A stretch of DNA of 64,000 nt from Escherichia coli (GTDB lineage: Bacteria > Pseudomonadota > Gammaproteobacteria > Enterobacterales > Enterobacteriaceae), in NCBI RefSeq assembly GCF_046105845.1, contig NZ_CP151004.1; one strand, written 5' to 3'. Every line of letters begins with the position of its first letter. Positions within the stretch are counted from its first letter, which is position 1. Under the pieces are notes generated by a model. The model was given only the letters and a program-made list of their open reading frames with translations. It was not told where the DNA came from and made no database searches. Shown here piece by piece: positions 1-64,000 of this stretch. A program made the position numbers and the translations under genes.

Positions 1-585
1 CATGCCCTGCGCGATAACGTTGGGCTGGCAAAAGCGGAAGTTATGGCGGAGCGTATTCGCCAGATTAACCCGGAGTGCCGTGTAACGGTGGTGGATGATT
101 TCGTGACGCCGGATAACGTAGCGCAGTATATGAGCGTGGGTTATTCGTACGTGATTGATGCCATTGATAGTGTACGGCCCAAAGCGGCGCTGATTGCTTA
201 TTGTCGGCGCAATAAAATCCCACTGGTCACAACCGGTGGCGCGGGTGGGCAGATTGACCCGACGCAGATTCAGGTTACCGATCTGGCGAAAACGATCCAG
301 GACCCGCTGGCGGCGAAGTTGCGTGAGCGCCTGAAAAGCGATTTTGGCATAGTGAAAAACAGTAAAGGTAAGCTCGGCGTGGATTGCGTGTTCTCTACCG
401 AAGCATTGGTGTACCCGCAGTCAGACGGTACGGTGTGTGCTATGAAAGCCACGGCGGAAGGGCCAAAGCGAATGGATTGTGCATCTGGATTTGGTGCTGC
501 GACGATGGTGACCGCCACCTTTGGTTTTGTTGCGGTTTCTCATGCGCTGAAGAAGATGATGGCGAAAGCGGCCCGTCAGGGGTAA
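1..585 (+). CDS. tcdA: tRNA threonylcarbamoyladenosine dehydratase TcdA/CsdL, C-terminal part (5' end cut by window edge)
   Basis: ORF 43..585 stays open in frame back to base 1 (HALRDNVGLAKAEV-MAERIRQ...); ThiF/MoeB-like E1 fold C-terminus; sits next to csdE-csdA as in E. coli. Confidence 0.8.
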   Translation, partial: HALRDNVGLAKAEVMAERIRQINPECRVTVVDDFVTPDNVAQYMSVGYSYVIDAIDSVRPKAALIAYCRRNKIPLVTTGGAGGQIDPTQIQVTDLAKTIQDPLAAKLRERLKSDFGIVKNSKGKLGVDCVFSTEALVYPQSDGTVCAMKATAEGPKRMDCASGFGAATMVTATFGFVAVSHALKKMMAKAARQG

Positions 586-590
586 ACAAG

Positions 591-627
591 CAGGTCGGAT
601 GCGACGCGAACGTCTTATCCGACCTGG
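591..627. repeat. REP-like palindromic unit downstream of tcdA
   Basis: caggtcggatgcgacgcgaacgtcttatccgacctgg: imperfect palindrome of REP type (GGATGCG...CTTATCC). Confidence 0.5.
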
Positions 628-635
628 TTCTGTGC

Positions 636-1079
636 TTAAACCTGCTTCGCCACAGCGATAATCGCCTCGCTTAACGCATTCAACCCCTGGCTGCGTGAGG
701 CGCTAAGCTGCGCACGCAATCCCAGCTCATCAAACAATGTCAGCGGCGACTGTGCCTGCAATTCGGCGGCGGTTTTCCCCTCAACGGCAGTCAACAACAC
801 CGCCAGCAGGCCGCGCACAATGCGCCCTTCGCTGTCGCCAAAGAAGTGCATTTTACCGTTTTCAGCCATGGTATATCCCAGCCAGACGCGGTTTTCGCAT
901 CCGGCAATCTCTTTAGCCTGTGCTTTTAATTCGTCTGGCAAAGCAGGAAGCTGTTTCCCCAGCATGATCAACTGGCGATATTTATCTTCCCATTGCGTCA
1001 ACGGTGCGAAGGTATTGCGTAACGTTTCTGCGGTTACGGTTGTGCCGAACGGATGTCCGGCGAATTGCGGGTTTGTCAT
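636..1079 (-). CDS. csdE: cysteine desulfurase sulfur acceptor CsdE (SufE-like)
   Basis: 147 aa ORF, SufE-family sequence, abuts csdA stop (coupled). Confidence 0.85.
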
Positions 1080-2284
1080 TAATCCACCAATAATTCCAGC
1101 GCGCGGTCAACGGCATTCACCAGCGCATCCACATCACTCTTTGTATTATATGGCGCAAAAGAGGCGCGCAGTGTGCCGGTTACGCCTAATTCTGCCAGTA
1201 GCGGCTGAGCGCAATGCTGCCCGGCCCGCAGGGCAATACCGTACTCCGCCAGCAGCGTCACCATATCGCTGTGATGAACGCCAGCAAAATCAAAGGCCAG
1301 CAGGCTGGAATCCTGGCAGCGAAATGAGCGGAAGCCAGGACGTTTTGCCAGCGCATCTTCCGCCAGCGTTGCTAAGCTACGGCTCCAGCTTTCGGCCTGG
1401 TTGATATCGTAATCTGCCAGCCATTCCAGCGCCGCGCTTAATCCTATGACACCAGCGACATTTGGCGTTCCAGCTTCCAGTTTCCACGGCGCAGATTGAG
1501 TCGTGAAGCCGTCAAAACTCACTTCGTGAACCATTTTGCCGCCGCCCAGCCAGGGCGACATCGCTTCCAGCAGTTCTGATTTGCCATACAGCACGCCGAT
1601 ACCTGTCGGGCCATACAGTTTGTGACCTGAAAAAGCATAGAAATCAATATCCAGTTGCTGAACATCCGCGGGGAAATGCACTGCCCCCTGAGCACCATCA
1701 ACCATCACCACCATCCCGGCTGAATGAGCAAAGGTAATCGCTCGCGCCAGATCCGGGCAACCGCCAGTGACGTTCGACATTTGTCCCAGAGCAAGAATTC
1801 GACTACGAGGTGTGATCAGTTCTGGCAACAAATCGACATCCGGCAGTCGCTGCGCATTAAGCGGCAATTTCACCACTTTGGCTCCAGTTTGTTGGGCGAC
1901 CATCAGCCAGGGGACAAGGTTAGCGTGGTGTTCTGCCACGCTGACAATAATCTCATCGCCCGGTTGCAGACGCGGACGCGCATAGCATTGTGCCACCATG
2001 TTGATGGATTCAGTGGTGCCGCGCGTCCAGACGATAGTTTTATCATCCGGTGCATTCAGTAATTGCGCCACTTTCTCTCGTGCAGCTTCAAAACGCGCGG
2101 TCAGGCGTTGGGCTTCGGCAAACTGGCTGCGATGGACGTTTCCGGCGCTCAGGCTGTAAAACTGTCGGGTGGCTTTAACCACGGCTTCAGGTTTAAGCGC
2201 GGTCGCGGCGCTGTCGAGATAGACGCCCGCATCCTGAAGTGCGGGAAACTGGGCGCGAAACTGCGCGGGATTAAAAACGTTCAT
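1079..2284 (-). CDS. csdA: cysteine desulfurase CsdA (PLP-dependent, class V aminotransferase fold)
   Basis: ORF 1079..2320 trimmed to the [16 protein letters not shown] start (ATG at 2282-2284 on the minus strand); PLP-lysine motif [11 protein letters not shown]. Confidence 0.9.
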
Positions 2285-2475
2285 GGTACTCCTCGGCTTG
2301 ATGAACCGATCGTGACGCAAAATTCACTTTGATACAAGGAGAGTGCTAACCATCAGAATTATCTGGATATCCTGGCGAAGCCGCGTAAGTAACATATGCT
2401 GAATAGTGTTAGGCGTTAATTTTAGCCTGTTAATCAATACTATTAAGATTTATTAATCGCTTTAAGGAGAAGATG

Positions 2476-2703
2476 ATGAAAAAGACTGCCGCAATTATTT
2501 CTGCCTGTATGCTGACTTTTGCCCTGAGCGCCTGTTCCGGTTCGAACTATGTGATGCACACCAATGACGGACGTACCATCGTCTCTGACGGCAAACCACA
2601 GACTGATAACGATACCGGTATGATTTCGTATAAAGACGCTAATGGCAACAAACAGCAGATCAACCGTACTGACGTGAAAGAGATGGTCGAACTGGATCAG
2701 TAA
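2476..2703 (+). CDS. ygdI: small lipoprotein, DUF903 family
   Basis: [23 protein letters not shown] signal peptide with lipobox (LSAC); 75 aa; RBS aaggaga upstream. Confidence 0.8.
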
Positions 2704-2719
2704 TTCGCGATCGCAAGGT

Positions 2720-2925
2720 AAAAAAAAGCACCGCAATTAGGCGGTGCTACATTAATCACTATGGACAGACAGGGTAAATGTACAGGAAGTGAAAAAAGGT
2801 AGCTTTGCTACCATGGTCTGAATCGCAGACCAATTGCAAACACAACAACACAACATCACAACCGTAAGCCAAAAGTTCACCAGAACACGCATTCCGATAA
2901 AACTTTTCGTTCCGGCTCAGGAAGT
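2720..2925 (-). ncRNA. gcvB: GcvB small regulatory RNA (Hfq-dependent, represses amino-acid/peptide transporter mRNAs)
   Basis: Minus-strand sequence reads ACTTCCTGAGCCGGAACGAAAAGTTTTATCGGAATGCGTGTTCTGGTGAAC...TGTTGTGTTGTTGTGTTTGCAATTGG... (G/U-rich R1 region) and ends in hairpin GCACCGCCTAATTGCGGTGC plus U8; divergent from gcvA. Confidence 0.85.
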
Positions 2926-3053
2926 GCCGCCACTATAGGTATTTGCTGGTAGAAGCTCAACGGACAATTTATAATGGCTCAGATTAAAAAAACTAATAGG
3001 TTACACAGTGTGATCTAATTGTTAAATTCATTTAACATCAAAGTTTAAAAGCC
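2926..3053. promoter_or_regulatory. gcvA/gcvB divergent promoter region
   Basis: 128 bp AT-rich spacer between the gcvB 5' end and the gcvA start codon; known site of GcvA autoregulation and gcvB activation. Confidence 0.5.
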
Positions 3054-3971
3054 ATGTCTAAACGATTACCACCGCTAAATGCCTTACGAGTTTTTGATGC
3101 CGCAGCACGCCATTTAAGTTTCACTCGCGCAGCAGAAGAGCTTTTTGTGACCCAGGCCGCAGTAAGTCATCAAATCAAGTCTCTTGAGGATTTTCTGGGG
3201 CTAAAACTGTTCCGCCGCCGTAATCGTTCACTCCTGCTGACCGAGGAAGGTCAAAGCTATTTCCTCGATATCAAAGAGATATTTTCGCAATTAACCGAAG
3301 CGACGCGTAAACTCCAGGCCCGTAGCGCCAAGGGGGCGTTGACGGTCAGTTTACTCCCCAGTTTCGCCATTCATTGGTTGGTTCCGCGACTTTCCAGCTT
3401 TAATTCAGCTTATCCGGGAATTGACGTTCGAATCCAGGCGGTTGATCGTCAGGAAGATAAGCTGGCGGATGATGTTGATGTGGCGATATTTTATGGTCGG
3501 GGCAACTGGCCGGGGCTACGGGTGGAAAAACTGTACGCCGAGTATTTATTGCCGGTGTGTTCGCCGCTACTGCTGACTGGCGAAAAACCCTTGAAGACCC
3601 CGGAAGATCTGGCTAAACATACGTTATTACATGATGCGTCGCGTCGTGACTGGCAGACATATACTCGCCAATTGGGGTTAAATCATATCAACGTTCAGCA
3701 AGGGCCAATTTTTAGCCATAGCGCCATGGTGCTGCAAGCGGCTATTCACGGGCAGGGAGTGGCGCTGGCAAATAACGTGATGGCGCAATCTGAAATCGAG
3801 GCCGGACGTCTTGTTTGCCCGTTTAATGATGTTCTGGTCAGTAAAAATGCTTTTTATCTGGTTTGTCATGACAGTCAGGCAGAACTGGGTAAAATAGCCG
3901 CCTTTCGCCAATGGATCCTGGCGAAAGCCGCTGCTGAACAAGAAAAATTCCGCTTTCGTTATGAACAATAA
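3054..3971 (+). CDS. gcvA: LysR-family transcriptional regulator GcvA (glycine cleavage system activator)
   Basis: 305 aa; N-terminal LysR HTH (LRVFDAAARHLSFTRAAEELFVTQAAVSHQIKSLE). Confidence 0.9.
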   Translation: MSKRLPPLNALRVFDAAARHLSFTRAAEELFVTQAAVSHQIKSLEDFLGLKLFRRRNRSLLLTEEGQSYFLDIKEIFSQLTEATRKLQARSAKGALTVSLLPSFAIHWLVPRLSSFNSAYPGIDVRIQAVDRQEDKLADDVDVAIFYGRGNWPGLRVEKLYAEYLLPVCSPLLLTGEKPLKTPEDLAKHTLLHDASRRDWQTYTRQLGLNHINVQQGPIFSHSAMVLQAAIHGQGVALANNVMAQSEIEAGRLVCPFNDVLVSKNAFYLVCHDSQAELGKIAAFRQWILAKAAAEQEKFRFRYEQ

Positions 3972-3989
3972 TTTACGTAGGGTACGACC

Positions 3990-4385
3990 ATGACCAGCCG
4001 TTTTATGCTGATTTTCGCCGCCATTAGCGGCTTCATTTTTGTGGCTCTGGGCGCTTTTGGCGCGCATGTGTTAAGTAAAACCATGGGGGCCGTTGAGATG
4101 GGCTGGATCCAGACCGGTCTCGAATATCAGGCGTTCCATACGCTGGCGATCTTAGGTCTGGCGGTGGCAATGCAGCGTCGCATCAGTATCTGGTTTTACT
4201 GGAGTAGCGTTTTCCTCGCGTTAGGCACGGTGCTGTTCAGCGGCAGCCTTTATTGCCTGGCGCTGTCCCATCTGCGTTTGTGGGCATTTGTCACACCGGT
4301 TGGTGGCGTGAGCTTCCTCGCGGGCTGGGCGTTAATGTTAGTTGGTGCTATCCGTTTAAAGCGCAAGGGCGTAAGTCATGAATAA
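3990..4385 (+). CDS. ygdD: inner membrane protein, DUF423 family
   Basis: 131 aa hydrophobic ORF with about four TM segments; overlaps rlmM start by 8 bp. Confidence 0.85.
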
Positions 4386-5478
4386 GGTTGTATTGCTGTG
4401 CCGTCCGGGCTTTGAAAAAGAGTGCGCCGCAGAAATTACCGATAAAGCCGGCCAGCGGGAAATTTTCGGTTTTGCCCGCGTGAAAGAGAATGCGGGTTAT
4501 GTCATTTATGAATGTTATCAACCTGATGATGGCGATAAGTTAATCCGTGAGCTGCCGTTCAGTTCATTAATTTTTGCCCGCCAGTGGTTTGTGGTGGGGG
4601 AACTCCTGCAGCATTTGCCGCCAGAAGATCGTATTACCCCCATTGTCGGCATGTTACAGGGTGTAGTAGAGAAGGGCGGTGAACTGCGTGTTGAAGTTGC
4701 CGATACCAACGAAAGCAAAGAGTTGCTGAAATTCTGCCGTAAATTCACCGTGCCGCTACGCGCTGCCTTGCGCGATGCGGGTGTGCTGGCGAACTATGAA
4801 ACGCCGAAGCGTCCGGTTGTGCATGTATTCTTTATTGCACCAGGCTGCTGCTATACCGGTTACTCATACAGCAACAATAATTCGCCGTTCTATATGGGCA
4901 TTCCGCGCCTGAAATTTCCGGCAGATGCGCCGAGTCGTTCCACGCTCAAACTGGAAGAGGCATTTCATGTGTTTATTCCTGCGGATGAGTGGGATGAACG
5001 CCTGGCGAACGGGATGTGGGCGGTGGATTTAGGCGCTTGCCCAGGCGGCTGGACCTACCAACTGGTGAAGCGCAACATGTGGGTTTATTCCGTCGACAAC
5101 GGCCCGATGGCGCAAAGTCTGATGGATACCGGACAGGTGACGTGGCTGCGGGAAGACGGTTTCAAATTCCGTCCGACACGCAGCAATATCTCCTGGATGG
5201 TATGCGATATGGTTGAAAAACCGGCGAAAGTTGCGGCATTGATGGCGCAGTGGCTGGTTAATGGCTGGTGCCGTGAAACCATTTTCAACCTCAAACTGCC
5301 GATGAAAAAACGCTACGAAGAAGTGTCACACAATCTGGCGTATATTCAGGCACAGCTTGATGAACATGGCATAAATGCTCAGATCCAGGCGCGGCAGTTA
5401 TATCACGATCGCGAAGAAGTGACGGTGCACGTCCGCCGTATCTGGGCTGCGGTGGGTGGTCGTCGCGACGAGCGATAA
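4378..5478 (+). CDS. rlmM: 23S rRNA 2'-O-ribose C2498 methyltransferase RlmM
   Basis: 366 aa; SAM-dependent methyltransferase region ([14 protein letters not shown]). Confidence 0.9.
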
Positions 5479-5521
5479 CAGGCAAGGCCGGGGCGTCGTC
5501 TCCGGCCTGCTACCCTTTCCG

Positions 5522-6253
5522 TCAGGCTGTTACCAAAGAAGTTGCAACCTGGCGCTCATCAGAAATAATGTGCGTGACCTCATCCAGATGCCCGATGCGG
5601 GCTTCCCCTGAACGATTAAATTTACTTTTATCAATCAATAACAACGATTGCGCGGCGCGTTTTAATAGCATTGATTTGTAATCAGCGTTGATGGCATTGG
5701 AGTCCCACAGTGCGCCGCTGCTATCGATCCCTTCACAAGAAAAAATAAACAGATCGATTTCCAGCGATTTAAGTTGGGAAATCAGCGAGGGATTGACGTA
5801 ACAGCCATATTTGCGCTCAAGTGTGCCGCCGGAACTGATCAGTTGAATGCGTTCGCGTTTACCGAGTTCATGGCAAATCGGATGGCTATTGGTGAAGACC
5901 TGGATGTTGATGTCAGGCAACTGGCGTGCCAGATACCAGCAGGTTGAACTGGCGTCTAAGGCTATTACCATCCCTTCTTCAATCCACGCGAGCGCCTCGC
6001 GCGCGATATCTGCTTTATGCGCATAATGGCTTTTCAGCCGGATGTGAAAGGGATCGCCACTGTCTTGATTTTGACGGTGGATATATTTAGCGCGCCCATG
6101 ATTGCGCAGAATTTTACCCTGCGTCTGTAATTCATTGAGATCGCGACGAATGGTTTCTTTACTGACCTTTAGCTGTTCAGAGAGAGCTTCCGTGGTCAGG
6201 CTGGTATGGTTCAGCAGCAGGTCGACTATCGCTTGCTGGCGTGCCGCTTTCAT
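5522..6253 (-). CDS. fucR: DeoR-family activator of the fucose regulon FucR
   Basis: ORF 5522..6262 trimmed to MKAARQQAIVDLL start; N-terminal DeoR HTH, C-terminal sugar-phosphate binding domain. Confidence 0.85.
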   Translation of the reverse strand: MKAARQQAIVDLLLNHTSLTTEALSEQLKVSKETIRRDLNELQTQGKILRNHGRAKYIHRQNQDSGDPFHIRLKSHYAHKADIAREALAWIEEGMVIALDASSTCWYLARQLPDINIQVFTNSHPICHELGKRERIQLISSGGTLERKYGCYVNPSLISQLKSLEIDLFIFSCEGIDSSGALWDSNAINADYKSMLLKRAAQSLLLIDKSKFNRSGEARIGHLDEVTHIISDERQVATSLVTA

Positions 6254-6310
6254 ATTTTTCACCCCATCATTCGATAACCGCCCGCGTCATGCGGGCGTAC
6301 CGGTATGAGA

Positions 6311-6733
6311 TTACGGTGTTACCCCTTTTTTTAAAAGAATATTCCCGTACTTCGCTCGTTCGCCTGTGATAACGATCGCAAAGGCTTTTTGCGCCCGTTC
6401 ATAAAACGCAAAACGATTGATGCGGATGATGTCAGGACACGGGGCTTGTAGTGAAAGCGCATTACGGTAACGTCGTTCTACTTCAGGATCGAGAGTGTCA
6501 CCTTCTACCGCCGCCATCATCACCAGCGGCGGTGCATAACTGTCCAGTTCAAATAACGGGATAATCGCCTGGAGCAAGTCGCTCACCAACAGGCCATCAG
6601 CGCGGATCACCTGCGGTCCCATCGAATGGGCGGGAAAGTGAGCATCGGAAAAAATAATTTCATCTCCATGCCCCATCTCTGCCAGCACTTTCAATAGTTC
6701 GGGAGAAATTAACGGCGAAATTGTTTTCAGCAT
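6311..6733 (-). CDS. fucU: L-fucose mutarotase FucU (RbsD/FucU family)
   Basis: 140 aa, RbsD/FucU fold; last gene of fucPIKU. Confidence 0.9.
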
Positions 6734-6734
6734 T

Positions 6735-8153
6735 TCACACTTCCTCTATAAATTCAGGTTCAGTTTGCGGGTAGAAATAACGGTACTGATAATGAATCTG
6801 CGCGCGGGCTTCTTCCGGGCTGTTAAATTCCCCTACGCCATACCAACCGAACAGCGCAGCTCCTGCGACGGTCGTTTCTGCGTCGTCGAGAACTTTTACC
6901 GGAATATCAAGCATATTGGCTTTAATCTGATTCCACAATGTGTTGCGACTTCCTCCGCCGACTAACAATAATTCAGAGGCTTTAAAGTGCCCGATTTTTT
7001 CCAGCATCTGTAGATTGCGCTGTAATTGCGCGGTTAACCCTTCCAGCGCCGCGCGATAGAAATGCCCCCGCGTGGTATTAAGCGTCACTCCTTGCCAGCC
7101 AGCGTTCTGACACGACAATAAATCACACTGCATTTTCACGCCATCCGCGCCAGGCGCGATCAGACGAGCCTCTTCAATCAACATTTGCCAGGGAGTTTCA
7201 GCCGTCCAGAACAGTTTTCTCACCCATTCCAGCACGCCGGATGCCAGCCATTGCATACCTGGGTTATACAACCCTGCCTGACTATCCAGTTCGCAGGTGG
7301 AACCGGCATACTGACTTAACAGCGAAGTATCAACCTGGGCGCTACGGACCATTAAAATTTCCCATGTACCGGAAGAGAGCACGGGTTCATTTTGTTCAGC
7401 ACCAGCGCCAAAAAGGGCGAACTGGGTATCGTGACCTGCGGAAATCACCGGTATGCCAACGGGTAAGCCGAGCATTGCTGCGGCGCTGTTCTGTAACGTA
7501 CCAATCTGTTCACCCGCCTCCACCAGACGAGGGAAGAGTCGGCGTGGAATACCGGTGGCGTGTAAAATTTGCGGACTGAAATCGCGTTGCTGGATATCCA
7601 GCATCTGGCTGGTTCCGGCCATCGTGATATCAGTAGTGAATTCGCCGGTTAAACGGTGGTTAATCAGCGACGAAATAAAGAGCCAGGCGTGCGCGCGTTC
7701 CAGCAGTTGTGGATGATTTTCTTTCAACCACACCAACTTATATAACGTATTGAAACTAAAGGCTCCGACTCCAGAAATAGCCTGCAACTGCTGTGCGGAG
7801 ATCAACCGTTCAATATTGTCCATTACCGCTGCTGTTCGCGGACATTTCCAGCTAATGATCGGATAGAGCAGATTGCCTTGCTTATCTACCAGAGCGCCAT
7901 CCACACCAAAGGTGGTGACGGCGATACCGCGGATGTGGCAATCAGTCAGTTCACTATTGATTTGCCGACAGCAATCAGCAAAGCGTTGCAAAATGGCGTC
8001 TAAAGACCACTGGTGCCAGGTGTTGTTTTCCATCGCGATATCGCTGGCATTAGGCGTTGAGGCGCGGGCAACAATTTTTCCCTGCCGATTAACCGCGATG
8101 GCCCTGACATTGGTCGCGCCACAGTCGAGTACCAGGATAACTTCTTGTTTCAT
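6735..8153 (-). CDS. fucK: L-fuculokinase FucK (FGGY carbohydrate kinase)
   Basis: ORF 6735..8183 trimmed to [17 protein letters not shown] start; FGGY kinase N-terminal motif. Confidence 0.85.
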
Positions 8154-8261
8154 AATCGCTCCTGCAATATAGCCGGATAACATTGTTTATCCGGCTAACC
8201 ACTCTTGCTTGTTCAGGCCCGGTAGCCGGAGCGACCGGGCATCACATCAGGGAGTAATGTA

Positions 8262-10037
8262 TTAACGCTTGTACAACGGGCCGTAGTTCTGGCAAGCGCG
8301 GTAATCCTGGCCTTCAATATCCATGCCGTGCGCGGCCCAGGCAGAAGGACGATATACTTTGGTCTCTTCAACGTTGTGCATACATACCGGGATACGCAGC
8401 ATGGAGGCGAGAGTGATAAAGTCTGCGCCAACGTGGCCGATGGTCAGAACCCCGTGGTTAGCGCCCCAGTTCGCCATTACCGAATACACATCCGTAAACG
8501 GCCCTTTACCGGTGAGGCGCGGTGCAAACCAGGTGGTTGGCCAGGTTGAGTTGGTGCGTTTGTTGAGGATGTCATGCACATCCTTCGGCAATTCCACGCT
8601 CCAGCCTTCCGCGATTTGCAGTACCGGTCCGAGTCCTTTGATGATGTTGACACGGGTCATGGTGAACGGGACGCCGCCTTCGGTAAGGAAGCGGGAAGAG
8701 TAACCGCCGCCACGGAAGTATTCGTGGATCGCCGGGCACCATTCGGTAGCGGCGAGGCAAGCGTCAGCCTCTTGCTGAGAGATTTCCCAGTGTGGCTTCA
8801 TCGTCGGGTTACCTTCGCTGTCGCGTTGTTTACAGGAACCGTCCAGCGCAGCAGAACCTGAGTTGATCAAATGGATGATGCCGTGTTCTGCCAGTCCGTC
8901 CAGTTTATGCCCCGTTACACGCTCAATTGCTTCTGGTGACCAGTAGGTACGCACATCGGCAAATACCTGAGCGGTGCCGGTGAGCTGGTGACCCATTAGC
9001 ATTGCCACGCCGTTAAGACTGTCGTTTTCAGTCGCCACGACAAAGGGTTCGCGCACGCCATTCCAGTCAAATGAACTGTTGAGGATCGCTTCGGCGGTAT
9101 CGCCATTGGGATATTGATCGGTCCAGTGGCGTTGTCCCTGGAAGCCCGCAGCGATGGCGTTGTAGCCAAGTGATTCTTCCACGCGACCAATATCGGCCAG
9201 TTTGCTGTTGCCTTGCATCATGTCGCGGATACACATCGCCATCAGTAAACTTTCGCGCAGAACTGCGCGGCTTTGCTCGGCATTGCGTTGATACTGTTTG
9301 TTATTTTCATCTTCGCCATAGCGGAAGTTTTTATCAGCCCAGGCCAGCGCCATTTCCAGTTCGGCTTCGTCGTAAATCTTCTGATCGATACGGCGACGCA
9401 GTTCGGTCATATCCACCGCCTGGACTTTCATTCCCAGCCAGGATTCAAAGAAGTTGTGATCAACAATGGAACCGGCGATACCCATCGAAACGCCGCCCAG
9501 CGACAGATAGCTTTTACCTTTCATGCTGGCGACTGCTAAACCGGCGCGGGCAAAGCGCAGCAGTTTTTCTTCAACATCGGCAGGAATCGATGTGTCATCG
9601 GCATCCTGAACATCATGACCGTAAATGGAGAATGCCGGGATGCCTTTCTGGCTGTGAGCTGCCAGAGCCGCTGCCAGGTAAACAGCGCCGGGACGTTCAG
9701 TGCCGTTAAAGCCCCAAATGGCTTTCGGGCGGGTTGGATCCATGTCGATGGTTTCACTGCCATAGCACCAGCAAGGCGTTACCGTAATGGTGAGGCCTAC
9801 ATTCTGACTGCTGAATTTTTCTTCGCAAGCAGCGGCTTCAGCCATACCCGCGATACAGGTATCGGAAATGACACACTCGACGGCAGCTCCGCAGGCATGG
9901 CGCAGTTTCTCGGTCAGCAGTGCAGCCGTGGCTTTCGCCATATTCATTGTTTGTTCTTCAAGCGACTCACGAACACCCATGCGACGACCGTCAATAACCG
10001 GGCGGATACCAATTTTCGGTAAGCTGATTTTTTTCAT
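8262..10037 (-). CDS. fucI: L-fucose isomerase FucI
   Basis: 591 aa, [31 protein letters not shown]-terminus. Confidence 0.9.
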
Positions 10038-10069
10038 TACTGATTCCTCACTTTATTCGGAAAATATGT

Positions 10070-11386
10070 TCAGTTAGTTGCCGTTTGAGAACGGAAACGG
10101 GCAAAGATAAAGATGACTGCGAAGCAGAGTGCCGGGATCAGTTCGGCAGTGGGGATGTTGCCCGCTGCGTCACTGACAAACCCCATGACCGGAGTGACAA
10201 TACCGCCGCCAATAATGGTCATAACGATGAAGGACGAACCGTATTTGGTGTCCTGGCCGAGATTTTTAATGCCCAGCGAGAAGATTGTTGGGTACTGAAT
10301 CGACATAAAGGCACTGCATAAAGTCAGGGCTATTAAGCCCACATGACCGCCAGCGAAGGCTGAGATCAGGCACAGTGCCATAGCGATTAATGCGTAGGCG
10401 GCCAGGACTTTGTGTGGTGCAAAGCGACTGATGAGCCAGGTACCGGTGAAACGACCAATAAAGAAGCACACCATGGTTCCGGTTAAATAGTTAGCGGCAA
10501 AGCCTGCAGTCATACCTGGAATTTCTTCTACAGCGTAGCGAATCAAATAGCTCCAGCAGGCCGTTTGTGCGCCGACATAGCAGAATTGCGCTAATACCGC
10601 CCAGCGCCAGTGACGAATACGCGCCAGACGAGAAAGCGATGCGGAGAACGATCCTTGTTTGGCGTCACTGTGATTATCACTCTGCAATGCCGGGAATTTC
10701 GTCAGCATGATCAGCAGGGCGACCAGTAACACGATAGCCACGATGATCATATAAGGTGTCTGTACCGATAATACCAGGCTGTGTTTATACGCACTCAATT
10801 GCTCTGGAGACATTTTATCGAGAACGTCTTGCGATTGATGTGGCACGTTAGACAAAATAAGACTTTGCCCAAAGACAACCGCGATAATTGCGCCAAATGA
10901 GTTAAATGTTTGCGCAAGATTTAAGCGGAAGTGACCACTGCTTTCCGGCCCTAATACCGTAACAAAAGGGTTTGCGGCAGTTTCCAGACAACCTAATCCA
11001 GCTGCAATAATAAATAGGCCAACTAAAAATAAGGTGTAGTTCATTATTTCTGCAGCGGGCCAGAATAATGCAGCGCCCAAGGCATATAAAAATAATCCGG
11101 TAATAATCCCTGCTTTATAACTGAGTTTTTTCATCAATATCCCAGCAGGGATTGGGATAATGAAATAACCAAAGTAAAAGGCCGATTGGATCAGGCCAGC
11201 CTGGAAATTTGTCAGCGTAAAAGCCTGCTGGAATTGAGGTAATAAAATGTCGTTAAGGTTATTGGCTACCGCCCAAAGAAAAAACAGTGAGCACAGCAGC
11301 GCGAATGGAATAATGTAACTTCTGCTTTGCCCTGCATCTTTATCTACCGCACGGTAACTCTGCGTTTGTATTGATGTGTTTCCCAT
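10070..11386 (-). CDS. fucP: L-fucose:H+ symporter FucP (MFS)
   Basis: 438 aa, 12-TM MFS profile. Confidence 0.9.
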   Translation of the reverse strand: MGNTSIQTQSYRAVDKDAGQSRSYIIPFALLCSLFFLWAVANNLNDILLPQFQQAFTLTNFQAGLIQSAFYFGYFIIPIPAGILMKKLSYKAGIITGLFLYALGAALFWPAAEIMNYTLFLVGLFIIAAGLGCLETAANPFVTVLGPESSGHFRLNLAQTFNSFGAIIAVVFGQSLILSNVPHQSQDVLDKMSPEQLSAYKHSLVLSVQTPYMIIVAIVLLVALLIMLTKFPALQSDNHSDAKQGSFSASLSRLARIRHWRWAVLAQFCYVGAQTACWSYLIRYAVEEIPGMTAGFAANYLTGTMVCFFIGRFTGTWLISRFAPHKVLAAYALIAMALCLISAFAGGHVGLIALTLCSAFMSIQYPTIFSLGIKNLGQDTKYGSSFIVMTIIGGGIVTPVMGFVSDAAGNIPTAELIPALCFAVIFIFARFRSQTATN

Positions 11387-11932
11387 AGCATCCTCTTAGG
11401 TTCAGAAGCTTAAGCACGTAATCGGTTATGTTTTCAAAAGTGCAAAACCAGCGAGTTCGGGCTTCATATCAGTGAATATTTGCCTGTCAGAAATGAACTC
11501 ATGGATTCATTTTCAAATAAAAAACGCTCTGTAATATGACGGCGGTCACACTTATTAGCTGGGAGGTGACTTTATGTGACTACCATCACTTTAATAATCG
11601 AAATTTCATGCCCGTTTCAGAAAATAAATCATAAAAAACACAAACCCGATGACCGTATTAATTGTTTGTGCCGAAAACGGGCATTTCTGGCGAGGGGGAA
11701 TGGAAAAATGACCGTTTTGATAAATATTTTTAAGAGCGGTCATTTTTAATAGGGTTATAAAAAGAGAACTTGCAGTTATTTACTGTGATTAGTTGAACCA
11801 GGTCACAAAATATAAGCTTGTGAATTTCTTTCTGGTTAATCAGGAAGAAGATGGTGGGTAATTAAACGGCTAATTCAATAGTGTGAAAGGAACAACATTA
11901 TTGCCCTGTTTTGAATCAGAGAGAGGTAGCTA
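11387..11932. promoter_or_regulatory. divergent fucPIKUR / fucAO control region
   Basis: 546 bp AT-rich non-coding spacer between divergent fucP and fucA starts; known CRP/FucR-controlled region in E. coli. Confidence 0.6.
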
Positions 11933-12580
11933 ATGGAACGAAATAAACTTGCTCGTCAGATTATTGACACTTGCCTGGAAATGACCCGCCTGGGACTGAA
12001 CCAGGGGACAGCGGGTAACGTCAGTGTACGTTATCAGGATGGGATGCTGATTACGCCTACAGGTATTCCATATGAAAAACTGACGGAGTCGCATATTGTC
12101 TTTATTGATGGCAACGGTAAACATGAGGAAGGAAAGCTCCCCTCAAGCGAATGGCGTTTCCATATGGCTGCCTATCAAAGCAGACCGGATGCCAACGCGG
12201 TTGTTCACAATCATGCCGTACATTGCACGGCAGTTTCCATTCTTAACCGACCAATCCCCGCTATTCACTACATGATTGCGGCGGCTGGCGGTAATTCTAT
12301 TCCTTGCGCGCCTTATGCGACCTTTGGAACACGTGAACTTTCTGAACATGTTGCGCTGGCTCTCAAAAATCGTAAGGCAACTTTGTTACAACATCATGGG
12401 CTTATCGCTTGTGAGGTGAATCTGGAAAAAGCGTTATGGCTGGCGCATGAAGTTGAAGTGCTGGCGCAACTTTACCTGACGACCCTGGCGATTACGGACC
12501 CGGTGCCAGTGCTGAGCGATGAAGAGATTGCCGTAGTGCTGGAGAAATTCAAAACCTATGGGTTACGGATTGAAGAGTAA
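11933..12580 (+). CDS. fucA: L-fuculose-1-phosphate aldolase FucA (class II aldolase)
   Basis: 215 aa, class II aldolase/adducin fold. Confidence 0.9.
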   Translation: MERNKLARQIIDTCLEMTRLGLNQGTAGNVSVRYQDGMLITPTGIPYEKLTESHIVFIDGNGKHEEGKLPSSEWRFHMAAYQSRPDANAVVHNHAVHCTAVSILNRPIPAIHYMIAAAGGNSIPCAPYATFGTRELSEHVALALKNRKATLLQHHGLIACEVNLEKALWLAHEVEVLAQLYLTTLAITDPVPVLSDEEIAVVLEKFKTYGLRIEE

Positions 12581-12607
12581 TTTCGTAAAGCAACAAGGAG
12601 AAGGATG

Positions 12608-13756
12608 ATGGCTAACAGAATGATTCTGAACGAAACGGCATGGTTTGGTCGGGGTGCTGTTGGGGCTTTAACCGATGAGGTGAAACGCCGTGGTTATCAG
12701 AAGGCGCTGATCGTCACCGATAAAACGCTGGTGCAATGCGGCGTGGTGGCGAAAGTGACCGATAAGATGGATGCTGCAGGGCTGGCATGGGCGATTTACG
12801 ACGGCGTAGTGCCCAACCCAACAATTACTGTCGTCAAAGAAGGGCTCGGTGTATTCCAGAATAGCGGCGCGGATTACCTGATCGCTATTGGTGGTGGTTC
12901 TCCACAGGATACTTGTAAAGCGATTGGCATTATCAGCAACAACCCGGAGTTTGCCGATGTGCGTAGCCTGGAAGGGCTTTCCCCGACCAATAAACCCAGT
13001 GTACCGATTCTGGCAATCCCCACCACAGCAGGCACTGCGGCAGAAGTGACCATTAACTACGTGATCACTGACGAAGAGAAACGGCGCAAGTTTGTTTGCG
13101 TTGATCCGCATGATATCCCGCAGGTGGCGTTTATTGACGCTGACATGATGGATGGTATGCCTCCAGCGCTGAAAGCTGCGACGGGTGTCGATGCGCTCAC
13201 TCATGCTATTGAGGGGTATATTACCCGTGGCGCGTGGGCGCTAACCGATGCACTGCACATTAAAGCGATTGAAATCATTGCTGGGGCGCTGCGAGGATCG
13301 GTTGCTGGTGATAAGGATGCCGGAGAAGAAATGGCGCTCGGGCAGTATGTTGCGGGTATGGGCTTCTCGAATGTTGGGTTAGGGTTGGTGCATGGTATGG
13401 CGCATCCACTGGGCGCGTTTTATAACACTCCACACGGTGTTGCGAACGCCATCCTGTTACCGCATGTCATGCGCTATAACGCTGACTTTACCGGTGAGAA
13501 GTACCGCGATATCGCGCGCGTTATGGGCGTGAAAGTGGAAGGTATGAGCCTGGAAGAGGCGCGTAATGCCGCTGTTGAAGCGGTGTTTGCTCTCAACCGT
13601 GATGTCGGTATTCCGCCACATTTGCGTGATGTTGGTGTACGCAAGGAAGACATTCCGGCACTGGCGCAGGCGGCACTGGATGATGTTTGTACCGGTGGCA
13701 ACCCGCGTGAAGCAACGCTTGAGGATATTGTAGAGCTTTACCATACCGCCTGGTAA
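12608..13756 (+). CDS. fucO: L-1,2-propanediol oxidoreductase (lactaldehyde reductase) FucO, iron-containing ADH
   Basis: ORF 12605 MMANRM trimmed to second ATG; Fe-ADH family motifs. Confidence 0.9.
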   Translation: MANRMILNETAWFGRGAVGALTDEVKRRGYQKALIVTDKTLVQCGVVAKVTDKMDAAGLAWAIYDGVVPNPTITVVKEGLGVFQNSGADYLIAIGGGSPQDTCKAIGIISNNPEFADVRSLEGLSPTNKPSVPILAIPTTAGTAAEVTINYVITDEEKRRKFVCVDPHDIPQVAFIDADMMDGMPPALKAATGVDALTHAIEGYITRGAWALTDALHIKAIEIIAGALRGSVAGDKDAGEEMALGQYVAGMGFSNVGLGLVHGMAHPLGAFYNTPHGVANAILLPHVMRYNADFTGEKYRDIARVMGVKVEGMSLEEARNAAVEAVFALNRDVGIPPHLRDVGVRKEDIPALAQAALDDVCTGGNPREATLEDIVELYHTAW

Positions 13757-13774
13757 ATACGCTGATGTGATAAT

Positions 13775-13807
13775 GCCGGATGCGACGCTAGCCGCGTCTT
13801 ATCCGGC
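13775..13807. repeat. REP element between convergent fucO and xni
   Basis: gccggatgcgacgctagccgcgtcttatccggc, canonical REP-type palindrome. Confidence 0.6.
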
Positions 13808-13860
13808 ATATAAGTGCATTAAATTCAATGTGCTGATAATCGTTTGCATCCGGCACGTCG

Positions 13861-16094
<2,234 letters not shown>

Positions 16095-16151
16095 AGGAAA
16101 TACATCGCGTTAAAACGGAGGAAGCGCCGCCCGAAAGCGGCGCGAAAGGAC

Positions 16152-17441
16152 TTAGCTGAACAGAGAGTAGAAGATTGCGGAGATTGCAATCAGACCCATC
16201 ACGACAACGAATACGTTGCTGATGTGACCGCTGTACTTACGCATTGCCGGTACTTTCTGAATTGCGTACATCGGCATCAGGAACAGGATCATCGCGATGA
16301 TTGGGCCGCCCAGGGTTTCAATCATACCCAGGATGCTCGGGTTCAGGGTGGCAACAATCCAGGTCGTTACCAGCATGAACAGCGCAGTGATACGGTTCAG
16401 CTTGTTGATTTCGATAGACTTACCTTTACCACGCAGAGATTTAATCACCATACCGTTGAAGCCTTCACGTGCGCCCAGGTAGTGGCCGAGGAAGGATTTG
16501 GTGATAGCGATAATCGCGATAATCGGAGCCATCCACGCGATAACCGGTGCGTTAAAGTGGTTAGCCAGGTAAGACAGAATCGAGATGTTCTGCTCTTTAG
16601 CCGCAGCCAGGTCTGCCGGAGTCAGGCTCAGTACGCAGCTGAAGACGAAGAACATTACGGTCAGCACCATCATGATGTGTGCGAATGCCAGGATCTTCGA
16701 ACATTTCTGTTCTGCCATATCGCCGTACTCTTCACGCTTCGCAACGGCGAAAGAAGAGATGATCGGAGAGTGGTTGAACGAGAACACCATTACCGGAATT
16801 GCCAGCCACAGGGTCATCCACAGACCGTTTCCGGTTGCCGATGCAGTGTCCAGAGACAGCGTTTCCAGTGCTGCGCCGTTCCACTGCGGGATCAGGTACA
16901 GAGCCAGCAGCATCAGTACGCCAACAAACGGGAATACCAGAATACTCATCGCTTTAACGATCATCTGCTCACCGAAGCGAACGATGGTCATCATACCCAC
17001 GATCAGGATCAGCGACAGAATCGCACGCGGCGGTGGTGTCATACCCAGCTGGTGAGACATGAAGCTTTCAACTGTATTGGTGATTGCCACGCTATAAACC
17101 AGCAGGATCGGGTAGATAGCGAAGAAGTAGAGCAGGGTAATCAGTTTACCTGCGCCAATACCAAAGTGTTCTTCTACAACCTCGGTGATGTCTTCGCCCG
17201 GGTTTTTACCAGACAGTACGAAGCGAGTCAGACCGCGGTGAGCAAAAAATGTCATCGGGAACGCAAGGATAGCCATGATGATCAGCGGGATCATACCGCC
17301 AACACCGGCGTTGATTGGCAGGAACAGCACGCCCGCGCCGATTGCCGTGCCGTAAAGGCCCAGCATCCACATGGTGTCTGTCTTGCGCCAGGCACTACGA
17401 GAGTCTTTCGACGCAATCGTGCTGGTTTGAGTCGTTTCCAT
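16152..17441 (-). CDS. sdaC: serine:H+ symporter SdaC (HAAAP family)
   Basis: 429 aa polytopic membrane protein directly upstream of sdaB. Confidence 0.9.
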
Positions 17442-17950
17442 CTATTTCTCCTGGAGGAATGCAAATAATTCAGCTTTTAGCCAGTTCAGCCCGGGAAGGT
17501 GCCTGACCGTAAAAATGAAATCTGTCTATCGGCGATGGCTTAATCATTTACCGCCGTAATAATTTGAGGGCGGAAAGATACACACAAGTTATGTATCTAT
17601 CAGTGATCTTGATCCCAAATACAATAATCTACTTGGAAGATAGATTATCCCAACGCTTTACTCTGTAAATCAAAAGTAAAAGAGAATTTAAGGGCAATAT
17701 TTGCCCATTAAACGACATCTGACTTCTTCCGGGGCGCGCAATATATGTAGGTTGAACTGAAAAAATCAATACTTTTAGTTAATCATGGCGATAATTTCTT
17801 TTTCATAGCGATAAAATGTGGTTTATGAAAATAGGGAAACGTTTGCGTTGCAATATAAATTGTATGACATATTAACTGTGATGATATTTGTCGCGTGAGG
17901 GTGGTAAGAAACATTCATATAACAAATGAAATAAATTGATGGGTATGTGA

Positions 17951-17987
17951 CCAAAAACGAGAAAACCCGGCAACAAACGTCACCGGG
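17951..17987 (-). terminator. putative rho-independent terminator of ppnN
   Basis: On the minus strand, hairpin CCCGGTGACGTTTGTTGCCGGG followed by TTTTCTCGTTTTTGG just after the ppnN stop. Confidence 0.55.
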
Positions 17988-17996
17988 GGAGGGAGA

Positions 17997-19361
17997 TTAC
18001 GTGCAGATTTCGTAGCAAGGGATGTAGGCTGAGCCTGGCAACTTCATACGATGCTGGGCAACAAAACCCTGTAGCAGGTCATCCATACGACGCATAATCT
18101 CTTTATCGCCGTTGATTTTATAAGGACCAAACTCTTCAATAGCGCGAATACCGACTTCTTTTACGTTACCCGCCACAATACCGGAGAACGCACGGCGCAG
18201 GTCGGCAGCCAGCACTTCAACGGGTTGATCCGGGTAAAGCTTCAGATTTGCCATATTCTCGTGAGACGGCTCAAACGGCATTTGCAAATCTGGCGCAATG
18301 CGCATTGACCAGTTAAAGCTGTAGGCATCGCCTGTGTCGCGGCGATTTTCTTTCACCAGCGGCATCGATTTTTTCATCTGACGAGCGACTTCAGCGGCGT
18401 CATCAATGATGATGCGGTAATGGCGGCGCGCGTTTTCACCCAACGTATGCACGACAAACTCGTCCAGTACGCGGAAGTAGTCGGCGCTCTCTTTTGGGCC
18501 GGTGAGGATCAATGGTAAAACCTGATCTTTGTTGGCCGGGTTCATTAAAATTCCCAGCAAATACAGCAACTCTTCTGCCGTACCCACACCGCCAGGGAAG
18601 ATAATGATACCGTGAGCGATACGGACAAACGCTTCCAGACGTTTTTCGATATCCGGCATGATGATCAATTCGTTGACCAGCGGGTTAGGCGGTTCAGCGG
18701 CGATAATCGATGGCTCTGTCATACCAATAAAACGACTGTCTTTGTAACGCTGCTGTGCGTGTCCGACCGCAGCACCTTTCATTGGCGCTTCCATCGCTCC
18801 CGGACCACAGCCGGTGCAGATATTCAGCTCACGCAGGCCCAGCTGATTCCCGACGCGACGGGCATACAAATACTCGTTTTCGTTAATTGAGTGCCCGCCC
18901 CAGCAGACCACCATATTTGGCGCTTCACCAACATGCAGCGCGCGAGCGTTACGCAAGATGGAAAAGACCAGGTTAGTGATGTGGACGGAGTTGTCGAGAT
19001 TCAGGTTGGGAAAACGAACGGTGTTATGGATTTGCCCGTAAACGAAGAGAATGTCGCGCAGAACCGCGAACAAGTTGGCCTGCAAAGCGCGAATAATTCG
19101 CCCATCGACAAAAGCCTCTTCCGGGGGATTAATCAGTTCCAGCTTTACGCCGCGTTCACGGCGCAAGACGTTAATATCGAAATTTTCAAAACGAGACAGC
19201 AATTCTTTGCTGTTATCGGTCAAACTACCGGAGTTCAGTACGGCAAGTGAACAGTTGCGAAACAGTTGATAGAGGTCGCTGCTGGCGGTGCGTTTAAGCA
19301 TATCCACTTCCAGCTGCGACAACATATCCATGGAGCCAAGCGGGCTAATATGTGTAATCAA
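17997..19361 (-). CDS. ppnN: pyrimidine/purine nucleotide 5'-monophosphate nucleosidase PpnN (LOG family, formerly YgdH)
   Basis: 454 aa; LOG-family core ([14 protein letters not shown]...[10 protein letters not shown]). Confidence 0.9.
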
Positions 19362-19472
19362 GAAAAACTCCTTATGGGACGAATATCGTCATTCCCTTTG
19401 ATTACAATAGCCCTGCCTGATGACCTTTCACAACCTTCTGCGTGAATCCAGCACGCAAAATTGAGAAAAAAT

Positions 19473-20321
19473 TTATTGCCGAACCAGTCTTGTGGTCGAT
19501 GGGACAAAATCGCTATTACTGCGCCACGGGTTAATGTCCAGACCGCCACGACGGGTATAACGTGCGTAAACGCTCAATTTCTCTGGCTGGCAGAAGCGTA
19601 ACAGGTCATTAAAGATGCGTTCCACGCACTGTTCGTGGAACTCGTTGTGATGACGGAAAGAAACCAGGTAACGCAGCAGTTTTTCTCTGTCAATTTGGCG
19701 TCCACGATACTGAATTTGGATCGATCCCCAATCTGGTTGATGGGTGATCAGGCAATTTGATTTCAGCAGGTGGCTGACGAGCGTCTCTTCTACTACTTTT
19801 TCGCCACTGGTGGCATTCTCCAGATAGTCAGTAGTGAATTCATAGTTATCGATAGTGATATCCTGGTCATCAATGCAAGTGCCATTGAAATGACCTATCG
19901 GTTGGCCTTCCAGATCATCAAGACGATATAACGCCACGCTAACCTTACCCTGAGCGCAAGTGCTTAAGTCGCGCTCCAGCGTCTGGCGCACCTCATCCCA
20001 GTTATTAAAACGCGTCTGGTTAAAACTGTTGAGATAGAGCTTAAAACTCTTCGACTCAATCAGATTTGCGCTGGTGTAATCAAGTGCAACATGACCGACG
20101 GCGACCTGCGGCAAACCTTTCGCATTCAGCCAGGAAAGTTCATACAGCGTCCAGATATCCGTACCGTGAAAAGGCAGGTTATCCGCTTTCAGACCCAGCG
20201 GATCGCGATTCAGACTACGTGGAACGCCTTGCAGTAGGCTGGCGTCATAGGTATCCCGGTAATCGGTTGATTTTCCAAGAGTCAGGCCCGCAAGTGCCTG
20301 ATGGTTTGCATAAGAAGACAT
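19473..20321 (-). CDS. queF: NADPH-dependent 7-cyano-7-deazaguanine reductase QueF
   Basis: 282 aa, two-domain T-fold QueF. Confidence 0.9.
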
Positions 20322-20388
20322 GTTTCACCGTCATAAACCAGATAAACTAAACGACAAGTGTATCTGGTTTAAGTGAAGAGAGAAATTA

Positions 20389-20934
20389 GTGGACGATTTG
20401 ACCGCACAAGCCCTGAAAGATTTTACTGCACGCTACTGCGATGCGTGGAATGAAGAGCATAAAAGCTGGCCGTTGAGTGAGGAACTGTACGGCGTTCCTT
20501 CACCGTGCATTATTTCAACCACCGAAGACGCCGTATACTGGCAACCCCAGCCGTTTACCGGGGAACAAAATGTAAACGCGGTTGAACGCGCTTTTGATAT
20601 TGTGATACAACCCACAATTCATACCTTTTATACGACTCAGTTTGCCGGGGATATGCACGCGCAGTTTGGCGATATTAAACTGACATTGCTGCAAACCTGG
20701 AGTGAAGACGACTTCCGTCGGGTGCAGGAAAATCTGATTGGTCATCTGGTGACTCAGAAAAGGCTAAAACTGCCGCCCACGCTATTTATCGCGACGCTGG
20801 AAGAAGAGTTAGAGGTGATCTCGGTGTGTAATCTCTCCGGTGAAGTGTGCAAAGAGACGCTGGGAACACGTAAACGGACGCATTTAGCCTCAAATCTTGC
20901 GGAATTCCTTAATCAACTTAAGCCTCTTCTGTAA
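20389..20934 (+). CDS. syd: SecY-interacting protein Syd
   Basis: 181 aa, [23 protein letters not shown]. Confidence 0.85.
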
Positions 20935-20953
20935 TCCAAATACCCCATCTGGT

Positions 20954-20971
20954 TGTGAGAGATCTCTTACA
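20954..20971. promoter_or_regulatory. UvrY (BarA/UvrY response regulator) binding palindrome upstream of csrB
   Basis: Perfect 18-bp inverted repeat tgtgagagatctcttaca, about 175 bp upstream of the csrB 5' end. Confidence 0.7.
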
Positions 20972-21144
20972 GACTCTGTAGGAGATCGCCAGGAAATAAG
21001 CGAATACTTAAAAAGATAAGAATCGTTATTTTCATTTAAAATCAATATATTGCTTGTCAATTCTTAACTTTCATATGAAATTTTCCTTAAGGCATTGTCT
21101 GTAAGCGCCTTGTAAGACTTCGCGAAAAAGACGATTCTATCTTC

Positions 21145-21510
21145 GTCGACAGGGAGTCAGACAACGAAGTGAACATCAGGATGATGACACTTCTGAAGGA
21201 CACACCAGGATGGTGTTTCAGGGAAAGGCTTCTGGATGAAGCGAAGAGGATGACGCAGGACGCGTTAAAGGACACCTCCAGGATGGAGAATGAGAACCGG
21301 TCAGGATGATTCGGTGGGTCAGGAAGGCCAGGGACACTTCAGGATGAAGTATCACATCGGGGTGGTGTGAGCAGGAAGCAATAGTTCAGGATGAACGATT
21401 GGCCGCAAGGCCAGAGGAAAAGTTGTCAAGGATGAGCAGGGAGCAACAAAAGTAGCTGGAATGCTGCGAAACGAACCGGGAGCACTGTGAATACAGTGCT
21501 CCCTTTTTTT
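21145..21510 (+). ncRNA. csrB: CsrB, CsrA-sequestering small RNA
   Basis: Starts GTCGACAGGGAGTCAGACAACGAAGTGAACATCAGGATGATGACAC; many CAGGATG/AGGA motifs in predicted loops; ends with a terminator. Confidence 0.9.
21478..21510 (+). terminator. rho-independent terminator of csrB
   Basis: gggagcactgtgaatacagtgctccc hairpin followed by ttttttt. Confidence 0.8.
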
Positions 21511-21555
21511 ATTCCTGCTATCCTTCGCGGCAGTTTTTCTTATTGAGGTTGCTTT

Positions 21556-21885
21556 ATGACCACTCATGACCGCGTTCGTCTCCAGTTGCAGGCGCTTGAA
21601 GCGTTACTGCGTGAACATCAGCACTGGCGAAACGATGAACCCCAGCCGCATCAATTTAACAGTACCCAACCGTTCTTTATGGACACTATGGAACCACTGG
21701 AGTGGTTGCAGTGGGTGCTGATCCCGCGAATGCACGATTTGTTAGATAACAACCAGCCATTACCGGGCGCTTTTGCCGTTGCACCCTATTATGAAATGGC
21801 GCTGGCGACGGACTACCCGCAACGCGCGCTTATTCTGGCTGAGCTGGAAAAACTGGATGCTCTTTTTGCGGATGATGCGAGCTAA
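21556..21885 (+). CDS. yqcC: DUF446 family protein YqcC
   Basis: 109 aa ORF; stop overlaps truC start. Confidence 0.85.
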   Translation: MTTHDRVRLQLQALEALLREHQHWRNDEPQPHQFNSTQPFFMDTMEPLEWLQWVLIPRMHDLLDNNQPLPGAFAVAPYYEMALATDYPQRALILAELEKLDALFADDAS

Positions 21886-22667
21886 TGCTGGAAATACTCT
21901 ATCAGGATGAATGGCTGGTTGCGGTAAATAAACCCTCCGGCTGGCTGGTTCACCGCAGCTGGCTGGATCGCGACGAGAAAGTAGTGGTCATGCAAACCGT
22001 GCGTGACCAGATAGGCCAGCATGTGTTTACTGCTCATCGTCTGGACCGACCCACTTCTGGTGTGTTGTTGATGGGATTATCCAGCGAGGCCGGACGGCTG
22101 CTGGCACAACAGTTTGAACAGCACCAAATCCAGAAACGTTACCATGCGATTGTGCGCGGCTGGTTGATGGAAGAAGCAGTTCTGGATTATCCACTGGTGG
22201 AAGAACTGGACAAAATCGCTGATAAATTTGCCCGCGAAGATAAAGGCCCACAGCCAGCAGTGACGCATTATCGCGGTCTGGCGACCGTAGAAATGCCGGT
22301 AGCGACCGGACGTTACCCGACCACGCGCTACGGCCTGGTGGAACTGGAGCCGAAAACCGGACGTAAGCACCAGCTCCGTCGCCATCTTGCCCATTTGCGC
22401 CACCCGATTATTGGCGACAGCAAACATGGTGATTTACGCCAGAATCGCAGCGGTGCTGAACATTTTGGCCTTCAGCGGTTAATGCTGCATGCCAGTCAGT
22501 TGTCATTGACGCATCCTTTTACTGGCGAGCCGCTGACTATTCACGCGGGCCTGGACGACACCTGGATGCAGGCGTTATCACAATTTGGCTGGCGGGGTCT
22601 GCTTCCTGAAAATGAAAGGGTTGAGTTCAGTGCGCCATCGGGTCAGGATGGAGAGATAAGTTCCTAA
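21885..22667 (+). CDS. truC: tRNA pseudouridine(65) synthase TruC
   Basis: 260 aa; RluA-family catalytic motif [12 protein letters not shown]. Confidence 0.9.
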
Positions 22668-22684
22668 TCCAGGGAGAAAACGGT

Positions 22685-23134
22685 ATGGCGGAAATTGGTA
22701 TTTTTGTCGGCACTATGTACGGAAATTCGCTGTTAGTGGCGGAAGAAGCGGAAGCAATTCTGACCGCGCAGGGCCACAAAGCAACGGTATTTGAAGATCC
22801 TGAATTAAGCGACTGGCTGCCCTATCAGGATAAGTATGTTCTGGTGGTTACGTCCACGACCGGGCAGGGCGACCTTCCTGATAGCATTGTGCCGCTCTTT
22901 CAGGGAATCAAAGATACCCTGGGCTTCCAGCCGAATCTGCGTTATGGCGTGATTGCGCTCGGCGACAGTAGTTATGTGAATTTCTGCAATGGCGGCAAAC
23001 AGTTCGATGCATTGTTGCAGGAACAGAGCGCTCAGCGGGTTGGCGAAATGCTGTTGATTGACGCCAGTGAGAACCCGGAACCGGAAACGGAATCAAATCC
23101 GTGGGTAGAACATTGGGGTACGCTGTTGTCCTGA
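22685..23134 (+). CDS. yqcA: flavodoxin-like protein YqcA
   Basis: 149 aa; flavodoxin FMN-binding signature ([13 protein letters not shown]). Confidence 0.85.
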
Positions 23135-23568
23135 TACGTTCAGCAAGCGGTAAATGCCGTTTTAGCGGTGCTGAATCGAATCTTTTCAGGCAAATGCCAG
23201 TAAAAACTGCTTCATAGCGCGGATTTTTACTGGCGTTTGCCTGGAGTCAAGCGATCCATTTCATACTCTTCTTTATTTCTTCGTTTTAACCCTTCCTTTC
23301 TTGTTCTTGTTTTCATTTCCGTGAAGTGGATTCCACCGTCCAGGGCTAATGCCAAAATCGGGCCTCATTGAACGCATTAATGTTGTGTTGTTGCACGGTG
23401 AGCCGCTATGGCGCGCTTTTTATACTGCTATTGCCAGATATAAACACGCGCCGTATTCGGCGAACGACCTATAAAAACGGCAAAAAACACCCTACGTCAC
23501 CTCTGATTTCCTGGCGATGTCGCAGTCCAGAGTGAGCGTGGCTAACGCGAATTTTCAGGAGTGCAACA

Positions 23569-24921
23569 ATGAGTTCTTTAAGTCAGGCTGCGAGCAGTGT
23601 GGAAAAACGCACAAATGCTCGTTACTGGATAGTGGTGATGTTGTTTATCGTCACATCCTTCAACTACGGCGACCGCGCTACGCTCTCTATCGCCGGTTCG
23701 GAAATGGCCAAAGATATCGGCCTTGATCCTGTGGGAATGGGCTATGTGTTCTCTGCTTTCTCATGGGCTTATGTTATCGGGCAGATCCCTGGTGGCTGGT
23801 TGCTGGATCGTTTTGGTTCAAAACGCGTCTACTTCTGGTCGATCTTTATCTGGTCGATGTTTACCTTGCTGCAAGGCTTCGTCGATATCTTTAGTGGATT
23901 CGGCATTATCGTTGCCCTGTTTACGCTGCGCTTCCTGGTCGGGCTTGCTGAAGCGCCATCTTTCCCCGGCAACAGTCGCATTGTTGCGGCCTGGTTTCCG
24001 GCGCAGGAAAGGGGAACGGCGGTGTCGATTTTTAACTCCGCTCAATACTTCGCAACGGTGATCTTCGCGCCGATTATGGGCTGGCTGACGCATGAAGTGG
24101 GCTGGTCACACGTCTTTTTCTTTATGGGCGGTCTGGGCATTGTCATCAGCTTTATCTGGTTGAAAGTCATCCACGAGCCAAATCAACATCCGGGTGTAAA
24201 TCAGAAAGAGCTGGAGTACATCGCTGCGGGTGGCGCGCTGATCAATATGGATCAGCAAAACACCAAAGTTAAAGTACCGTTCAGCGTGAAGTGGGGGCAG
24301 ATCAAACAGCTGCTCGGGTCACGGATGATGATCGGCGTTTATATCGGTCAGTACTGTATCAACGCCCTGACTTACTTTTTCATTACCTGGTTTCCGGTTT
24401 ATCTGGTGCAGGCGCGTGGGATGTCGATTCTGAAAGCGGGCTTTGTGGCTTCCGTTCCGGCGGTTTGCGGTTTTATCGGCGGTGTGCTGGGTGGGATTAT
24501 TTCCGACTGGCTGATGCGCCGCACGGGATCGCTGAACATTGCGCGTAAAACACCGATCGTAATGGGCATGTTGCTGTCGATGGTGATGGTGTTCTGCAAC
24601 TACGTCAACGTTGAGTGGATGATCATCGGCTTTATGGCGCTGGCCTTCTTCGGTAAGGGCATCGGGGCGCTGGGTTGGGCAGTAATGGCAGATACCGCGC
24701 CAAAAGAGATCAGCGGTCTTTCCGGTGGCCTGTTCAACATGTTCGGTAACATTTCTGGCATCGTCACGCCAATCGCAATTGGTTATATCGTTGGCACGAC
24801 TGGCTCCTTTAATGGGGCGCTGATTTATGTTGGTGTTCATGCCTTAATCGCGGTACTGAGCTACCTGGTGCTGGTGGGCGATATCAAGCGTATCGAGCTG
24901 AAACCTGTCGCGGGGCAATAA
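23569..24921 (+). CDS. gudP: D-glucarate/galactarate permease GudP (MFS, anion:cation symporter)
   Basis: 450 aa MFS transporter heading the gudPXD operon. Confidence 0.9.
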
Positions 24922-24922
24922 G

Positions 24923-26263
24923 ATGACGACACAATCCAGTCCTGTTATTACTGATATGAAAGTCATTCCGGTCGCCGGGCACGATAGCATGTTGCTTAAT
25001 ATTGGTGGTGCACATAACGCATATTTCACCCGCAATATTGTGGTACTCACCGATAACGCCGGGCATACCGGCATTGGTGAAGCGCCAGGCGGAGAGGTGA
25101 TTTATCAGACGCTTGCCGATGCTATTCCGATGGTTCTGGGCCAGGAAGTTGCGCGCCTGAATAAAGTGGTCCAGCAGGTGCATAAAGGTAATCAGGCCGC
25201 CGATTTTGATACCTTCGGTAAAGGCGCCTGGACTTTTGAATTGCGCGTTAATGCCGTGGCGGCGCTGGAAGCCGCCTTGCTTGACCTGCTAGGTAAGGCG
25301 CTGAATGTTCCGGTCTGCGAACTGTTAGGGCCAGGCAAGCAACGCGATGCTATTACCGTCCTCGGTTATCTGTTTTATATCGGTGATCGGACCAAAACCG
25401 ATCTTCCTTATCTGGAAAATACGCCGGGCAACCATGAGTGGTATCAATTGCGGCATCAGAAAGCGATGAACAGCGACGCCGTTGTGCGTCTGGCGGAAGC
25501 TTCACAGGATCGCTATGGCTTTAAAGATTTCAAACTTAAGGGCGGAGTGTTACCTGGCGAGCAAGAAATCGACACTGTTCGTGCATTGAAGAAACGCTTC
25601 CCGGATGCGCGGATTACCGTTGATCCCAACGGAGCATGGCTGCTTGATGAAGCTATTTCTCTGTGCAAAGGGCTGAATGATGTTCTCACCTATGCCGAAG
25701 ATCCATGTGGCGCAGAACAGGGTTTCTCCGGACGTGAAGTGATGGCGGAGTTTCGACGGGCGACCGGCTTGCCCGTCGCGACTAACATGATCGCCACCAA
25801 CTGGCGCGAAATGGGCCATGCGGTGATGCTCAATGCGGTAGATATTCCACTTGCCGATCCGCACTTCTGGACGCTTTCCGGTGCAGTCCGCGTGGCGCAA
25901 CTTTGCGACGACTGGGGGCTGACCTGGGGCTGCCATTCCAATAACCACTTTGATATCTCTCTGGCGATGTTTACCCATGTGGGTGCGGCGGCACCGGGTA
26001 ATCCTACCGCTATCGATACCCACTGGATTTGGCAGGAGGGCGATTGTCGCCTGACCAAAAATCCGCTGGAGATTAAAAACGGAAAAATTGCCGTTCCTGA
26101 TGCGCCCGGTCTGGGCGTGGAACTGGACTGGGAGCAGGTACAAAAGGCGCATGAGGCCTATAAACGTCTGCCTGGCGGTGCGCGTAACGACGCGGGCCCG
26201 ATGCAGTACCTGCTCCCCGGCTGGACCTTTGACCGTAAACGTCCCGTTTTCGGCCGTCATTGA
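24923..26263 (+). CDS. gudX: glucarate dehydratase-related protein GudX (enolase superfamily)
   Basis: 446 aa; paralogous to downstream gudD (shared blocks [41 protein letters not shown]). Confidence 0.9.
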
Positions 26264-26283
26264 TTTTGAAAAAGGACATAAAG

Positions 26284-27624
26284 ATGAGTTCTCAATTTTC
26301 GACGCCTGTTGTTACTGAAATGCAGGTCATCCCGGTGGCGGGCCATGACAGTATGCTGATGAATCTGAGTGGTGCACACGCACCGTTCTTCACGCGTAAT
26401 ATTGTGATTATCAAAGATAATTCTGGTCACACCGGCGTAGGGGAAATTCCCGGCGGCGAGAAAATCCGTAAAACGCTGGAAGATGCGATTCCGCTAGTGG
26501 TGGGTAAAACGCTGGGTGAATACAAAAACGTTCTGACGCTGGTGCGTAATACATTTGCCGATCGTGATGCCGGCGGGCGCGGTTTGCAGACATTTGATTT
26601 GCGGACCACTATTCATGTGGTTACCGGTATAGAAGCGGCAATGCTGGATCTGCTGGGGCAGCATCTGGGGGTTAACGTGGCATCGCTGCTGGGCGATGGT
26701 CAACAGCGTAGCGAAGTCGAAATGCTCGGTTATCTGTTCTTCGTCGGTAATCGCAAAGCCACACCGCTGCCGTATCAAAGTCAGCCGGATGATAAATGTG
26801 ACTGGTATCGCCTGCGTCATGAAGAAGCGATGACGCCGGATGCGGTGGTGCGCCTGGCGGAAGCGGCGTATGAAAAATATGGCTTCAACGATTTCAAACT
26901 GAAGGGCGGTGTACTGGCCGGGGAAGAAGAAGCAGAATCTATTGTGGCACTGGCGCAACGCTTCCCACAGGCGCGTATTACCCTCGATCCTAACGGTGCC
27001 TGGTCGCTGAACGAAGCGATTAAAATTGGTAAATACCTGAAAGGTTCGCTGGCTTATGCAGAAGATCCGTGTGGTGCGGAGCAAGGTTTCTCCGGGCGTG
27101 AAGTGATGGCAGAGTTCCGTCGCGCAACTGGCCTGCCGACCGCAACCAATATGATCGCCACCGACTGGCGGCAGATGGGCCATACGCTCTCCCTGCAATC
27201 CGTTGATATCCCGCTGGCGGATCCGCATTTCTGGACGATGCAAGGTTCGGTACGTGTGGCGCAAATGTGTCATGAATTTGGCCTGACCTGGGGTTCACAC
27301 TCTAACAACCACTTCGATATTTCCCTGGCGATGTTTACCCATGTAGCCGCTGCTGCACCGGGTAAAATTACTGCTATTGATACGCACTGGATCTGGCAGG
27401 AAGGCAATCAGCGTCTGACCAAAGAACCGTTTGAGATCAAAGGCGGGCTGGTACAGGTGCCGCAAAAACCAGGATTGGGCGTAGAAATCGATATGGATCA
27501 GGTGATGAAAGCCCACGAGCTGTATCAGAAACATGGGCTTGGTGCGCGTGACGATGCGATGGGAATGCAGTACCTGATTCCTGGCTGGACGTTTGATAAC
27601 AAGCGCCCGTGCATGGTGCGTTAA
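26284..27624 (+). CDS. gudD: D-glucarate dehydratase GudD (enolase superfamily)
   Basis: ORF 26260 trimmed to [20 protein letters not shown] start; enolase-superfamily metal-binding residues. Confidence 0.9.
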
Positions 27625-27689
27625 GACAGAAAACCAAAACCGGCTTCATAAGAAGTCGGTTTGAGATTACTGACGAAGTGGTTTACGGG

Positions 27690-27830
27690 GCCGGTTTTCC
27701 CCCTCGCCCTTTCAGGGAGAGGGGCGGGGTGAGGGTAATCATTCGCACTTGCGTTGGCCTGTTCCCCTCACCCTAACCCTCTCCCCGGAGGGGCGAGGGG
27801 ACTGTCTGTGCTGCTCCCAGCATTGGCATT
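27690..27830. repeat. GC-rich inverted-repeat element between convergent gudD and barA
   Basis: Two copies of a C/G-tract module in inverted orientation: ccccctcgccctttcagggagaggggcggggtgaggg ... cccctcaccctaaccctctccccggaggggcgagggga. Confidence 0.55.
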
Positions 27831-27864
27831 GGACGGAACCTATTTTGACTCGACAAGACGTCCA

Positions 27865-30621
27865 TTACCCGAGAATTTTGCTGGCTTCGCGCGCGACATT
27901 ATCCATCTCGTCCAACAGTTCCAGCAGCTCCGGCTCCAAATCTTCTTCTTTAGTACCGCTACGTAGCTGTTGTTCGATCAGCTGGCAGAGATTCTTCATA
28001 CGCGGCACACCGCTATAGCCGCAACTGCCATGCAGTTTATGAATCAAATCAACCAGGCCTTCCGGGTTTTCTCCAACCAGCTGTTCCTCAACTTTGTTGC
28101 GAACTTCAGGCAGGAAATCGAGTAACATTTGCAGCATATCGCGCGCTAAATCGGTTTTTCCTGCTGCCTGGCGTAGTGCCAGTTGCCAGTCGAGGGTCGC
28201 ATTCGGGTTCACCACAATTTCGTTGACTTCGGGCGTCACGACGCGAGAGGAAATACCGCTGCCAGGTTTGTAGCGCAACAACAAATTATGCAATCGCTCT
28301 TCTTCAATCGGTTTCGCCAGATAATCGCTCATCCCTGCGCCAAGCAGCTTCTCTTTTTGCCCGGCCATTGCATGCGCCGTTACCGCGATAACTGGCGTTT
28401 GTTGCTGATGGGGGAGCTGGTGGATGAGTTCGCAGGCCCGAATGCCGTCCATGTCCGGCATTTGAATATCCATTAAGATCAAATCGAACGGCATCTGTTT
28501 CGCCCGTTCAACCGCCTGATGCCCGCTATCGCAAAGTTCCACATGTTGCACCATATCTTCCAGCAATGCGCCGATAAGTTTCAGGTTAGCGGGGTTGTCA
28601 TCAACCGCCATGACTGTCATTGCCAGCTTACTTTCATCGGTTACAGGCAAAAGCGTGTTTTGTTTGTGATGACAAAATTCCGTCAGGGCAGGTAACAGGC
28701 GCGTAGGTGTTAATGGTTTCAGCAGACACGCGCCGATACCATCTTGCTTAAGTTTTTCAGCATTGACTTGTGCATGGCAAGGAAGTGCCAGCATCAGAAA
28801 ATCGGTCATCGATACCGCTTTCGCTAATCGCTCATGTTGCATTGTTAGCGGCTCGCGGAAGGTCACCGCAATGCCTAATAACATCATGTCGTAATGCGCG
28901 GGAGGCAGCGCGGAGAACGTTGGGCTATAAACCACTTCCAGCGGCGTTTCACTTAAAATATCCAGCGTGCATTGCGCTGCTGCGGAGTTTGGTTCGACAT
29001 AGGCCAGGCGCTTGCCGGCTAGGCACTGGGTGGATGGCCCTTCGATAATAATGTTCGGGTTCAGATCGAGATTAATGTGGAACCAGAAAGTTGAACCGCG
29101 ATTCGGCTGGCTATGGAACGAAATATCGCCGCCCATTTCATTAACCAGTTTTTGTGTAATCACCAGCCCCAGCCCGGTGCCACCATGACGGCGGGAAATA
29201 CTGGCATCAGCCTGTCGGAAGGCCTGGAATAAGCGCGATTGATCGCGTTCAGGAATACCAATGCCGGTATCCCGAATCTGCACTTCAATCTGCACTTTAG
29301 TATTACTCAGCGCACGTTTTTCTACCAGAATATCAATGTTGCCATTCTCGGTGAATTTAATTGCATTCCCCACCAGGTTAGTGATGATTTGCTGTAATCG
29401 CAGTGGGTCGCCAATTACGTTATCGGGCACGTCGCTCTTAATATTGAGCGTCAGTTCCAGCCCTTTATCGTGAGAAGAATGTGCCAGCAGGGTAACGACT
29501 TCATCCAGCGTGCTGCGTAGTGGGAATGGAATACTTTCCAGAATCAGCTTACCTGCTTCCAGTTTCGAGAAGTCGAGAACATCATTAATAATTGCCAGCA
29601 AATTATTTGCCGAACGTTCAATCGTATTCAGGTGATCGCGCTGCGTTGGTGTTAATTCTGTTTTCAGCGTCAGGCGGGTAAAGCCAATAACACCATTCAG
29701 TGGTGTACGCAGCTCGTGTGACATATTTGCCAGAAACTCGGATTTAATACGCGCCGCTTCCTGGGCGCGCTTTTTCGCCAGATCCAACTCAACGTTCTGA
29801 ATTTCCATCTGCTCCAGCGTTTCACGCAGATCGGACGTCGCCTGGTCGATATTGTGCTGCATCTCTTCGTGATAAGCAGCCAGCGACATTGCCATCGAGT
29901 TGATACCGTTTTTCAGCATATCCAGCTCGCCGAGCATAAATCCTTCCACCCGGCTGTCGAGTTGCCCGCGACGGATGCGGTCGACGGTATTCACCATATT
30001 GCGAATCGGACCGGTTACATCGCGCATTAAGCGCCAGCCAAAAATAAGCGCAATACCGATACAAAACAGCATCATCACGCTGGAAATAAAGATCTCTTTA
30101 TATTGCTGCAAGCGAACCGATTTAAGATCCAGCTCAAGCGCAATATATCCCAACATATTTTGACTATTTTTGGCATCGCTACTGGGCGATTCGTCGGGGG
30201 AGTAACTCTCAGAAATAATCGGCGTGCGGAGGATCATAATATCGCCGTCACGAGTGACAGTGAGTTGGCGAGGAAACGGCACGTTGCTGCCGAGCTGCAT
30301 TGATGAGGGATCAAGATGAAAATTGGAGGTGACAAAGAGTCGGTTATTTTCATCATAAACCGAAATCGCGCGAACAATATCGGAATGGCGACGATGCAGT
30401 ACGCTTATTAACTGACCGATAGATTCGCGATTTTGCAGGCTCATGCCATATTCAGTAGAAACTGCAAGCGGCTCAATAATGCTGGCTCCGGCATCTTCCA
30501 GTTGACGCTGCAAGTCGTTATAGCGATGCACAACGAAAAAGATACTCAGCAATAAACCAATAAGGACGGTCGGTGCCAGGATCAGAATCATCATGCGTGC
30601 GCGCAGGCTGTAGTTGGTCAT
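27865..30621 (-). CDS. barA: hybrid sensor histidine kinase BarA (tripartite HK-REC-HPt)
   Basis: 918 aa; H-box SHELRTPLN, receiver [15 protein letters not shown]-terminal HPt. Confidence 0.9.
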
Positions 30622-30677
30622 GGAGTTCCGTTATGGGACAATTAAGGTCACACTGTTAAATTGAGAAAGTCTCGCCA

Positions 30678-31979
30678 ATGGCGCAATTCTACTCTGCAAA
30701 ACGACGCACGACGACGCGTCAGATCATAACTGTTTCAGTCAACGACCTCGACTCTTTTGGTCAGGGCGTGGCACGACATAACGGCAAAGCGTTATTTATT
30801 CCTGGATTATTGCCACAGGAAAACGCGGAAGTTACTGTTACTGAAGATAAAAAACAATACGCCCGCGCTAAAGTCGTACGCCGGTTAAGCGATAGCCCGG
30901 AACGCGAAACGCCACGCTGCCCTCATTTTGGCGTATGCGGTGGCTGTCAGCAACAACACGCCAGCGAGGATTTACAGCAGCGAAGCAAAAGTGCGGCACT
31001 CGCCCGATTAATGAAACACGAAGTCTCTGAAGTGATCGCCGATGTTCCCTGGGGCTATCGCCGTCGCGCGCGTTTAAGTTTGAACTACTTACCGAAAACA
31101 CAGCAACTTCAGATGGGGTTTCGCAAAGCGGGCTCCAGTGACATTGTCGACGTTAAACAATGTCCCATTTTAGTGCCCCAACTTGAAGCATTGCTGCCCA
31201 AAGTCAGGGCATGCCTGGGCAGCTTACAAGCTATGCGCCATCTTGGTCATGTTGAACTGGTACAGGCAACCAGCGGCACGCTGATGATTTTGCGCCATAC
31301 CGCACCGCTAAGTTCGGCTGATCGCGAAAAACTGGAACGCTTTTCGCATTCTGAAGGCCTGGATCTGTATCTCGCCCCCGATAGTGAGATACTCGAAACC
31401 GTCTCTGGTGAGATGCCCTGGTATGACTCAAACGGGTTGCGCTTAACTTTTAGCCCGCGCGATTTTATTCAGGTCAATGCGGGTGTGAACCAAAAAATGG
31501 TAGCGCGTGCGTTGGAATGGCTGGATGTGCAACCTGAAGATCGCGTACTGGATCTGTTCTGCGGTATGGGCAACTTTACACTGCCATTGGCGACACAAGC
31601 TGCCAGTGTGGTCGGTGTAGAAGGTGTTCCGGCGCTGGTGGAAAAAGGCCAGCAGAATGCGCGTCTTAATGGCTTACAGAATGTGACGTTTTATCACGAA
31701 AATCTTGAAGAAGATGTCACAAAGCAGCCGTGGGCGAAAAACGGCTTCGATAAAGTGTTGCTGGACCCGGCGCGAGCAGGTGCCGCAGGTGTTATGCAGC
31801 AAATTATAAAACTGGAACCTATTCGTATAGTTTATGTATCCTGTAACCCTGCAACGCTGGCTCGGGATAGCGAAGCGTTATTAAAAGCAGGATATACCAT
31901 TGCGCGACTGGCGATGCTGGATATGTTCCCACACACGGGACATCTGGAATCGATGGTACTTTTCTCGCGCGTTAAATAG
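30678..31979 (+). CDS. rlmD: 23S rRNA (uracil1939-C5)-methyltransferase RlmD (RumA)
   Basis: 433 aa; TRAM domain, Fe-S cysteines ([14 protein letters not shown]), SAM-MTase. Confidence 0.9.
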
Positions 31980-32026
31980 TTGCGATTTGCCGATTTCGGC
32001 AGGTCTGGTCCCTAAAGGAGAGGACG

Positions 32027-34261
32027 ATGGTTGCGGTAAGAAGTGCACATATCAATAAGGCTGGTGAATTTGATCCGGAAAAATGGATCGCAAGTCTGGG
32101 TATTACCAGCCAGAAGTCGTGTGAGTGCTTAGCCGAAACCTGGGCGTATTGTCTGCAACAGACGCAGGGGCATCCGGATGCCAGTCTGTTATTGTGGCGT
32201 GGTGTTGAGATGGTGGAGATCCTCTCGACATTAAGTATGGACATTGACACGCTGCGGGCGGCGCTGCTGTTCCCTCTGGCCGATGCCAACGTAGTCAGCG
32301 AAGATGTGCTGCGTGAGTGCGTCGGTAAGTCGGTCGTTAACCTTATTCACGGCGTGCGTGATATGGCGGCGATCCGCCAGCTGAAAGCGACGCATACCGA
32401 TTCTGTTTCCTCCGAACAGGTCGATAACGTTCGCCGGATGTTATTGGCGATGGTCGATGATTTTCGCTGCGTGGTCATCAAACTGGCGGAGCGTATTGCT
32501 CATCTGCGCGAAGTAAAAGACGCGCCGGAAGATGAACGCGTACTGGCGGCAAAAGAGTGCACCAATATCTACGCGCCGTTGGCGAACCGTCTTGGGATTG
32601 GACAACTGAAATGGGAGCTGGAAGATTACTGCTTCCGTTATCTCCACCCGACCGAATACAAACGCATCGCAAAACTGCTGCATGAACGCCGTCTCGACCG
32701 CGAACACTATATCGAAGAGTTTGTCGGCCATCTGCGCGCTGAGATGAAAGCTGAAGGCGTTAAAGCTGAAGTGTATGGTCGTCCGAAACACATCTACAGC
32801 ATCTGGCGCAAAATGCAGAAAAAGAACCTCGCCTTCGATGAGCTGTTTGATGTGCGTGCGGTACGTATTGTCGCCGAGCGTTTACAGGATTGTTATGCCG
32901 CACTGGGGATAGTGCACACTCACTATCGCCACCTGCCGGATGAGTTTGACGATTACGTCGCTAACCCGAAACCAAACGGTTATCAGTCTATTCATACCGT
33001 GGTTCTGGGACCAGGTGGCAAAACCGTAGAGATCCAAATCCGCACCAAACAGATGCATGAAGATGCAGAGTTGGGTGTTGCTGCGCACTGGAAATATAAA
33101 GAAGGCGCGGCAGCTGGCGGCGCACGTTCGGGACATGAAGACCGAATTGCCTGGCTGCGTAAACTGATTGCGTGGCAGGAAGAGATGGCTGATTCCGGCG
33201 AAATGCTCGACGAAGTACGCAGCCAGGTCTTTGACGACCGGGTGTACGTCTTTACGCCGAAAGGTGACGTCGTTGATTTGCCTGCGGGATCAACGCCGCT
33301 GGACTTCGCTTACCACATCCACAGTGATGTCGGACACCGCTGCATCGGGGCAAAAATAGGCGGGCGCATTGTGCCGTTCACCTACCAGCTGCAGATGGGC
33401 GACCAGATTGAAATTATTACCCAGAAACAGCCGAACCCCAGCCGTGACTGGTTAAACCCAAACCTCGGTTACGTCACAACCAGCCGTGGGCGTTCGAAAA
33501 TTCACGCCTGGTTCCGTAAACAGGACCGTGACAAAAACATTCTGGCTGGGCGGCAAATCCTTGACGACGAGCTGGAACATCTGGGGATCAGCCTGAAAGA
33601 AGCAGAAAAACATCTGCTGCCGCGTTACAACTTCAATGATGTCGACGAGTTGCTGGCGGCAATTGGTGGCGGGGATATCCGTCTCAATCAGATGGTGAAC
33701 TTCCTGCAATCGCAATTTAATAAGCCGAGTGCCGAAGAGCAGGACGCCGCCGCGCTGAAACAGCTTCAGCAAAAAAGCTATACGCCGCAAAACCGCAGTA
33801 AAGATAACGGTCGTGTGGTGGTTGAAGGTGTCGGTAACCTGATGCACCACATCGCGCGCTGCTGCCAGCCGATTCCTGGAGATGAGATTGTCGGCTTCAT
33901 TACCCAGGGACGCGGTATTTCAGTACACCGCGCCGATTGCGAACAACTGGCGGAACTGCGCTCCCATGCGCCAGAACGTATTGTTGATGCGGTATGGGGC
34001 GAGAGCTACTCCGCCGGATATTCGCTGGTGGTCCGCGTGGTGGCTAATGATCGTAGTGGGTTGTTACGTGATATCACGACCATTCTCGCCAACGAGAAGG
34101 TGAACGTACTTGGCGTTGCCAGCCGTAGCGACACCAAACAGCAACTGGCGACCATCGACATGACCATTGAGATTTACAACCTGCAAGTGCTGGGTCGCGT
34201 GCTGGGTAAACTTAACCAGGTGCCGGATGTTATCGACGCGCGTCGGTTGCACGGGAGTTAG
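32027..34261 (+). CDS. relA: GTP pyrophosphokinase RelA ((p)ppGpp synthetase I)
   Basis: 744 aa; RelA/SpoT synthetase domain and C-terminal TGS/ACT region. Confidence 0.95.
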   Translation: MVAVRSAHINKAGEFDPEKWIASLGITSQKSCECLAETWAYCLQQTQGHPDASLLLWRGVEMVEILSTLSMDIDTLRAALLFPLADANVVSEDVLRECVGKSVVNLIHGVRDMAAIRQLKATHTDSVSSEQVDNVRRMLLAMVDDFRCVVIKLAERIAHLREVKDAPEDERVLAAKECTNIYAPLANRLGIGQLKWELEDYCFRYLHPTEYKRIAKLLHERRLDREHYIEEFVGHLRAEMKAEGVKAEVYGRPKHIYSIWRKMQKKNLAFDELFDVRAVRIVAERLQDCYAALGIVHTHYRHLPDEFDDYVANPKPNGYQSIHTVVLGPGGKTVEIQIRTKQMHEDAELGVAAHWKYKEGAAAGGARSGHEDRIAWLRKLIAWQEEMADSGEMLDEVRSQVFDDRVYVFTPKGDVVDLPAGSTPLDFAYHIHSDVGHRCIGAKIGGRIVPFTYQLQMGDQIEIITQKQPNPSRDWLNPNLGYVTTSRGRSKIHAWFRKQDRDKNILAGRQILDDELEHLGISLKEAEKHLLPRYNFNDVDELLAAIGGGDIRLNQMVNFLQSQFNKPSAEEQDAAALKQLQQKSYTPQNRSKDNGRVVVEGVGNLMHHIARCCQPIPGDEIVGFITQGRGISVHRADCEQLAELRSHAPERIVDAVWGESYSAGYSLVVRVVANDRSGLLRDITTILANEKVNVLGVASRSDTKQQLATIDMTIEIYNLQVLGRVLGKLNQVPDVIDARRLHGS

Positions 34262-34338
34262 GCCGAAATTAGCTCGTATCTACAATGTAGATTGATATAT
34301 ACTGTATCTACATATGATAGCGGTTTGAGGAAAGGGTT
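34262..34338 (+). promoter_or_regulatory. mazEF promoter/operator with palindromes
   Basis: tctacaatgtagattgatatatactgtatctacatatgatag: ATCTACA...TGTAGAT inverted motifs immediately upstream of mazE; known MazE/MazF autoregulatory site. Confidence 0.6.
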
Positions 34339-34587
34339 ATGATCCACAGTAGCGTAAAGCGTTGGGGAAATTCACCGGCGGTGCGGATCCCGGCTACGTT
34401 AATGCAGGCGCTCAATCTGAATATTGATGATGAAGTGAAGATTGACCTGGTGGATGGCAAATTAATTATTGAGCCAGTACGTAAAGAGCCCGTATTTACG
34501 CTTGCTGAACTGGTCAACGACATCACGCCGGAAAACCTCCACGAGAATATCGACTGGGGGGAGCCGAAAGATAAGGAAGTCTGGTAA
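34339..34587 (+). CDS. mazE: antitoxin MazE (AbrB/SpoVT fold)
   Basis: 82 aa [27 protein letters not shown]; stop overlaps mazF ATG. Confidence 0.9.
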
Positions 34588-34922
34588 TGGTAAGCCGATA
34601 CGTACCCGATATGGGCGATCTGATTTGGGTTGATTTTGACCCGACAAAAGGTAGCGAGCAAGCCGGACATCGTCCGGCTGTTGTCCTGAGTCCGTTCATG
34701 TACAACAACAAAACAGGTATGTGTCTGTGTGTTCCTTGTACAACGCAATCAAAAGGATATCCGTTCGAAGTTGTTTTATCCGGTCAGGAACGTGATGGCG
34801 TAGCGTTAGCTGATCAGGTAAAAAGTATCGCCTGGCGGGCAAGAGGAGCAACGAAGAAAGGAACGGTTGCCCCAGAGGAATTACAGCTCATTAAAGCCAA
34901 AATTAACGTGCTGATTGGGTAG
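34587..34922 (+). CDS. mazF: mRNA interferase toxin MazF (ACA-specific endoribonuclease)
   Basis: 111 aa [35 protein letters not shown], PemK/MazF fold. Confidence 0.9.
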   Translation: MVSRYVPDMGDLIWVDFDPTKGSEQAGHRPAVVLSPFMYNNKTGMCLCVPCTTQSKGYPFEVVLSGQERDGVALADQVKSIAWRARGATKKGTVAPEELQLIKAKINVLIG

Positions 34923-34993
34923 GTGTTACTAACTCACTTCTATTCTGGTCACAGGTTTCCACCTGACAGACCCGCAATTTTCAGGACATTCTA

Positions 34994-35785
34994 ATGAATC
35001 AAATCGACCGTTTGCTCACTATTATGCAGCGCCTGCGCGATCCGGAAAATGGCTGCCCGTGGGATAAAGAGCAGACATTTGCCACCATTGCGCCTTACAC
35101 CCTTGAAGAAACCTACGAGGTGCTGGACGCCATCGCCCGTGAAGATTTTGACGATCTTCGCGGTGAACTGGGCGATCTGCTGTTCCAGGTGGTGTTTTAC
35201 GCACAAATGGCCCAGGAAGAAGGGCGCTTTGACTTTAATGATATTTGCGCCGCGATCAGCGATAAATTAGAACGTCGCCATCCGCATGTTTTTGCTGACA
35301 GTTCTGCCGAAAACAGTAGTGAAGTGCTTGCCCGTTGGGAGCAAATCAAAACCGAAGAGCGCGCGCAGAAAGCGCAGCATTCGGCGCTGGACGATATTCC
35401 TCGTAGTTTACCGGCTTTAATGCGTGCGCAAAAAATCCAGAAACGTTGCGCCAACGTTGGTTTTGACTGGACGACGCTTGGTCCGGTAGTCGATAAAGTC
35501 TACGAAGAGATCGACGAGGTGATGTACGAGGCACGGCAGGCTGTTATCGACCAGGCTAAACTGGAGGAGGAAATGGGCGACCTGCTGTTTGCCACGGTCA
35601 ATCTGGCTCGTCATTTAGGGACAAAAGCGGAAATCGCATTGCAAAAAGCGAACGAAAAATTCGAGCGTCGTTTTCGCGAAGTGGAGCGTATTGTTGCCGC
35701 GCGTGGACTGGAAATGACAGGTGTTGACCTCGAAACAATGGAAGAAGTCTGGCAACAGGTAAAACGGCAGGAAATTGATCTCTAA
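34994..35785 (+). CDS. mazG: nucleoside triphosphate pyrophosphohydrolase MazG
   Basis: 263 aa, tandem MazG domains (EETYEVLDAI...; EEIDEVMYEA...). Confidence 0.9.
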   Translation: MNQIDRLLTIMQRLRDPENGCPWDKEQTFATIAPYTLEETYEVLDAIAREDFDDLRGELGDLLFQVVFYAQMAQEEGRFDFNDICAAISDKLERRHPHVFADSSAENSSEVLARWEQIKTEERAQKAQHSALDDIPRSLPALMRAQKIQKRCANVGFDWTTLGPVVDKVYEEIDEVMYEARQAVIDQAKLEEEMGDLLFATVNLARHLGTKAEIALQKANEKFERRFREVERIVAARGLEMTGVDLETMEEVWQQVKRQEIDL

Positions 35786-35997
35786 GGGAATTACGTGGTC
35801 AAGCGCGATTTGTGTCATTTTTTAAATGACAAGCGCTTGATTTGCGTCAAAAACATTTACCCCAAAGGGGCTATTTTCTCACTCCTGATTTCAATAGTGC
35901 GCTGGCGAAGAGGAGGGATAATGAAAGTTTGTGGCACAGGTCATGTTCGGGTATACTGCTTTCCCGTCTTGGTTATTCCATCGTCTTTTCAACCTAA

Positions 35998-37650
<1,653 letters not shown>

Positions 37651-37722
37651 GTAAAAAAGTTAGAACGGCAACGCGTACCCTGGGTACGCGTTGTTTGTCT
37701 GGAGTTTCAGTTTAACTAGTGA

Positions 37723-39036
<1,314 letters not shown>

Positions 39037-39055
39037 GTCTGACTTTATCTGATTT

Positions 39056-39087
39056 AAAAATGCCAGCCTTCGGGCTGGCATTTTTTA
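39056..39087. terminator. bidirectional rho-independent terminator between eno and ygcG
   Basis: aaaaatgccagccttcgggctggcattttttatgg: GC hairpin flanked by A-run and T-run. Confidence 0.7.
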
Positions 39088-39095
39088 TGGTTGAG

Positions 39096-39968
39096 TTACC
39101 AGCGACCGGACGCGCCGCCACCGCCAGAAGAACCGCCCCCGCCGCTAAATCCGCCGCCACTTGAGCCGCCACCGGAACCGCTGTTGTCTGAATGATAACT
39201 TCTACCAGATGCTTTTTTCTGAAGTACACATAAACAGGTAAAGACCATAAATATGGTGAAAGTAAAAAAGAAGGAAAATACAGCAATGGAAAAAGTTTTA
39301 TCGGAGAACAGGAATAAATCTAAAAGATAGATTGCTGAAATACAGACTCCACTTTTACATGCGCGACAAAAATTACTGCCTTGATGAAAAAACCAGAAAG
39401 GGAAGAACATCACTGCAAATACCCAAAAAATAGCAAAGTAATAATGATCACTGGAAGACGTTGATTCACTTTCTGAAGGTTTAGCCGGATATTGGTGTTG
39501 TGAAGTGAGTTGGTTATTCAAAGCGTTTATAGCTAGCTCTAATCCCTGAGCTAATTTTTGTTGTTCAAATGCGGGTATCATGTTGCTACGGATGATATCT
39601 CCAGCCAGAGCATCGGTTACCTTTTCTTCCAGCCCATAACCTACCTGGATGCGGACAGTACGATCCGACCAGGCAACAATGATCAGTATCCCATCATTAC
39701 GTTTGGCATCTCCTAAACGCCAATTGTCAAAAACTCTTGTAGCATATTGTTCAATTGTCTCGTCTTTGGTTGTGGGAACAATTAATACAGCAATTTGCAC
39801 TTGGGTATTATTGAAAATAGATTCTAACTTGTACGTCAGTTCTTTCTTTTCTTGTGAGTTTAAGCTACTCGTAAGATCCGTAACTTGTTGCTGTAATGAT
39901 GGGACAATAGTTGGTTGGGCTGCAACAAAGGAACACACGAATGTGAACATTAGTATGAAATAGCGCAT
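39096..39968 (-). CDS. ygcG: TPM-domain membrane protein YgcG
   Basis: ORF 39096..40037 trimmed to [19 protein letters not shown] (signal peptide); TPM domain, TM segment, C-terminal Gly/Ser-rich tail [28 protein letters not shown]; AT-rich. Confidence 0.75.
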
Positions 39969-40261
39969 TATAAATTTCTCATTAAATCTGGATAAATAAA
40001 TTGACGGCGGCATCGGTAATTTGAGATTCGTTATCATTAAAAACGAACACAGAAAAAATAAATATAAATTTGGTGAATGTTTTTGACATGATTAAATCCA
40101 TTTGCTTTATTTTCTTCTGACATAATACGTTACTCCCTTTAATTATTAACGATATGTTTCGCATTTTTCTTGAAACCTGCCTGTAACAGAATGTTAATAA
40201 GACATGATTGTTGTGGCAGGATCTGCAATAATTAACAATTATCCACTTCACAGAGAATGCT

Positions 40262-40933
40262 ATGCAGTACCCGATTAACGAGATGTTCCAGACCCTGCAA
40301 GGTGAGGGTTACTTTACCGGCGTCCCCGCTATTTTTATTCGTTTACAGGGATGCCCGGTTGGCTGTGCCTGGTGCGACACCAAACACACCTGGGAAAAGC
40401 TTGAGGATCGGGAAGTCTCCCTTTTCAGCATTCTGGGTAAAACGAAAGAGAGTGATAAGTGGGGAGCAGCAAGCAGTGAAGACTTACTCGCAGTCATCGG
40501 TCGTCAGGGATACACCGCGCGTCACGTGGTGATTACGGGTGGTGAACCTTGTATTCATGACTTGATGCCACTAACTGACCTGCTCGAAAAGAACGGTTTT
40601 AGCTGCCAGATCGAAACCAGTGGTACTCATGAAGTACGCTGCACACCGAATACCTGGGTTACCGTATCGCCAAAGCTGAACATGCGCGGCGGCTATGAAG
40701 TGTTGTCACAGGCACTGGAGCGAGCCAACGAAATCAAGCATCCAGTGGGACGCGTACGTGATATTGAAGCACTGGATGAACTTTTGGCGACGCTGACCGA
40801 TGATAAACCGCGAGTCATTGCACTGCAGCCGATTAGCCAAAAGGATGATGCCACACGTTTGTGCATTGAAACTTGCATTGCGCGTAACTGGCGTTTGTCG
40901 ATGCAAACACATAAATATTTAAATATTGCCTGA
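40262..40933 (+). CDS. queE: 7-carboxy-7-deazaguanine synthase QueE (radical SAM)
   Basis: 223 aa; radical-SAM cysteine cluster RLQGCPVGCAWCDTKH. Confidence 0.9.
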   Translation: MQYPINEMFQTLQGEGYFTGVPAIFIRLQGCPVGCAWCDTKHTWEKLEDREVSLFSILGKTKESDKWGAASSEDLLAVIGRQGYTARHVVITGGEPCIHDLMPLTDLLEKNGFSCQIETSGTHEVRCTPNTWVTVSPKLNMRGGYEVLSQALERANEIKHPVGRVRDIEALDELLATLTDDKPRVIALQPISQKDDATRLCIETCIARNWRLSMQTHKYLNIA

Positions 40934-41029
40934 TTACACATTTATATGCGTTATAAATGGGTGGAACCTGTAAAGACTTCCACTCATTTATATTTTTTGT
41001 CGCCTCTGAAAACTCATCCATTTTGCCCA

Positions 41030-41272
41030 TTCTGGACTAATCATTGTCATTCTCTACAAATTCTGTAGCGTTAATTTTTCTCTGGGGTGAAAATTATTAC
41101 GTCGGAGTTTGGTAGATTTTAGTTTGTATAGAGTTATTTTAAATATTTACCTTTTCAATCAATGGATTAAGTGCTCTTTAACATAATAGATGTGTTGTTT
41201 GTGTGATACTGTAAAGTTGGTAGATTGTGACTGGCTTAAAAAATCATTAATTAATAATAGGTTATGTTTAGA
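41030..41272 (+). promoter_or_regulatory. CRISPR leader (AT-rich; promoter and integration-host signals)
   Basis: AT-rich sequence ending ...tggtagattgtgactggcttaaaaaatcattaattaataataggttatgtttaga immediately before repeat 1; the degenerate repeat is at the opposite end of the array. Confidence 0.75.
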
Positions 41273-42643
41273 GAGTTCCCCGCGCCAGCGGGGATAAACC
41301 GTTGTCCTGCTGAACCAAGTAAGCCACTGACAAGAGTTCCCCGCGCCAGCGGGGATAAACCGCATTATATCCTGTGCGTCGTTCATTTATTTACGAGTTC
41401 CCCGCGCCAGCGGGGATAAACCGGCCGCCGCATGGCAAAACAAACATCGGGGTACGAGTTCCCCGCGCCAGCGGGGATAAACCGGAACGGCGGCTATACG
41501 GATTCGACAGGTCAGCGAGTTCCCCGCGCCAGCGGGGATAAACCGGATTGAATGCAGATGGTTCAATGCTCGCATTCGAGTTCCCCGCGCCAGCGGGGAT
41601 AAACCGCCACGCGTGCTTTGAGTGGATGGTGTCGCTTGGAGTTCCCCGCGCCAGCGGGGATAAACCGATACATTATTAAGCGGGCAATTTTTCCAGTTTG
41701 AGTTCCCCGCGCCAGCGGGGATAAACCGAACGGCACGGCCTGCCGCCACGTCCCGCAGCTGAGTTCCCCGCGCCAGCGGGGATAAACCGGGGCCGTGTTT
41801 TCTAACGGATTCGCACATTGCGAGTTCCCCGCGCCAGCGGGGATAAACCGCAGCAGTTCAATACTGAAATCAACATGCCGATGAGTTCCCCGCGCCAGCG
41901 GGGATAAACCGCGCGGTGGGGTTTCATTCGCATCAATTCAAGGGAGTTCCCCGCGCCAGCGGGGATAAACCGGCGGTGAGTGAGAAAATCAGGACGGCTG
42001 CGAGGAGTTCCCCGCGCCAGCGGGGATAAACCGCGCCAAATATGCTGGTGGACTTCTACGCCGATGAGTTCCCCGCGCCAGCGGGGATAAACCGCTATCG
42101 ACGGTCAAGAAAATCCACCGGAAGAAGAGTTCCCCGCGCCAGCGGGGATAAACCGGCAGCAATATATTTGACATAATAGATAACCCGGAGTTCCCCGCGC
42201 CAGCGGGGATAAACCGACGCCAGGGGAGATATAACGCGCCTGTTATGGGAGTTCCCCGCGCCAGCGGGGATAAACCGGTCTTAACTAAAAGATGACCATT
42301 CAGTCGCAGGAGTTCCCCGCGCCAGCGGGGATAAACCGCGGCCCATAATATTAATATAATCCACATGAGGGAGTTCCCCGCGCCAGCGGGGATAAACCGC
42401 GCCGGAAATCATCGTTCTGTAATTGTCTAGCGAGTTCCCCGCGCCAGCGGGGATAAACCGCCCTGTTTGTTATTCCCATTATACGTATAAGAGAGTTCCC
42501 CGCGCCAGCGGGGATAAACCGCTTCTGGCTGGAGGTGGAGAAACGGAGGCAATGAGTTCCCCGCGTTAGCGGGGATAAACCGGATTTAGAGAGCCAGACG
42601 TTGGTCAGTTATTCGAGTTCCCCGCGTCAGCGGGGATAACCAT
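41273..42643 (+). CRISPR. Type I-E CRISPR array, 23 repeats / 22 spacers
   Basis: 29-bp repeat GAGTTCCCCGCGCCAGCGGGGATAAACCG recurs at exactly 61-bp period from 41273 to 42615; 32-bp unique spacers; repeat 22 has C>T (GCGTTAGCGGGG); terminal repeat degenerate (GCGTCAGCGGGGATAACCA). Confidence 0.97.
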
Positions 42644-42655
42644 TCAGGTATGTTC

Positions 42656-42681
42656 AGGCCGGGCAGTTTCCCGCCCGGCCT
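42656..42681. terminator. GC hairpin between array end and ygcE stop (possible bidirectional terminator)
   Basis: aggccgggcagtttcccgcccggcct perfect stem-loop; no clear U-tract, so terminator function is uncertain. Confidence 0.4.
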
Positions 42682-42688
42682 TCCTCAC

Positions 42689-44167
42689 TTACGCATTCGA
42701 CCAGCTCTGGATCGAATCTTCATTCCCCAATTCCCCATGCATCACTTCATACGATTTTTTCAGGATCACATCAGTGTGTTTGGTTAGGTCTTTGAAAATG
42801 CCTTTATTCATCGCGTCGTAGCGTTTGGCGTTGCTCTCAACAGGCATAAAGATATCTTTCACGCGAACCATTTTGTCGACAGCCGTTGCGTAATCCGGGT
42901 ATAGCCCCAGACCTACCGCCGTATTAATCGCTGCCCCCAGGCTTGCACAACCATTAATGGCGTTACGGCGTGCCGGAAGGTTGAACACGTCGGCAAAAAT
43001 CTGCATAAACAGATCGCTGTTCGAACCGCCGCCAGTAATGATCACATGCTTTGCAAAGTGATTCATTTCATTACACATATTGTCGTAATTGTTCTTCAGC
43101 GTCAGCGCCACGCTTTCCAGTATCGAACGATATATCCATGCGTAATCCATGCTGGAATCAAAGCCGATCATAATCCCGCGTTTGTACGGTTCCCACGGAT
43201 TGGTCAGCCAGTCCAGCACCGTCATCAGACCATTACAGCCAGGCGGCACACAAGACGCTTTTTTGTTGAGCAAATCTTCCGGTGAAAGATCCTGTGCTTT
43301 GGCATCCTGAATTAACGACTCGCCTAACATGTCGCGTAGCCAGCTCACCGTCCACATGCCTTTGCGGATACCGTAACCTTCATACAGCAAGGTTTGTGGA
43401 ATAGAAGACATAATCGGCCAGTACGCTACCGGATCTTTCGGCAGTGCTTTGCCGTTCATCATCAACGCGATGTAAGTGCCAAGAGAAATTACCGCAGTTT
43501 CATCATCCAGTAACCCGGCTCCCAGTGCTTCTACCGGTTTATCACTGGTGGTACAAACAACCGGCAGCCCAGCCGGGAAATGTGTAGCCAGCGCGGCTTG
43601 AGGAGTGATATGCCCAAGAACAGTGCCCGGCATTTGCACATCAAACAGCATATGACGGGGGATATTAAACTTCTCCATGACTGCGGCATCTTCACTCCAT
43701 GCCCAGGTCTTATAATCCACCGGCCACTGACCAAAATAGTTGGCGATATTGTCTTTAAACTCGCCGGTTAAGCGATGCGTCAGATAACCTGAAAAAGAGG
43801 TGACATATGCCACGTCAGGATTCGTATGTTCGTAAGGGCGTGTAACGCGTGCATCCTGCCAGCTAATCAACGGCGCAGCTGGCGTGCCATCGGCTTTCAA
43901 TAACGCACGGCAGCAACGGATGGATCCCAGACCAATACCGACAATATCTTCTTTATTTCCGGCAAACTGACTCATCAAATCGTGACCGGCAAAACATAAT
44001 GATGCCCATAAATCGTCGTCAGGATGTTCTGCGGTATCGGCATCTGGCGTGTGCATCGGCTGTAATAAGCCTTTGCCTTCGCAAACCACGTTACCTTCCA
44101 GATCGTACATCACCACTTTTGTGCTCTGACTTCCGCCATCAATCCCTATGATGTATTTTTTCGACAT
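42689..44167 (-). CDS. ygcE: FGGY-family carbohydrate kinase YgcE (substrate unknown)
   Basis: 492 aa MSKKYIIGIDGGSQSTKVVMYD; FGGY N- and C-terminal domains. Confidence 0.85.
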   Translation of the reverse strand: MSKKYIIGIDGGSQSTKVVMYDLEGNVVCEGKGLLQPMHTPDADTAEHPDDDLWASLCFAGHDLMSQFAGNKEDIVGIGLGSIRCCRALLKADGTPAAPLISWQDARVTRPYEHTNPDVAYVTSFSGYLTHRLTGEFKDNIANYFGQWPVDYKTWAWSEDAAVMEKFNIPRHMLFDVQMPGTVLGHITPQAALATHFPAGLPVVCTTSDKPVEALGAGLLDDETAVISLGTYIALMMNGKALPKDPVAYWPIMSSIPQTLLYEGYGIRKGMWTVSWLRDMLGESLIQDAKAQDLSPEDLLNKKASCVPPGCNGLMTVLDWLTNPWEPYKRGIMIGFDSSMDYAWIYRSILESVALTLKNNYDNMCNEMNHFAKHVIITGGGSNSDLFMQIFADVFNLPARRNAINGCASLGAAINTAVGLGLYPDYATAVDKMVRVKDIFMPVESNAKRYDAMNKGIFKDLTKHTDVILKKSYEVMHGELGNEDSIQSWSNA

Positions 44168-44193
44168 GATTTTTCTCCTGTAATTTTCTGGAC

Positions 44194-45471
44194 TTACTTG
44201 CTGCTAGCCATAGCAGGGGCGCTATCAGCAGTACGAATTTTTTGGAACAGCAAAAAGGTAAAGACGATCACCATGGCAAGCGCCGCCATGCCCATCAGCC
44301 ACATATTGCGGTAGGCTTCTGCAGCGGGCAGGGTGTCTTGCCAGTAGCCGATAATCGGGTAAACGAAGACATCCGGCAGGAATCCAATCACCGAACAAAT
44401 ACCTACCGTGGTGCCCATAATGTAAGACGGTGTTCTCGCTTCGCCAGGGCAGGCCCAGTACAGCCCGCGTGAGGCGTAACAGGTGAATCCCAGCAGTAAA
44501 ATCAGGCCAATCCCCATCGCGACCGATTGCGGGTTAGAGTTCGTGACGAGCAGGGCAGTTAACGCCAGCAAGCCGAGTACGGAAAGGATTTGGATCACGC
44601 GGGTAGGGGATTTCACTTTGCTGTAGGTGGTGATAATGCCACCAAGTGGGCCGCACAGCGCGCGGAAGATTTTGTTGATCACAATCCCCATGTAGCTCGC
44701 CGCCACCAGCGACATGCCGTACATTTCGGTCAGATAGTTGGTGGAGTAACTCAGAATGGCGTAGATGGTGAAGACACCAAAAATCACCATGCTGCAATAC
44801 CAGGTGGTTCTGATGCGCAAAACGGCCAGGATGTCGCTAAGCTGGAATGAATGTTTTTCTTCGTTATTGGTATTGCGCAGGTTGTTGTTATCGCTGACAA
44901 AAAACCAACACAAAATGCCCAGCAGAATGTAAACCACACTATAGATAATAATGACCGTTTTCAGGCTGGCGCTGTCATCCGGTGCAAAGCGAGAAAAGAC
45001 CCACATGGTAAACACCGCCAGCGACATTACACCGACGCCGCGCAGCCCTTCCATCCAGCCCATAATTTTCCCTTGCTCGCTATGATCGCCCAGCAACGAT
45101 GCGGCTTTAATCGACACCGACCACAGCATTAAAATCGTCGTTATCGCAAAGGCGACCTGAATACAGAGCATTACCCACAGCGGTGGATATGTTGCCATTA
45201 ACAGACCCAGTAATCCGGTAATGATCATCGCGGAAGTAATCATTTTGCGGTGTGAAAATTTATCGGCAATAACGCCGCTGGGGGCATAAAGAATAATAGC
45301 CGCAATACCAAAGGTACTCATTATTAAACCTATCTCGGTATTGCTGAATCCCATAAATTTCGCCATGGGAATTTGATAAATATAACGTAAATAAGCCAGG
45401 TCGAAACTAACGCCGCCGCTAAAACTAATTATCGCGAGGGTTATCCAACGGCGATATGAGTTGTGTTGCAT
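44194..45471 (-). CDS. yqcE: MFS transporter YqcE
   Basis: 425 aa, about 12 TM segments. Confidence 0.85.
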   Translation of the reverse strand: MQHNSYRRWITLAIISFSGGVSFDLAYLRYIYQIPMAKFMGFSNTEIGLIMSTFGIAAIILYAPSGVIADKFSHRKMITSAMIITGLLGLLMATYPPLWVMLCIQVAFAITTILMLWSVSIKAASLLGDHSEQGKIMGWMEGLRGVGVMSLAVFTMWVFSRFAPDDSASLKTVIIIYSVVYILLGILCWFFVSDNNNLRNTNNEEKHSFQLSDILAVLRIRTTWYCSMVIFGVFTIYAILSYSTNYLTEMYGMSLVAASYMGIVINKIFRALCGPLGGIITTYSKVKSPTRVIQILSVLGLLALTALLVTNSNPQSVAMGIGLILLLGFTCYASRGLYWACPGEARTPSYIMGTTVGICSVIGFLPDVFVYPIIGYWQDTLPAAEAYRNMWLMGMAALAMVIVFTFLLFQKIRTADSAPAMASSK

Positions 45472-45789
45472 ATCGTATTCCCATTTGTAATAGACAAAAA
45501 AAAGAGAAAAGTAAGCCGCCCTTTCAGGTGGATTACTTTTCTCAGGTCTCTAGTAATTGCAATAAGAAATAACATGGAAAGCAGTGGTGTTGTGTGAGAG
45601 TAATCACGCTTCTGCTTTTTAAAATTATTTGACAATTCGAATATCACACTGTGATTACGATCACATTAGCGATTATGCCCTTATGATAAAAATTATCTCC
45701 AGTTACCAGAGATAATGAGAAAGGTAACTTCCCTCTCGCGGGGGAAGTTACCTTTCTTTTTTTTTGCCTTACGGAAATTGGAGCTAACT

Positions 45790-46575
45790 ATGTCAATCGA
45801 ATCTCTCAATGCGTTCTCAATGGATTTTTTCTCCCTGAAAGGTAAAACCGCAATTGTTACCGGCGGGAATAGCGGTTTAGGCCAGGCATTTGCCATGGCG
45901 CTGGCCAAAGCAGGCGCAAATATCTTTATTCCAAGCTTCGTTAAAGATAACGGAGAAACAAAGGAAATGATTGAAAAACAGGGTGTTGAGGTGGACTTCA
46001 TGCAGGTGGATATCACCGCAGAAGGCGCGCCGCAGAAGATAATCGCCGCCTGTTGCGAACGTTTCGGTACCGTCGATATTCTGATTAACAATGCCGGTAT
46101 TTGTAAGCTGAATAAGGTGCTGGACTTCGGTCGTGCCGACTGGGACCCGATGATTGATGTGAACCTGACCGCCGCATTCGAGTTAAGCTATGAAGCGGCA
46201 AAAATTATGATCCCGCAGAAAAGCGGTAAAATCATTAATATCTGTTCATTGTTCTCTTACTTAGGTGGACAATGGTCACCTGCTTATTCTGCCACTAAAC
46301 ATGCTCTTGCCGGATTCACCAAAGCCTATTGCGATGAATTAGGTCAATATAATATTCAGGTGAATGGTATTGCTCCGGGATATTACGCTACCGATATCAC
46401 TCTGGCGACCCGTAGTAATCCAGAAACTAACCAGCGCGTTCTTGATCATATTCCGGCAAACCGTTGGGGCGATACTCAGGATTTAATGGGCGCAGCCGTA
46501 TTCCTCGCAAGTCCGGCATCGAATTATGTCAACGGACATTTATTAGTGGTTGATGGCGGTTATTTAGTGCGCTAA
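45790..46575 (+). CDS. ygcW: short-chain dehydrogenase/reductase YgcW (KduD/gluconate 5-dehydrogenase-like)
   Basis: ORF 45715 trimmed to MSIESLNAFS start; SDR cofactor motif TGGNSGLGQA and catalytic YSATK. Confidence 0.8.
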   Translation: MSIESLNAFSMDFFSLKGKTAIVTGGNSGLGQAFAMALAKAGANIFIPSFVKDNGETKEMIEKQGVEVDFMQVDITAEGAPQKIIAACCERFGTVDILINNAGICKLNKVLDFGRADWDPMIDVNLTAAFELSYEAAKIMIPQKSGKIINICSLFSYLGGQWSPAYSATKHALAGFTKAYCDELGQYNIQVNGIAPGYYATDITLATRSNPETNQRVLDHIPANRWGDTQDLMGAAVFLASPASNYVNGHLLVVDGGYLVR

Positions 46576-46644
46576 TCCATAACGGTGGTTTCTGTTTTCT
46601 CTTATTAATGATTATTCCATTTTTATTATCAGGAAGGAATTACT

Positions 46645-48099
46645 ATGTCTTTATCTCGCGCAGCGATTGTCGACCAGCTAAAGGAAATTGTTGGTGCAGA
46701 TCGCGTAATTACCGATGAAACAGTATTAAAGAAAAACAGTATTGACCGTTTTCGTAAATTTCCGGATATTCATGGTATTTATACTTTGCCGATTCCGGCA
46801 GCGGTCGTAAAACTCGGTTCCACAGAACAAGTCTCCCGTGTGCTGAATTTTATGAATGCGCACAAAATTAACGGTGTGCCGCGTACCGGCGCTTCCGCCA
46901 CTGAAGGTGGGCTGGAAACCGTTGTGGAAAACTCGGTGGTGCTCGACGGCTCCGCCATGAATCAAATCATTAATATTGATATTGAGAATATGCAGGCCAC
47001 GGCGCAATGTGGTGTTCCGCTGGAAGTGCTGGAAAACGCGTTGCGTGAAAAAGGTTACACCACGGGGCATTCTCCGCAGTCAAAGCCGCTGGCGCAGATG
47101 GGCGGCCTGGTAGCAACCCGCAGTATCGGGCAGTTCTCCACACTCTACGGCGCAATCGAAGATATGGTCGTTGGTCTGGAAGCGGTACTGGCAGATGGCA
47201 CCGTAACACGCATTAAAAACGTACCACGCCGCGCGGCAGGCCCGGACATTCGCCACATCATCATCGGCAACGAAGGTGCATTGTGCTATATCACTGAAGT
47301 AACAGTGAAAATCTTTAAGTTCACCCCGGAAAACAACCTCTTCTACGGCTATATCCTGGAAGACATGAAAACCGGCTTCAACATCCTGCGTGAAATCATG
47401 GTGGAAGGGTATCGTCCGTCGATCGCTCGTTTGTATGACGCTGAAGATGGCACCCAACACTTCACCCATTTTGCCGATGGTAAATGTGTGCTGATCTTTA
47501 TGGCTGAAGGTAACCCTCGCATTGCGAAGGCGACAGGCGAAGGGATTGCGGAAATCGTGGCACGTTACCCGCAATGCCAGCGAGTGGACAGCAAGCTGAT
47601 CGAAACCTGGTTTAATCACCTGAACTGGGGGCCGGATAAAGTGGCCGCTGAACGTGTGCAGATCCTCAAAACCGGCAACATGGGCTTTACCACCGAAGTG
47701 TCCGGCTGCTGGAGCTGCATCCACGAAATCTACGAAAGCGTTATTAACCGTATTCGTACCGAGTTCCCGCACGCCGACGACATCACCATGCTGGGCGGTC
47801 ACTCCTCTCACAGCTACCAGAACGGCACCAACATGTACTTCGTTTACGACTACAACGTTGTTGACTGTAAGCCGGAAGAGGAAATCGACAAGTACCACAA
47901 TCCGCTCAACAAAATCATCTGCGAAGAAACCATTCGCCTCGGCGGTTCGATGGTGCACCACCACGGTATTGGTAAACATCGCGTTCACTGGAGCAAACTG
48001 GAACACGGCAGCGCGTGGACGTTGCTGGAAGGTCTGAAAAAACAGTTCGATCCTAACGGCATTATGAATACGGGTACTATCTATCCGATTGAAAAATAA
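46645..48099 (+). CDS. ygcU: FAD-linked oxidase YgcU (GlcD / alkyl-DHAP synthase-like)
   Basis: 484 aa; FAD-binding PCMH-type domain. Confidence 0.85.
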   Translation: MSLSRAAIVDQLKEIVGADRVITDETVLKKNSIDRFRKFPDIHGIYTLPIPAAVVKLGSTEQVSRVLNFMNAHKINGVPRTGASATEGGLETVVENSVVLDGSAMNQIINIDIENMQATAQCGVPLEVLENALREKGYTTGHSPQSKPLAQMGGLVATRSIGQFSTLYGAIEDMVVGLEAVLADGTVTRIKNVPRRAAGPDIRHIIIGNEGALCYITEVTVKIFKFTPENNLFYGYILEDMKTGFNILREIMVEGYRPSIARLYDAEDGTQHFTHFADGKCVLIFMAEGNPRIAKATGEGIAEIVARYPQCQRVDSKLIETWFNHLNWGPDKVAAERVQILKTGNMGFTTEVSGCWSCIHEIYESVINRIRTEFPHADDITMLGGHSSHSYQNGTNMYFVYDYNVVDCKPEEEIDKYHNPLNKIICEETIRLGGSMVHHHGIGKHRVHWSKLEHGSAWTLLEGLKKQFDPNGIMNTGTIYPIEK

Positions 48100-48191
48100 T
48101 ATGTCAGGCAGCGTTCCGCTATGAGGGGCGTTGCCTTTTCGGCTTCTCAGGCGAGAAGCCGTTCTTATTACCGGACAATGAAGGGGTAAAG

Positions 48192-49529
48192 ATGAACACT
48201 TCACCGGTGCGAATGGATGATTTACCGCTTAACCGTTTTCACTGTCGAATTGCTGCGCTCACTTTCGGCGCGCACCTGACCGACGGTTATGTTCTCGGCG
48301 TCATTGGTTACGCCATTATTCAGCTTACACCCGCCATGCAACTGACGCCGTTTATGGCGGGAATGATTGGCGGCTCAGCACTCCTTGGTTTGTTTCTTGG
48401 CAGCCTGGTTCTGGGCTGGATCTCCGACCATATTGGGCGACAAAAAATCTTCACCTTCAGCTTTTTGCTGATTACGCTTGCTTCGTTTTTACAATTTTTT
48501 GCCACCACGCCAGAGCATCTTATTGGACTGCGCATTTTGATTGGCATTGGTCTGGGAGGCGATTACTCAGTCGGTCACACCTTGCTGGCTGAATTTTCCC
48601 CGCGCCGCCATCGCGGTGTTTTGCTGGGCGCATTCAGCGTAGTGTGGACGGTGGGCTATGTGCTGGCAAGCATTGCCGGACATCACTTTATTAGCGAAAG
48701 CCCGGAGGCCTGGCGCTGGCTGCTGGCATCGGCAGCTCTGCCCGCATTGTTGATTACGTTATTACGCTGGGGAACGCCAGAATCGCCACGCTGGCTACTG
48801 CGCCAGGGGCGTTTTGCAGAAGCTCACGCTATCGTGCATCGCTATTTTGGTCCCCATGTTTTACTGGGCGATGAAGTGGCAACGGCGACCCATAAACACA
48901 TCAAAACCTTGTTCTCTTCGCGCTACTGGCGGCGCACGGCGTTTAACAGCGTCTTCTTTGTCTGCCTCGTAATCCCATGGTTTGTGATTTATACCTGGCT
49001 GCCAACTATCGCCCAGACTATTGGTCTGGAAGATGCGTTGACTGCCAGCCTGATGCTTAATGCGTTGTTAATTGTGGGTGCGCTGCTGGGATTAGTTCTG
49101 ACGCACCTGCTGGCACATCGCAAATTTTTGCTGGGAAGTTTTTTGCTGCTGGCGGCAACGCTGGCAGTGATGGCTTGTTTGCCTTCCGGCAGTTCATTAA
49201 CGCTGCTGCTTTTTGTTCTCTTCAGCACCACCATTTCGGCAGTCAGTAATCTGGTGGGCATTTTGCCTGCGGAAAGTTTTCCTACTGACATTCGCTCGCT
49301 GGGCGTCGGTTTTGCCACCGCCATGAGTCGACTTGGCGCGGCGGTAAGTACTGGCCTGCTGCCGTGGGTGCTGGCGCAGTGGGGAATGCAAGTCACCTTA
49401 TTGCTCCTGGCGGCAGTGTTGTTGGTTGGTTTTGTTGTGACCTGGCTATGGGCACCAGAAACCAAAGCACTCTCGCTGGTGGCGGCGGGAAATGTAGGAG
49501 GTGCGAATGAACATTCTGTTAGCGTTTAA
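48192..49529 (+). CDS. ygcS: MFS sugar-type transporter YgcS
   Basis: 445 aa, 12 TM, sugar-porter-like motifs (GRQKIF, PESPRWL). Confidence 0.85.
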   Translation: MNTSPVRMDDLPLNRFHCRIAALTFGAHLTDGYVLGVIGYAIIQLTPAMQLTPFMAGMIGGSALLGLFLGSLVLGWISDHIGRQKIFTFSFLLITLASFLQFFATTPEHLIGLRILIGIGLGGDYSVGHTLLAEFSPRRHRGVLLGAFSVVWTVGYVLASIAGHHFISESPEAWRWLLASAALPALLITLLRWGTPESPRWLLRQGRFAEAHAIVHRYFGPHVLLGDEVATATHKHIKTLFSSRYWRRTAFNSVFFVCLVIPWFVIYTWLPTIAQTIGLEDALTASLMLNALLIVGALLGLVLTHLLAHRKFLLGSFLLLAATLAVMACLPSGSSLTLLLFVLFSTTISAVSNLVGILPAESFPTDIRSLGVGFATAMSRLGAAVSTGLLPWVLAQWGMQVTLLLLAAVLLVGFVVTWLWAPETKALSLVAAGNVGGANEHSVSV

Positions 49530-50286
49530 AGCCGAACCGGATGCCGGAATGCTGGCGGAAAAAGAGTGGCAGGCGGCGGCTCAGGGTAATAGCGGACCGG
49601 ATGTTTCGCTTCTGCGAAGTTTACTCGGTGCTGATGAACAGGCTGCCGCCGCGCTGCTGTTGGCGCAGAGAAAAAACGGTACGTCGATGTCTTTAACCGC
49701 GTTGAGCATGGGGGATGAACGGGCGTTGCACTGGCTGCGCTATCTCATGGCCCTTGGGTTTGAGGAAGCTGTATTGCTGGAGACAGCGGCAGATCTGCGC
49801 TTTGCGCCGGAATTTGTCGCTCGCCATATTGCCGAATGGCAGCGTCAGAATCCGCTGGATCTGATAATTACCGGCTGCCAAAGCAGCGAAGGGCAGAATG
49901 GGCAAACGCCATTTTTGCTGGCGGAAATGCTGGGCTGGCCCTGCTTCACCCAGGTGGAGCGTTTCACTCTCGACGCGCCGTTTATCACCCTCGAACAGCG
50001 TACTGAACATGGGCTGCGCTGTTGCCGGGTTCGCTTGCCTGCGGTGATTGCCGTGCGCCAGTGCGGTGAAGTGGCCTTGCCAGTACCGGGAATGCGCCAG
50101 CGAATGGCGGCGGGGAAAGCAGAAATTATCCGTAAAACTGTTGCTGCCGAATTGCCAGCGATGCAGTGTCTGCAACTGGCAAGAGCAGAGCAACGACGCG
50201 GAGCGAGGCTGATTGATGGGCAAACGGTAGCAGAAAAAGCGCAAAAGCTATGGCAGGACTATTTACGCCAAAGGATGCGGCCATGA
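49507..50286 (+). CDS. ygcR: electron transfer flavoprotein beta-subunit-like YgcR (FixA-like)
   Basis: Start MNILLAFKAEPD; ETF-beta fold; overlaps ygcS 3' end and ygcQ start. Confidence 0.8.
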   Translation: MNILLAFKAEPDAGMLAEKEWQAAAQGNSGPDVSLLRSLLGADEQAAAALLLAQRKNGTSMSLTALSMGDERALHWLRYLMALGFEEAVLLETAADLRFAPEFVARHIAEWQRQNPLDLIITGCQSSEGQNGQTPFLLAEMLGWPCFTQVERFTLDAPFITLEQRTEHGLRCCRVRLPAVIAVRQCGEVALPVPGMRQRMAAGKAEIIRKTVAAELPAMQCLQLARAEQRRGARLIDGQTVAEKAQKLWQDYLRQRMRP

Positions 50287-51143
50287 ATATCGCAATTGTG
50301 ACAATAAATCAGGAGAATGCCGCAATAGCGAGCTGGCTGGCGGCGCAGGATTTCAGCGGTTGTACCCTGGCGCACTGGCAGATTGAACCTCAGCCCGTAG
50401 TGGCGGAACAGGTGCTGGATGCGCTGGTGGAACAGTGGCAGCGAACGCCTGCGGACGTTGTTCTCTTTCCGCCGGGAACGTTTGGCGATGAACTGTCGAC
50501 CCGGCTGGCCTGGCGTTTACATGGTGCAAGCATCTGCCAGGTGACTTCGTTAGATATTCCAACCGTAAGCGTGCGCAAATCCCACTGGGGAAATGCGCTA
50601 ACGGCGACGCTGCAAACAGAAAAACGCCCGCTATGCCTTTCCCTGGCGCGTCAGGCGGGAGCAGAGAAAAACGCCACGTTGCCCTCTGGTATGCAGCAAC
50701 TGAATATTGTCCCGGGTGCGCTTCCCGACTGGCTGGTTAGCACAGAGGATCTGAAAAATGTTACCCGCGACTCATTAGCTGAAGCCAGACGGGTGCTGGT
50801 GGTGGGGCAGGGCGGAGAGGCAGATAACCAGGAAATCGCTATGCTGGCAGAAAAGCTGGGAGCCGAAGTGGGCTACAGTCGGGCGCGAGTGATGAACGGT
50901 GGCGTTGATGCTGAAAAAGTGATTGGTATTTCCGGACATTTGCTGGCACCTGAGGTGTGTATTGTTGTTGGCGCTTCCGGCGCAGCAGCGTTAATGGCGG
51001 GCGTACGCAATAGCAAGTTTGTGGTGGCGATTAATCATGACGCCAGCGCGGCGGTATTTTCACAGGCAGATGTTGGCGTGGTTGATGACTGGAAAGCGGT
51101 GCTGGAGGCACTGGTGACAACCATTCACGCAGATTGCCAATAA
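50283..51143 (+). CDS. ygcQ: electron transfer flavoprotein alpha-subunit-like YgcQ (FixB-like)
   Basis: ORF 50250 trimmed to MNIAIVTINQ; C-terminal ETF-alpha FAD-binding region; ATGA overlap with ygcR stop. Confidence 0.8.
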   Translation: MNIAIVTINQENAAIASWLAAQDFSGCTLAHWQIEPQPVVAEQVLDALVEQWQRTPADVVLFPPGTFGDELSTRLAWRLHGASICQVTSLDIPTVSVRKSHWGNALTATLQTEKRPLCLSLARQAGAEKNATLPSGMQQLNIVPGALPDWLVSTEDLKNVTRDSLAEARRVLVVGQGGEADNQEIAMLAEKLGAEVGYSRARVMNGGVDAEKVIGISGHLLAPEVCIVVGASGAAALMAGVRNSKFVVAINHDASAAVFSQADVGVVDDWKAVLEALVTTIHADCQ

Positions 51144-51147
51144 CGTG

Positions 51148-51253
51148 CTGCCGGATGATCCTGCCTACGGTTCTGGGCTGGGGACTTGTAAGCCTGATAA
51201 GACGCGTCAAGCGTCGTATCAGGCGCTGAATGTCGGATGTGGCGTGCAGCCTA
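51148..51253. repeat. BIME (tandem REP units) between convergent ygcQ and ygcP
   Basis: tgccggatgatcctgcctac...gcctgataagacgcgtcaagcgtcgtatcaggc...gtcggatgtggcgtgcagcctac: several REP-type palindromes. Confidence 0.6.
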
Positions 51254-51289
51254 CAAAGCACATAAATTCAACTCGTTACGAGTATCCCG

Positions 51290-51865
51290 TCAAAGCAATT
51301 TTTTCGCTAACGTCCAGACCCCGGTATTCGTGGTGGAAAGCGCCACAACACCCGCGTTAATCGCATTACGCGCATCTTCTTCATCGCACACCAGCCCGCC
51401 GGCAATCAGCGGTTGGCGGATTTTCTCCGTCACCCAGCCCAGCACTTTAGGCATACAGCCTGGCAGGATCTCAATACAATCCGGATTCGATTGCGCAACT
51501 TGCTTATCAATGTTGTGAAACGAAATTGAATCAACAATAAACAGGCGATGAATACAGAAAAAACCTTCCGCTCTTGCCGCTTTCAACATTGAGGCTTTGG
51601 TACTGATAATGCCGTCCGCCTCAGTCACCAGTTTCAAAAACTGAATCACCACTTCTTTATTTGACGCGCCTTCCAGCAAATCAACATGAATAAAAGCATA
51701 TTTTCCGGCATTTTTAATCTTTTTAACGATTTGACTAATGGTGCAGATATTGCCGTACAACACGGAAATAAACTGGCATTCAGAGTCGATTGCCAGTTGC
51801 AGGCTGGCATTATCTTTAACGGCAGCAATCACCGGATTCTGGCGGAGCAGGTGTAAGAGGGGCAT
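51290..51865 (-). CDS. ygcP: GlpP-like glycerol-3-phosphate-responsive antiterminator family protein YgcP
   Basis: 191 aa MPLLHLLRQNPVIAAVKDNASLQ; GlpP/G3P-antiterminator fold. Confidence 0.8.
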   Translation of the reverse strand: MPLLHLLRQNPVIAAVKDNASLQLAIDSECQFISVLYGNICTISQIVKKIKNAGKYAFIHVDLLEGASNKEVVIQFLKLVTEADGIISTKASMLKAARAEGFFCIHRLFIVDSISFHNIDKQVAQSNPDCIEILPGCMPKVLGWVTEKIRQPLIAGGLVCDEEDARNAINAGVVALSTTNTGVWTLAKKLL

Positions 51866-51881
51866 AAATTATCCTTATTAT

Positions 51882-52142
51882 TTATCCAAAACGGTAGGTG
51901 ATGCCGAATCCGGAAGGCGGATAGCGCCACTGTTGTAGTGTTGATTCGTCGCACAGCAAACGGCAGGTGCCACACTCCAGGCAGCCGCGATAATCAACGC
52001 GTAAGTCACCTTCCGGTGTGAGCGAAAAAAGACCAGCCGGACAAGCGTTAATCAACCGTTGTACCGTCTGGCGCTCAACGGAGTCAGCCGGAACAATGTG
52101 CGGCGCATCGGCAACGCGCCAGAGATTACGGGCTACAGACAT
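51882..52142 (-). CDS. ygcO: ferredoxin-like protein YgcO (FixX-like)
   Basis: ORF trimmed to MSVARNLW (86 aa); Cys motif CLECGTCRLLC; overlaps ygcN 3' end. Confidence 0.75.
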   Translation of the reverse strand: MSVARNLWRVADAPHIVPADSVERQTVQRLINACPAGLFSLTPEGDLRVDYRGCLECGTCRLLCDESTLQQWRYPPSGFGITYRFG

Positions 52143-53404
52143 CGCAGACTCCTGATAACATCGCCCGCCAGATGCCACAGGCCGTGACGACGTAAATGAC
52201 GCCAGAGCAACTGGCGCAGCGGCGGAACAGGTTTATCACCCTGATCCCATAAATCACGGGAAATATCCTGCATTAACGCAGGCCACGCCCGATACCAGCC
52301 AGGGCGTTGCAAAAGCGCCGGAACATGCTGATAACGTTGTAGAACATCCCATAGCAGGCTGCGCTCGACGTTGTGATGATAAAGCGCAAACAGATTTTGC
52401 GGCTCGCGGTGCTGGCAGGCGCTTATCAGCGTTTGTGCCGCCGCCTGCGCGCCAGTTAGCGCCATATCCATGCCGCGCACGGAAATTCCGGTATTGACGC
52501 AACTGCGCAACGCATCGCCCACCAGCAGCCAGCCGTTACCGGCGTATTGCACCGGCATACTGTGCAAGCCACCTTCTGGCACCAGATGCGCACCATACTC
52601 CAGTGATTCCGTGTTTTTGATAAGCGGGCGCACTGCCGGATGCGTTTTAAAGCGAGCCAGCAGCTCGCTTGCCGGAACACGACTTTGCGTAAGGGAAGAG
52701 AGCGGGCAAACAATCCCTAACGAGAGCGTTTGTTGATTAGTATAAAGAAATGCGCCGCCGGGTAAGTCATCACAGATTCCGCCGCTGAACAGCAACGCTG
52801 CGCCTTCGTTATTCTCCAGATGAAAACGTTCTTCAATAGCGGATGTTTCCAGCGACAGCACTTCTTTGATCCCCAACGCCATCGCTTCGCCAGCAGGACG
52901 AGTCACTAACCCGTGACGCTCAGCCAGGACGCTGTTGGCACCTTCTGCCAGCACCACATAACGGGCGCGGAGAATATCGTCACCACAAATGACACCACAC
53001 ACCATGCCGTTTTCTTCATACAGCGCATCCACCGTCGCACCGGGGATGCATTCGACACCTTCTTTTTCGGCTTCGGCAACCAGCCACGGATCGAACCGTG
53101 CACGTAATACACTCCAGGATTCACCGCCGGGCTGTAAGCTGGAAAACGTCGTTGCGCCATCCGGCGTTAACAGGGAAAGGCTTTCGTGAGTGATGCGTCG
53201 TTCAAGAGGCGCGGTCAGATGAAATTGTGGGAGGAGTTCCGCGAGCGCCTGGGTATATAAACGCCCGCCGGAAAGATTTTTGCTGCCGGGGATTTCAGCG
53301 CGTTCCAGTAACAAAACGGATAAACCTGCCCGCGCGCAGCGTAAAGCACAAGCGGTGCCTGCTATACCCGCACCAATAATAATAATGTCGCAGTCGTCTT
53401 CCAT
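52133..53404 (-). CDS. ygcN: FAD-dependent oxidoreductase YgcN (FixC / ETF-quinone oxidoreductase-like)
   Basis: ORF trimmed to MEDDCDIIIIGAGIAGTACA (GxGxxG FAD fold), 423 aa. Confidence 0.8.
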   Translation of the reverse strand: MEDDCDIIIIGAGIAGTACALRCARAGLSVLLLERAEIPGSKNLSGGRLYTQALAELLPQFHLTAPLERRITHESLSLLTPDGATTFSSLQPGGESWSVLRARFDPWLVAEAEKEGVECIPGATVDALYEENGMVCGVICGDDILRARYVVLAEGANSVLAERHGLVTRPAGEAMALGIKEVLSLETSAIEERFHLENNEGAALLFSGGICDDLPGGAFLYTNQQTLSLGIVCPLSSLTQSRVPASELLARFKTHPAVRPLIKNTESLEYGAHLVPEGGLHSMPVQYAGNGWLLVGDALRSCVNTGISVRGMDMALTGAQAAAQTLISACQHREPQNLFALYHHNVERSLLWDVLQRYQHVPALLQRPGWYRAWPALMQDISRDLWDQGDKPVPPLRQLLWRHLRRHGLWHLAGDVIRSLRCL

Positions 53405-53481
53405 GTCGTGCCCCATATATCCAGAGCGCAACACCCTAACATAGCGTTACTTAAGGGAAATTGACCGCCGACACACTCTTA

Positions 53482-53847
53482 TCATTCGCCGCGATAGATG
53501 CAACCTGCGGTGCAGGTTTCTTTCACCATAACCGCACTTAACAGCGGAACAACCGGTTTAACCTGATCCCAAATCCATTTTGCTAAAACCTCGCTGGTCG
53601 GGTTTTCCAGACCTGGAATATCATTGAGATAATGGTGATCGAGGCGCTCATAAGTTGGCTTAAACGCCGCTTTCAGTTCAGCGAAATCGATAATCCAGCC
53701 CGTATGCGGATCGACTTCCCCGGTAATTTCCAGTCGCACCATAAAGGAATGCCCGTGCAGGCGACCACATTTATGCCCTTCCGGGACGTGTGGTAAGCGG
53801 TGAGCGGCTTCGAAGGTGAAATCTTTAAATAACGTGGTGGACATCAT
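53482..53847 (-). CDS. queD: 6-carboxy-5,6,7,8-tetrahydropterin synthase QueD
   Basis: ORF trimmed to [35 protein letters not shown] (121 aa); Zn-binding His/Cys of the PTPS fold. Confidence 0.85.
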
Positions 53848-53931
53848 AATTTCTCTACAGGACGATAAAACCGCCGTAGAGTACCGGAAAGGCTGTTTTT
53901 TCGCATTATCTAAAACGACTTTGTTGCGCAA

Positions 53932-54162
53932 AATCGCTGATTTATCTTAATGATTGGCTAAATTCATTTGTTTTTCATTGGGTTGGTTAATCTGTTTTGT
54001 TGTTAAAGACTATTGCTAAAACAGGTTAGTCGATTTGGTTATTAGTTATCGCTATCCCGTCTTTAATCCACACCGTTCACCCCGTTAACCTTACCTTCTC
54101 TTCTGTTTTATGGGCGCTGACAGGGCGCAGAAACAGCTTTGCTTACTGGAACATAACGACGC
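53932..54162 (+). promoter_or_regulatory. cysJIH promoter region (CysB-dependent in E. coli)
   Basis: AT-rich 230 bp upstream of cysJ; specific CysB sites not resolved by eye. Confidence 0.45.
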
Positions 54163-55962
54163 ATGACGACACAGGTCCCACCTTCCGCGTTGCTTCCGTT
54201 GAACCCGGAGCAACTGGCACGCCTTCAGGCGGCCACGACCGATTTAACTCCTACCCAGCTTGCCTGGGTTTCTGGCTATTTCTGGGGCGTGCTCAACCAG
54301 CAGCCTGCTGCGCTTGCAGCGACGCCAGCGCCCGCCGCAGAAATGCCGGATATAACTATTATCTCCGCTTCGCAAACCGGCAATGCGCGCCGGGTTGCTG
54401 AAGCATTACGCGATGATTTATTAGCGGCAAAACTGAACGTTAAGCTGGTGAACGCGGGCGACTATAAATTCAAACAAATCGCCAGCGAAAAACTGCTCAT
54501 CGTGGTGACGTCAACGCAAGGGGAAGGGGAACCGCCGGAAGAAGCCGTCGCGCTGCATAAGTTCCTGTTCTCCAAAAAAGCGCCAAAGCTGGAAAACACT
54601 GCATTTGCCGTGTTTAGCCTCGGCGATAGCTCTTATGAATTTTTCTGCCAGTCCGGGAAAGATTTTGACAGCAAGCTGGCGGAACTGGGCGGTGAACGCC
54701 TGCTCGACCGTGTCGATGCCGACGTTGAATACCAGGCTGCTGCCATCGAGTGGCGCGCCCGCGTGGTTGATGCGCTTAAATCGCGTGCGCCTGTCGCGGC
54801 ACCTTCGCAATCCGTCGCTACTGGCGCGGTAAATGAAATCCACACCAGCCCGTACAGCAAAGACGCGCCGCTGGTGGCGAGCCTCTCTGTTAACCAGAAA
54901 ATTACCGGGCGTAACTCTGAAAAAGACGTTCGCCATATCGAAATTGACTTAGGTGACTCTGGCCTGCGTTACCAGCCGGGTGACGCGCTGGGCGTCTGGT
55001 ATCAGAACGATCCGGCACTGGTGAAAGAACTTGTCGAACTGCTGTGGCTGAAAGGCGATGAAACTGTCACCGTTGACGGCAAAACGCTGACCCTGAGCGA
55101 AGCGCTACAGTGGCACTTTGAACTCACCGTCAACACCGCGAATATTGTTGAGAACTACGCCACGCTTACCCGCAGCGAAACGCTGCTGCCGCTGGTGGGC
55201 GATAAAGCCAAGTTACAGCATTACGCCGTGACCACGCCGATTGTTGACATGGTGCGTTTCTCTCCGGCGCAACTGGATGCCGAAGCGCTGATTAACCTGC
55301 TGCGCCCGCTGACCCCGCGCCTGTATTCCATCGCCTCCTCGCAGGCGGAAGTCGAGAACGAAGTACACGTTACCGTTGGTGTGGTGCGTTACGACGTGGA
55401 AGGCCGCGCCCGTGCCGGTGGTGCCTCCAGTTTCCTCGCGGACCGTGTGGAAGAAGAGGGCGAAGTCCGCGTCTTTATCGAACATAACGATAACTTCCGC
55501 CTGCCAGCCAATCCGGAAACGTCGGTGATTATGATTGGCCCAGGCACCGGCATCGCGCCGTTCCGCGCCTTTATGCAGCAACGCGCCGCCGACGAAGCGT
55601 CGGGGAAAAACTGGCTGTTCTTTGGCAACCCGCACTTTACGGAAGATTTCCTCTACCAGGTGGAATGGCAGCGCTACGTCAAAGAGGGCGTGCTGACGCG
55701 TATCGATCTTGCCTGGTCGCGCGATCAAAAAGAAAAAATTTACGTACAAGACAAACTGCGCGAACAGGGCGCGGAGCTGTGGCGCTGGATCAATGACGGT
55801 GCCCACATTTATGTCTGCGGCGACGCTAATCGCATGGCGAAAGACGTTGAGCAGGCACTTCTGGAAGTGATTGCCGAATTTGGTGGCATGGACACCGAAG
55901 CGGCGGATGAATTTTTAAGTGAGCTGCGCGTAGAGCGCCGTTATCAGCGAGATGTCTACTAA
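54163..55962 (+). CDS. cysJ: sulfite reductase [NADPH] flavoprotein alpha-component CysJ
   Basis: 599 aa; flavodoxin-like FMN domain plus FAD/NADPH ferredoxin-reductase domain. Confidence 0.95.
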
Positions 55963-57674
55963 TGAGCGAAAAACATCCAGGGCCTTTAGTGGTCGAAGGA
56001 AAACTGACAGACGCCGAGCGCATGAAGCTTGAAAGCAACTACCTGCGCGGCACCATTGCGGAAGATTTAAACGACGGTCTGACCGGTGGTTTTAAGGGCG
56101 ACAACTTCCTGCTGATCCGCTTCCACGGCATGTATCAGCAGGATGACCGCGACATCCGCGCCGAACGTGCTGAACAGAAGCTGGAGCCACGTCATGCAAT
56201 GCTGTTGCGCTGTCGTCTGCCGGGTGGGGTGATTACCACCAAACAGTGGCAGGCGATCGATAAATTTGCCGGTGAAAACACCATCTATGGCAGCATTCGC
56301 CTGACCAACCGCCAGACGTTTCAGTTTCACGGCATTCTGAAAAAGAACGTCAAACCGGTGCACCAGATGCTGCACTCGGTCGGTCTTGATGCGCTGGCGA
56401 CCGCCAACGATATGAACCGTAACGTGCTGTGCACTTCGAACCCTTACGAGTCGCAGTTGCACGCGGAAGCATATGAATGGGCGAAGAAAATCTCTGAACA
56501 TCTGCTGCCACGTACCCGCGCGTATGCGGAGATCTGGCTCGATCAGGAAAAAGTCGCCACTACTGATGAAGAGCCGATCCTTGGTCAGACCTACCTGCCG
56601 CGTAAGTTCAAAACCACGGTAGTGATCCCGCCGCAGAACGATATCGATCTGCACGCCAACGACATGAACTTCGTGGCGATCGCCGAAAACGGCAAGCTGG
56701 TGGGCTTTAACCTGCTGGTGGGCGGTGGGCTTTCCATCGAGCACGGCAACAAGAAGACCTACGCCCGCACGGCGAGTGAGTTTGGTTATCTGCCGCTGGA
56801 GCATACGCTAGCGGTGGCGGAAGCCGTCGTGACAACTCAGCGTGACTGGGGTAACCGAACCGATCGTAAAAATGCCAAAACCAAATACACGCTGGAGCGC
56901 GTGGGGGTTGAGACGTTTAAAGCGGAAGTGGAGCGTCGCGCGGGGATCAAATTTGAACCGATCCGTCCGTATGAGTTTACCGGACGCGGCGATCGTATTG
57001 GCTGGGTTAAGGGCATTGATGATAACTGGCACCTGACGCTGTTTATCGAAAATGGTCGCATCCTTGATTATCCTGGGCGTCCGCTGAAAACCGGCCTGCT
57101 GGAGATCGCGAAGATCCACAAAGGCGATTTCCGCATTACGGCGAACCAGAATCTAATCATCGCCGGTGTGCCGGAAAGCGAGAAAGCGAAGATCGAGAAG
57201 ATCGCCAAAGAGAGCGGGTTAATGAATGCCGTCACGCCGCAGCGTGAAAACTCAATGGCCTGCGTGTCATTCCCGACTTGCCCGCTGGCGATGGCGGAAG
57301 CAGAGCGTTTCCTGCCGTCTTTTATCGACAACATCGATAATTTAATGGCGAAACATGGTGTCAGCGATGAGCATATCGTGATGCGTGTAACAGGCTGCCC
57401 GAACGGTTGTGGTCGCGCGATGCTGGCGGAAGTGGGCCTGGTGGGTAAAGCGCCGGGTCGCTACAACCTGCATCTTGGCGGCAACCGCATTGGGACACGT
57501 ATCCCACGGATGTATAAAGAAAACATCACCGAGCCGGAAATCCTGGCGTCGCTTGATGAACTGATAGGGCGCTGGGCGAAAGAGCGCGAAGCGGGTGAAG
57601 GCTTCGGCGACTTTACGGTGCGTGCGGGCATCATTCGCCCGGTGCTCGATCCGGCGCGGGATTTGTGGGATTAA
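55962..57674 (+). CDS. cysI: sulfite reductase [NADPH] hemoprotein beta-component CysI
   Basis: 570 aa; siroheme/4Fe-4S cysteines ([19 protein letters not shown]); ATG overlaps cysJ stop. Confidence 0.95.
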
Positions 57675-57690
57675 CCATCAGCCCGGTCTT

Positions 57691-57730
57691 GTAGGCCTGA
57701 TAAGACGTGTGAGCGTCGCATCAGGCAAGG
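57691..57730. repeat. REP element between cysI and cysH
   Basis: gtaggcctgataagacgtgtgagcgtcgcatcaggcaagg. Confidence 0.55.
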
Positions 57731-57747
57731 CAAACAGTGAGGAATCT

Positions 57748-58482
57748 ATGTCCAAACTCGATCTAAACGCCCTGAACGAACTGCCGAAGGTAGATCGCAT
57801 TCTGGCGCTGGCGGAAACTAACGCCGAACTGGAAAAACTGGACGCTGAAAGCCGCGTTGCCTGGGCGCTGGATAATCTGCCCGGTGAATATGTACTTTCT
57901 TCCAGCTTTGGCATTCAGGCGGCGGTGAGCCTGCATCTGGTGAATCAGATTCACCCGGATATCCCGGTGATCCTGACCGATACGGGTTATCTGTTTCCGG
58001 AAACCTACCGCTTTATTGACGAGTTAACGGACAAACTCAAGCTCAACCTGAAAGTGTACCGTGCTACCGAAAGCGCCGCCTGGCAGGAAGCGCGCTACGG
58101 CAAACTGTGGGAGCAGGGTGTTGAAGGCATTGAAAAGTACAATGACATCAACAAAGTCGAACCAATGAACCGGGCGCTGAAAGAACTGAATGCGCAAACC
58201 TGGTTTGCTGGCCTGCGCCGTGAACAATCCGGCAGCCGCGCCAATTTACCGGTGCTGGCAATTCAGCGTGGCGTATTTAAAGTGCTGCCGATTATCGACT
58301 GGGATAACCGAACTATTTATCAGTACCTGCAAAAGCATGGCCTGAAATATCACCCATTATGGGACGAAGGATATTTATCGGTGGGCGATACCCATACAAC
58401 CCGTAAATGGGAACCCGGCATGGCGGAAGAAGAAACGCGTTTCTTTGGCTTAAAAAGGGAATGTGGGTTACACGAAGGGTAA
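57748..58482 (+). CDS. cysH: phosphoadenosine phosphosulfate (PAPS) reductase CysH
   Basis: ORF 57595 trimmed to [23 protein letters not shown] (244 aa); C-terminal ECGLH catalytic Cys motif. Confidence 0.9.
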
Positions 58483-58840
58483 ATATTGCCGGATAAATTA
58501 AACGCCTCTGTCAGAAATGATGGGGGCGTTTTTATTTTGCGAGCAGCATTCCTGATTTTAAACGTGAACGCCGCTGGAAGAATCAACAGGTATATAATGG
58601 TGTCGGGTGCTTGAGGCTGTCTGGCGTTAAGCATTCGCGAGGTTCCAGATGGACAAAAGCCCCAGGCGATATTTCTATCAACCTGAGGCCAGCGTTCGAA
58701 CCCAAACAATTCGAATGTTAGTCTCTTCTTTGCAGGGAGGCAAGACATGTGTATATCACTGTAATTCGATATTTATGAGCAGCATCGAAAAATAGTCCAC
58801 TGATATCATCGATAATACTAAAAAAACAGGGAGGCTATTA

Positions 58841-61507
58841 ATGGAACCTTTTAAATATATATGTCATTACTGGGGGAAATCCTCAAAAAGCCTGACGAAA
58901 GGAAATGATATTCATCTGTTGATTTATCATTGCCTGGATGTTGCAGCTGTTGCAGATTGCTGGTGGGATCAATCAGTCGTACTACAAAATGCTTTTTGCC
59001 GAAATGAAATGCTATCAAAACAGAAGGTGAAAGCCTGGCTGTTATTTTTCATTGCCCTTCATGATATCGGAAAGTTTGATATACGATTCCAATATAAATC
59101 AGCAGAAAGTTGGCTGAAATTAAATCCTGCAACGCCATCACTTAATGGTCCATCAACACAAATGTGCCGTAAATTTAATCATGGTGCAGCCGGTCTGTAT
59201 TGGTTTAACCAGGATTCACTTTCAGAGCAATCTCCCGGGGATTTTTTCAGTTTTTTTGATGCCGCTCCTCATCCTTATGAGTCCTGGTTTCCATGGGTAG
59301 AGGCCGTTACAGGACATCATGGTTTTATATTACATTCCCAGGATCAAGATAAGTCGCGTTGGGAAATGCCAGCTTCTCTGGCATCTTATGCTGCGCAAGA
59401 TAAACAGGCTCGTGAGGAGTGGATATCTGTACTCGAAGCATTATTTTTAACGCCAGCTGGGTTATCTATAAACGATATACCACCTGATTGTTCATCACTG
59501 TTAGCAGGTTTTTGCTCGCTTGCTGACTGGTTAGGTTCCTGGACCACAACGGATACCTTTCTATTCAAAGAAGATGCACCTTCAGGCATACAAGCGCTAA
59601 GAACATATTTTCAGTATAGACAACAGGATGCGTGTCGGGTACTGGAGTTGAGTGGCCTTGTATCAAATAAGCGTAGTTATGACGGCGTACATGCCTTACT
59701 GGACAATGGCTATCAACCAAGACAATTACAGGTGTTGGTTGATGCTCTTCCTACAGCTCCCGGGCTGACGGTGATTGAGGCACCTACGGGATCAGGTAAA
59801 ACCGAAACAGCGCTGGCCTATGCCTGGAAACTTATTGACCAACAACTTGCGGAGAGTGTTATTTTTGCCCTCCCTACACAAGCTACTGCAAATGCAATGC
59901 TCAGTAGAATGGAAGCGAACGCGAGCCGTTTATTTACCTCCCCAAATCTTATTCTTGCTCATGGTAATTCACGTTTTAACCACCTTTTTCAATCAATAAA
60001 ATCACGCGCATTTACTGAGCAGGGGCAAGAAGAAGCATGGGTTCAGTGTTGCCAATGGTTGTCACAAAGTAATAAGAAAGTGTTTCTAGGGCAAATAGGC
60101 GTTTGCACGATTGATCAGGTATTGATATCGGTATTGCCAGTTAAACATCGCTTTATCCGTGGTTTGGGAATTGGTCGAAGTATTTTAATTGTTGATGAAG
60201 TTCATGCTTACGACACGTATATGAACGGCTTGCTGGAGGCTGTGCTCAAGGCTCAGGCTGATGTGGGAGGGAGTGTTATTCTTCTTTCCGCAACTCTACC
60301 AATGAAACAAAAACAGAAACTTCTGGATACTTATGGTCTGCATACAGATCCAGAGGAAAATAACTCCGCATATCCACTCATTAACTGGCGAGGTGTGAAT
60401 GGTGCACAACGTTTTGATCTGTTAGCTCATCCAGAACAACTCCCGCCCCGCTTTTCGATTCGGCCAGAACCTATTTATTTAGCTGACATGTTACCTGACC
60501 TTAGGATGTTAGAGCGAATGATCGCAGCGGCAAATGCGGGTGCACAAGTCTGTCTTATCTGCAATTTGGTTGATGTTGCACAACTATGCCACCAACGGTT
60601 AAAGGAACTAAATAACACGCAAGTAGATATAGATTTGTTTCATGCGCGCTTTACGCTGAACGATCGTCGTGAAAAAGAGAATCGAGTTATTAGCAATTTC
60701 GGCAAAAATGGGAAGCGAAATGTTGGACGGATACTTGTCGCCACCCAGGTCGTGGAACAATCACTCGACGTTGATTTTGATTGGTTAATTACTCAGCATT
60801 GCCCCGCAGATTTACTTTTCCAACGATTGGGCCGTTTACATCGCCATCATCGCAAATATCGTCCCGCTGGTTTTGAGGTTCCTCTTGCCACCGTTTTGCT
60901 GCCTGATGGCGAAGGTTACGGACGACATGAGCATATTTATAGCAACGTTAGAGTCATGTGGCGGACGCAGCAACATATTGAGGAACTTAATGGAGCATCC
61001 TTATTTTTCCCCGATGCCTACCGGCAATGGCTGGATAGCATTTACGATGATGCTGAAATGGATGAGCCAGAATGGGTCATCAAAGGCATGGATAAGTTTG
61101 AAAGCGCTGAGTGTGAAAAGAGGTTCAAGGCTCGCAAGGTTCTGCAGTGGGCTGAAGAATATAGCTTGCAGGATAACGATGAAACAATTCTTGCGGTAAC
61201 GAGGGATGGGGAAATGAGCCTGCCATTATTGCCTTATTTACAAACGTCTTCAGGTAAACAACTGCTCGATGGCCAGGTCTACGAGGACCTAAGTCATGAA
61301 CAGCAGTATGAGGCGTTAGCACTTAATCGCGTCAATGTACCCTTCACCTGGAAACGTAATTTTTCTGAAGTAGTAGATGAAGATGGGTTACTTTGGCTGG
61401 AAGGGAAACAGAATCAGAATGGATGGATCTGGCAGGGTAATAATATTGTTATTACCTACACTCGGGATGAAGGGATGACCAGAGTCATCCCTGCAAATCC
61501 CAAATAA
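58841..61507 (+). CDS. cas3: CRISPR-associated nuclease/helicase Cas3 (type I-E)
   Basis: 888 aa; HD nuclease motif (FIALHDIGKFD), SF2 helicase Walker A (EAPTGSGKTETAL) and DEAH-type box (LIVDEVHAYD). Confidence 0.95.
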   Translation: MEPFKYICHYWGKSSKSLTKGNDIHLLIYHCLDVAAVADCWWDQSVVLQNAFCRNEMLSKQKVKAWLLFFIALHDIGKFDIRFQYKSAESWLKLNPATPSLNGPSTQMCRKFNHGAAGLYWFNQDSLSEQSPGDFFSFFDAAPHPYESWFPWVEAVTGHHGFILHSQDQDKSRWEMPASLASYAAQDKQAREEWISVLEALFLTPAGLSINDIPPDCSSLLAGFCSLADWLGSWTTTDTFLFKEDAPSGIQALRTYFQYRQQDACRVLELSGLVSNKRSYDGVHALLDNGYQPRQLQVLVDALPTAPGLTVIEAPTGSGKTETALAYAWKLIDQQLAESVIFALPTQATANAMLSRMEANASRLFTSPNLILAHGNSRFNHLFQSIKSRAFTEQGQEEAWVQCCQWLSQSNKKVFLGQIGVCTIDQVLISVLPVKHRFIRGLGIGRSILIVDEVHAYDTYMNGLLEAVLKAQADVGGSVILLSATLPMKQKQKLLDTYGLHTDPEENNSAYPLINWRGVNGAQRFDLLAHPEQLPPRFSIRPEPIYLADMLPDLRMLERMIAAANAGAQVCLICNLVDVAQLCHQRLKELNNTQVDIDLFHARFTLNDRREKENRVISNFGKNGKRNVGRILVATQVVEQSLDVDFDWLITQHCPADLLFQRLGRLHRHHRKYRPAGFEVPLATVLLPDGEGYGRHEHIYSNVRVMWRTQQHIEELNGASLFFPDAYRQWLDSIYDDAEMDEPEWVIKGMDKFESAECEKRFKARKVLQWAEEYSLQDNDETILAVTRDGEMSLPLLPYLQTSSGKQLLDGQVYEDLSHEQQYEALALNRVNVPFTWKRNFSEVVDEDGLLWLEGKQNQNGWIWQGNNIVITYTRDEGMTRVIPANPK

Positions 61508-61921
61508 CTTCGGGAATGATTGGTATCAATGACGATAACAAGACCAATAACGGTTTATCCCTACTTAAGTAGGGAAGGTGCACAATGTACATCTTCTTTT
61601 AATTTCCCGGTATGAGATTTTATATTCACAGTATGAATATTTTATGTAATAAAATTCATGGTGATTATTATAACTAAAAATTTCTTTGATAATAAAACGA
61701 ATAACTTGCAGATTTGAAATGCATGCATTATTGTCTTTAAACAATTCAACACATCTTAATATATGCATAGGTTAATTGTATTAAACCAATGGATATATTT
61801 TTGCAGTGAATGTGATTATTGAATTAATTACGCCGTATTTTTTCTTTGTTTTTACCGATAACGGAAGTGTGCCGACGTATAGAAATGCAGGAGAAATGTC
61901 GGAGCATATGAAGGAGAACAA
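61508..61921 (+). promoter_or_regulatory. cas3-cse1 intergenic region containing the Cascade operon promoter (Pcas)
   Basis: 414 bp, strongly AT-rich, non-coding, directly upstream of cse1; in E. coli K-12 this region is H-NS-silenced and LeuO-activated (established knowledge; exact promoter elements not mapped here). Confidence 0.6.
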
Positions 61922-63430
61922 ATGAATTTGCTTATTGATAACTGGATCCCTGTACGCCCGCGAAACGGGGGGAAAGTCCAAATCATAAATCTGCAATCGC
62001 TATACTGCAGTAGAGATCAGTGGCGATTAAGTTTGCCCCGTGACGATATGGAACTGGCCGCTTTAGCACTGCTGGTTTGCATTGGGCAAATTATCGCCCC
62101 GGCAAAAGATGACGTTGAATTTCGACATCGCATAATGAATCCGCTCACTGAAGATGAGTTTCAACAACTCATCGCGCCGTGGATAGATATGTTCTACCTT
62201 AATCACGCAGAACATCCCTTTATGCAGACCAAAGGTGTCAAAGCAAATGATGTGACTCCAATGGAAAAACTGTTGGCTGGGGTAAGCGGCGCGACGAATT
62301 GTGCATTTGTCAATCAACCGGGGCAGGGTGAAGCATTATGTGGTGGATGCACTGCGATTGCGTTATTCAACCAGGCGAATCAGGCACCTGGTTTTGGTGG
62401 TGGCTTTAAAAGCGGTTTACGTGGAGGAACACCTATAACCACCTTCGTATGTGGGATCGATCTTCGCTCGACGGTGTTACTCAATGTCCTCACAATACCT
62501 CGTCTTCAAAAACAATTTCCCAATGAATCAAATACGGAAAACCAACCTACCTGGATTAAGCCTGTCAAGCCCAATGAATCTGTGCCAGCTTCGTCAATTG
62601 GGTTTGTCCGTGGCTTATTCTGGCAACCAGCGCATATTGAATTATGCGATCCCATTGGGATTGGTAAATGTTCTTGCTGTGGACAGGAAAGCAATTTGCG
62701 TTATACAGGTTTTCTTAAGGAAAAATTTACCTTTACAGTTAATGGGCTATGGCCCCATCCGCATTCCCCTTGTCTGGTAACAGTCAAGAAAGGGGAGGTT
62801 GAGGAAAAATTTCTTGCTTTCACCACCTCCGCACCATCATGGACACAAATCAGCCGAGTTGTGGTAGATAAGATTATTCAAAATGAAAATGGAAATCGCG
62901 TGGCGGCGGTTGTGAATCAATTCAGAAATATTGCGCCGCAAAGTCCTCTTGAATTGATTATGGGGGGATATCGTAATAATCAAGCATCTATTCTTGAACG
63001 GCGTCATGATGTGTTGATGTTTAATCAGGGGTGGCAACAATACGGCAATGTGATAAACGAAATAGTGACTGTTGGTTTGGGATATAAAACAGCCTTACGC
63101 AAGGCGTTATATACCTTTGCAGAAGGGTTTAAAAATAAAGACTTCAAAGGGGCCGGAGTCTCTGTTCATGAGACTGCAGAAAGGCATTTCTATCGACAGA
63201 GTGAATTATTAATTCCCGATGTACTGGCGAATATTAATTTTTCCCAAGCTGATGAGGTAATAGCTGATCTACGAGACAAACTTCATCAATTGTGTGAAAT
63301 GCTATTTAATCAATCTGTAGCTCCCTATGCACATCATCCTAAATTAATAAGCACATTAGCGCTTGCCCGCGCCACGCTATACAAACATTTACGGGAGTTA
63401 AAACCGCAAGGAGGGTCATCAAATGGCTGA
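61922..63430 (+). CDS. casA: Cascade large subunit Cse1 (CasA, Cas8e)
   Basis: 502 aa MNLLIDNWIPVRPRNGGKVQIINLQSLYCSRDQWRLSLPRDD, recognised as E. coli Cse1. Confidence 0.95.
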   Translation: MNLLIDNWIPVRPRNGGKVQIINLQSLYCSRDQWRLSLPRDDMELAALALLVCIGQIIAPAKDDVEFRHRIMNPLTEDEFQQLIAPWIDMFYLNHAEHPFMQTKGVKANDVTPMEKLLAGVSGATNCAFVNQPGQGEALCGGCTAIALFNQANQAPGFGGGFKSGLRGGTPITTFVCGIDLRSTVLLNVLTIPRLQKQFPNESNTENQPTWIKPVKPNESVPASSIGFVRGLFWQPAHIELCDPIGIGKCSCCGQESNLRYTGFLKEKFTFTVNGLWPHPHSPCLVTVKKGEVEEKFLAFTTSAPSWTQISRVVVDKIIQNENGNRVAAVVNQFRNIAPQSPLELIMGGYRNNQASILERRHDVLMFNQGWQQYGNVINEIVTVGLGYKTALRKALYTFAEGFKNKDFKGAGVSVHETAERHFYRQSELLIPDVLANINFSQADEVIADLRDKLHQLCEMLFNQSVAPYAHHPKLISTLALARATLYKHLRELKPQGGSSNG

Positions 63431-63905
63431 TGAAATTGATGCAATAGCTTTATATCGAGCCTGGCAACAACTGGATAATGGAGCATGTGCGCAAATTAGA
63501 CGTGTTTCAGAACCTGATGAATTACGCGATATCCCTGCGTTTTATAGGCTGGTGCAACCTTTTGGTTGGGAAAACCCACGTCACCAGCAGGCTCTTTTGC
63601 GCATGGTGTTTTGCCTGAGCGCAGGAAAGAATGTCATCCGACATCAGGACAAAAAACCGGAGCAAATAACAGGTATCTCGTTGGGAAGAGCTTTAGCCAA
63701 TAGTGGAAGAATTAACGAGCGCCGTATCTTTCAATTAATTCGGGCTGACAGAACAGCCGATATGGTCCAGTTACGTCGATTACTTACTCACGCCGAACCC
63801 GTACTTGACTGGCCATTAATGGCCAGGATGTTGACCTGGTGGGGAAAGCGCGAACGCCAGCAACTTCTGGAAGATTTTGTATTGACCACAAACAAAAATG
63901 CGTAA
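63423..63905 (+). CDS. casB: Cascade small subunit Cse2 (CasB, Cas11)
   Basis: 160 aa MADEIDAIALYRAWQQLDNGACAQIRR; 8-bp overlap with casA. Confidence 0.9.
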   Translation: MADEIDAIALYRAWQQLDNGACAQIRRVSEPDELRDIPAFYRLVQPFGWENPRHQQALLRMVFCLSAGKNVIRHQDKKPEQITGISLGRALANSGRINERRIFQLIRADRTADMVQLRRLLTHAEPVLDWPLMARMLTWWGKRERQQLLEDFVLTTNKNA

Positions 63906-63917
63906 GGAAACCTTTCT

Positions 63918-64000
63918 ATGTCTAACTTTATCAATATTCATGTTCTGATCTCTCACAGCCCTTCATGTCTGAACCGCGACGATATGAACATGCAGAAAGA
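63918..64000 (+). CDS. casC: Cascade backbone subunit Cas7e (CasC, Cse4), N-terminal fragment cut by window end
   Basis: [27 protein letters not shown] opens at 63918 with RBS aggaaa upstream; continues beyond the window. Confidence 0.8.

Follow-up and report, generated by a model that had tools for sequence, protein, structure and literature searches.

In a 64,000-nucleotide stretch of Escherichia coli DNA (hereafter the window), ygcQ and ygcP converge, and the spacer that separates them carries a decayed BIME that, with identity and anatomy judged jointly from sequence alignment, is almost certainly the orthologue of the K-12 element REP201 and a member of the "atypical" class. The best explanation of the whole, which we hold with good confidence, is that the element is a decayed BIME, a probable relic of repeats spread by a RAYT, whose remaining role would be that of a hairpin in the 3′ UTR. 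The element is an already known, catalogued and ordinary repeat. The preliminary description had listed positions 51148-51253 as a multi-unit BIME, which is correct on origin, as the element goes back to three units in alternating orientation, and overstated for the present, where one working palindrome (51188-51224) is left between two stubs of Y units.

The ygcQ open reading frame (50250-51143, plus strand; electron-transfer flavoprotein alpha/FixB family) ends with a TAA stop codon at 51141-51143 on the plus strand, placed by the open reading frame list, the K-12 annotation and collinearity. It converges with ygcP (51290-51865, minus strand; glycerol-3-phosphate responsive antiterminator family), placed by the open reading frame list and the annotation of BLAST hits, and the 146 bp between them (51144-51289) form the spacer. 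The gene names come from BLAST searches of 5,426 complete E. coli genomes. Over its full length, and in reverse orientation, the window is collinear with positions 2945620-2882060 of K-12 MG1655 at 96.7-98.1% identity. In K-12, REP201 is placed at 2894809-2894875, between ygcP and ygcQ, by Harris et al. 2026 (bioRxiv 10.64898/2026.03.23.713779), whose supplement classes it as "Convergent". The K-12 coordinates of REP201 and REP203 used here are those of that supplement, the RefSeq K-12 record having no repeat_region features. The REP201 coordinates correspond to window positions 51187-51253, an interval that includes the central unit and the right remnant only and leaves the left Y remnant and its linker (51150-51187) outside.

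Alignment of the window spacer with the K-12 ygcQ/ygcP spacer shows an identical architecture. The two copies share the orthologous position, the flanking genes, the three-part arrangement and both internal deletions, with 95% mean column identity over the aligned stretch, gene ends included. The window copy differs from K-12 REP201 by GTAA in place of GTAG at the foot, by T in place of C at one position of the stem mismatch and by a few other substitutions.

The element spans 51150-51254, with its units in plus, minus and plus orientation and linkers of 19 and 7 nt. As read from alignment, it derives from an array of the form Y, 19-nt linker, Z1, 7-nt linker, Y in alternating orientation, and internal deletions have since removed the inner stem and loop of both Y units, which leaves the central Z1 as the only unit predicted to form a hairpin. 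The left Y-type remnant (51150-51168, plus strand) reads GCCGGATG up to the deletion junction and ATCCtGCCTAC after it; it was defined by alignment with the intact orthologous Y units of E. whittamii and E. albertii, and the roughly 15 nt missing from its inner stem and loop, CGGCGTGGACGCCTT, are missing in K-12 as well. A tail-to-tail linker of 19 nt follows at 51169-51187 (GGTTCTGGGCTGGGGACTT), a short, S-like BIME linker. The linker names S, s, l and r are used provisionally for this BIME and may differ from the original definitions of 1994. The intact Z1-type unit occupies 51188-51224 on the minus strand (K-12 2894838-2894874), where it reads GCCTGATaCGACGCTTGACGCGTCTTATCAGGCtTAC; on the plus strand the order is GTAA, GCCTGATAAGACGC, GTCAA and GCGTCGTATCAGGC, with inverted-repeat arms of 14 nt and, at 51188-51191, a foot of GTAA where the canonical sequence is GTAG. 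A head-to-head linker of 7 nt (GCTGAAT, 51225-51231) separates it from the right Y-type remnant (51232-51254, plus strand), which reads GtCGGATGtGGCGTG and, across a deletion of about 11 nt, caGCCTAC. The orthologue of this right unit is intact in E. albertii, and its deletion junction is common to K-12, E. whittamii and strain SCPM-O-B-8794. Both remnants retain CTAC.

Folding agrees with this anatomy. On either strand the Z1 unit is predicted to form a stem of 8 bp, a 1x1 mismatch and 5 bp, with free energies of -22.9 and -22.0 kcal/mol on the two strands (z = -7.1 and -6.9), and it is the only strong local structure in the spacer. In contrast, the Y remnants folded alone and compared with shuffles gave no hairpin (z = +0.26 for the left and +0.20 for the right). 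The stem mismatch is 2x2 in K-12 and is reduced to 1x1 in the window through the C to T change, which creates an A-T pair.

Consensus sequences for the Y, Z1 and Z2 units (Z1 being 37 nt long) were taken from Durrant et al. 2024 (PMC11208160) and used in a half-site pair scan and, together with shuffles, in a Sellers edit-distance scan. With three mismatches at most allowed, a degenerate REP pattern matched 13775-13811 on the plus strand and 51188-51224 on the minus strand, and found nothing in 100 dinucleotide-preserving shuffles. Edit distances to Z1 were 4 at 57691 (minus strand), 5 at 51188 (minus strand) and 7 at 13810 (plus strand), where the best value over 40 shuffled windows was 10-12. 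For the central unit at 51188-51224, the distance of 5 to Z1 compares with 8 to Z2, within the chance range, and 11 to Y. A further unit at 594-623 lies 9-10 edits from every consensus, at the boundary of chance by sequence alone; the median number of places per E. coli genome that match its 40-mer is 28. The 40-mers of the units at 13775, 51188 and 57691 occur at 40 places or more per genome. These counts span 5425 genomes, with identical settings for the REPs and for a control hairpin between fucI and fucK. The consensus search and copy count that had been proposed as a check on the preliminary description gave, for the REPs, matches in the window against none in the shuffles and 28 to more than 40 places per genome.

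The four intact units fold at -19.6 to -25.7 kcal/mol (z = -4.8 to -7.1), each with a predicted internal stem mismatch, and all REP units are extragenic, in the tcdA/csdE, fucO/xni, ygcQ/ygcP and cysI/cysH spacers. With 355 REP elements in the 4.64 Mb of K-12 (Harris et al.), about five would be expected in 64 kb, in agreement with the four observed. Three extra matches of the half-site scan (5505-5527, 7589-7609 and 54975-55016) were rejected, as they lie in coding sequence and have no REP inner stem; they are within the chance rate of that scan, 1.7 matches per shuffle. A search of the whole window against Rfam at the gathering threshold returned no family over the REP sites and only CsrB, GcvB and sok.

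The preliminary description had placed REP-type palindromes at five sites, at convergent gene ends. Four of the five are REPs beyond chance, and three of the five lie between convergent genes. The single divergent REP at 591-626 (plus strand) is located between the convergent stop codons of tcdA (583-585) and csdE (636-638), 5 and 9 nt from them. Its core at 594-623 reads GtCGGATG...TTATCCGaC, in which a compensatory T-A pair replaces C-G; it has no CTAC foot and folds at -25.2 kcal/mol (z = -6.6). The single intact REP at 13775-13807 (plus strand), between the convergent genes fucO and xni, is the counterpart of REP203 in K-12, placed by Harris et al. inside a bidirectional terminator. It combines a Y-type head with a Z1-type inner stem, has no CTAC foot and folds at -25.7 kcal/mol (z = -6.7). 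The fucO/xni spacer measures 104 nt in the window against 54 nt in K-12, the hairpins differ and the REP is different by about 50 nt. The remaining unit, at 57691-57726 on the minus strand, is an intact Z1 REP with a canonical GTAG foot in the cysJIH operon, between the cysI stop codon (57672-57674) and the cysH ATG (57749), two genes in tandem, and folds at -19.6 kcal/mol (z = -4.8). Among the intact units GTAG is kept only here (57691-57694); the equivalent position reads ATAT after the unit at 13775-13807 and CTGG after that at 594-623.

The fifth site, the spacer of the tandem genes fucI and fucK, holds no REP. Its palindrome at 8170-8197 (minus strand) is perfect over 11 bp (TAGCCGGATAA and TTATCCGGCTA) and sits just upstream of the fucK ribosome-binding site, and a second, unrelated hairpin is found at 8218-8241. 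The first of these hairpins has the GCCGGAT/ATCCGGC outer stem of Y units and neither the inner stem nor the CTAC foot. Its 40-mer occurs at a median of one place per genome, against 28 to more than 40 for the true REPs under the same settings, and we therefore rejected it as a REP.

A scan of 100,044 genomes, one per bacterial species, with YgcQ yielded the orthologous locus of five other Escherichia genomes; a distant Pseudomonas match (44% identity) was left out of the locus comparison. The flanks are conserved on both sides at all compared loci, and the spacer between them varies in its units. Escherichia sp. MOD1-EC7003 has one intact Y, and strain SCPM-O-B-8794 has one Y whose deletion junction is that of the E. 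coli right remnant. E. whittamii carries Y-S-Z1-s-Y with the first Y intact and the last deleted, where E. coli (the window and K-12) has both Y units deleted around the same Z1. E. albertii has five intact units in the order Y-S-Z1-s-Y-S-Z1-s-Y, with heads 96 nt apart, and strain E69 also has five, the first and last Y being truncated.

The linkers recur elsewhere. Downstream of wzxC, strain STEC1587 carries an intact BIME of Y, 19 nt, Z1, 7 nt and Y, with linkers as at ygcQ/ygcP. Its order is Y, GGTTCTGTGCTCGGATCTT, Z1, ACTGAAT, Y, GGTTCTAGGCTCGGGTCTT and GTAG, after which it is interrupted by the IS621 gene. The two versions of the 19-nt linker in this BIME, GGTTCTGTGCTCGGATCTT and GGTTCTAGGCTCGGGTCTT, belong to a linker also found at the orthologous loci, and the 7-nt linker, as ACTGAAT or GCTGAAT, is common to both.

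Within E. coli, the three-part architecture, deletions included, was found in 4,815 of the 5,426 complete genomes at 90-99% identity, and the spacer measured 146-147 bp in all 26 sampled orthologues, with no size polymorphism. The exact 40-mer of the window Z1 unit is present in at most 188 of 5,476 records, which indicates that the window version is a minority allele.

Insertion sequences were also seen at REPs. At ygcQ/ygcP, the central unit of strain EC21Z-144 has a transposase gene of the IS3 family directly next to its loop. This element and the IS621 in the wzxC BIME are two cases in which REPs have served as insertion targets. In the window, the natural IS621 target ATCAGGCCTAC is present without mismatch in the unit at 57691, and the unit at 51188-51224 matches it with one mismatch.

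The REPs had been described as typical core-genome elements that support the species assignment. The first part is too strong: K-12 REP202, in the barA/gudD spacer, is missing from the window, which has a different dispersed repeat in its place, the REP at fucO/xni differs, and the number of units at ygcQ/ygcP ranges from one to five. REP occupancy differs between the window and K-12 at two of five loci. The second part receives little backing, as the same Y and Z1 units stand at ygcQ/ygcP in E. albertii and E. whittamii, and the first descriptions of REPs concerned E. coli as well as Salmonella (PMC12306157). The assignment to E. coli follows instead from collinearity with K-12 at 96.7-98.1% identity; in the ygc region, K-12 is 97.4% identical and the other Escherichia genomes are 89-94% identical. 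Over 20 kb, identity to complete RefSeq E. coli genomes reaches 98.1% at most, and the source therefore represents an uncommon lineage.

By origin, the element would be a non-autonomous relic of the REP/BIME repeats, whose spreader is thought to be the RAYT (TnpA_REP), a tyrosine transposase. For binding and cleavage, TnpA_REP depends on the GTAG foot as well as on the stem mismatch, and a full substrate consists of a complete REP next to which there is an inverted REP or a linker with a CT cleavage site (Ton-Hoang et al., PMC3333891). At the ygcQ/ygcP unit the foot is GTAA, one stem mismatch has been repaired, and both partner units are truncated. The window Z1 copy is thus probably a poor or dead RAYT substrate, as judged from its altered foot and its repaired mismatch.

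As to a present function, the Z1 hairpin would most likely be part of the 3′ UTRs of the ygcQ and ygcP transcripts alike; being palindromic, it is predicted to form in each of them. There it may block 3′-5′ exonucleases and so protect both the ygcQ and ygcP mRNAs, and it may assist Rho-dependent termination, so that less transcription would run on into the opposing gene. We give about even weight to this reading of a passive, shared 3′-UTR hairpin, which draws on analogy with characterised REPs. REPs are able to stop 3′-5′ exonucleases and to terminate transcription partially through Rho. About 30% of E. coli convergent spacers carry a REP, and where one is present, both genes tend to be expressed at a higher level; REP325 has two activities, terminating transcription in a partly Rho-dependent manner and stabilising mRNA (Harris et al.). 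In K-12, the screen of Delaleau et al. 2022 places a Rho-binding peak in the 3′ end of ygcQ, 85 bp upstream of REP201; the peak is weak (log10 enrichment of 0.3) and does not fall on the REP itself. In the part of the Harris et al. table of REPs in bidirectional terminators drawn on here, REP203 is present and REP201 is not among the entries.

The main rival to the 3′-UTR hairpin reading is a neutral fossil, that is, decaying selfish repeat DNA with no present function, in which the hairpin has merely not yet been deleted. This is a possibility that we regard as serious and, on balance, unlikely. It would account for the internal deletions in two of the three units, for the change of the foot from GTAG to GTAA and the loss of a stem mismatch in the window lineage (whose exact 40-mer is in at most 188 of 5476 records), for the spread from one to five units among Escherichia species and for the IS3-family element that interrupts the central-unit loop in EC21Z-144. 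REPs also have no genome-wide effect on mRNA half-life. The decay of two units out of three, together with the one to five units in sister species, argues against strong selection on the whole array. However, the architecture, deletions included, is kept in 4815 of 5426 genomes at 90-99% identity, the surviving stem carries no disruptive changes, and the C to T change of the lineage adds a base pair. The correlation of REPs between convergent genes with higher expression of both genes likewise stands against a purely neutral element.

A further reading is that E. coli lost, under selection, the left Y hairpin to relieve REP-mediated ribosome stalling and the resulting repression of YgcQ, which we consider doubtful. 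In E. albertii, E. whittamii and Escherichia sp. MOD1-EC7003, the ygcQ stop codon is followed at a distance of 6-7 nt by the start of an intact Y hairpin, and REPs within 15 nt of a stop codon stall terminating ribosomes and lower upstream expression according to the account of Liang, Rudd and Deutscher 2015 given in PMC12306157. In E. coli, a clean 15-nt deletion takes out the left Y hairpin and the distal Z1 hairpin is kept, 48 nt past the stop codon. If this were true, translational repression of YgcQ would be relieved, and the hairpin shared with ygcP, which would protect or terminate 3′ ends, would be retained.

BIME-2 elements bind DNA gyrase, and a role of the ygcQ/ygcP element as a protein-binding BIME (BIME-1 with IHF or BIME-2 with DNA gyrase) in nucleoid structure or supercoiling is improbable, even with the alternation of Y and Z units on which it draws. 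The class of the element bears on this reading. In a BIME-1, one Y and one Z1 unit are paired across a long L linker, frequently with an IHF site in it, and IHF binding is attributed to this class in the literature (Ton-Hoang et al., PMC3333891). The ygcQ/ygcP element shares the Y and Z1 unit types with BIME-1 (RIP or RIB) elements, but has three units, not one pair, and a 19-nt linker. The IHF consensus WATCAANNNNTTR was sought in the Y-Z1 linker without a match, and the only site with one mismatch (51266-51278) is outside the BIME; BIME-1 was therefore rejected for 51150-51254 on linker length and the missing IHF site. With BIME-2 (tandem Y/Z2, as in REP325) the element has in common short linkers and a tandemly expandable unit, which reaches five units in E. 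albertii; the Z unit is Z1 (5 edits) and not Z2 (8 edits), and a single unit is intact in E. coli, and this class was rejected as well. The atypical BIMEs, which combine BIME-1 parts with parts of BIME-2 in the Bachellier classification as given in PMC3333891, fit best in their alternating Y and Z1 units, short linkers and variable copy number; the window element departs from them in that two of its three units are internally deleted and one functional palindrome remains. Two of the three units would be unable to extrude as cruciforms, and REP325 itself has no role in chromosome compaction or in REP-REP contacts (Harris et al.), both points against a structural role.

Also improbable is a Rho-independent, bidirectional terminator that resembles a REP by chance. 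The element has the strong GC-rich hairpin of such terminators, at the 3′ ends of convergent genes, and some REPs coincide with intrinsic terminators, 78 of them lying within predicted bidirectional terminators. A scan of 51144-51289 on both strands for a hairpin followed by a U-tract was nevertheless empty, and the unit at 51188-51224 is an unambiguous member of a dispersed repeat family, Z1, which sets it apart from terminators of this type.

We attach a similarly low probability to an active mobile element, a REPIN-like pair that a RAYT could still excise or copy. REPINs and other RAYT-associated REPs, known from Pseudomonas and as the E. coli TnpA_REP substrates, offer a parallel in that an inverted REP pair is regarded as the mobilisable unit and that a hairpin with a conserved 5′ tetranucleotide is recognised. 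The number of units has shifted repeatedly within the genus, by one 96-nt Y-S-Z1-s unit at a time, and TnpA_REP cleaves and recombines BIMEs in vitro (PMC3333891). Against current mobility, three of the four REPs of the window lack an intact GTAG (the exception being 57691-57694), the ygcQ/ygcP copy combines a GTAA foot and a repaired mismatch with truncated partner Y units, and the uniform 146-147 bp of the 26 sampled E. coli orthologues shows no size polymorphism. Homologous recombination or replication slippage between the direct Y repeats would explain the changes in unit number equally well. Finally, chance palindromes or a small protein-coding gene can be dismissed, as the pattern had zero matches in shuffles, the central unit has more than 40 copies per genome, and the mechanical open reading frames of 71-93 aa that overlap the spacer, three in number, have no Pfam match at E <= 0.1 and run across repeat DNA and the antisense strand of ygcP and ygcQ.

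For annotation, the ygcQ/ygcP spacer should be described as one intact Z1 unit with two Y remnants; labels such as gene, sRNA or terminator should not be used for it. Among the repeats of E. coli, REPs and BIMEs rank first in abundance, and this element matters little beyond its correct annotation. REPs are not usable for calling species within Escherichia, and the difference in occupancy between the window and K-12 fits REPs as a source of strain-level variation in 3′ UTRs. The series of one, three or five units with nested deletions at ygcQ/ygcP offers an example from nature of how a BIME expands, collapses and decays in one genus, and it could be used as test material for REP function.

The convergent fucO/xni spacer (13757-13863) measures 104 nt in the window versus 54 nt in E. 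coli K-12 MG1655 (hereafter K-12), and it contains an intact REP together with a degenerate inverted half-unit whose head, GCCGGATG, lies on the minus strand at 13847-13854. The position of the xni stop codon is identical in the two sequences. The catalogued K-12 element REP203 looks like a head-to-head fusion that followed a deletion of approximately 50 nt between the intact REP and the half-unit.

REP202, a Y unit at K-12 positions 2917888-2917917, is missing from the gudD/barA convergent spacer of the window (27690-27825). Its place is taken by an element of approximately 115 bp whose long arms are inverted (CCCCTCGCCC..GGGAGAGGGGCGGGGTGAGGG and CCCCTCACCCTAACCCTCTCCCCGGAGGGGCGAGGGG). This dispersed repeat, which may belong to the 'Box C' family, has a median count of 15 places in E. 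coli genomes. Matches of at least 99% were recovered in only 138 records, suggesting that the element is uncommon at that site.

Identity to K-12 throughout the window is 96.7-98.1%, and none of the 5,426 complete RefSeq E. coli genomes searched exceeded 98.1% identity over the 20 kb between positions 43000 and 63000. The source appears to represent an E. coli lineage with sparse representation among complete genomes, and strains Z1323HEC0462 and Z1323HEC0423 are its closest relatives. The length difference from K-12 detected by BLAST at 41666-42556 is due to a type I-E CRISPR array between ygcE and queE, which occupies 41600-42620 and beyond, with the repeat GAGTTCCCCGCGCCAGCGGGGATAAACCG and 32-nt spacers. 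This palindromic repeat belongs to a separate family from REPs. Rfam matches above the gathering score comprise GcvB (2720-2925, minus strand), CsrB (21154-21513, plus strand), and a sok antitoxin RNA (58605-58761, plus strand), the last in the region corresponding to the K-12 sokX site, between cysH and cas3.

The REP between tcdA and csdE (591-626) leaves 5 nt to the stop codon of tcdA on one side and 9 nt to that of csdE on the other. Both distances fall inside the range of up to 15 nt from a stop codon within which REPs are reported to stall terminating ribosomes, as Liang et al. 2015 is cited in PMC12306157. At the fucI/fucK palindrome, a mechanical ORF call begins fucK at the ATG at 8181-8183, within the loop, and the K-12 fucK start maps to 8153-8155; on the mRNA, the GGAG ribosome-binding site of fucK (8160-8165) comes immediately 3′ of the hairpin. 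Initiation of fucK translation, or intercistronic processing, could be affected by the palindrome.

In other strains, REPs host insertion sequences. At the ygcQ/ygcP locus of strain EC21Z-144 (positions 520-700 of the locus sequence), the central Z1 unit has an IS3-family element adjoining its loop. In the wzxC BIME of strain STEC1587 (positions 575-860 of that locus sequence), an IS621 copy splits a Z1 unit directly after GTAG. Within the window, the natural IS621 bridge-RNA target, ATCAGGCCTAC, has an exact copy in the cysI/cysH REP (57691-57701, minus strand) and a one-mismatch copy, ATCAGGCTTAC, in the ygcQ/ygcP REP (51188-51198, minus strand). The position of IS621 in the wzxC BIME is consistent with this known target.

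Follow-up and report, generated by a model that had tools for sequence, protein, structure and literature searches.

In the hok/sok systems, the single-stranded 5' tail of the Sok RNA starts target recognition. A hok gene of this kind, hokX, has been described in the cysH-iap region of Escherichia coli B and of an adherent-invasive E. coli strain (PMC7232551), and a 2025 survey found hok together with sokX next to cysH in 90% of uropathogenic strains, the rest carrying sokX only, like K-12 (PMC12736100). The K-12 gene, sokX (b4701), is annotated in antisense orientation to cysH and cas3. SokX RNA has been detected in K-12 under all conditions, without differential expression (bioRxiv 10.1101/2024.06.20.599902), and overexpression of SokX had no phenotype in one published screen that covered biofilm, motility and fimbriae.

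The gene on the other side of this interval, cas3, has a promoter that has been dissected in K-12 by means of reporter fragments. A fragment spanning -172 to 0 relative to the cas3 ATG was as active as longer fragments (PMC7019758), and fragments with or without the hok promoter showed similar activity (PMC7019758 Fig. S1). The footprint of CRP at this promoter covers -66 to -38, and mutation of the core TATGAGCAGCATCGAA lowered promoter activity 3.5-fold (PMC7019758). H-NS was reported to repress cas3 in stationary phase, and Cas3 dosage is a known limiting factor for interference (PMC4782391).

Here, we analysed the cysH-cas3 spacer in a stretch of E. coli DNA of 64,000 nucleotides (contig NZ_CP151004.1), referred to below as the window. 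We consider it very probable that this spacer is a mosaic, composed of the cysJIH terminator, the 5' half of a hokX/sokX locus and 91 bp of cas-cassette DNA, and that the whole is best explained as a truncated hokX/sokX relic with an orphan SokX RNA, followed by an independent cas3 promoter. The content of the spacer is already known from the K-12 annotation and from published work (PMC12736100, PMC7232551, PMC7019758), and the significance of the analysis beyond correct annotation is small. What we add are the coordinates and strands of the elements in the window, the exact junction at the hok ATG, the ancestral state of the intact locus and a caveat about the strand of the Rfam model; further minor additions are a hypervariable island in the hok promoter and a TAGAAT-to-TATAAT change that is absent from all compared genomes.

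Organization of the Spacer and Its Flanking Genes

Because cysH ends at 58482 and cas3 starts at 58841, the spacer (58483..58840) measures 358 bp (Table 1). The gene pair is flanked by cysI upstream and cse1 downstream, and the GC content falls from about 0.50 to 0.36-0.37 across 58700-59100, i.e., on entering the cas3 side. The original prediction, which had placed a 358-bp spacer between a sulfate-assimilation operon and an AT-rich cas3, was thus accurate in both respects. The spacer of K-12 MG1655 is also 358 bp long and is collinear with that of the window.

Table 1. Features in and around the cysH-cas3 spacer (window coordinates; IS positions are those of the compared locus records)
Feature	Position	Strand	Basis or remark
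cysH (PAPS reductase), last gene of cysJIH	57748..58482	+	Pfam PAPS_reduct, E 8e-59; RefSeq annotation of homologous loci
132-aa ORF, ATG start, spurious	58350..58748	-	ORF list
Intrinsic terminator of cysJIH	58500..58541 (hairpin 58500-58531 plus T-run)	+	Terminator scan
hokX promoter region (putative)	58547..58604	+	Position relative to Rfam leader start and other hok loci; hexamer scan; allele comparison
hokX mRNA leader relic	58605..58749	+	RF01794 match; 58605 is the predicted TSS
sokX antisense RNA, 59 nt	58707->58649	-	59/59 identical to K-12 b4701
sokX promoter	58743->58715	-	-35 TTGCCT (58743->58738), 17-bp spacer, -10 TAACAT (58720->58715); TSS 58707, taken from the K-12 annotation
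hok Shine-Dalgarno GGGAGG	58735-58740	+	Part of leader relic
hok ATG	58747-58749	+	3' end of leader relic
Residual hok start and unrelated codons	58747..58764	+	ATG TGT ATA TCA CTG TAA, as in K-12
DNA specific to the K-12-type cas cassette, 91 bp, with cas3 promoter region	58750..58840	+
CRP core TATGA-N6-TCGAA	58774-58789		About -67 to -52 from the cas3 ATG; 16-mer identical to K-12
Equivalent of the published CRP footprint	58775-58803		PMC7019758
Candidate cas3 -10 GATAAT	58811-58816	+	Hexamer scan
cas3 Shine-Dalgarno GGGAGG	58829-58834	+
cas3, K-12-type I-E variant	58841..61507	+	Pfam Cas3_HD, Cas3-like_C_2, DEAD
IS elements in compared locus records	L002 4693-5805; L004 3163-3860; L007 1208-; L008 1-432

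The first element after cysH is the intrinsic terminator of the operon, which has a 14-bp stem and a 4-nt loop followed by TTATTTTGCG. Its minimum free energy is -20.0 kcal/mol (z -5.9; 0 of 200 shuffles equal), versus -10.8 kcal/mol for the opposite strand. Rfam matches to ctRNA_p42d, PyrG-leader, PyrR and Spot42 at 58438-58540 were far below their gathering scores and were rejected as look-alikes caused by this hairpin.

The 132-aa open reading frame on the minus strand had been predicted to be spurious, and we agree. It does present an uninterrupted frame of 132 codons with an ATG start, but that it is a real gene seems practically excluded: it has no Pfam match and is annotated in none of the RefSeq records compared, the stop-free length over the region varies from 41 to 170 codons, with interruptions or shifts of the frame in a number of alleles and genera, and it runs antisense through cysH, the terminator and the hok/sok RNA elements.

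Several other features of the neighbourhood were observed in passing. Between cysI and cysH there is a REP-like palindrome (57694-57731) with naRNA4 matches on both strands, which at 24-28 bits fall short of the gathering score of 59.5. Farther away, the window contains full-length genes for the small RNAs CsrB (21154-21513, plus strand, 382.9 bits) and GcvB (2720-2925, minus strand, 199 bits), both expected for that part of the chromosome. The cas3-cse1 intergenic region (61508-61921) is extremely AT-rich (GC 0.23-0.30) and corresponds to the H-NS-silenced Pcas8e/anti-Pcas region of K-12 (PMC10011333).

The hokX Leader and the Strand of the Rfam Model

The only Rfam match above threshold in the spacer was to RF01794, named 'sok', which matched 58605..58761 on the plus strand over the full model (positions 1-157) with 103.7 bits and E 1e-23, the gathering score being 59. 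Read literally, a family named 'sok antitoxin' that matches the plus strand would denote a small RNA gene on that strand at 58605-58761. We ruled out this reading, to which we assign almost no probability, by running RF01794 on the hokC/sokC and hokE/sokE loci of K-12: at both annotated loci the match is on the strand of hok, with the hok ATG at its end, and the annotated sokC and sokE genes lie on the opposite strand within the match. RF01794 represents the hok mRNA leader and not the Sok RNA, which is a partial reverse complement of it, and this is why the 'sok' match in the window falls on the plus strand. For the same reason, annotation pipelines can put 'sok' on the wrong strand.

The structure of the leader is conserved beyond E. 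coli. We projected the Rfam structure onto 12 leaders, from E. coli, other Escherichia, Kluyvera, Pseudocitrobacter and Atlantibacter, and from K-12 hokE and hokC, and found that 80.9% of the cells were paired, compared with 30-48% when the 3' partners were slid. Compensatory changes occurred in 13 pairs, versus 3-6 in the slid controls, a number reached by none of 500 shuffles; in four of five measures, the observed values were matched by 0 of 500 shuffles. De novo folding of the same leaders by RNAalifold recovered the Rfam fold in part only. Those E. coli polymorphisms that affect the third hairpin are located in the loop or a bulge or are compatible with wobble pairing.

All leaders of the hokX and hokE types share an upstream ATG, located at 58715-58717 in the window. 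The frame that starts with it in E. coli hokX is 12 codons long and has a stop that overlaps the hok ATG; in hokE and in some other genera, this ATG is in frame with hok. A classical mok frame, long, overlapping hok and equipped with a start codon, was looked for in intact hokX and not found.

SokX and Its Promoter

The window encodes SokX on the minus strand, identical in all 59 positions to K-12 b4701, inside the hok leader. The RNA consists of a 5' tail, a 14-bp GC-rich hairpin and a CUUUUGU tail, and it folds with a minimum free energy of -23.8 kcal/mol (z -3.3); the same interval on the plus strand reaches only -15.3 kcal/mol, because three G.U pairs turn into C.A mismatches. The hexamers of the sokX promoter score 8 of 12 matches in the hexamer scan, both are conserved across genera in the leader alignment, and the -35 overlaps the hok Shine-Dalgarno sequence. 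Production of SokX from this intact promoter has been shown in K-12, and by analogy we infer it for the present strain.

The original prediction had pointed to a sokX-type hok/sok relic in the equivalent K-12 interval, and the relic is indeed there; what the prediction lacked was only the placement and strand of sokX. The Rfam scan, promoter and terminator prediction and K-12 alignment that it had proposed were all carried out: the Rfam scan returned RF01794 well above its gathering score, the promoter and terminator searches placed the cysJIH terminator, the sokX promoter, the hok -10 and a candidate cas3 -10, and the alignment showed the spacers to be collinear and located b4701. That the interval might hold neither a small RNA model nor a conserved structure is contradicted by the RF01794 match and by the K-12 sokX annotation.

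With respect to function, SokX might still serve as an antitoxin in trans by silencing a paralogous hok mRNA such as that of hokE, its closest relative. SokX and SokE hardly differ in their hairpin parts, and the duplex of full-length SokX with the hokE leader reaches -77.9 kcal/mol. Pairing of the SokX 5' tail, however, amounts to -40.4 kcal/mol in cis versus -16.6 kcal/mol with the hokE leader and -12.7 kcal/mol with the hokC leader, and hokE has a SokE of its own. Also speaking against a role in trans are the absence of a phenotype on SokX overexpression in the sole screen found and the inactivity of the K-12 hok loci, as reported in the portion of PMC7232551 that cites Pedersen and Gerdes 1999. 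We therefore regard silencing in trans as quite improbable; most likely, SokX is an antitoxin RNA that has been orphaned and retains no essential role.

Truncation of hokX by Probable Replacement of the cas Cassette

No Hok/Gef toxin ORF of about 50 aa follows the leader in the window. Alignment to intact loci shows that homology ends between 58749 and 58750, directly after the hok ATG, and the same junction was present in all seven truncated alleles examined. Intact alleles encode a 50-aa Hok protein at this point (Pfam HOK_GEF, PF01848, E 5.7e-10). The hok 3' UTR is likewise absent from the window: fbi-type pairing of the leader 5' end with 58750-58940 was not above random, with 328 of 500 shuffles as good. 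The 5'-3' fold-back duplex of an intact allele reaches -22 kcal/mol but is itself marginal relative to shuffles (49/500). Since the toxin ORF is missing, the window locus is a relic and not a functional toxin-antitoxin member; having also lost the hok terminator and the 3' fold-back partner, it cannot act as a toxin-antitoxin system.

A comparison of 58400-58900 with 5,426 complete E. coli genomes revealed how widespread the two forms are. The region was matched in 5,425 genomes, and 1,100 of these covered it in full; most of the remaining genomes matched 58400-58749 only, with a 'Hok/Gef family protein' annotated from there, and about 80% of the 5,425 carry a 50-aa Hok at this point. Four allele states were distinguished. 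Truncated hok occurred with K-12-type cas3 after it, and intact hok preceded either O157-type cas3 or, in alleles without cas genes, iap directly; the fourth state comprised forms disrupted by IS1 or IS421. Among the loci compared, IS421 lies just 3' of hokX, IS1 within the hokX leader and IS186 by hokE/hokC of K-12; these placements agree with the published inactivation of K-12 hok loci by insertion elements (PMC7232551).

A simple internal deletion of the toxin gene was considered and rejected. At the nucleotide level, the 91 bp upstream of cas3 share no homology with what follows hok in O157-type or cas-less alleles, and the K-12-type and O157-type Cas3 proteins encoded at this same locus are only 30.5% identical in amino acid sequence; the lack of homology downstream of the junction, together with this divergence, argues for replacement of a cassette and not for internal deletion. 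In a scan of species-representative genomes, cysH proved to be followed immediately by an intact hokX in several Escherichia species, in three Kluyvera species and in Pseudocitrobacter and Atlantibacter, which indicates that the intact state is ancestral.

We accordingly propose a history in which cysH was originally followed by an intact hokX/sokX locus, and in which a K-12-type cas cassette would have replaced the adjoining DNA, its left edge landing right after the hok ATG. Such a replacement would have taken away the toxin ORF, the 3' fold-back element and the hok terminator, and the relic would have kept the weak hok promoter, the structured leader, the hok Shine-Dalgarno sequence and ATG, and the sok promoter and gene. 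The sole perfect target left to SokX would then be a toxin-less leader transcript, and cas3 would be driven from its own CRP-activated promoter 3' of the junction. K-12 has sokX without hokX because the edge of the cassette falls after the hok start codon, and an edge at exactly this point provides a clean marker for the swap of cas cassettes in E. coli.

Two further observations concern the distribution of these alleles. The HokX protein WP_000956458.1 recurs in six intact loci (O157:H7, O111, a dog isolate, two cas-less strains and ECNB21-M121), and WP_000956460.1 is annotated in two other intact alleles (L016 and L017); the recurrence of the former suggests purifying selection on the intact toxin despite a variable promoter. 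A 3,294-bp contig of a 'Bacillota bacterium' metagenome-assembled genome (JAEWTL010000007.1) carries the K-12-type hokX junction (MCISL) and a K-12-type cas3 with 96% amino acid identity, and is almost certainly E. coli contamination or the result of mis-binning.

The hokX Promoter Region

Upstream of the leader, 58547..58604 would, by homology to other hok loci, act as the hok promoter. The hexamer scan found no good -35 there, and hok promoters in general are without one. The -10 at 58593-58598 reads TATAAT in the window and TAGAAT in every other allele examined, a difference due to a single position, 58595, which is T in the window and G in all the others. The exact 81-mer of the window at this site occurred in none of the 5,250 matching E. 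coli genomes, and the closest haplotype differs from it at 58595 alone. The T could be a harmless up-mutation that followed the loss of the toxin, or a sequencing error.

The same region forms a hypervariable island, with a mean pairwise diversity of 0.094 among seven truncated alleles versus about 0.017 in the flanks (cysH, leader and cas3 DNA). Truncated and intact alleles have in common at least two haplotypes of the island that diverge deeply, and this sharing points to recombination across the locus. Signs of decay are absent from the relic in the seven truncated alleles, which contain no indels and have both promoters intact. Lack of decay could mean selection; the polymorphisms common to truncated and intact alleles, on the other hand, indicate ongoing recombination, which could by itself keep the relic intact.

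The cas3 Promoter and Possible Use of the Relic

The original prediction had also suggested that the spacer may hold the cas3 promoter, and this is borne out by the activity of the K-12 fragment -172..0 and by conservation of the CRP core. The window core TATGAGCAGCATCGAA is identical to that of K-12 and is at the same distance from the cas3 ATG; the predicted CRP site lies within the cassette-specific 91 bp. The 3' part of the footprint reads AAATAGTCCACTG in the window and AAATAGCCCGCTG in K-12, with substitutions at 58796 and 58799, both of which are polymorphic among K-12-type alleles. A search of the accessible literature found no mapped cas3 transcription start site. Judged from the sequence, it may lie near 58823, with the CRP centre at -41.5, i.e., in class II geometry. 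The cas3 promoter and its CRP site move with the cassette and not with the core genome.

The position of the relic immediately upstream raises the question of whether it has been co-opted, the hok promoter and leader serving as an alternative long cas3 5' UTR (TSS at about 58605, about 236 nt before the ATG) and SokX tuning mRNA stability or read-through. The terminator scan found no plus-strand terminator between 58605 and cas3, so that transcription through the hok leader could continue into cas3; to any transcript across 58649-58707, SokX would be perfectly complementary. Preservation of the relic in all truncated alleles examined and the TATAAT hexamer of the window also fit such a use. 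Nevertheless, co-option is unlikely, and what chiefly disfavours it is that inclusion of the hok promoter made little difference in the K-12 reporter data, in which -172..0 was sufficient (PMC7019758). Furthermore, CRP control maps 3' of the junction, hok promoters lack a good -35, and recombination with intact alleles can account for the conservation of the relic. We consider it a shade less likely still that leader and SokX have been retained as part of cas3 control, with the TATAAT hok promoter sending transcripts into cas3 that are paired by SokX. If that were true, the supply of Cas3 would be tied to a former toxin-antitoxin RNA switch, and co-option of either kind would link Cas3 dosage to an antisense RNA. 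The reading that we prefer remains that of a truncated relic beside a cas3 promoter independent of it.

Comparison with Known Systems

The hok/sok (parB) locus of plasmid R1 and the hokC/sokC and hokE/sokE loci of K-12 share with the window the leader fold described by RF01794, as well as a cis-encoded Sok of about 60 nt that has a 5' tail and a terminator hairpin and starts 40-49 nt before the hok ATG. Unlike these loci, the window has neither a toxin ORF nor a 3' fold-back partner, and the role of R1 hok/sok in post-segregational killing cannot apply to it.

The intact hokX/sokX loci of most E. coli (O157:H7 and B2 strains, for example) and of Kluyvera, Pseudocitrobacter and Atlantibacter lie, like that of the window, directly behind cysH and have the same promoter region, leader, sok and hok ATG. 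Those loci continue into the 50-aa Hok, a 3' hairpin and a U-run terminator, whereas the window continues after the ATG with five unrelated codons.

On the cas3 side, the promoter analysed in K-12 by Yang et al. 2020 (PMC7019758) has the identical CRP core, and the window differs from it at two bases of the footprint. The K-12 sokX (b4701) region as a whole matches the window in the 358-bp spacer, SokX, the junction, the cas3 type and the CRP core; the two spacers differ at about 2% of nucleotides, including 58595, the hok-promoter island, 58796 and 58799.

Follow-up and report, generated by a model that had tools for sequence, protein, structure and literature searches.

Do the cas genes at the end of this stretch of DNA belong to a complete and familiar CRISPR-Cas system, and is that system likely to serve its host? 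The window, by which is meant the whole 64,000 nt analysed, is E. coli chromosomal DNA and is collinear with positions 2,945,620 to 2,882,060 of K-12 MG1655 over its entire length. With a probability of about 97%, the cas region is the 5′ half of a chromosomal K-12-variant type I-E CRISPR-Cas locus, found at the normal site, with cysJIH and a hok/sok remnant upstream of it (Table 1). No finding speaks against this identification. Since it comprises K-12-type cas3, casA and casB genes of full length and the 5′-end of casC at the usual site adjoining cysH, the locus is, to all appearance, an intact example of an ordinary K-12-type system that is already known, and the allele is not new. A profile search assigned the ORFs to Cas3, Cse1/CasA and Cse2/CasB, in line with the first-pass annotation, and also to Cas7/CasC. 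The NCBIfam scores of Cas3, CasA and CasB lie above their cut-offs and thus exclude chance open frames. With bit scores 2–3 times the curated cut-offs, and with a region that is both collinear with K-12 and identical to independent assemblies, the idea that the cas ORFs are fortuitous, or that the region is misassembled or chimeric, can be dismissed.

Table 1. Features of the cas region and the associated array, in window coordinates.
Feature	Coordinates	Strand	Description
Second type I-E array (K-12 "CRISPR 2", between ygcE and queE)	41273..42582	+	22 repeats of 29 nt, 21 spacers of 32 nt
hok/sok remnant between cysH and cas3	58605..58765	+	hok-mRNA leader / sokX region
cas3	58841..61507	+	ATG start, 888 aa; N-terminal HD nuclease, SF2 helicase and C-terminal domain in one polypeptide
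cas3-casA intergenic region	61508..61921	+	AT-rich, GC 0.33–0.37
casA / cse1	61922..63430	+	502 aa, Cascade large subunit
casB / cse2	63423..63905	+	160 aa, Cascade small subunit
casC / cas7e, 5′-end	63918..64000	+	ATG at 63918, 27 codons + 2 nt, then window end

The cas3 gene had been described as encoding a full-length 888-aa protein with an HD motif and SF2 helicase motifs I to VI, a description with which the ORF, the profiles and the motif strings all agree. The protein scores 1601 bits against NCBIfam NF007248 (cut-off 569), exceeds the cut-offs of both TIGR01596 (HD) and TIGR01587 (helicase core), and contains the Pfam domains Cas3_HD (residues 11–235), DEAD (309–491) and Cas3-like_C_2 (567–671). 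Its alignment to K-12 Cas3, which the first-pass annotation had proposed as a check on the catalytic residues, is free of indels and shows 95.7% amino acid identity (94.9% nucleotide identity); none of the 38 substitutions falls within any HD-nuclease or SF2-helicase motif checked. At the K-12 residue numbers, exact strings were found for the HD motif (H74-D75) and for helicase motifs I, Ia, Ic, II, III, IV, V and VI. On the HD side, H30, H74, D75, K78, H159, H160 and D229 are the same as in K-12, as are the helicase residues K320 (Walker A), the DEVH box (452–455), S483/T485 and the motif VI string QRLGRLHRH (661–669). The W230/W406 "gate" residues and N411-K412-K413 of motif Ic, whose roles in Cas3 have been reported (PMC8001533), are also kept. 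The HD metal-binding residues are intact, as are helicase motifs III/VI and the Walker A and B motifs. The protein also aligns to the solved type I-E Cas3 structures of Thermobaculum terrenum (4Q2C) and Thermobifida fusca (4QQW / 6C66), which are distant orthologues (E = 9e-68 and 5e-48) and served solely for confirming motif placement. The fused HD, RecA1, RecA2 and CTD architecture is common to all, together with the motifs HDIGK, GHHG, ADW, GxGKTE, DEVHAYD, SATLP, ATQVxEQSLD and QRxGRLHRH.

CasA, which recognises the PAM and brings in Cas3, scores 904 bits against NCBIfam NF007247 (cut-off 576) and 534 bits against TIGR02547, again above the cut-off. It differs from its K-12 counterpart at nine amino acids (98.3% nucleotide identity for casA) and matches chain A of the E. 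coli Cascade structure PDB 4QYZ along its full length with 1158 bits. CasB, with 57 bits against TIGR02548 (NCBIfam; cut-off 28.5), has four amino acid differences (casB, 99.2% nucleotide identity) and matches chain B of the same structure over its full length. The overlap of casA and casB at 63423–63430 (ATGGCTGA) is 8 bp, equal to that of K-12; both genes had been called full length with such an overlap, as their ORFs, K-12-equal lengths and profiles confirm. Ribosome-binding sites of the GGAGG/AGGAG type are found upstream of cas3 and of casA, and one of AAGGA type upstream of casC. In the raw sequence the operon is indeed cut after 27 codons of casC, and positions 1–25 of the TIGR01869 profile align with CasC residues 3–27. 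The absence of frameshifts and premature stops asserted in the first-pass annotation is likewise borne out, with gene lengths equal to those of K-12, a single terminal stop in each frame, and zero indels or internal stops.

The remainder of the operon can be read from a public contig, L004 (GCA_044249515.1), which is 100% identical to the window across the shared 12,079 nt. Downstream in this contig, casC, casD, casE, cas1 and cas2 are full length, equal in length to their K-12 counterparts and all above the profile cut-offs (CasC, for example, has 363 aa and 427 bits). The genes cas7e, cas5e, cas6e, cas1e and cas2e would thus be expected downstream in the same operon of the present strain, as read from a contig whose identity extends over the shared 12 kb only. 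Counting the window and L004 together, all eight cas genes of the lineage are full length. The description "apparently intact" is therefore true of what the window contains, and the rest of the operon is intact in the identical contig.

An open frame could still encode an inactive protein if one or more substitutions outside the motifs were damaging, the candidates being Cas3 L132P in the HD domain, CasA R177C and the cluster at Cas3 residues 238–281. The 38, nine and four differences of Cas3, CasA and CasB, respectively, from the experimentally characterised K-12 proteins leave some room for such an explanation, but it is very improbable given that the motifs and residues known to be required are all untouched. 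Nine contigs from several independent public assemblies carry the same Cas3 sequence. Across five other loci (L005 to L009) recovered via the same CasA protein, the cas3-casB DNA shows 99.6–100% identity. Divergence of cas3 from K-12 has a hot spot at 59562–60061, where most of the differences are shared with strain AF39 and so define a class of alleles, not lesions peculiar to this lineage. Identical Cas3, CasA and CasB protein sequences have already been deposited in NCBI under E. coli annotation. An exact 52-nt casB pattern had no matches in GTDB species-representative genomes, as expected for a strain that is not among the representatives. Identity to complete genomes is uneven along the window: the best match for cysJIH is only 98.1% among 5426 complete genomes, and the relA-eno block reaches 99.3%. 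An origin in an Escherichia species other than E. coli, which the cysJIH value might suggest, was rejected in view of the relA-eno identity, the E. coli labels of the deposited proteins and the collinearity with K-12. The pattern fits ordinary mosaic recombination.

On its left side, the K-12-type cas cassette is bounded by the hok/sok remnant. Rfam RF01794 matches positions 58605–58761 with 103.7 bits (gathering score 59), the hok ORF is reduced to five codons (MCISL and a stop, 58748–58765), and the K-12 annotation has sokX at the same place. Just upstream of the hok-leader remnant, a G-to-T change in this lineage gives a consensus TATAAT hexamer (58593–58598; TAGAAT in K-12) that faces cas3. 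A consensus promoter scan of 58400–62100 returned five promoter-like sites vs. 9.2 in shuffled sequence, and a terminator scan of the same interval placed the cysH terminator at 58500–58531. A 132-aa minus-strand ORF at 58350–58748 is considered spurious, as it overlaps the 3′-end of cysH and the sok region and has no Pfam hit; it is called a gene in some metagenome annotations. Over its 414 nt, the cas3-casA intergenic region has seven substitutions relative to that of K-12, and indels are absent. In K-12, this region contains the Pcas promoter with binding sites for H-NS, LeuO and LrhA (PMC12968389), and the locus stays silent without removal of H-NS or an increase in LeuO/LrhA (PMC4782391; PMC12968389). 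In the present strain, H-NS presumably also represses transcription from the intergenic region, with LeuO/LrhA lifting the repression.

The position of the array in the window is backed by a repeat search, the spacer list and flanking collinearity with K-12. Its last repeat is degenerate, and an AT-rich leader is found at about 41100–41272. The repeat of the cognate array is 29 nt long (GAGTTCCCCGCGCCAGCGGGGATAAACCG), and the array downstream of cas2 in L004 comprises 23 repeats. The two arrays contain 21 spacers (window) and 22 spacers, every one of them 32 nt. Spacers 8, 16 and 17 of the window array have 32/32 matches to IncF traI, IncN and IncHI-type conjugative plasmids, with GAG, AAG and AAG as the respective PAMs, while spacer 10 of CRISPR1 matches gene 23 of P1/P7. 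Interference-proficient PAMs comprise AAG, AGG, ATG and GAG. All three plasmid protospacers examined have a PAM of the AAG type directly at their 5′ side. No self-targeting spacers were found in the window or L004 with up to six mismatches and an exact 8-nt match at one spacer end. A comparison of the window array with a phage collection yielded only four records (one Salmonella contig and three short unannotated "phage" entries), all of which matched via CRISPR repeats, and hence no real protospacer.

The steps by which crRNA, Cascade and Cas3 bring about interference are established for the E. coli type I-E system. In the present strain, CasE would process crRNA out of the 29-nt-repeat arrays, and Cascade would form from CasA, CasB, CasC, CasD and CasE together with a 61-nt crRNA. 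CasA would then read an AAG-type PAM, an R-loop would form between crRNA and protospacer, and CasA would recruit Cas3, whose HD nuclease would nick the displaced strand while its SF2 helicase reels in the DNA for degradation. Judging from their sequences, the Cas proteins are probably active and may support Cas3-dependent, crRNA-guided interference.

Activity of the proteins is to be distinguished from use of the system. The dN/dS values relative to K-12 (0.115 for cas3 and 0.17 for casA) indicate purifying selection. They are also 6–10 times the values of cysI and cysH, and in the closest complete genomes IS1/IS3 insertions and frameshifts are frequent in cas3, casA and casB, the latter indicating a tendency of the locus to decay in this clade. 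The system could potentially be cryptic in the strain despite its intact genes, i.e., transcriptionally silenced, decaying and without a current role in immunity. This is a serious possibility, if somewhat short of an even one. The promoter region, nearly identical to the H-NS-silenced Pcas of K-12 (PMC4782391), is in keeping with it, as are the lesions in the nearest complete genomes and the excess of cas dN/dS over the neighbouring housekeeping genes. Set against it are the eight full-length cas genes of the lineage, the constraint that a dN/dS of 0.1–0.2 still reflects, and the long arrays (21 and 22 spacers) with perfect matches and interference-proficient PAMs; moreover, the spacer-matched plasmids and P1-like elements circulate today.

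The opposite proposal, that this lineage, unlike K-12, uses its type I-E system naturally, draws on the intact cas genes, the long arrays and the PAM-flanked perfect spacers against IncF/IncN/IncHI-type plasmids and P1-like phage-plasmids. Interference in K-12 is limited by cas3 transcription, which the TATAAT change could increase. Natural use is nevertheless judged unlikely; if true, it would make the strain a naturally occurring case of E. coli in which CRISPR-Cas actively keeps out resistance plasmids. For the locus as identified here, an intact K-12-type system, significance beyond correct annotation is small, since no type I CRISPR-Cas system has been studied more intensively. The combination of a complete K-12-type system with spacers that are perfect matches to phage P1 and to IncF traI, IncN and IncHI-type plasmids is of modest practical value, as it provides a convenient natural background in which to ask whether the native CRISPR-Cas of E. 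coli ever restricts the entry of resistance plasmids.

The closest known locus is that of K-12 MG1655 (cas3 b2761, casA b2760, casB b2759 and casC b2758; "var. K-12", PMC12736100). The two share gene order, gene lengths, the 8-bp casA/casB overlap, the 29-nt repeat and both array positions, and both of their intergenic regions are 98% identical without indels, with a hok-less sokX remnant adjoining cysH in each. They differ in the allelic divergence of the cas genes and in their spacers, which are entirely different and are carried in longer arrays in the present lineage. The region is covered to at least 80% in 1117 of 5426 complete genomes. The second E. coli variant, the O157:H7-like type I-E system ("var. 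B-8552", PMC12736100), has the same chromosomal site (cysH to iap), gene order and subtype as the window, whereas its cas3, cas7, cas5 and cas6 have only about 30% amino acid identity to the K-12 type (PMC12736100). Assignment of the window to this variant was ruled out, since homology with ~80% of complete E. coli genomes ends at window position ~58749, where those genomes have an intact Hok/Gef gene instead. The O157:H7-like variant thus retains beside cysH the intact hok gene that the present locus, like that of K-12, has lost.

The interval 58841–64000 of the window is, judged on sequence, a real and apparently intact copy of a known, already annotated system, the type I-E cas locus of E. 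coli. The first-pass annotation had described an apparently intact cas3 and the 5′ part of the Cascade operon, and was right in both observation and interpretation. The six-frame ORF list agrees exactly with its coordinates and lengths for cas3, casA and casB, the 8-bp casA/casB overlap is seen at 63423–63430 (ATGGCTGA), and the casC frame is indeed cut by the window end. Ribosome-binding sites of the GGAGG/AGGAG type are found 5′ of cas3 and of casA, and AAGGA is found 5′ of casC. The GC content falls from ~0.55 in cysI/cysH to 0.38–0.46 over the cas genes and 0.33 in the cas3–casA spacer. An antisense ORF at the cysH 3′-end, which is a gene call in two metagenome/Logan assemblies and has no Pfam match, is probably spurious.

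Features of the window and of the related contig L004 (window positions unless marked L004; identities and differences relative to K-12 MG1655)
Feature	Position	Strand	Description
GcvB small RNA	2720–2925	−	Rfam, full length, K-12 position
fucO–ygdG segment	13798–13847		50 nt without K-12 alignment
CsrB small RNA	21154–21513	+	Rfam, full length, K-12 position
gudD–barA block	27667–27847		181 nt without K-12 alignment; G+C-rich, palindromic (REP/BIME-like)
Second type I-E array	41273–42582	+	K-12 "CRISPR 2" position (ygcE–queE); leader ~41100–41272
Antisense ORF	58350–58748	−	132 aa; antisense to cysH 3′-end and sok region
TATAAT hexamer	58593–58598	+	6 nt upstream of hok-leader match start, facing cas3
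sok/hok-leader family	58605–58761	+	Rfam RF01794; sokX in K-12 annotation
hok frame	58748–58765		ATG TGT ATA TCA CTG TAA (MCISL*)
cas3	58841–61507	+	888 aa; NF007248, 1601 bits (cut-off 569); 38 aa differences, 95.7% aa, 94.9% nt
cas3 hot spot	59562–60061		codons ~241–407
casA	61922–63430	+	502 aa; NF007247, 904 bits (cut-off 576); 9 aa differences, 98.2% aa, 98.3% nt
casB	63423–63905	+	160 aa; TIGR02548, 57 bits (cut-off 28.5); 4 aa differences, 97.5% aa, 99.2% nt
casC 5′-end	ATG at 63918	+	27 codons plus two bases to window end
L004 cas-proximal array	L004 15676–17046		outside window; 23 repeats, 22 spacers

All three complete proteins exceed the curated NCBIfam cut-offs for Cas3, Cse1 and Cse2, and their exact sequences are present in NCBI and UniRef as E. 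coli Cas3, CasA and CasB. The 27-residue casC fragment aligns to the first 25 positions of the NCBIfam Cas7e/CasC model. Cas3 contains the Pfam domains Cas3_HD (11–235), DEAD (309–491) and Cas3-like_C_2 (567–671) and aligns with 4Q2C and 4QQW, two solved structures of type I-E Cas3, while CasA and CasB match E. coli Cascade crystal/cryo-EM chains at full length (4QYZ, 4TVX, 4U7U, 5H9F and others).

In a gene-by-gene comparison against the annotated MG1655 locus, all cas gene lengths are equal and there are no indels; as first proposed, frameshifts and premature stops are absent. Every Cas3 motif string occurs at its K-12 residue number, in both the HD nuclease (YHCLDV, H30; ALHDIGK, H74, D75, K78; TGHHG, H159, H160; SLADWLGS, D229, W230) and the SF2 helicase (APTGSGKT, K320; ALPTQATAN; CTIDQ; VDEVH, D452; LSATLP, S483, T485; LICNLV; VATQVVEQSLDVD; QRLGRLHRH). 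None of the 38 Cas3 substitutions falls in any motif and catalytic-site substitutions are absent; those outside the motifs include Cas3 L132P and, in CasA, R177C. Mutation of Cas3 H74, D75, K320, D452 or S483/T485 was reportedly found by Westra and colleagues in 2012 to abolish interference. Cas3 likewise keeps the W230/W406 "gate" pair and N411-K412-K413, whose roles have been described previously (PMC8001533). Measured against K-12, cas3 has a dN/dS of 0.115 and casA one of 0.17, versus 0.02–0.03 for cysI and cysH; the cas genes are therefore constrained, though less tightly than housekeeping genes. Divergence from K-12 within cas3 peaks in a hot spot (64 differences in 500 nt, versus 2–13 per 250 nt elsewhere in the gene). 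In this stretch the window hardly differs from strain AF39, so cas3 resembles a mosaic of allele classes brought together by recombination.

Over its full 64 kb, the window is collinear with K-12 positions 2,945,620 down to 2,882,060, in the order csdE, gcvA/GcvB, fuc, sdaCB, CsrB, gud, barA, relA, mazEF, pyrG, eno, queE, CRISPR 2, ygcE through ygcN, queD, cysJIH and cas3-casABC. The cysH–cas3 and cas3–casA spacers are almost unchanged (9 substitutions in 358 nt and 7 in 414 nt, respectively), and the latter is in K-12 the site of Pcas with its H-NS, LeuO and LrhA sites (PMC12968389). In K-12, cas3 itself is also under H-NS control during stationary phase and becomes limiting at 37°C (PMC4782391). 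From this near-identity we infer K-12-like regulation, in which the operon would be silenced by H-NS and relieved by LeuO/LrhA, with the same stationary-phase control and limitation of cas3.

The closest complete E. coli genomes share 98.5–98.8% identity over the cas region. Distance is uneven along the window: among 5426 complete genomes, identity reaches at most 98.1% over cysJIH/ygcN-R (50000–58482) and up to 99.3% over relA-mazG-pyrG-eno (30678–39036). None of these complete genomes belongs to the window's lineage, and the region is mosaic. An exact-protein look-up with CasA returned 22 contigs. One of these, L004 (GCA_044249515.1, DBAMWG010000003.1), shares 12,079 bases with the window at 100% identity, and five other loci recovered in this way (L005–L009) are 99.6–100% identical over cas3-casB. 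L004 continues with casC (363 aa), casD (224 aa), casE (199 aa), cas1 (305 aa) and cas2 (94 aa), each above its NCBIfam cut-off, of K-12 length and differing from K-12 by 1–5 aa, followed by the 23-repeat array and iap-cysDNC. Several of the closest complete genomes (H1, H3–H6; L003 9358–15672) carry IS1/IS3 insertions or frameshifts in cas3, casA, casB, cas5e or cas6e, so that the K-12-type locus, apparently intact here, is often decaying in related strains.

The window's own array has 22 repeats, the terminal one degenerate, and 21 spacers of 32 nt, three of which have perfect 32/32 matches in conjugative plasmids. Spacer 8 (PAM GAG) matches traI of IncF plasmids, which account for the majority of the 2473 plasmid records that it hits in a spread sample. 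Spacers 16 and 17 (both PAM AAG) match ~34-kb and 170–285-kb plasmids; the one record examined for each is IncN and IncHI1A, respectively. In the L004 array, whose three leader-distal repeats begin GTG instead of GAG, spacer 6 matches a site in several thousand plasmids, mostly IncF-type, and spacer 10 perfectly matches gene 23 (major head protein) of phage-plasmids P1, P7, RCS47 and SJ46. Near-matches of the spacers elsewhere in the window or L004 were not found. Plasmid and P1 matches are a known pattern for E. coli spacers. They attest to past acquisition by an AAG-selecting Cas1–Cas2 complex, not to current activity.

At the left edge, the hok frame has shrunk to five codons and a stop. 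The TATAAT hexamer is common to the window's lineage, L004 and two other loci recovered through CasA (L006, L008), while K-12, AF39, Z1323 and the recovered locus L007 have TAGAAT; the change possibly gives a stronger read-through promoter. That this lineage naturally uses the system against conjugative plasmids, perhaps aided by this TAGAAT to TATAAT change upstream of cas3, seems improbable. In ~80% of a spread sample of 5426 complete genomes, homology to the window ends at ~58749, where an intact Hok/Gef gene is found; the K-12-type cas cassette therefore has its left junction at this point. In the same sample, 1088 genomes run on into the window's cas3, and 1117 complete genomes cover at least 80% of 58483–64000. 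E. coli is known to be split between a "K-12" variant and a second type I-E variant (PMC12736100); the division at ~58749 is this known split, and the window carries the K-12 variant.

What the first reader, a model, noticed from the sequence alone, without database searches (positions are those of the whole stretch)
61551..61579. Solitary CRISPR-repeat-like palindrome 44 bp downstream of cas3
The plus strand reads cggtttatccctacttaagtagggaaggt. On the minus strand this is ACCTTCCCTACTTAAGTAGGGATAAACCG, which matches the 29-bp repeat at 19 of 29 positions. The conserved parts are the TTCCC...GGGATAAACCG flanks, while the repeat's internal palindrome CCCCGCGCCAGCGGGG is replaced by a different perfect palindrome, CCCTACTTAAGTAGGG. 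The element is in the opposite orientation to the array. It could be a relic repeat, a terminator for cas3, or part of an antisense promoter region; I do not know of a described function.
Basis: seen in the sequence. Interest (0 to 1): 0.5.

Follow-up and report, generated by a model that had tools for sequence, protein, structure and literature searches.

The report
crRNA-like cas regulator (CreR) mini-array
The palindrome after cas3 is not a lone relic: it is the first of two degenerate CRISPR repeats that form a one-spacer "mini-array", predicted to make a guide RNA that turns the Cascade complex onto its own promoter region, a kind of element already described in 2023.

Summary
The sequence is as reported. 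On the minus strand, 61551-61579 reads ACCTTCCCTACTTAAGTAGGGATAAACCG and matches the E. coli repeat at 19/29 positions. That count alone is not above chance, because three unrelated 29-mers in the window also reach 19/29. The structured similarity is far above chance: an exact 8-nt 5' handle, and an in-register 7-bp stem with a tetraloop.

The element is not solitary. A second degenerate repeat (61491-61519, overlapping the cas3 stop codon) lies 31 nt downstream on the same strand.

The 31-nt pseudo-spacer has its best match in the whole window 122 nt upstream in the same intergenic region. That site carries the type I-E PAM AAG and matches 14 of 15 base-pairing positions; two of the three mismatches are at the flipped-out positions 6 and 12.

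Divergent E. coli haplotypes keep the pairing through a change on both sides at position 7. Marinomonas shanghaiensis (Cas3 56% identical) has the same layout, with a different spacer that matches its own AAG-flanked site.

This is a CreR-type crRNA-like regulatory gene. Shmakov et al. 2023 predicted one for an E. coli I-E locus. Liu et al. 2023 validated the class for a Salmonella I-E CreR. My verdict is that the element is real and probably functional, but already known.

The parts
61551..61579 (-). PsiR1, the proximal repeat-like unit (the finding itself): ACCTTCCCTACTTAAGTAGGGATAAACCG. It has a 7-bp stem with a UUAA tetraloop, followed by an exact 8-nt 5'-handle ATAAACCG.
   Evidence: Its fold is identical in register to the true repeat (-10.3 kcal/mol). 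It is invariant in all E. coli haplotypes sampled. The core TCCCTAC-N4-GTAGGGATAAACCG is conserved in Marinomonas.
61520..61550 (-). PsiS, the 31-nt spacer-like sequence TTATTGGTCTTGTTATCGTCATTGATACCAA. It is flanked by CCG, not by a PAM.
   Evidence: Three haplotypes were seen: G7/G12 (window), G7/A12 (K-12) and A7/A12 (HCP4S3_I4, AHM8C212RI).
61491..61519 (-). PsiR2, the distal degenerate repeat TCATTCCCGAAGTTATTTGGGATTTGCAG. It keeps TTCCC...GGGAT and the hairpin, the handle is degenerate, and it overlaps the cas3 stop codon (61505-61507).
   Evidence: It has the same dot-bracket structure as the repeat (-8.5 kcal/mol). It is only 14/29 identical to the repeat.
61705..61707 (-). PAM of the predicted target: AAG on the minus strand (CTT on the plus strand).
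   Evidence: It is present in all E. coli haplotypes sampled.
61688..61704 (-). Predicted protospacer TTATTCGTTTTATTATC. It matches PsiS at positions 1-5, 7-8, 10-11 and 13-17, with mismatches at 6, 9 and 12. The guide would pair with the plus strand, about 215-234 bp upstream of the casA ATG.
   Evidence: It is the best non-self match in the whole window, on both strands. None of 20000 shuffled spacers reached its score in the intergenic region.
61580..61720 (-). Leader and promoter region of the antisense (creR / 'anti-Pcas') transcript. This is inferred; the exact transcription start is not determined here.
   Evidence: Two consensus-level sigma-70 matches lie on the minus strand, but that is no more than the shuffles give. 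The literature describes an anti-Pcas RNA of 150-200 nt overlapping the cas3 end (PMC7074321, PMC10011333).
58841..61507 (+). cas3 (888 aa). Its last codons and stop codon are overlapped by PsiR2 on the opposite strand.
   Evidence: annotation of homologous records.
61922..63430 (+). [quoted passage not shown]
41273..42643 (+). CRISPR array that supplies the canonical repeat: 21 exact copies, one with 2 mismatches, and a terminal copy matching 25/29 at 42615-42643.

Best explanation
The palindrome is PsiR1 of a CreR-type ('Cas-regulating RNA', crRNA-like) mini-array, PsiR1-PsiS-PsiR2. It is encoded antisense at the 3' end of cas3 in the K-12-type E. coli type I-E locus.

Proposed mechanism (all steps inferred, none shown here):
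1. The minus strand is transcribed from the promoter previously called anti-Pcas.
2. Cas6e binds the two repeat-like hairpins and cuts at their 3' bases. The product would be a roughly 60-nt RNA made of the 8-nt handle AUAAACCG, the 31-nt PsiS, and a 21-nt hairpin.
3. This RNA assembles into Cascade like a crRNA.
4. Because PsiS matches its AAG-flanked site at 61688-61707 over only the first ~17 nt, Cascade binds without licensing Cas3 cleavage. It would act as a repressor at the divergent Pcas/anti-Pcas control region.
5. Cascade synthesis would therefore be auto-limited, and would be relieved when bona fide crRNAs or anti-CRISPRs titrate Cascade.

Shown here: the anatomy, the statistics, the conservation and the spacer-target covariation.
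For: 1. Repeat likeness beyond chance: exact GGGATAAACCG, TTCCC, and an in-register stem-loop with paired changes C9-G18 to U-A and G10-C17 to A-U.
2. A second repeat-like unit at a 60-nt period on the same strand. The motif occurs nowhere else outside the array and is expected 0.13 times per shuffled window.
3. The best PsiS match in 128 kb of sequence lies 122 nt away. It has an AAG PAM and matches 14 of 15 non-flipped positions. Shuffled spacers reached that score in 0 of 20000 trials.
4. Covariation. Haplotype C (L002, L084) has spacer G7 to A together with target G7 to A, and a target T9 to C that restores pairing. Its other target changes fall on positions 6 and 12 (flipped out) and on distal position 17.
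5. Orthologous locus in Marinomonas shanghaiensis (Cas3 56%, Cse1 57% identical). The order is the same: cas3 stop, PsiR2, a 32-nt spacer, PsiR1, an AAG-flanked target, then cse1. The spacer is unrelated but matches its own target at positions 1-5, 7-11 and 13-14 (shuffles 4 of 20000). Only the PsiR1 core and the TTCCC/GGG of PsiR2 form blocks of identity in an otherwise poorly aligned IGR.
6. The mini-array is present in all 1132 E. coli genomes that carry this intergenic region, at 95% identity or more.
7. Literature. PMC10120712 section 22 describes an E. coli I-E mini-array between cas3 and cas8, transcribed opposite to cas3, with an AAG PAM and a target at the H-NS site upstream of Pcas. 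bioRxiv 10.1101/2023.03.10.532045 shows Salmonella I-E CreR repressing PcasA through E. coli Cascade. An anti-Pcas RNA of 150-200 nt overlaps the cas3 end.
Against: - I found no paper in the held library that tests the native K-12 element.
- PsiR2 is weak: 14/29 identity and an A-U/G-U-rich stem. It is not formed in the MFE fold of the 151-nt antisense RNA.
- In the window and K-12 haplotypes, position 9 is a true mismatch.
- The target lies about 215 bp upstream of the casA ATG. I could not place it relative to the mapped Pcas and anti-Pcas start sites, because Pul 2010 and Westra 2010 are not held.
- The covariation rests on three E. coli haplotypes and one distant species.
- I could not see Fig. 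4B of PMC10120712. Identity of my element with theirs is inferred from the text alone.
Confidence: 0.8

Rival explanations
1. Non-functional relic: a decayed fragment of an old array, or an ectopic repeat duplication, kept only because E. coli strains are closely related.
For: PsiR2 is strongly degenerate (14/29). E. coli genomes are very similar overall, so 95-100% conservation is weak evidence on its own. Shmakov et al. note that many standalone repeats are spurious.
Against: The spacer matches an AAG-flanked site in the same IGR far better than chance. Pairing is kept between haplotypes by changes on both sides. The same architecture, with a different self-matching spacer, is present in Marinomonas at 56% Cas3 identity.
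Confidence: 0.08
2. Transcription terminator or 3'-end stabilising hairpin for cas3 (plus strand), or a terminator of the antisense RNA. The resemblance to the repeat would then be incidental.
For: The element is a stable hairpin 44 nt after the cas3 stop codon. Three hairpins cluster at the cas3 3' end.
Against: No U-tract follows the stem on either strand, and the terminator scan found 0 sites in 61400-61960. A terminator role does not explain the exact 8-nt handle, the in-register TTCCC, the second unit at a 60-nt period, or the PAM-flanked target. A secondary role in mRNA stability cannot be excluded.
Confidence: 0.05
3. Decoy or sponge: the transcript binds Cas6e/Cascade, like phage Racr or solitary repeat units, and lowers free effector without guiding it to DNA. 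Alternatively, it is the CreA half of a CreTA addiction module that represses an unseen toxin.
For: PsiR1 keeps every feature expected for Cas6e and Cas5e recognition. RNA anti-CRISPRs made of repeats exist (PMC10651486).
Against: A sponge needs no conserved spacer-target complementarity or PAM. No conserved ORF or toxin candidate lies next to the target. The 67-aa minus-strand ORF 61565-61768 is broken by a 13-nt indel in L002. No copy was found in viral contigs.
Confidence: 0.05

Closest known systems
CreR (Cas-regulating RNA) of Salmonella enterica type I-E (Liu et al. 2023, bioRxiv 10.1101/2023.03.10.532045; later Cell Host Microbe, from my own knowledge)
   Same: Both are degenerate mini-CRISPRs (PsiR1-PsiS-PsiR2) in the cas locus. 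PsiR1 keeps the 8-nt 5' handle and PsiR2 keeps the hairpin. PsiS matches only partially, in its PAM-proximal part, a site flanked by 5'-AAG-3' upstream of casA. The Cascade family is the same; Salmonella CreR was shown to work with E. coli MG1655 Cascade.
   Different: The spacer and target sequences differ: Salmonella PsiS starts with TAG, has 15 consecutive matches, and its target is about 140 bp upstream of casA. Here the match is interrupted at positions 6, 9 and 12, and the target is about 215 bp upstream. The E. coli PsiR1 stem (CCCTAC/GTAGGG) differs from the host repeat stem. Native function in E. coli has not been tested in any paper I could read.
Regulatory mini-array of the E. coli I-E locus predicted by Shmakov et al. 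2023 (PMC10120712, Fig. 4B; published in NAR 2023, from my own knowledge)
   Same: The position is the same (between cas3 and cas8e) and so is the orientation (transcribed opposite to cas3). The proximal repeat is the better conserved one and the distal repeat is degraded. The PAM is AAG, the sixth position is tolerated as a mismatch, and the target lies in the H-NS-bound region upstream of Pcas. This is most probably the same element.
   Different: I could not see the figure or the supplements, so sequence identity is inferred. Here I add the haplotype covariation, the Marinomonas orthologue, and the observation that PsiR1 resembles genuine repeats of other I-E lineages more than it resembles the E. 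coli repeat.
CreA of CreTA modules (Haloarcula type I-B; Li et al. 2021, cited) and the type I-F1 mini-array of P. aeruginosa YL84
   Same: Each is a crRNA-like RNA from a degenerate mini-array that guides Cascade to a partially matching, PAM-flanked promoter site, giving repression without cleavage.
   Different: CreA represses a toxin gene (creT), and no toxin candidate is seen here. The subtypes, handles and PAMs also differ.
Canonical type I-E CRISPR repeat / crRNA
   Same: The 29-nt unit, the 7-bp stem with tetraloop in the same register, the same 8-nt 5' handle, and the same spacing (a period of 60 nt against 61 nt).
   Different: Only two units are present. No leader or adaptation signals were tested. 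The stem sequence is different, the distal unit is degenerate, and the spacer targets the host's own cas control region with partial complementarity.

Membership tests
CreR / regulatory mini-array (crRNA-like RNA) | [quoted passage not shown] | tested here: met
   PsiR1 is at 61579..61551, PsiS is 31 nt long, and PsiR2 is at 61519..61491, all on the minus strand between the cas3 stop and casA. The motif is unique outside the array.
CreR / regulatory mini-array (crRNA-like RNA) | PsiR1 conserves the 5'-handle nucleotides and PsiR2 conserves the 3' hairpin. | tested here: met
   PsiR1 has 8/8 handle bases. PsiR2 keeps TTCCC...GGGAT and the identical fold, while its handle is degenerate.
CreR / regulatory mini-array (crRNA-like RNA) | PsiS is partially complementary (PAM-proximal, 10 nt or more) to a site with the cognate PAM, near the effector-gene promoter. 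| tested here: met
   An AAG PAM followed by 14/15 non-flipped positions within 1-17, at 61688-61707 and about 215 bp upstream of casA. It is the best site in the window, and 0 of 20000 shuffles reached it. Its position relative to the mapped Pcas start site is not verified.
CreR / regulatory mini-array (crRNA-like RNA) | Conservation in related loci, with spacer and target co-varying. | tested here: met
   Three E. coli haplotypes were seen, with a change on both sides at position 7. Marinomonas has an orthologous mini-array with its own self-matching spacer.
CreR / regulatory mini-array (crRNA-like RNA) | The element is transcribed and processed by the Cas6 enzyme into a crRNA-like RNA that loads into the effector. 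| not testable with these tools
   Only indirect evidence exists: an anti-Pcas RNA of 150-200 nt overlapping the cas3 end is reported in the literature (PMC7074321).
CreR / regulatory mini-array (crRNA-like RNA) | Effector-dependent repression of the cas promoter, relieved by an excess of crRNA or by Acr proteins. | not testable with these tools
   This was shown for Salmonella CreR with E. coli Cascade, not for this element.
Bona fide CRISPR array | Multiple near-identical repeats with a leader and variable, foreign-derived spacers. | tested here: not met
   There are only two units, 19/29 and 14/29 identical to the repeat. The single spacer is fixed across 1132 genomes and matches the host IGR.
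Intrinsic (Rho-independent) terminator | A G+C-rich stem-loop followed directly by a U-tract. | tested here: not met
   The scan found 0 terminator-like sites in 61400-61960, and the stem is followed by AAGGTGCAC (+) or ATAAACCG (-).
CreTA toxin-antitoxin module | An adjacent toxin gene (creT) whose promoter is the target of the cr-like RNA. | tested here: inconclusive
   No conserved ORF lies next to the target, and the 67-aa ORF is frame-broken in L002. A small RNA toxin cannot be excluded from sequence alone.
Rfam CRISPR-DR families | A match to a curated repeat covariance model. | tested here: inconclusive
   There was no hit at E<=10. The true repeats of the array also give no CRISPR-DR hit in this Rfam release, so the test is uninformative.

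The most novel reading that the evidence does not exclude
PsiR1 may not be a decayed copy of E. coli's own repeat. It may be an heirloom that travelled with the K-12-type cas operon. Three observations point this way:
- Its stem, CCCTAC/GTAGGG, is identical in Marinomonas.
- It is 23/29 identical to a genuine array repeat found in a metagenome (L101), against 19/29 to the E. coli repeat.
- Its target appears to sit on or next to the promoter of its own transcript (the long-unexplained 'anti-Pcas').

If so, creR would repress both itself and Pcas, forming a two-armed feedback node under H-NS/LeuO control. That would explain anti-Pcas. It would also imply that this Cas6e lineage accepts two different stems.
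Probability: 0.3. Interest if true: 0.45.

Novelty: already known. Interest (0 to 1): 0.27.

Why it matters
The element gives a concrete role to the enigmatic anti-Pcas transcript of the best-studied CRISPR-Cas locus. It implies that E. coli Cascade levels are set partly by an RNA-guided autorepression loop that senses crRNA load and anti-CRISPR attack.

For annotation, the lesson is that a 'lone' repeat-like hairpin next to cas3 should prompt a search for a degenerate second repeat and for a PAM-flanked partial target.

The concept, and most probably this very element, were published in 2023. The value here is confirmation plus some added comparative evidence: the haplotype covariation, the Marinomonas orthologue, and the foreign-looking stem. 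It is not a discovery.

Tried and rejected
- Raw Hamming similarity as a test. It was rejected as insufficient: 19/29 is reached by two unrelated sites plus one overlapping the array.
- Rfam scan of 61300-62000. It gave only chance snoRNA-like hits. The control on the true array shows that Rfam 15 does not detect these repeats at all, so the result is uninformative.
- Terminator hypothesis. No terminator-like site was found.
- Sigma-70 scan. It found two minus-strand matches, one overlapping the target, but that is no more than the shuffles give (2 against 3.1 expected). I have not used it as evidence.
- Coding hypothesis for the 67-aa minus-strand ORF 61565-61768. Rejected because a 13-nt indel in L002 breaks the frame.
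- Genome-wide Cas3 relatives. Only one E. coli-like contig and two Marinomonas species are close; the other 77 loci are too distant. Their repeats, mostly actinobacterial, were too biased to build a fair covariance model, so none was built.
- The other E. coli I-E variant (L089). Its cas3-casA spacer is 97 bp and has no mini-array.
- Viral contigs. No copy of the PsiR1 core was found.
- Papers and data I could not obtain: Pul 2010, Westra 2010, the NAR version of Shmakov et al., and its supplements. As a result, the mapped Pcas and anti-Pcas start sites and Fig. 4B could not be checked.

Full report
**Setting.** The window is an E. coli chromosome segment, not K-12 itself. It carries cysJIH, then cas3 (58841-61507, +), a 414-nt intergenic region (IGR), and casA/cse1 (61922-63430, +). 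A CRISPR array lies at 41273-42582 on the + strand. It has 21 exact copies of GAGTTCCCCGCGCCAGCGGGGATAAACCG, one copy with 2 mismatches, and a terminal copy matching 25/29 at 42615.

**Checking the observation.** The reported bases are there. Read on the minus strand, 61579..61551 is ACCTTCCCTACTTAAGTAGGGATAAACCG, which matches the repeat at 19/29 positions.

Two unrelated 29-mers (plus one that overlaps the array) also score 19/29, and nine score 18/29, among about 128,000 positions.

What is exceptional is the way the identity is arranged:
- The 11-mer GGGATAAACCG occurs outside the array only here.
- The canonical repeat and the element both fold to ....(((((((....)))))))....... That is a 7-bp stem with a tetraloop at the same positions. 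Two base pairs differ on both sides: C9-G18 is U-A, and G10-C17 is A-U.
- Of 124,942 non-array 29-mers, 182 have such an in-register hairpin. Only this one has all 8 bases of the 5' handle ATAAACCG.

**It is not solitary.** Reading on along the minus strand, a 31-nt stretch is followed by TCATTCCCGAAGTTATTTGGGATTTGCAG (61519..61491). This unit again has TTCCC-N10-GGGAT and the same predicted fold. The motif TTCCC-N10-GGGAT is expected 0.13 times per dinucleotide-shuffled window. It occurs 25 times: 23 in the array, and these two, 60 nt apart on the same strand. The array period is 61 nt. The distal unit overlaps the cas3 stop codon and is only 14/29 identical to the repeat. The locus is therefore a two-repeat, one-spacer mini-array, PsiR1-PsiS-PsiR2, antisense to cas3.

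**The spacer has a target next door.** I scored every position of both strands of the window against PsiS positions 1-17. I ignored positions 6 and 12, which type I-E Cascade flips out (established knowledge of the Cascade-crRNA structure). The best non-self site is 61688-61704 on the minus strand, at 14/15. It is preceded by AAG (61707..61705), the canonical E. coli I-E PAM. The next best sites score 12/15 and have no PAM. With 20,000 shuffled spacers, none found an AAG-flanked site this good in the 342 nt of the IGR between PsiR1 and casA. The complementarity stops after position 17. This is the pattern described for regulatory guides, which bind but do not license cleavage.

**Conservation and covariation.** The mini-array is present in every one of the 1132 E. 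coli complete genomes (of 5426) that carry this K-12-type IGR. Five hundred copies are identical to the window and 632 are 95-99% identical. PsiR1 was invariant in all loci I read.

Three spacer/target haplotypes exist:

| Haplotype | Spacer (positions 1-17) | Target (positions 1-17) |
|---|---|---|
| Window type | TTATTGGTCTTGTTATC | TTATTCGTTTTATTATC |
| K-12 type | TTATTGGTCTTATTATC | TTATTCGTTTTATTATT |
| Divergent type (HCP4S3_I4, AHM8C212RI; IGR about 89% identical) | TTATTGATCTTATTATC | TTATTTATCTTTTTATT |

The window-type and divergent-type targets differ at five of 17 positions. Two of these are positions 6 and 12, which do not pair. One is position 7, which is matched by the same G-to-A change in the spacer. 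One is position 9, which creates a pair with the spacer's C9. One is distal position 17. In the divergent type, every pairing position from 1 to 16 matches. These are few independent events, but they go in the direction expected for a guide and its target.

**A distant orthologue.** Among one-per-species genomes, this Cas3 has few close relatives. In Marinomonas shanghaiensis (Cas3 56% and Cse1 57% identical), the minus strand just after the cas3 stop reads as follows:
- PsiR1: CTTCATCCCTACCACCGTAGGGATAAACCG
- a 32-nt spacer: TCTGTTTTTTAATGAACAGCGAGTAGATGCAA
- PsiR2: TCTGTTCCCCACACCCGTGGGGGTAATAGC, abutting the stop codon

The spacer is unrelated to the E. coli one. It nevertheless matches AAG-TCTGTATTTTATTG, 41 nt upstream of PsiR1 in the same IGR, at positions 1-5, 7-11 and 13-14. 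Only 4 of 20,000 shuffled spacers did as well. In an alignment of the two IGRs, the clear blocks of identity are the PsiR1 core TCCCTAC...GTAGGGATAAACCGT and the TTCCC/GGG of PsiR2. The sister species M. rhodophyticola has overlapping cas3 and cse1 genes and no room for such an element. The same is effectively true of the second E. coli I-E variant, whose IGR is 97 bp.

**What it most likely is and does.** The anatomy fits the class called CreR (Cas-regulating RNA), or regulatory mini-array, point by point. The inferred mechanism is as follows:
1. The minus strand is transcribed.
2. Cas6e cuts at the 3' base of each hairpin.
3. The product is a roughly 60-nt crRNA-like RNA: AUAAACCG, then PsiS, then a 21-nt hairpin.
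4. This RNA loads into Cascade.
5. Cascade binds the AAG-flanked, partially matching site between creR and casA, without recruiting Cas3.
6. The divergent control region is repressed.

None of these steps is shown here. Reviews that cite Pul et al. 2010 report an H-NS-repressed 'anti-Pcas' promoter giving a 150-200 nt RNA of unknown role that overlaps the cas3 transcript. A transcript of that length that reaches the cas3 stop must start no further upstream than about 61700. The target would then lie on or just upstream of the anti-Pcas promoter, and next to Pcas. This is an inference. I could not read the primary mapping papers, and the consensus promoter scan is no better than shuffles.

**Comparison with what is known.** Shmakov et al. 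(PMC10120712) report that repeat-like sequences are enriched next to cas3 in I-E loci. They describe mini-arrays with a well-conserved proximal repeat and a degraded distal repeat, transcribed opposite to cas3, whose spacers partially match PAM-flanked sites in the cas8 promoter region. For 'the E. coli I-E locus' they state that the PAM is AAG and that the target overlaps the H-NS site immediately upstream of Pcas. They also place the mini-array's likely start region over the LeuO and CRP sites. That description matches what I reconstructed independently, so I take it to be the same element. The figure and supplements were not available to confirm the sequence.

Liu et al. (bioRxiv 10.1101/2023.03.10.532045) showed experimentally that a Salmonella I-E CreR represses its PcasA through E. 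coli MG1655 Cascade. Its PAM is AAG, it has 15 consecutive matches, and its target lies about 140 bp upstream of casA. They also showed that excess crRNA or AcrIE8 relieves the repression. A 2026 preprint shows that phages copy such RNAs. I found no held paper that tests the native K-12 element.

**Rivals.**
- A canonical terminator is not supported: there is no U-tract and the scan found nothing.
- A neutral relic does not explain the PAM-flanked target, the covariation or the Marinomonas parallel.
- A pure Cas6e/Cascade sponge, or a CreTA-type antitoxin, cannot be formally excluded. However, a sponge needs no target, and no toxin candidate is visible.

**One extra observation.** PsiR1 is closer to genuine I-E repeats from elsewhere than to the E. 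coli repeat:

| Compared with PsiR1 | Identity |
|---|---|
| Metagenomic array repeat CTGTTCCCTACATGGGTAGGGATAAACCG (L101) | 23/29 |
| Fibrisoma limi repeat | 22/29 |
| E. coli repeat | 19/29 |

It also shares its exact stem with the Marinomonas PsiR1. This suggests that the mini-array was inherited with this cas operon lineage rather than copied from the resident array. That is speculative.

**Verdict.** 'Solitary' is wrong. The element is PsiR1 of a CreR-type regulatory mini-array (confidence about 0.8). It is already described in the literature, so interest is modest.

Noticed in passing
window 61470-61489 (+), inside the last codons of cas3: A perfect 8-bp hairpin, GGGATGAC-CAGA-GTCATCCC, lies just upstream of PsiR2. 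On the antisense RNA it forms a strong stem directly after the mini-array and could mark the 3' end of the antisense transcript.
   Followed up: partly
L001 (E. coli strain 1506, NZ_CP059288.1) 3100-3860; corresponds to window 61545/61546: An IS1 element is joined exactly 5 nt before PsiR1. PsiR1, the whole control region and casA are missing, and casB follows the IS. PsiR2 and most of PsiS remain.
   Followed up: partly
L089 (E. coli 03_3469) 6748-6900 and 9794-9890: The second E. coli I-E cas variant has a hok/gef family gene between cysH and cas3. Its cas3 is a pseudogene with an internal stop, and its cas3-casA spacer is only 97 bp with no mini-array.
   Followed up: partly
L101 (metagenome contig Ga0182739_1109428), about 50-140: A genuine CRISPR array whose repeat, CTGTTCCCTACATGGGTAGGGATAAACCG, shares the CCCTAC/GTAGGG stem and the handle with PsiR1. 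At least two full repeats and one truncated repeat are present, with 32-nt spacers. The organism is unknown.
   Followed up: partly
L084 (E. coli AHM8C212RI), the cas3 end: In this haplotype the cas3 stop codon TAA, which lies in the loop of PsiR2, is changed to CAG. The annotated cas3 is 12 nt longer (2679 against 2667 nt). The PsiR2 stem is untouched.
   Followed up: no
window 42615-42643 (+): The terminal degenerate repeat of the array, GAGTTCCCCGCGTCAGCGGGGATAACCAT, matches the consensus at 25/29 and has a decayed handle. The preceding repeat carries two loop changes.
   Followed up: no
window 61565-61768 (-): A 67-aa ORF on the antisense strand spans the target and ends in the PsiR1 loop. 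It is probably spurious, because a 13-nt indel in L002 breaks the frame.
   Followed up: partly
L004 (JAEWTL010000007.1, labelled 'MAG: Bacillota bacterium'): This 3.3-kb contig carries a Cas3 96% identical to the E. coli protein and the identical mini-array. It looks like E. coli contamination of the bin.
   Followed up: no

Follow-up and report, generated by a model that had tools for sequence, protein, structure and literature searches.

The window, a 64,000-nucleotide stretch of Escherichia coli DNA, contains a type I-E locus adjoining cysH, and the interval 61508-61921 sits between the cas3 and casA genes of this locus (Table 1). An earlier note on the same DNA had proposed these coordinates for a cas3-cse1 intergenic region, and they prove exact. 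With the last base of the cas3 ORF at 61507 and the ATG of casA at 61922, the gap measures exactly 414 bp. The GC content of the interval is 30.7% (0.307) and falls to 24% in the core at 61601-61850, compared with 50.3% for the whole window and 44% each for cas3 and casA. It is the most AT-rich 414-bp stretch of the window; equally AT-rich tiles of this length make up 0.14% of the total, and every one of them overlaps 61508-61921. The note had contrasted this composition with flanking housekeeping genes. The AT-richness is borne out, and the AT run that was quoted for it is located at ~61618-61704, but the genes directly on either side are cas3 and casA, and the cysJIH housekeeping genes (52-62% GC) lie further upstream.

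The counterpart in MG1655 (NC_000913.3, 2884139-2884552) is also 414 bp long and differs by seven substitutions and no indels, with 407 of the 414 bases (98.3%) identical. The substitutions fall at 61523, 61539, 61663, 61680, 61688, 61766, and 61792, and leave untouched the LeuO palindrome, the predicted Pcas hexamers, and the seed of the self-target described below. The K-12 region, 'IGLB' (Pul 2010; Westra 2010; Yang 2014; Fragel 2019; Curran 2017), resembles the window in that the casA Shine-Dalgarno sequence, the LeuO palindrome, the SlyA site, and the predicted promoters are all intact. The near-identity to the place where the literature locates Pcas bears out the proposal that the cas3-cse1 gap is the Pcas region, and the literature also confirms Pcas, an antisense promoter, and binding by H-NS and LeuO for the equivalent K-12 region (PMC10011333, PMC7074321, PMC6698644). 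The identification of 61508-61921 as the known K-12-type Pcas/anti-Pcas control region is thus supported. Judging by homology to K-12 and by the AT-richness, H-NS would also bind and silence this region in the strain studied.

The window comes from a strain other than K-12, with best matches of 99.3% identity over the intergenic region and 98.4% over cysH. Of 5426 complete E. coli genomes, 1133 carry the region, in every case on the chromosome, and no annotated feature was found between cas3 and casA across the ~1,100 RefSeq genomes checked. The O157:H7-type variant of the type I-E system is like the window in its chromosomal site (cysH, hok/sok, cas3, casA) and gene order, but its cas3-casA gap is a GC-normal 97 bp without room for a mini-array. 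Nissle 1917 lacks the type I-E locus.

Regulation of the K-12 region has been described in some detail. It carries Pcas and a divergent anti-Pcas promoter and is silenced by H-NS (PMC10011333 and PMC7074321, both summarising Pul 2010), and StpA silences Pcas in the absence of H-NS (PMC10011333). The anti-Pcas RNA measures 150-200 nt and overlaps the 3' end of cas3 (PMC7074321). LeuO, in the accounts given by Westra 2010 and Fragel 2019 (PMC6698644), occupies two AT-rich sites that flank the promoter. One of these, called site IIa, has high affinity and is a 19-bp palindrome of the 7-5-7 form, with a near-identical copy at leuO (Fragel 2019, PMC6698644). CRP acts as a repressor through a site that overlaps a LeuO site (PMC4782391), SlyA binds in the region (PMC5797941), and a list of H-NS-associated 'promoter islands' includes casA/cas3 (PMC3661553).

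The LeuO, SlyA, and promoter elements of the window were positioned from these published descriptions, and the promoter hexamers and start sites are predictions. Transcription from Pcas is predicted to start at ~61741, which gives a leader of ~181 nt to casA. The predicted anti-Pcas start is ~61660, with alternative starts ranging from 61610 to 61682. The scan for LeuO motifs suggested in the note returns the palindrome at 61622-61640. It is the sole perfect 7-5-7 palindrome of the region, and the sequence upstream of K-12 leuO carries a near-identical ATATTGA-TTTGG-TGAATAT. Since both features fit the Fragel 2019 description, 61622-61640 is the likely LeuO site IIa. A search of the 19-nt palindrome against species-representative genomes gave 14 matches, all in unrelated taxa and taken as chance, and none in Escherichia. 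The candidate SlyA site shows no variation among the 11 alleles surveyed below. Promoter prediction was likewise suggested in the note. A matrix scan places good candidates on both strands and counts 32 sigma-70-like sites in the region against a median of 4 per tile, the highest density in the window, although this density is largely a product of AT content, and the sites found there by a simple promoter scan are not enriched over shuffles. Inspection by eye detected no convincing TGTGA-N6-TCACA site for CRP in the region, and no good TTGAT-N4-ATCAA was seen near the position expected from the FNR motif upstream of C. rodentium cas3. Rfam covariance models produced no match at E <= 1 on either strand of 61508-61921.

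Table 1. Features of the cas3-casA interval and associated elements (window coordinates; arrows give the 5' to 3' direction on the minus strand).
Feature	Position	Strand	Description
Type I-E CRISPR array	41273..42643	+	21 exact and 2 degenerate repeats, period 61; reference repeat GAGTTCCCCGCGCCAGCGGGGATAAACCG
cas3	58841..61507	+	888 aa; ORF call; NCBIfam NF007248 Cas3, 1601 bits
ψR2, degraded distal repeat	61491..61519 (61519→61491)	-	TCATTCCCGAAGTTATTTGGGATTTGCAG; overlaps cas3 stop codon 61505-61507
AT-rich cas3-casA intergenic region	61508..61921	.	414 bp; counterpart of K-12 'IGLB'
ψS, spacer-like segment	61520..61550 (61550→61520)	-	TTATTGGTCTTGTTATCGTCATTGATACCAA; 31 nt, between ψR1 and ψR2
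ψR1, repeat-like	61551..61579 (61579→61551)	-	ACCTTCCCTACTTAAGTAGGGATAAACCG; 7-bp stem, tetraloop, intact 8-nt 5' handle ATAAACCG
LeuO high-affinity core (putative site IIa)	61622..61640	.	perfect 7-5-7 palindrome ATATTCA-CAGTA-TGAATAT
Predicted anti-Pcas promoter	61667..61695	-	-35 TTATTA 61695→61690, 17-nt spacer, -10 TATAAT 61672→61667
Protospacer-like self-target	61674..61704	-	PAM-proximal 17 nt (61704→61688) pair with ψS
PAM 5'-AAG-3' (plus strand CTT)	61705..61707	-	directly ahead of target; kept in L034
Predicted Pcas core promoter	61706..61734	+	-35 TTGCAG 61706-61711, 17-nt spacer, -10 TATTGT 61729-61734; promoter matrix scan
Candidate SlyA site	61817..61828	+	TTATTGAATTAA; published (PMC5797941); centre ~100 bp upstream of casA
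casA Shine-Dalgarno AAGGAG	61911..61916	+	5 nt ahead of ATG; kept in L034 and L029
casA/cse1	61922..63430	+	502 aa; ORF call; NCBIfam NF007247 type I-E Cse1/CasA, 904 bits

No protein-coding gene emerges from the interval. The two minus-strand ORFs at 61565..61768 and 61781..61996, which the note had called spurious, do exist, and that description fits them: neither has a significant family match, and neither is ever annotated in ~1,100 RefSeq genomes. The ATG of the 67-aa minus-strand ORF is absent in 9 of 11 alleles, and 2 of 11 contain an internal stop. The small ORFs were rejected as genes because the start codon or frame is lost in several alleles and RefSeq leaves them unannotated. A conserved protein-coding gene, which would have spoken against a promoter region, was sought in the interval with no NCBIfam match and a single sub-threshold Pfam match.

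The earlier note makes no mention of a degenerate minus-strand mini-CRISPR and a self-target beside Pcas. Two repeat-like sequences, ψR1 and ψR2, surround the spacer-length segment ψS inside the cas locus and outside the array. ψR1 agrees with the CRISPR repeat of the window, which is identical to the K-12 array repeat, at 19 of 29 positions, including the final 11 nt that make up the base of the Cas6e hairpin and the 8-nt handle. The handle is retained in full (8/8), as is the stem (7/7), and the two stem pairs that have diverged are both double compensatory changes. It is the sole non-array 29-mer in the window that combines at least 19/29 identity with a 7/7 stem, and 2000 shuffles of the region yielded no match of this grade (0/2000). 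ψR2 matches the repeat at 14 of 29 positions and keeps a 7-bp stem with one G-U pair and a tetraloop in the register of ψR1. This hairpin is better on minus-strand RNA, since the plus strand would have an A·C mismatch in place of the G-U pair. From hairpin to hairpin, the period is 60 nt, compared with 61-62 nt in the K-12 array. When the repeat, ψR1, ψR2, and their two counterparts in a divergent homologue (L034, see below) are aligned, all five adopt the same fold of a 7-bp stem and tetraloop, with 100% of the stem cells paired and both-sided changes in 3 of the 7 pairs. Folding the entire putative anti-Pcas RNA gives a z-score of only -2.4; the informative signal resides in the two local hairpins.

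The self-target is located next to the predicted promoters. Within Cascade, the bases at spacer positions 6 and 12 flip out and do not pair. These two positions were left out of the scoring, and ψS matches the target at positions 1-5, 7-8, 10-11, and 13-17, which are 14 of the 15 scored, so that position 9 is the only true mismatch. The segment 61704→61674 is the best non-self match to ψS in the entire 64-kb window, and none of 20,000 shuffled spacers reached 14/15 at an AAG site in the region. The paired part together with the PAM (61688-61707) covers the predicted anti-Pcas -35 element and abuts that of Pcas, and the target lies 218 bp upstream of casA. Among the differences from MG1655, the substitution at 61688 allows target position 17, mismatched in K-12, to pair again, and that at 61539 corresponds to the non-pairing spacer position 12.

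Polymorphism was assessed in 11 E. coli alleles, a small and non-independent sample. Nucleotide diversity (pi) is 1.55% in the intergenic region, with 5.6% of sites segregating, compared with 4.95% and 12.8% at third-codon positions of cas3 and 3.31% and 10.5% at those of casA. The intergenic polymorphism is therefore 2-3 times below that of the flanking third-codon positions (Fisher p = 0.0004 for cas3 and 0.03 for casA), and the region contains no indels across the 11 alleles. Within the AT-rich core, polymorphism comes close to that of synonymous sites (18/200 segregating), and the leader at 61801-61921 is unusually conserved (2/121). No variation occurs in the ψR1 hairpin and handle, in any part of ψR2, at positions 1-11 and 13-27 of the spacer, in the PAM, or at positions 1-16 of the target. 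Overall, ψR1 is identical in 10 of the 11 alleles, with one base outside the stem altered in the eleventh, and the variable sites of ψS number two, at positions 12 and 28. We note that the conservation of ψR2 may owe something to coding sequence, since this element lies partly inside cas3 and its likeness to the repeat is weak.

Divergent homologues were collected through a CasA search and contig look-ups, which supplied two long homologous gaps. The first (L034), from a metagenome scaffold whose CasA is 71% identical, spans 414 bp at 30.7% GC and contains a mini-array with a ψR1 that matches at 21 of 29 positions, with full handle and stem, and a ψR2 that matches at 19 of 29. Its target is AAG-flanked, matches at 14 of 15 positions, and occupies the same relative place as that of the window. 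Spacer and target covary between the two loci, with position 8 changing from T:T to C:C and position 17 from C:C to A:A; this covariation is seen in one divergent homologue. The promoter layout is comparable as well (TTCCAT, 17 nt, TATTAT, adjoining the PAM). Between the window and L034, the alignable blocks correspond to the mini-array, to the target and its PAM, and to the Shine-Dalgarno sequence of casA. In the second homologue (L029, Salmonella), with a gap of 401 bp, the repeat-like sequences are degraded and too far diverged for spacer and target to be placed in register, and no convincing PAM-flanked target was found there. The gap is 94 bp in a Citrobacter sp. with the closest Citrobacter CasA found, and 30 bp in an Atlantibacter relative. 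The invariant seed in the 11 alleles and the covariation with L034 suggest that the spacer-target pairing has been maintained in evolution, with L029 as a degraded case.

The mini-array was already known, having been predicted by Shmakov et al. 2023 (bioRxiv 10.1101/2023.03.03.530964; NAR), who place an E. coli type I-E mini-array between cas3 and cas8e, antisense to cas3. In their description, the AAG-flanked partial target overlaps an H-NS site immediately upstream of Pcas, and the region where the mini-array starts overlaps LeuO and CRP sites (10.1101/2023.03.03.530964). This element and that of the window are the same, with a proximal repeat that is better kept than the distal one and mismatches at every sixth position. 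Their experimental test was performed on a type I-F1 system rather than on E. coli type I-E. The preprint leaves the anti-Pcas promoter and RNA unmentioned; the present analysis contributes the covariation and the allele survey. No report in the literature searched links the mini-array by name to the anti-Pcas promoter, and no study there tests the native E. coli mini-array for expression, processing, or binding.

A validated system of this kind is CreR of the Salmonella enterica type I-E locus, which represses PcasA through the Cascade of E. coli MG1655 (Liu et al. 2023, bioRxiv 10.1101/2023.03.10.532045). Repression is relieved by an excess of crRNA or by AcrIE8 (10.1101/2023.03.10.532045). 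As in the window, a degenerate mini-CRISPR in the cas locus includes a ψR1 with a 5' handle, and an AAG-flanked target lies upstream of casA. The Salmonella target, however, offers 15 consecutive matches ~140 bp upstream of casA, whereas that of the window offers 14/15 discontinuous matches at 218 bp. The E. coli element is a prediction for which the sequence evidence is strong.

We consider it likely that the interval is an AT-rich, H-NS-silenced Pcas/anti-Pcas region that also houses a mini-array for Cascade autorepression, with control in two layers. The first layer, which comprises the promoters and H-NS, LeuO, CRP, and SlyA, has been shown for K-12 and would extend to the window by virtue of the 98% identity. 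The AT-rich core would present back-to-back divergent promoters, with Pcas driving casABCDE12 through a ~180-nt leader and anti-Pcas transcription heading towards cas3. H-NS, or StpA if H-NS is absent, would coat the DNA and silence both promoters. LeuO bound to two flanking sites, including the palindrome at 61622-61640, would stop H-NS from spreading, and CRP and SlyA would bind too.

The second layer, autorepression by the mini-array, was predicted by Shmakov et al. 2023 and is supported here by the sequence statistics and the covariation. The anti-Pcas transcript would contain ψR1, ψS, and ψR2. We infer that it is the precursor of the mini-array RNA, because the distance from ~61660 to 61491 gives ~170 nt, in keeping with the published 150-200 nt (PMC7074321). 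Cas6e would cut both hairpins to release a crRNA-like RNA of ~60 nt with a normal 5' handle, starting at its 5' end with AUAAACCG. Through this RNA, Cascade is probably directed to its own promoter, where the loaded complex would pair with ~17 PAM-proximal nt at the AAG-flanked site 61688-61707. As the match is too short to license cleavage by Cas3, Cascade would stay on the target as a repressor. The outcome would be negative feedback on the synthesis of both Cascade and the crRNA-like RNA once H-NS silencing is lifted, an autorepression of the CreR type.

A simpler account would retain the H-NS-silenced promoter region and nothing else, with the repeat-like sequences as a decaying relic, now without function, of a former array end or of stray spacer integration and the anti-Pcas RNA as promoter-island noise. 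The locus is silent under laboratory conditions, casA or cas3 is broken in many E. coli strains, the Salmonella homologue L029 has decayed, ψR2 is poorly similar to the repeat, and AT-rich DNA gives rise to many promoter-like sites by chance, all of which would suit a relic. A relic, however, would not be expected to preserve both hairpins through compensatory changes or to retain a PAM-flanked 14/15 seed match that none of the 20,000 shuffled spacers attained, nor would its spacer and target change jointly in a homologue as distant as L034. We regard this account as unlikely. Far less probable still is that the perfect palindrome TCCCTACTTAAGTAGGGA at 61558-61575 is a terminator for cas3 or a bidirectional one, and that its resemblance to a CRISPR repeat is coincidental. 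The palindrome does follow the cas3 stop codon at a distance of 51 nt, and on both strands it folds into a stable hairpin, but it is without a U-tract on either strand and was not called by a terminator scan. Furthermore, a terminator role leaves unexplained the identity of the 8-nt handle, the second hairpin in register 60 nt away, and the PAM-flanked target. The two roles of the palindrome are not mutually exclusive.

The remaining alternative goes beyond autorepression and takes the interval as a full addiction module of the CreTA type. Pcas would then also drive a small toxin encoded in the ~180-nt leader, for which the 39-codon ORF at 61806-61925 is one candidate, and expression would be held in check by H-NS and by Cascade carrying the crRNA-like RNA. 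Loss or inhibition of Cascade would set such a toxin free. CreTA is reportedly also known from the type I-B system of Haloarcula hispanica, in work by Li et al. in 2021. The cas3-casA gap of Citrobacter rodentium, 495 bp long, is a CreTA whose toxin is translated and measures 31 aa (Basta et al. 2025, PMC12055562). The layout there is matching, with CreA on the opposite strand and its target on the UP element of the toxin promoter (PMC12055562). Both gaps lie between cas3 and casA and share an opposite-strand crRNA-like RNA and a PAM-flanked partial target on a promoter that reads towards casA. The C. rodentium toxin, however, is encoded by a 96-bp ORF with a strong ribosome-binding site, and the window has no conserved equivalent.

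The unusual conservation of the leader would fit a hidden gene, and the 39-codon ORF is intact in E. coli, has a hydrophobic N-terminus, and ends in a TGA that overlaps the casA ATG. The same ORF starts with GTG, lacks a Shine-Dalgarno sequence, has no family match, and is absent from L034, all of which count against it, as does the finding that none of the ORFs lying downstream of the target on the plus strand combines an ATG with a Shine-Dalgarno sequence at a proper distance. A 19-codon ORF with an ATG at 61763 is shortened to 9 codons in all but one of the 11 alleles. From ~61741 to casA, behind the targeted promoter, no conserved ORF with a usable ribosome-binding site was found. An RNA toxin may be encoded there. 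K-12 strains deleted for single cas genes are viable, and cloning of the K-12 region has been routine, which also counts against an addiction module. On balance, a CreTA at this locus appears highly improbable.

Nothing described here is new in kind, the promoters and regulators having been published between 2010 and 2020 and the mini-array in 2023. The value of the analysis lies in a correct annotation of the window and in the modest added support from the covariation and the allele survey. If the mini-array is functional, it constitutes a second, RNA-guided layer of control that would become visible only once H-NS is lifted. Autorepression by Cascade would tie Cascade output to the crRNA load and to anti-CRISPR attack, as has been shown for Salmonella CreR. 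A concrete and testable role would thereby be offered for the anti-Pcas RNA, which has been without an assigned function since 2010.

The cas system is broken in four of the eight sampled E. coli strains having the K-12-type region, namely F5656C1 (L021), 2014EL-1343-2 (L022), ST540 (L023), and RM9872-C1 (L026). The lesions comprise an internal stop in casA in two strains, an IS3 element in cas3 in one, and an IS3 element in casA in one. In all four, the cas3-casA intergenic region is intact, as are the mini-array, a degenerate CRISPR-like element, and its PAM-flanked target near the predicted Pcas promoter. Both elements are also well preserved in the homologous metagenome scaffold L034 despite a split cas3, which is called as two ORFs of 245 and 637 residues (L034 410-3086). 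The split calls suggest a frameshift.

The control region itself may be disrupted in some genomes. In an E. coli survey of 61508-61921, the matching part falls below 80% of the region in about 20 of 1133 genomes, and some have matches at two places per genome. These partial or split matches suggest IS insertions or deletions within the control region. In strain 1506, all that is left of the region is the 38 bp directly following cas3. Among 11 E. coli alleles, the Pcas leader (61801-61921) is far less polymorphic than the AT-rich core, with 2 segregating sites in 121 positions versus 18 in 200. The leader contains a 39-codon ORF, which has no Shine-Dalgarno sequence, is not kept in L034, and for which homologues were not found.

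Further elements lie elsewhere in the window (see table). The CRISPR array, presumably the cas-distal one at this locus, is found ~16 kb ahead of cas3. About 900 bp past the array is a repeat-like 29-mer with a perfect 8-nt handle and only 4 of 7 stem pairs; it may be a chance match or a relic repeat. The same cysH-cas3 spot that holds the sok match is annotated with sokX in K-12 and with a Hok/Gef CDS in O157 and Nissle. Because the 48-aa ORF overlapping this match has no Pfam match, hok may have decayed in the window.

Features at and around the cas locus, in window coordinates
Feature	Position	Strand	Description
Type I-E CRISPR array	41273-42643	+	repeat GAGTTCCCCGCGCCAGCGGGGATAAACCG, 21 exact and 2 degenerate copies, period 61
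Repeat-like 29-mer	43535-43563	-	CGGTTGTTTGTACCACCAGTGATAAACCG, 18/29 identity to repeat
sok antitoxin RNA	58605-58761	+	Rfam RF01794, 103.7 bits (strong match); between cysH and cas3
48-aa ORF	58649-58795		overlaps sok match
39-codon ORF	61806-61925		GTG start; in Pcas leader; TGA overlaps casA ATG

Other E. coli strains are arranged differently at this site. The alternative type I-E variant of O157:H7 LSU61 has a cas3-casA gap of only 97 bp with normal GC content (L004 11043-11139), and the B2 strain Nissle 1917 (L005) has the order cysH-hok-iap and lacks a cas locus. The mini-array and the AT-rich region that carries it are thus specific to the K-12-type variant, which is present in 21% of complete E. 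coli genomes.
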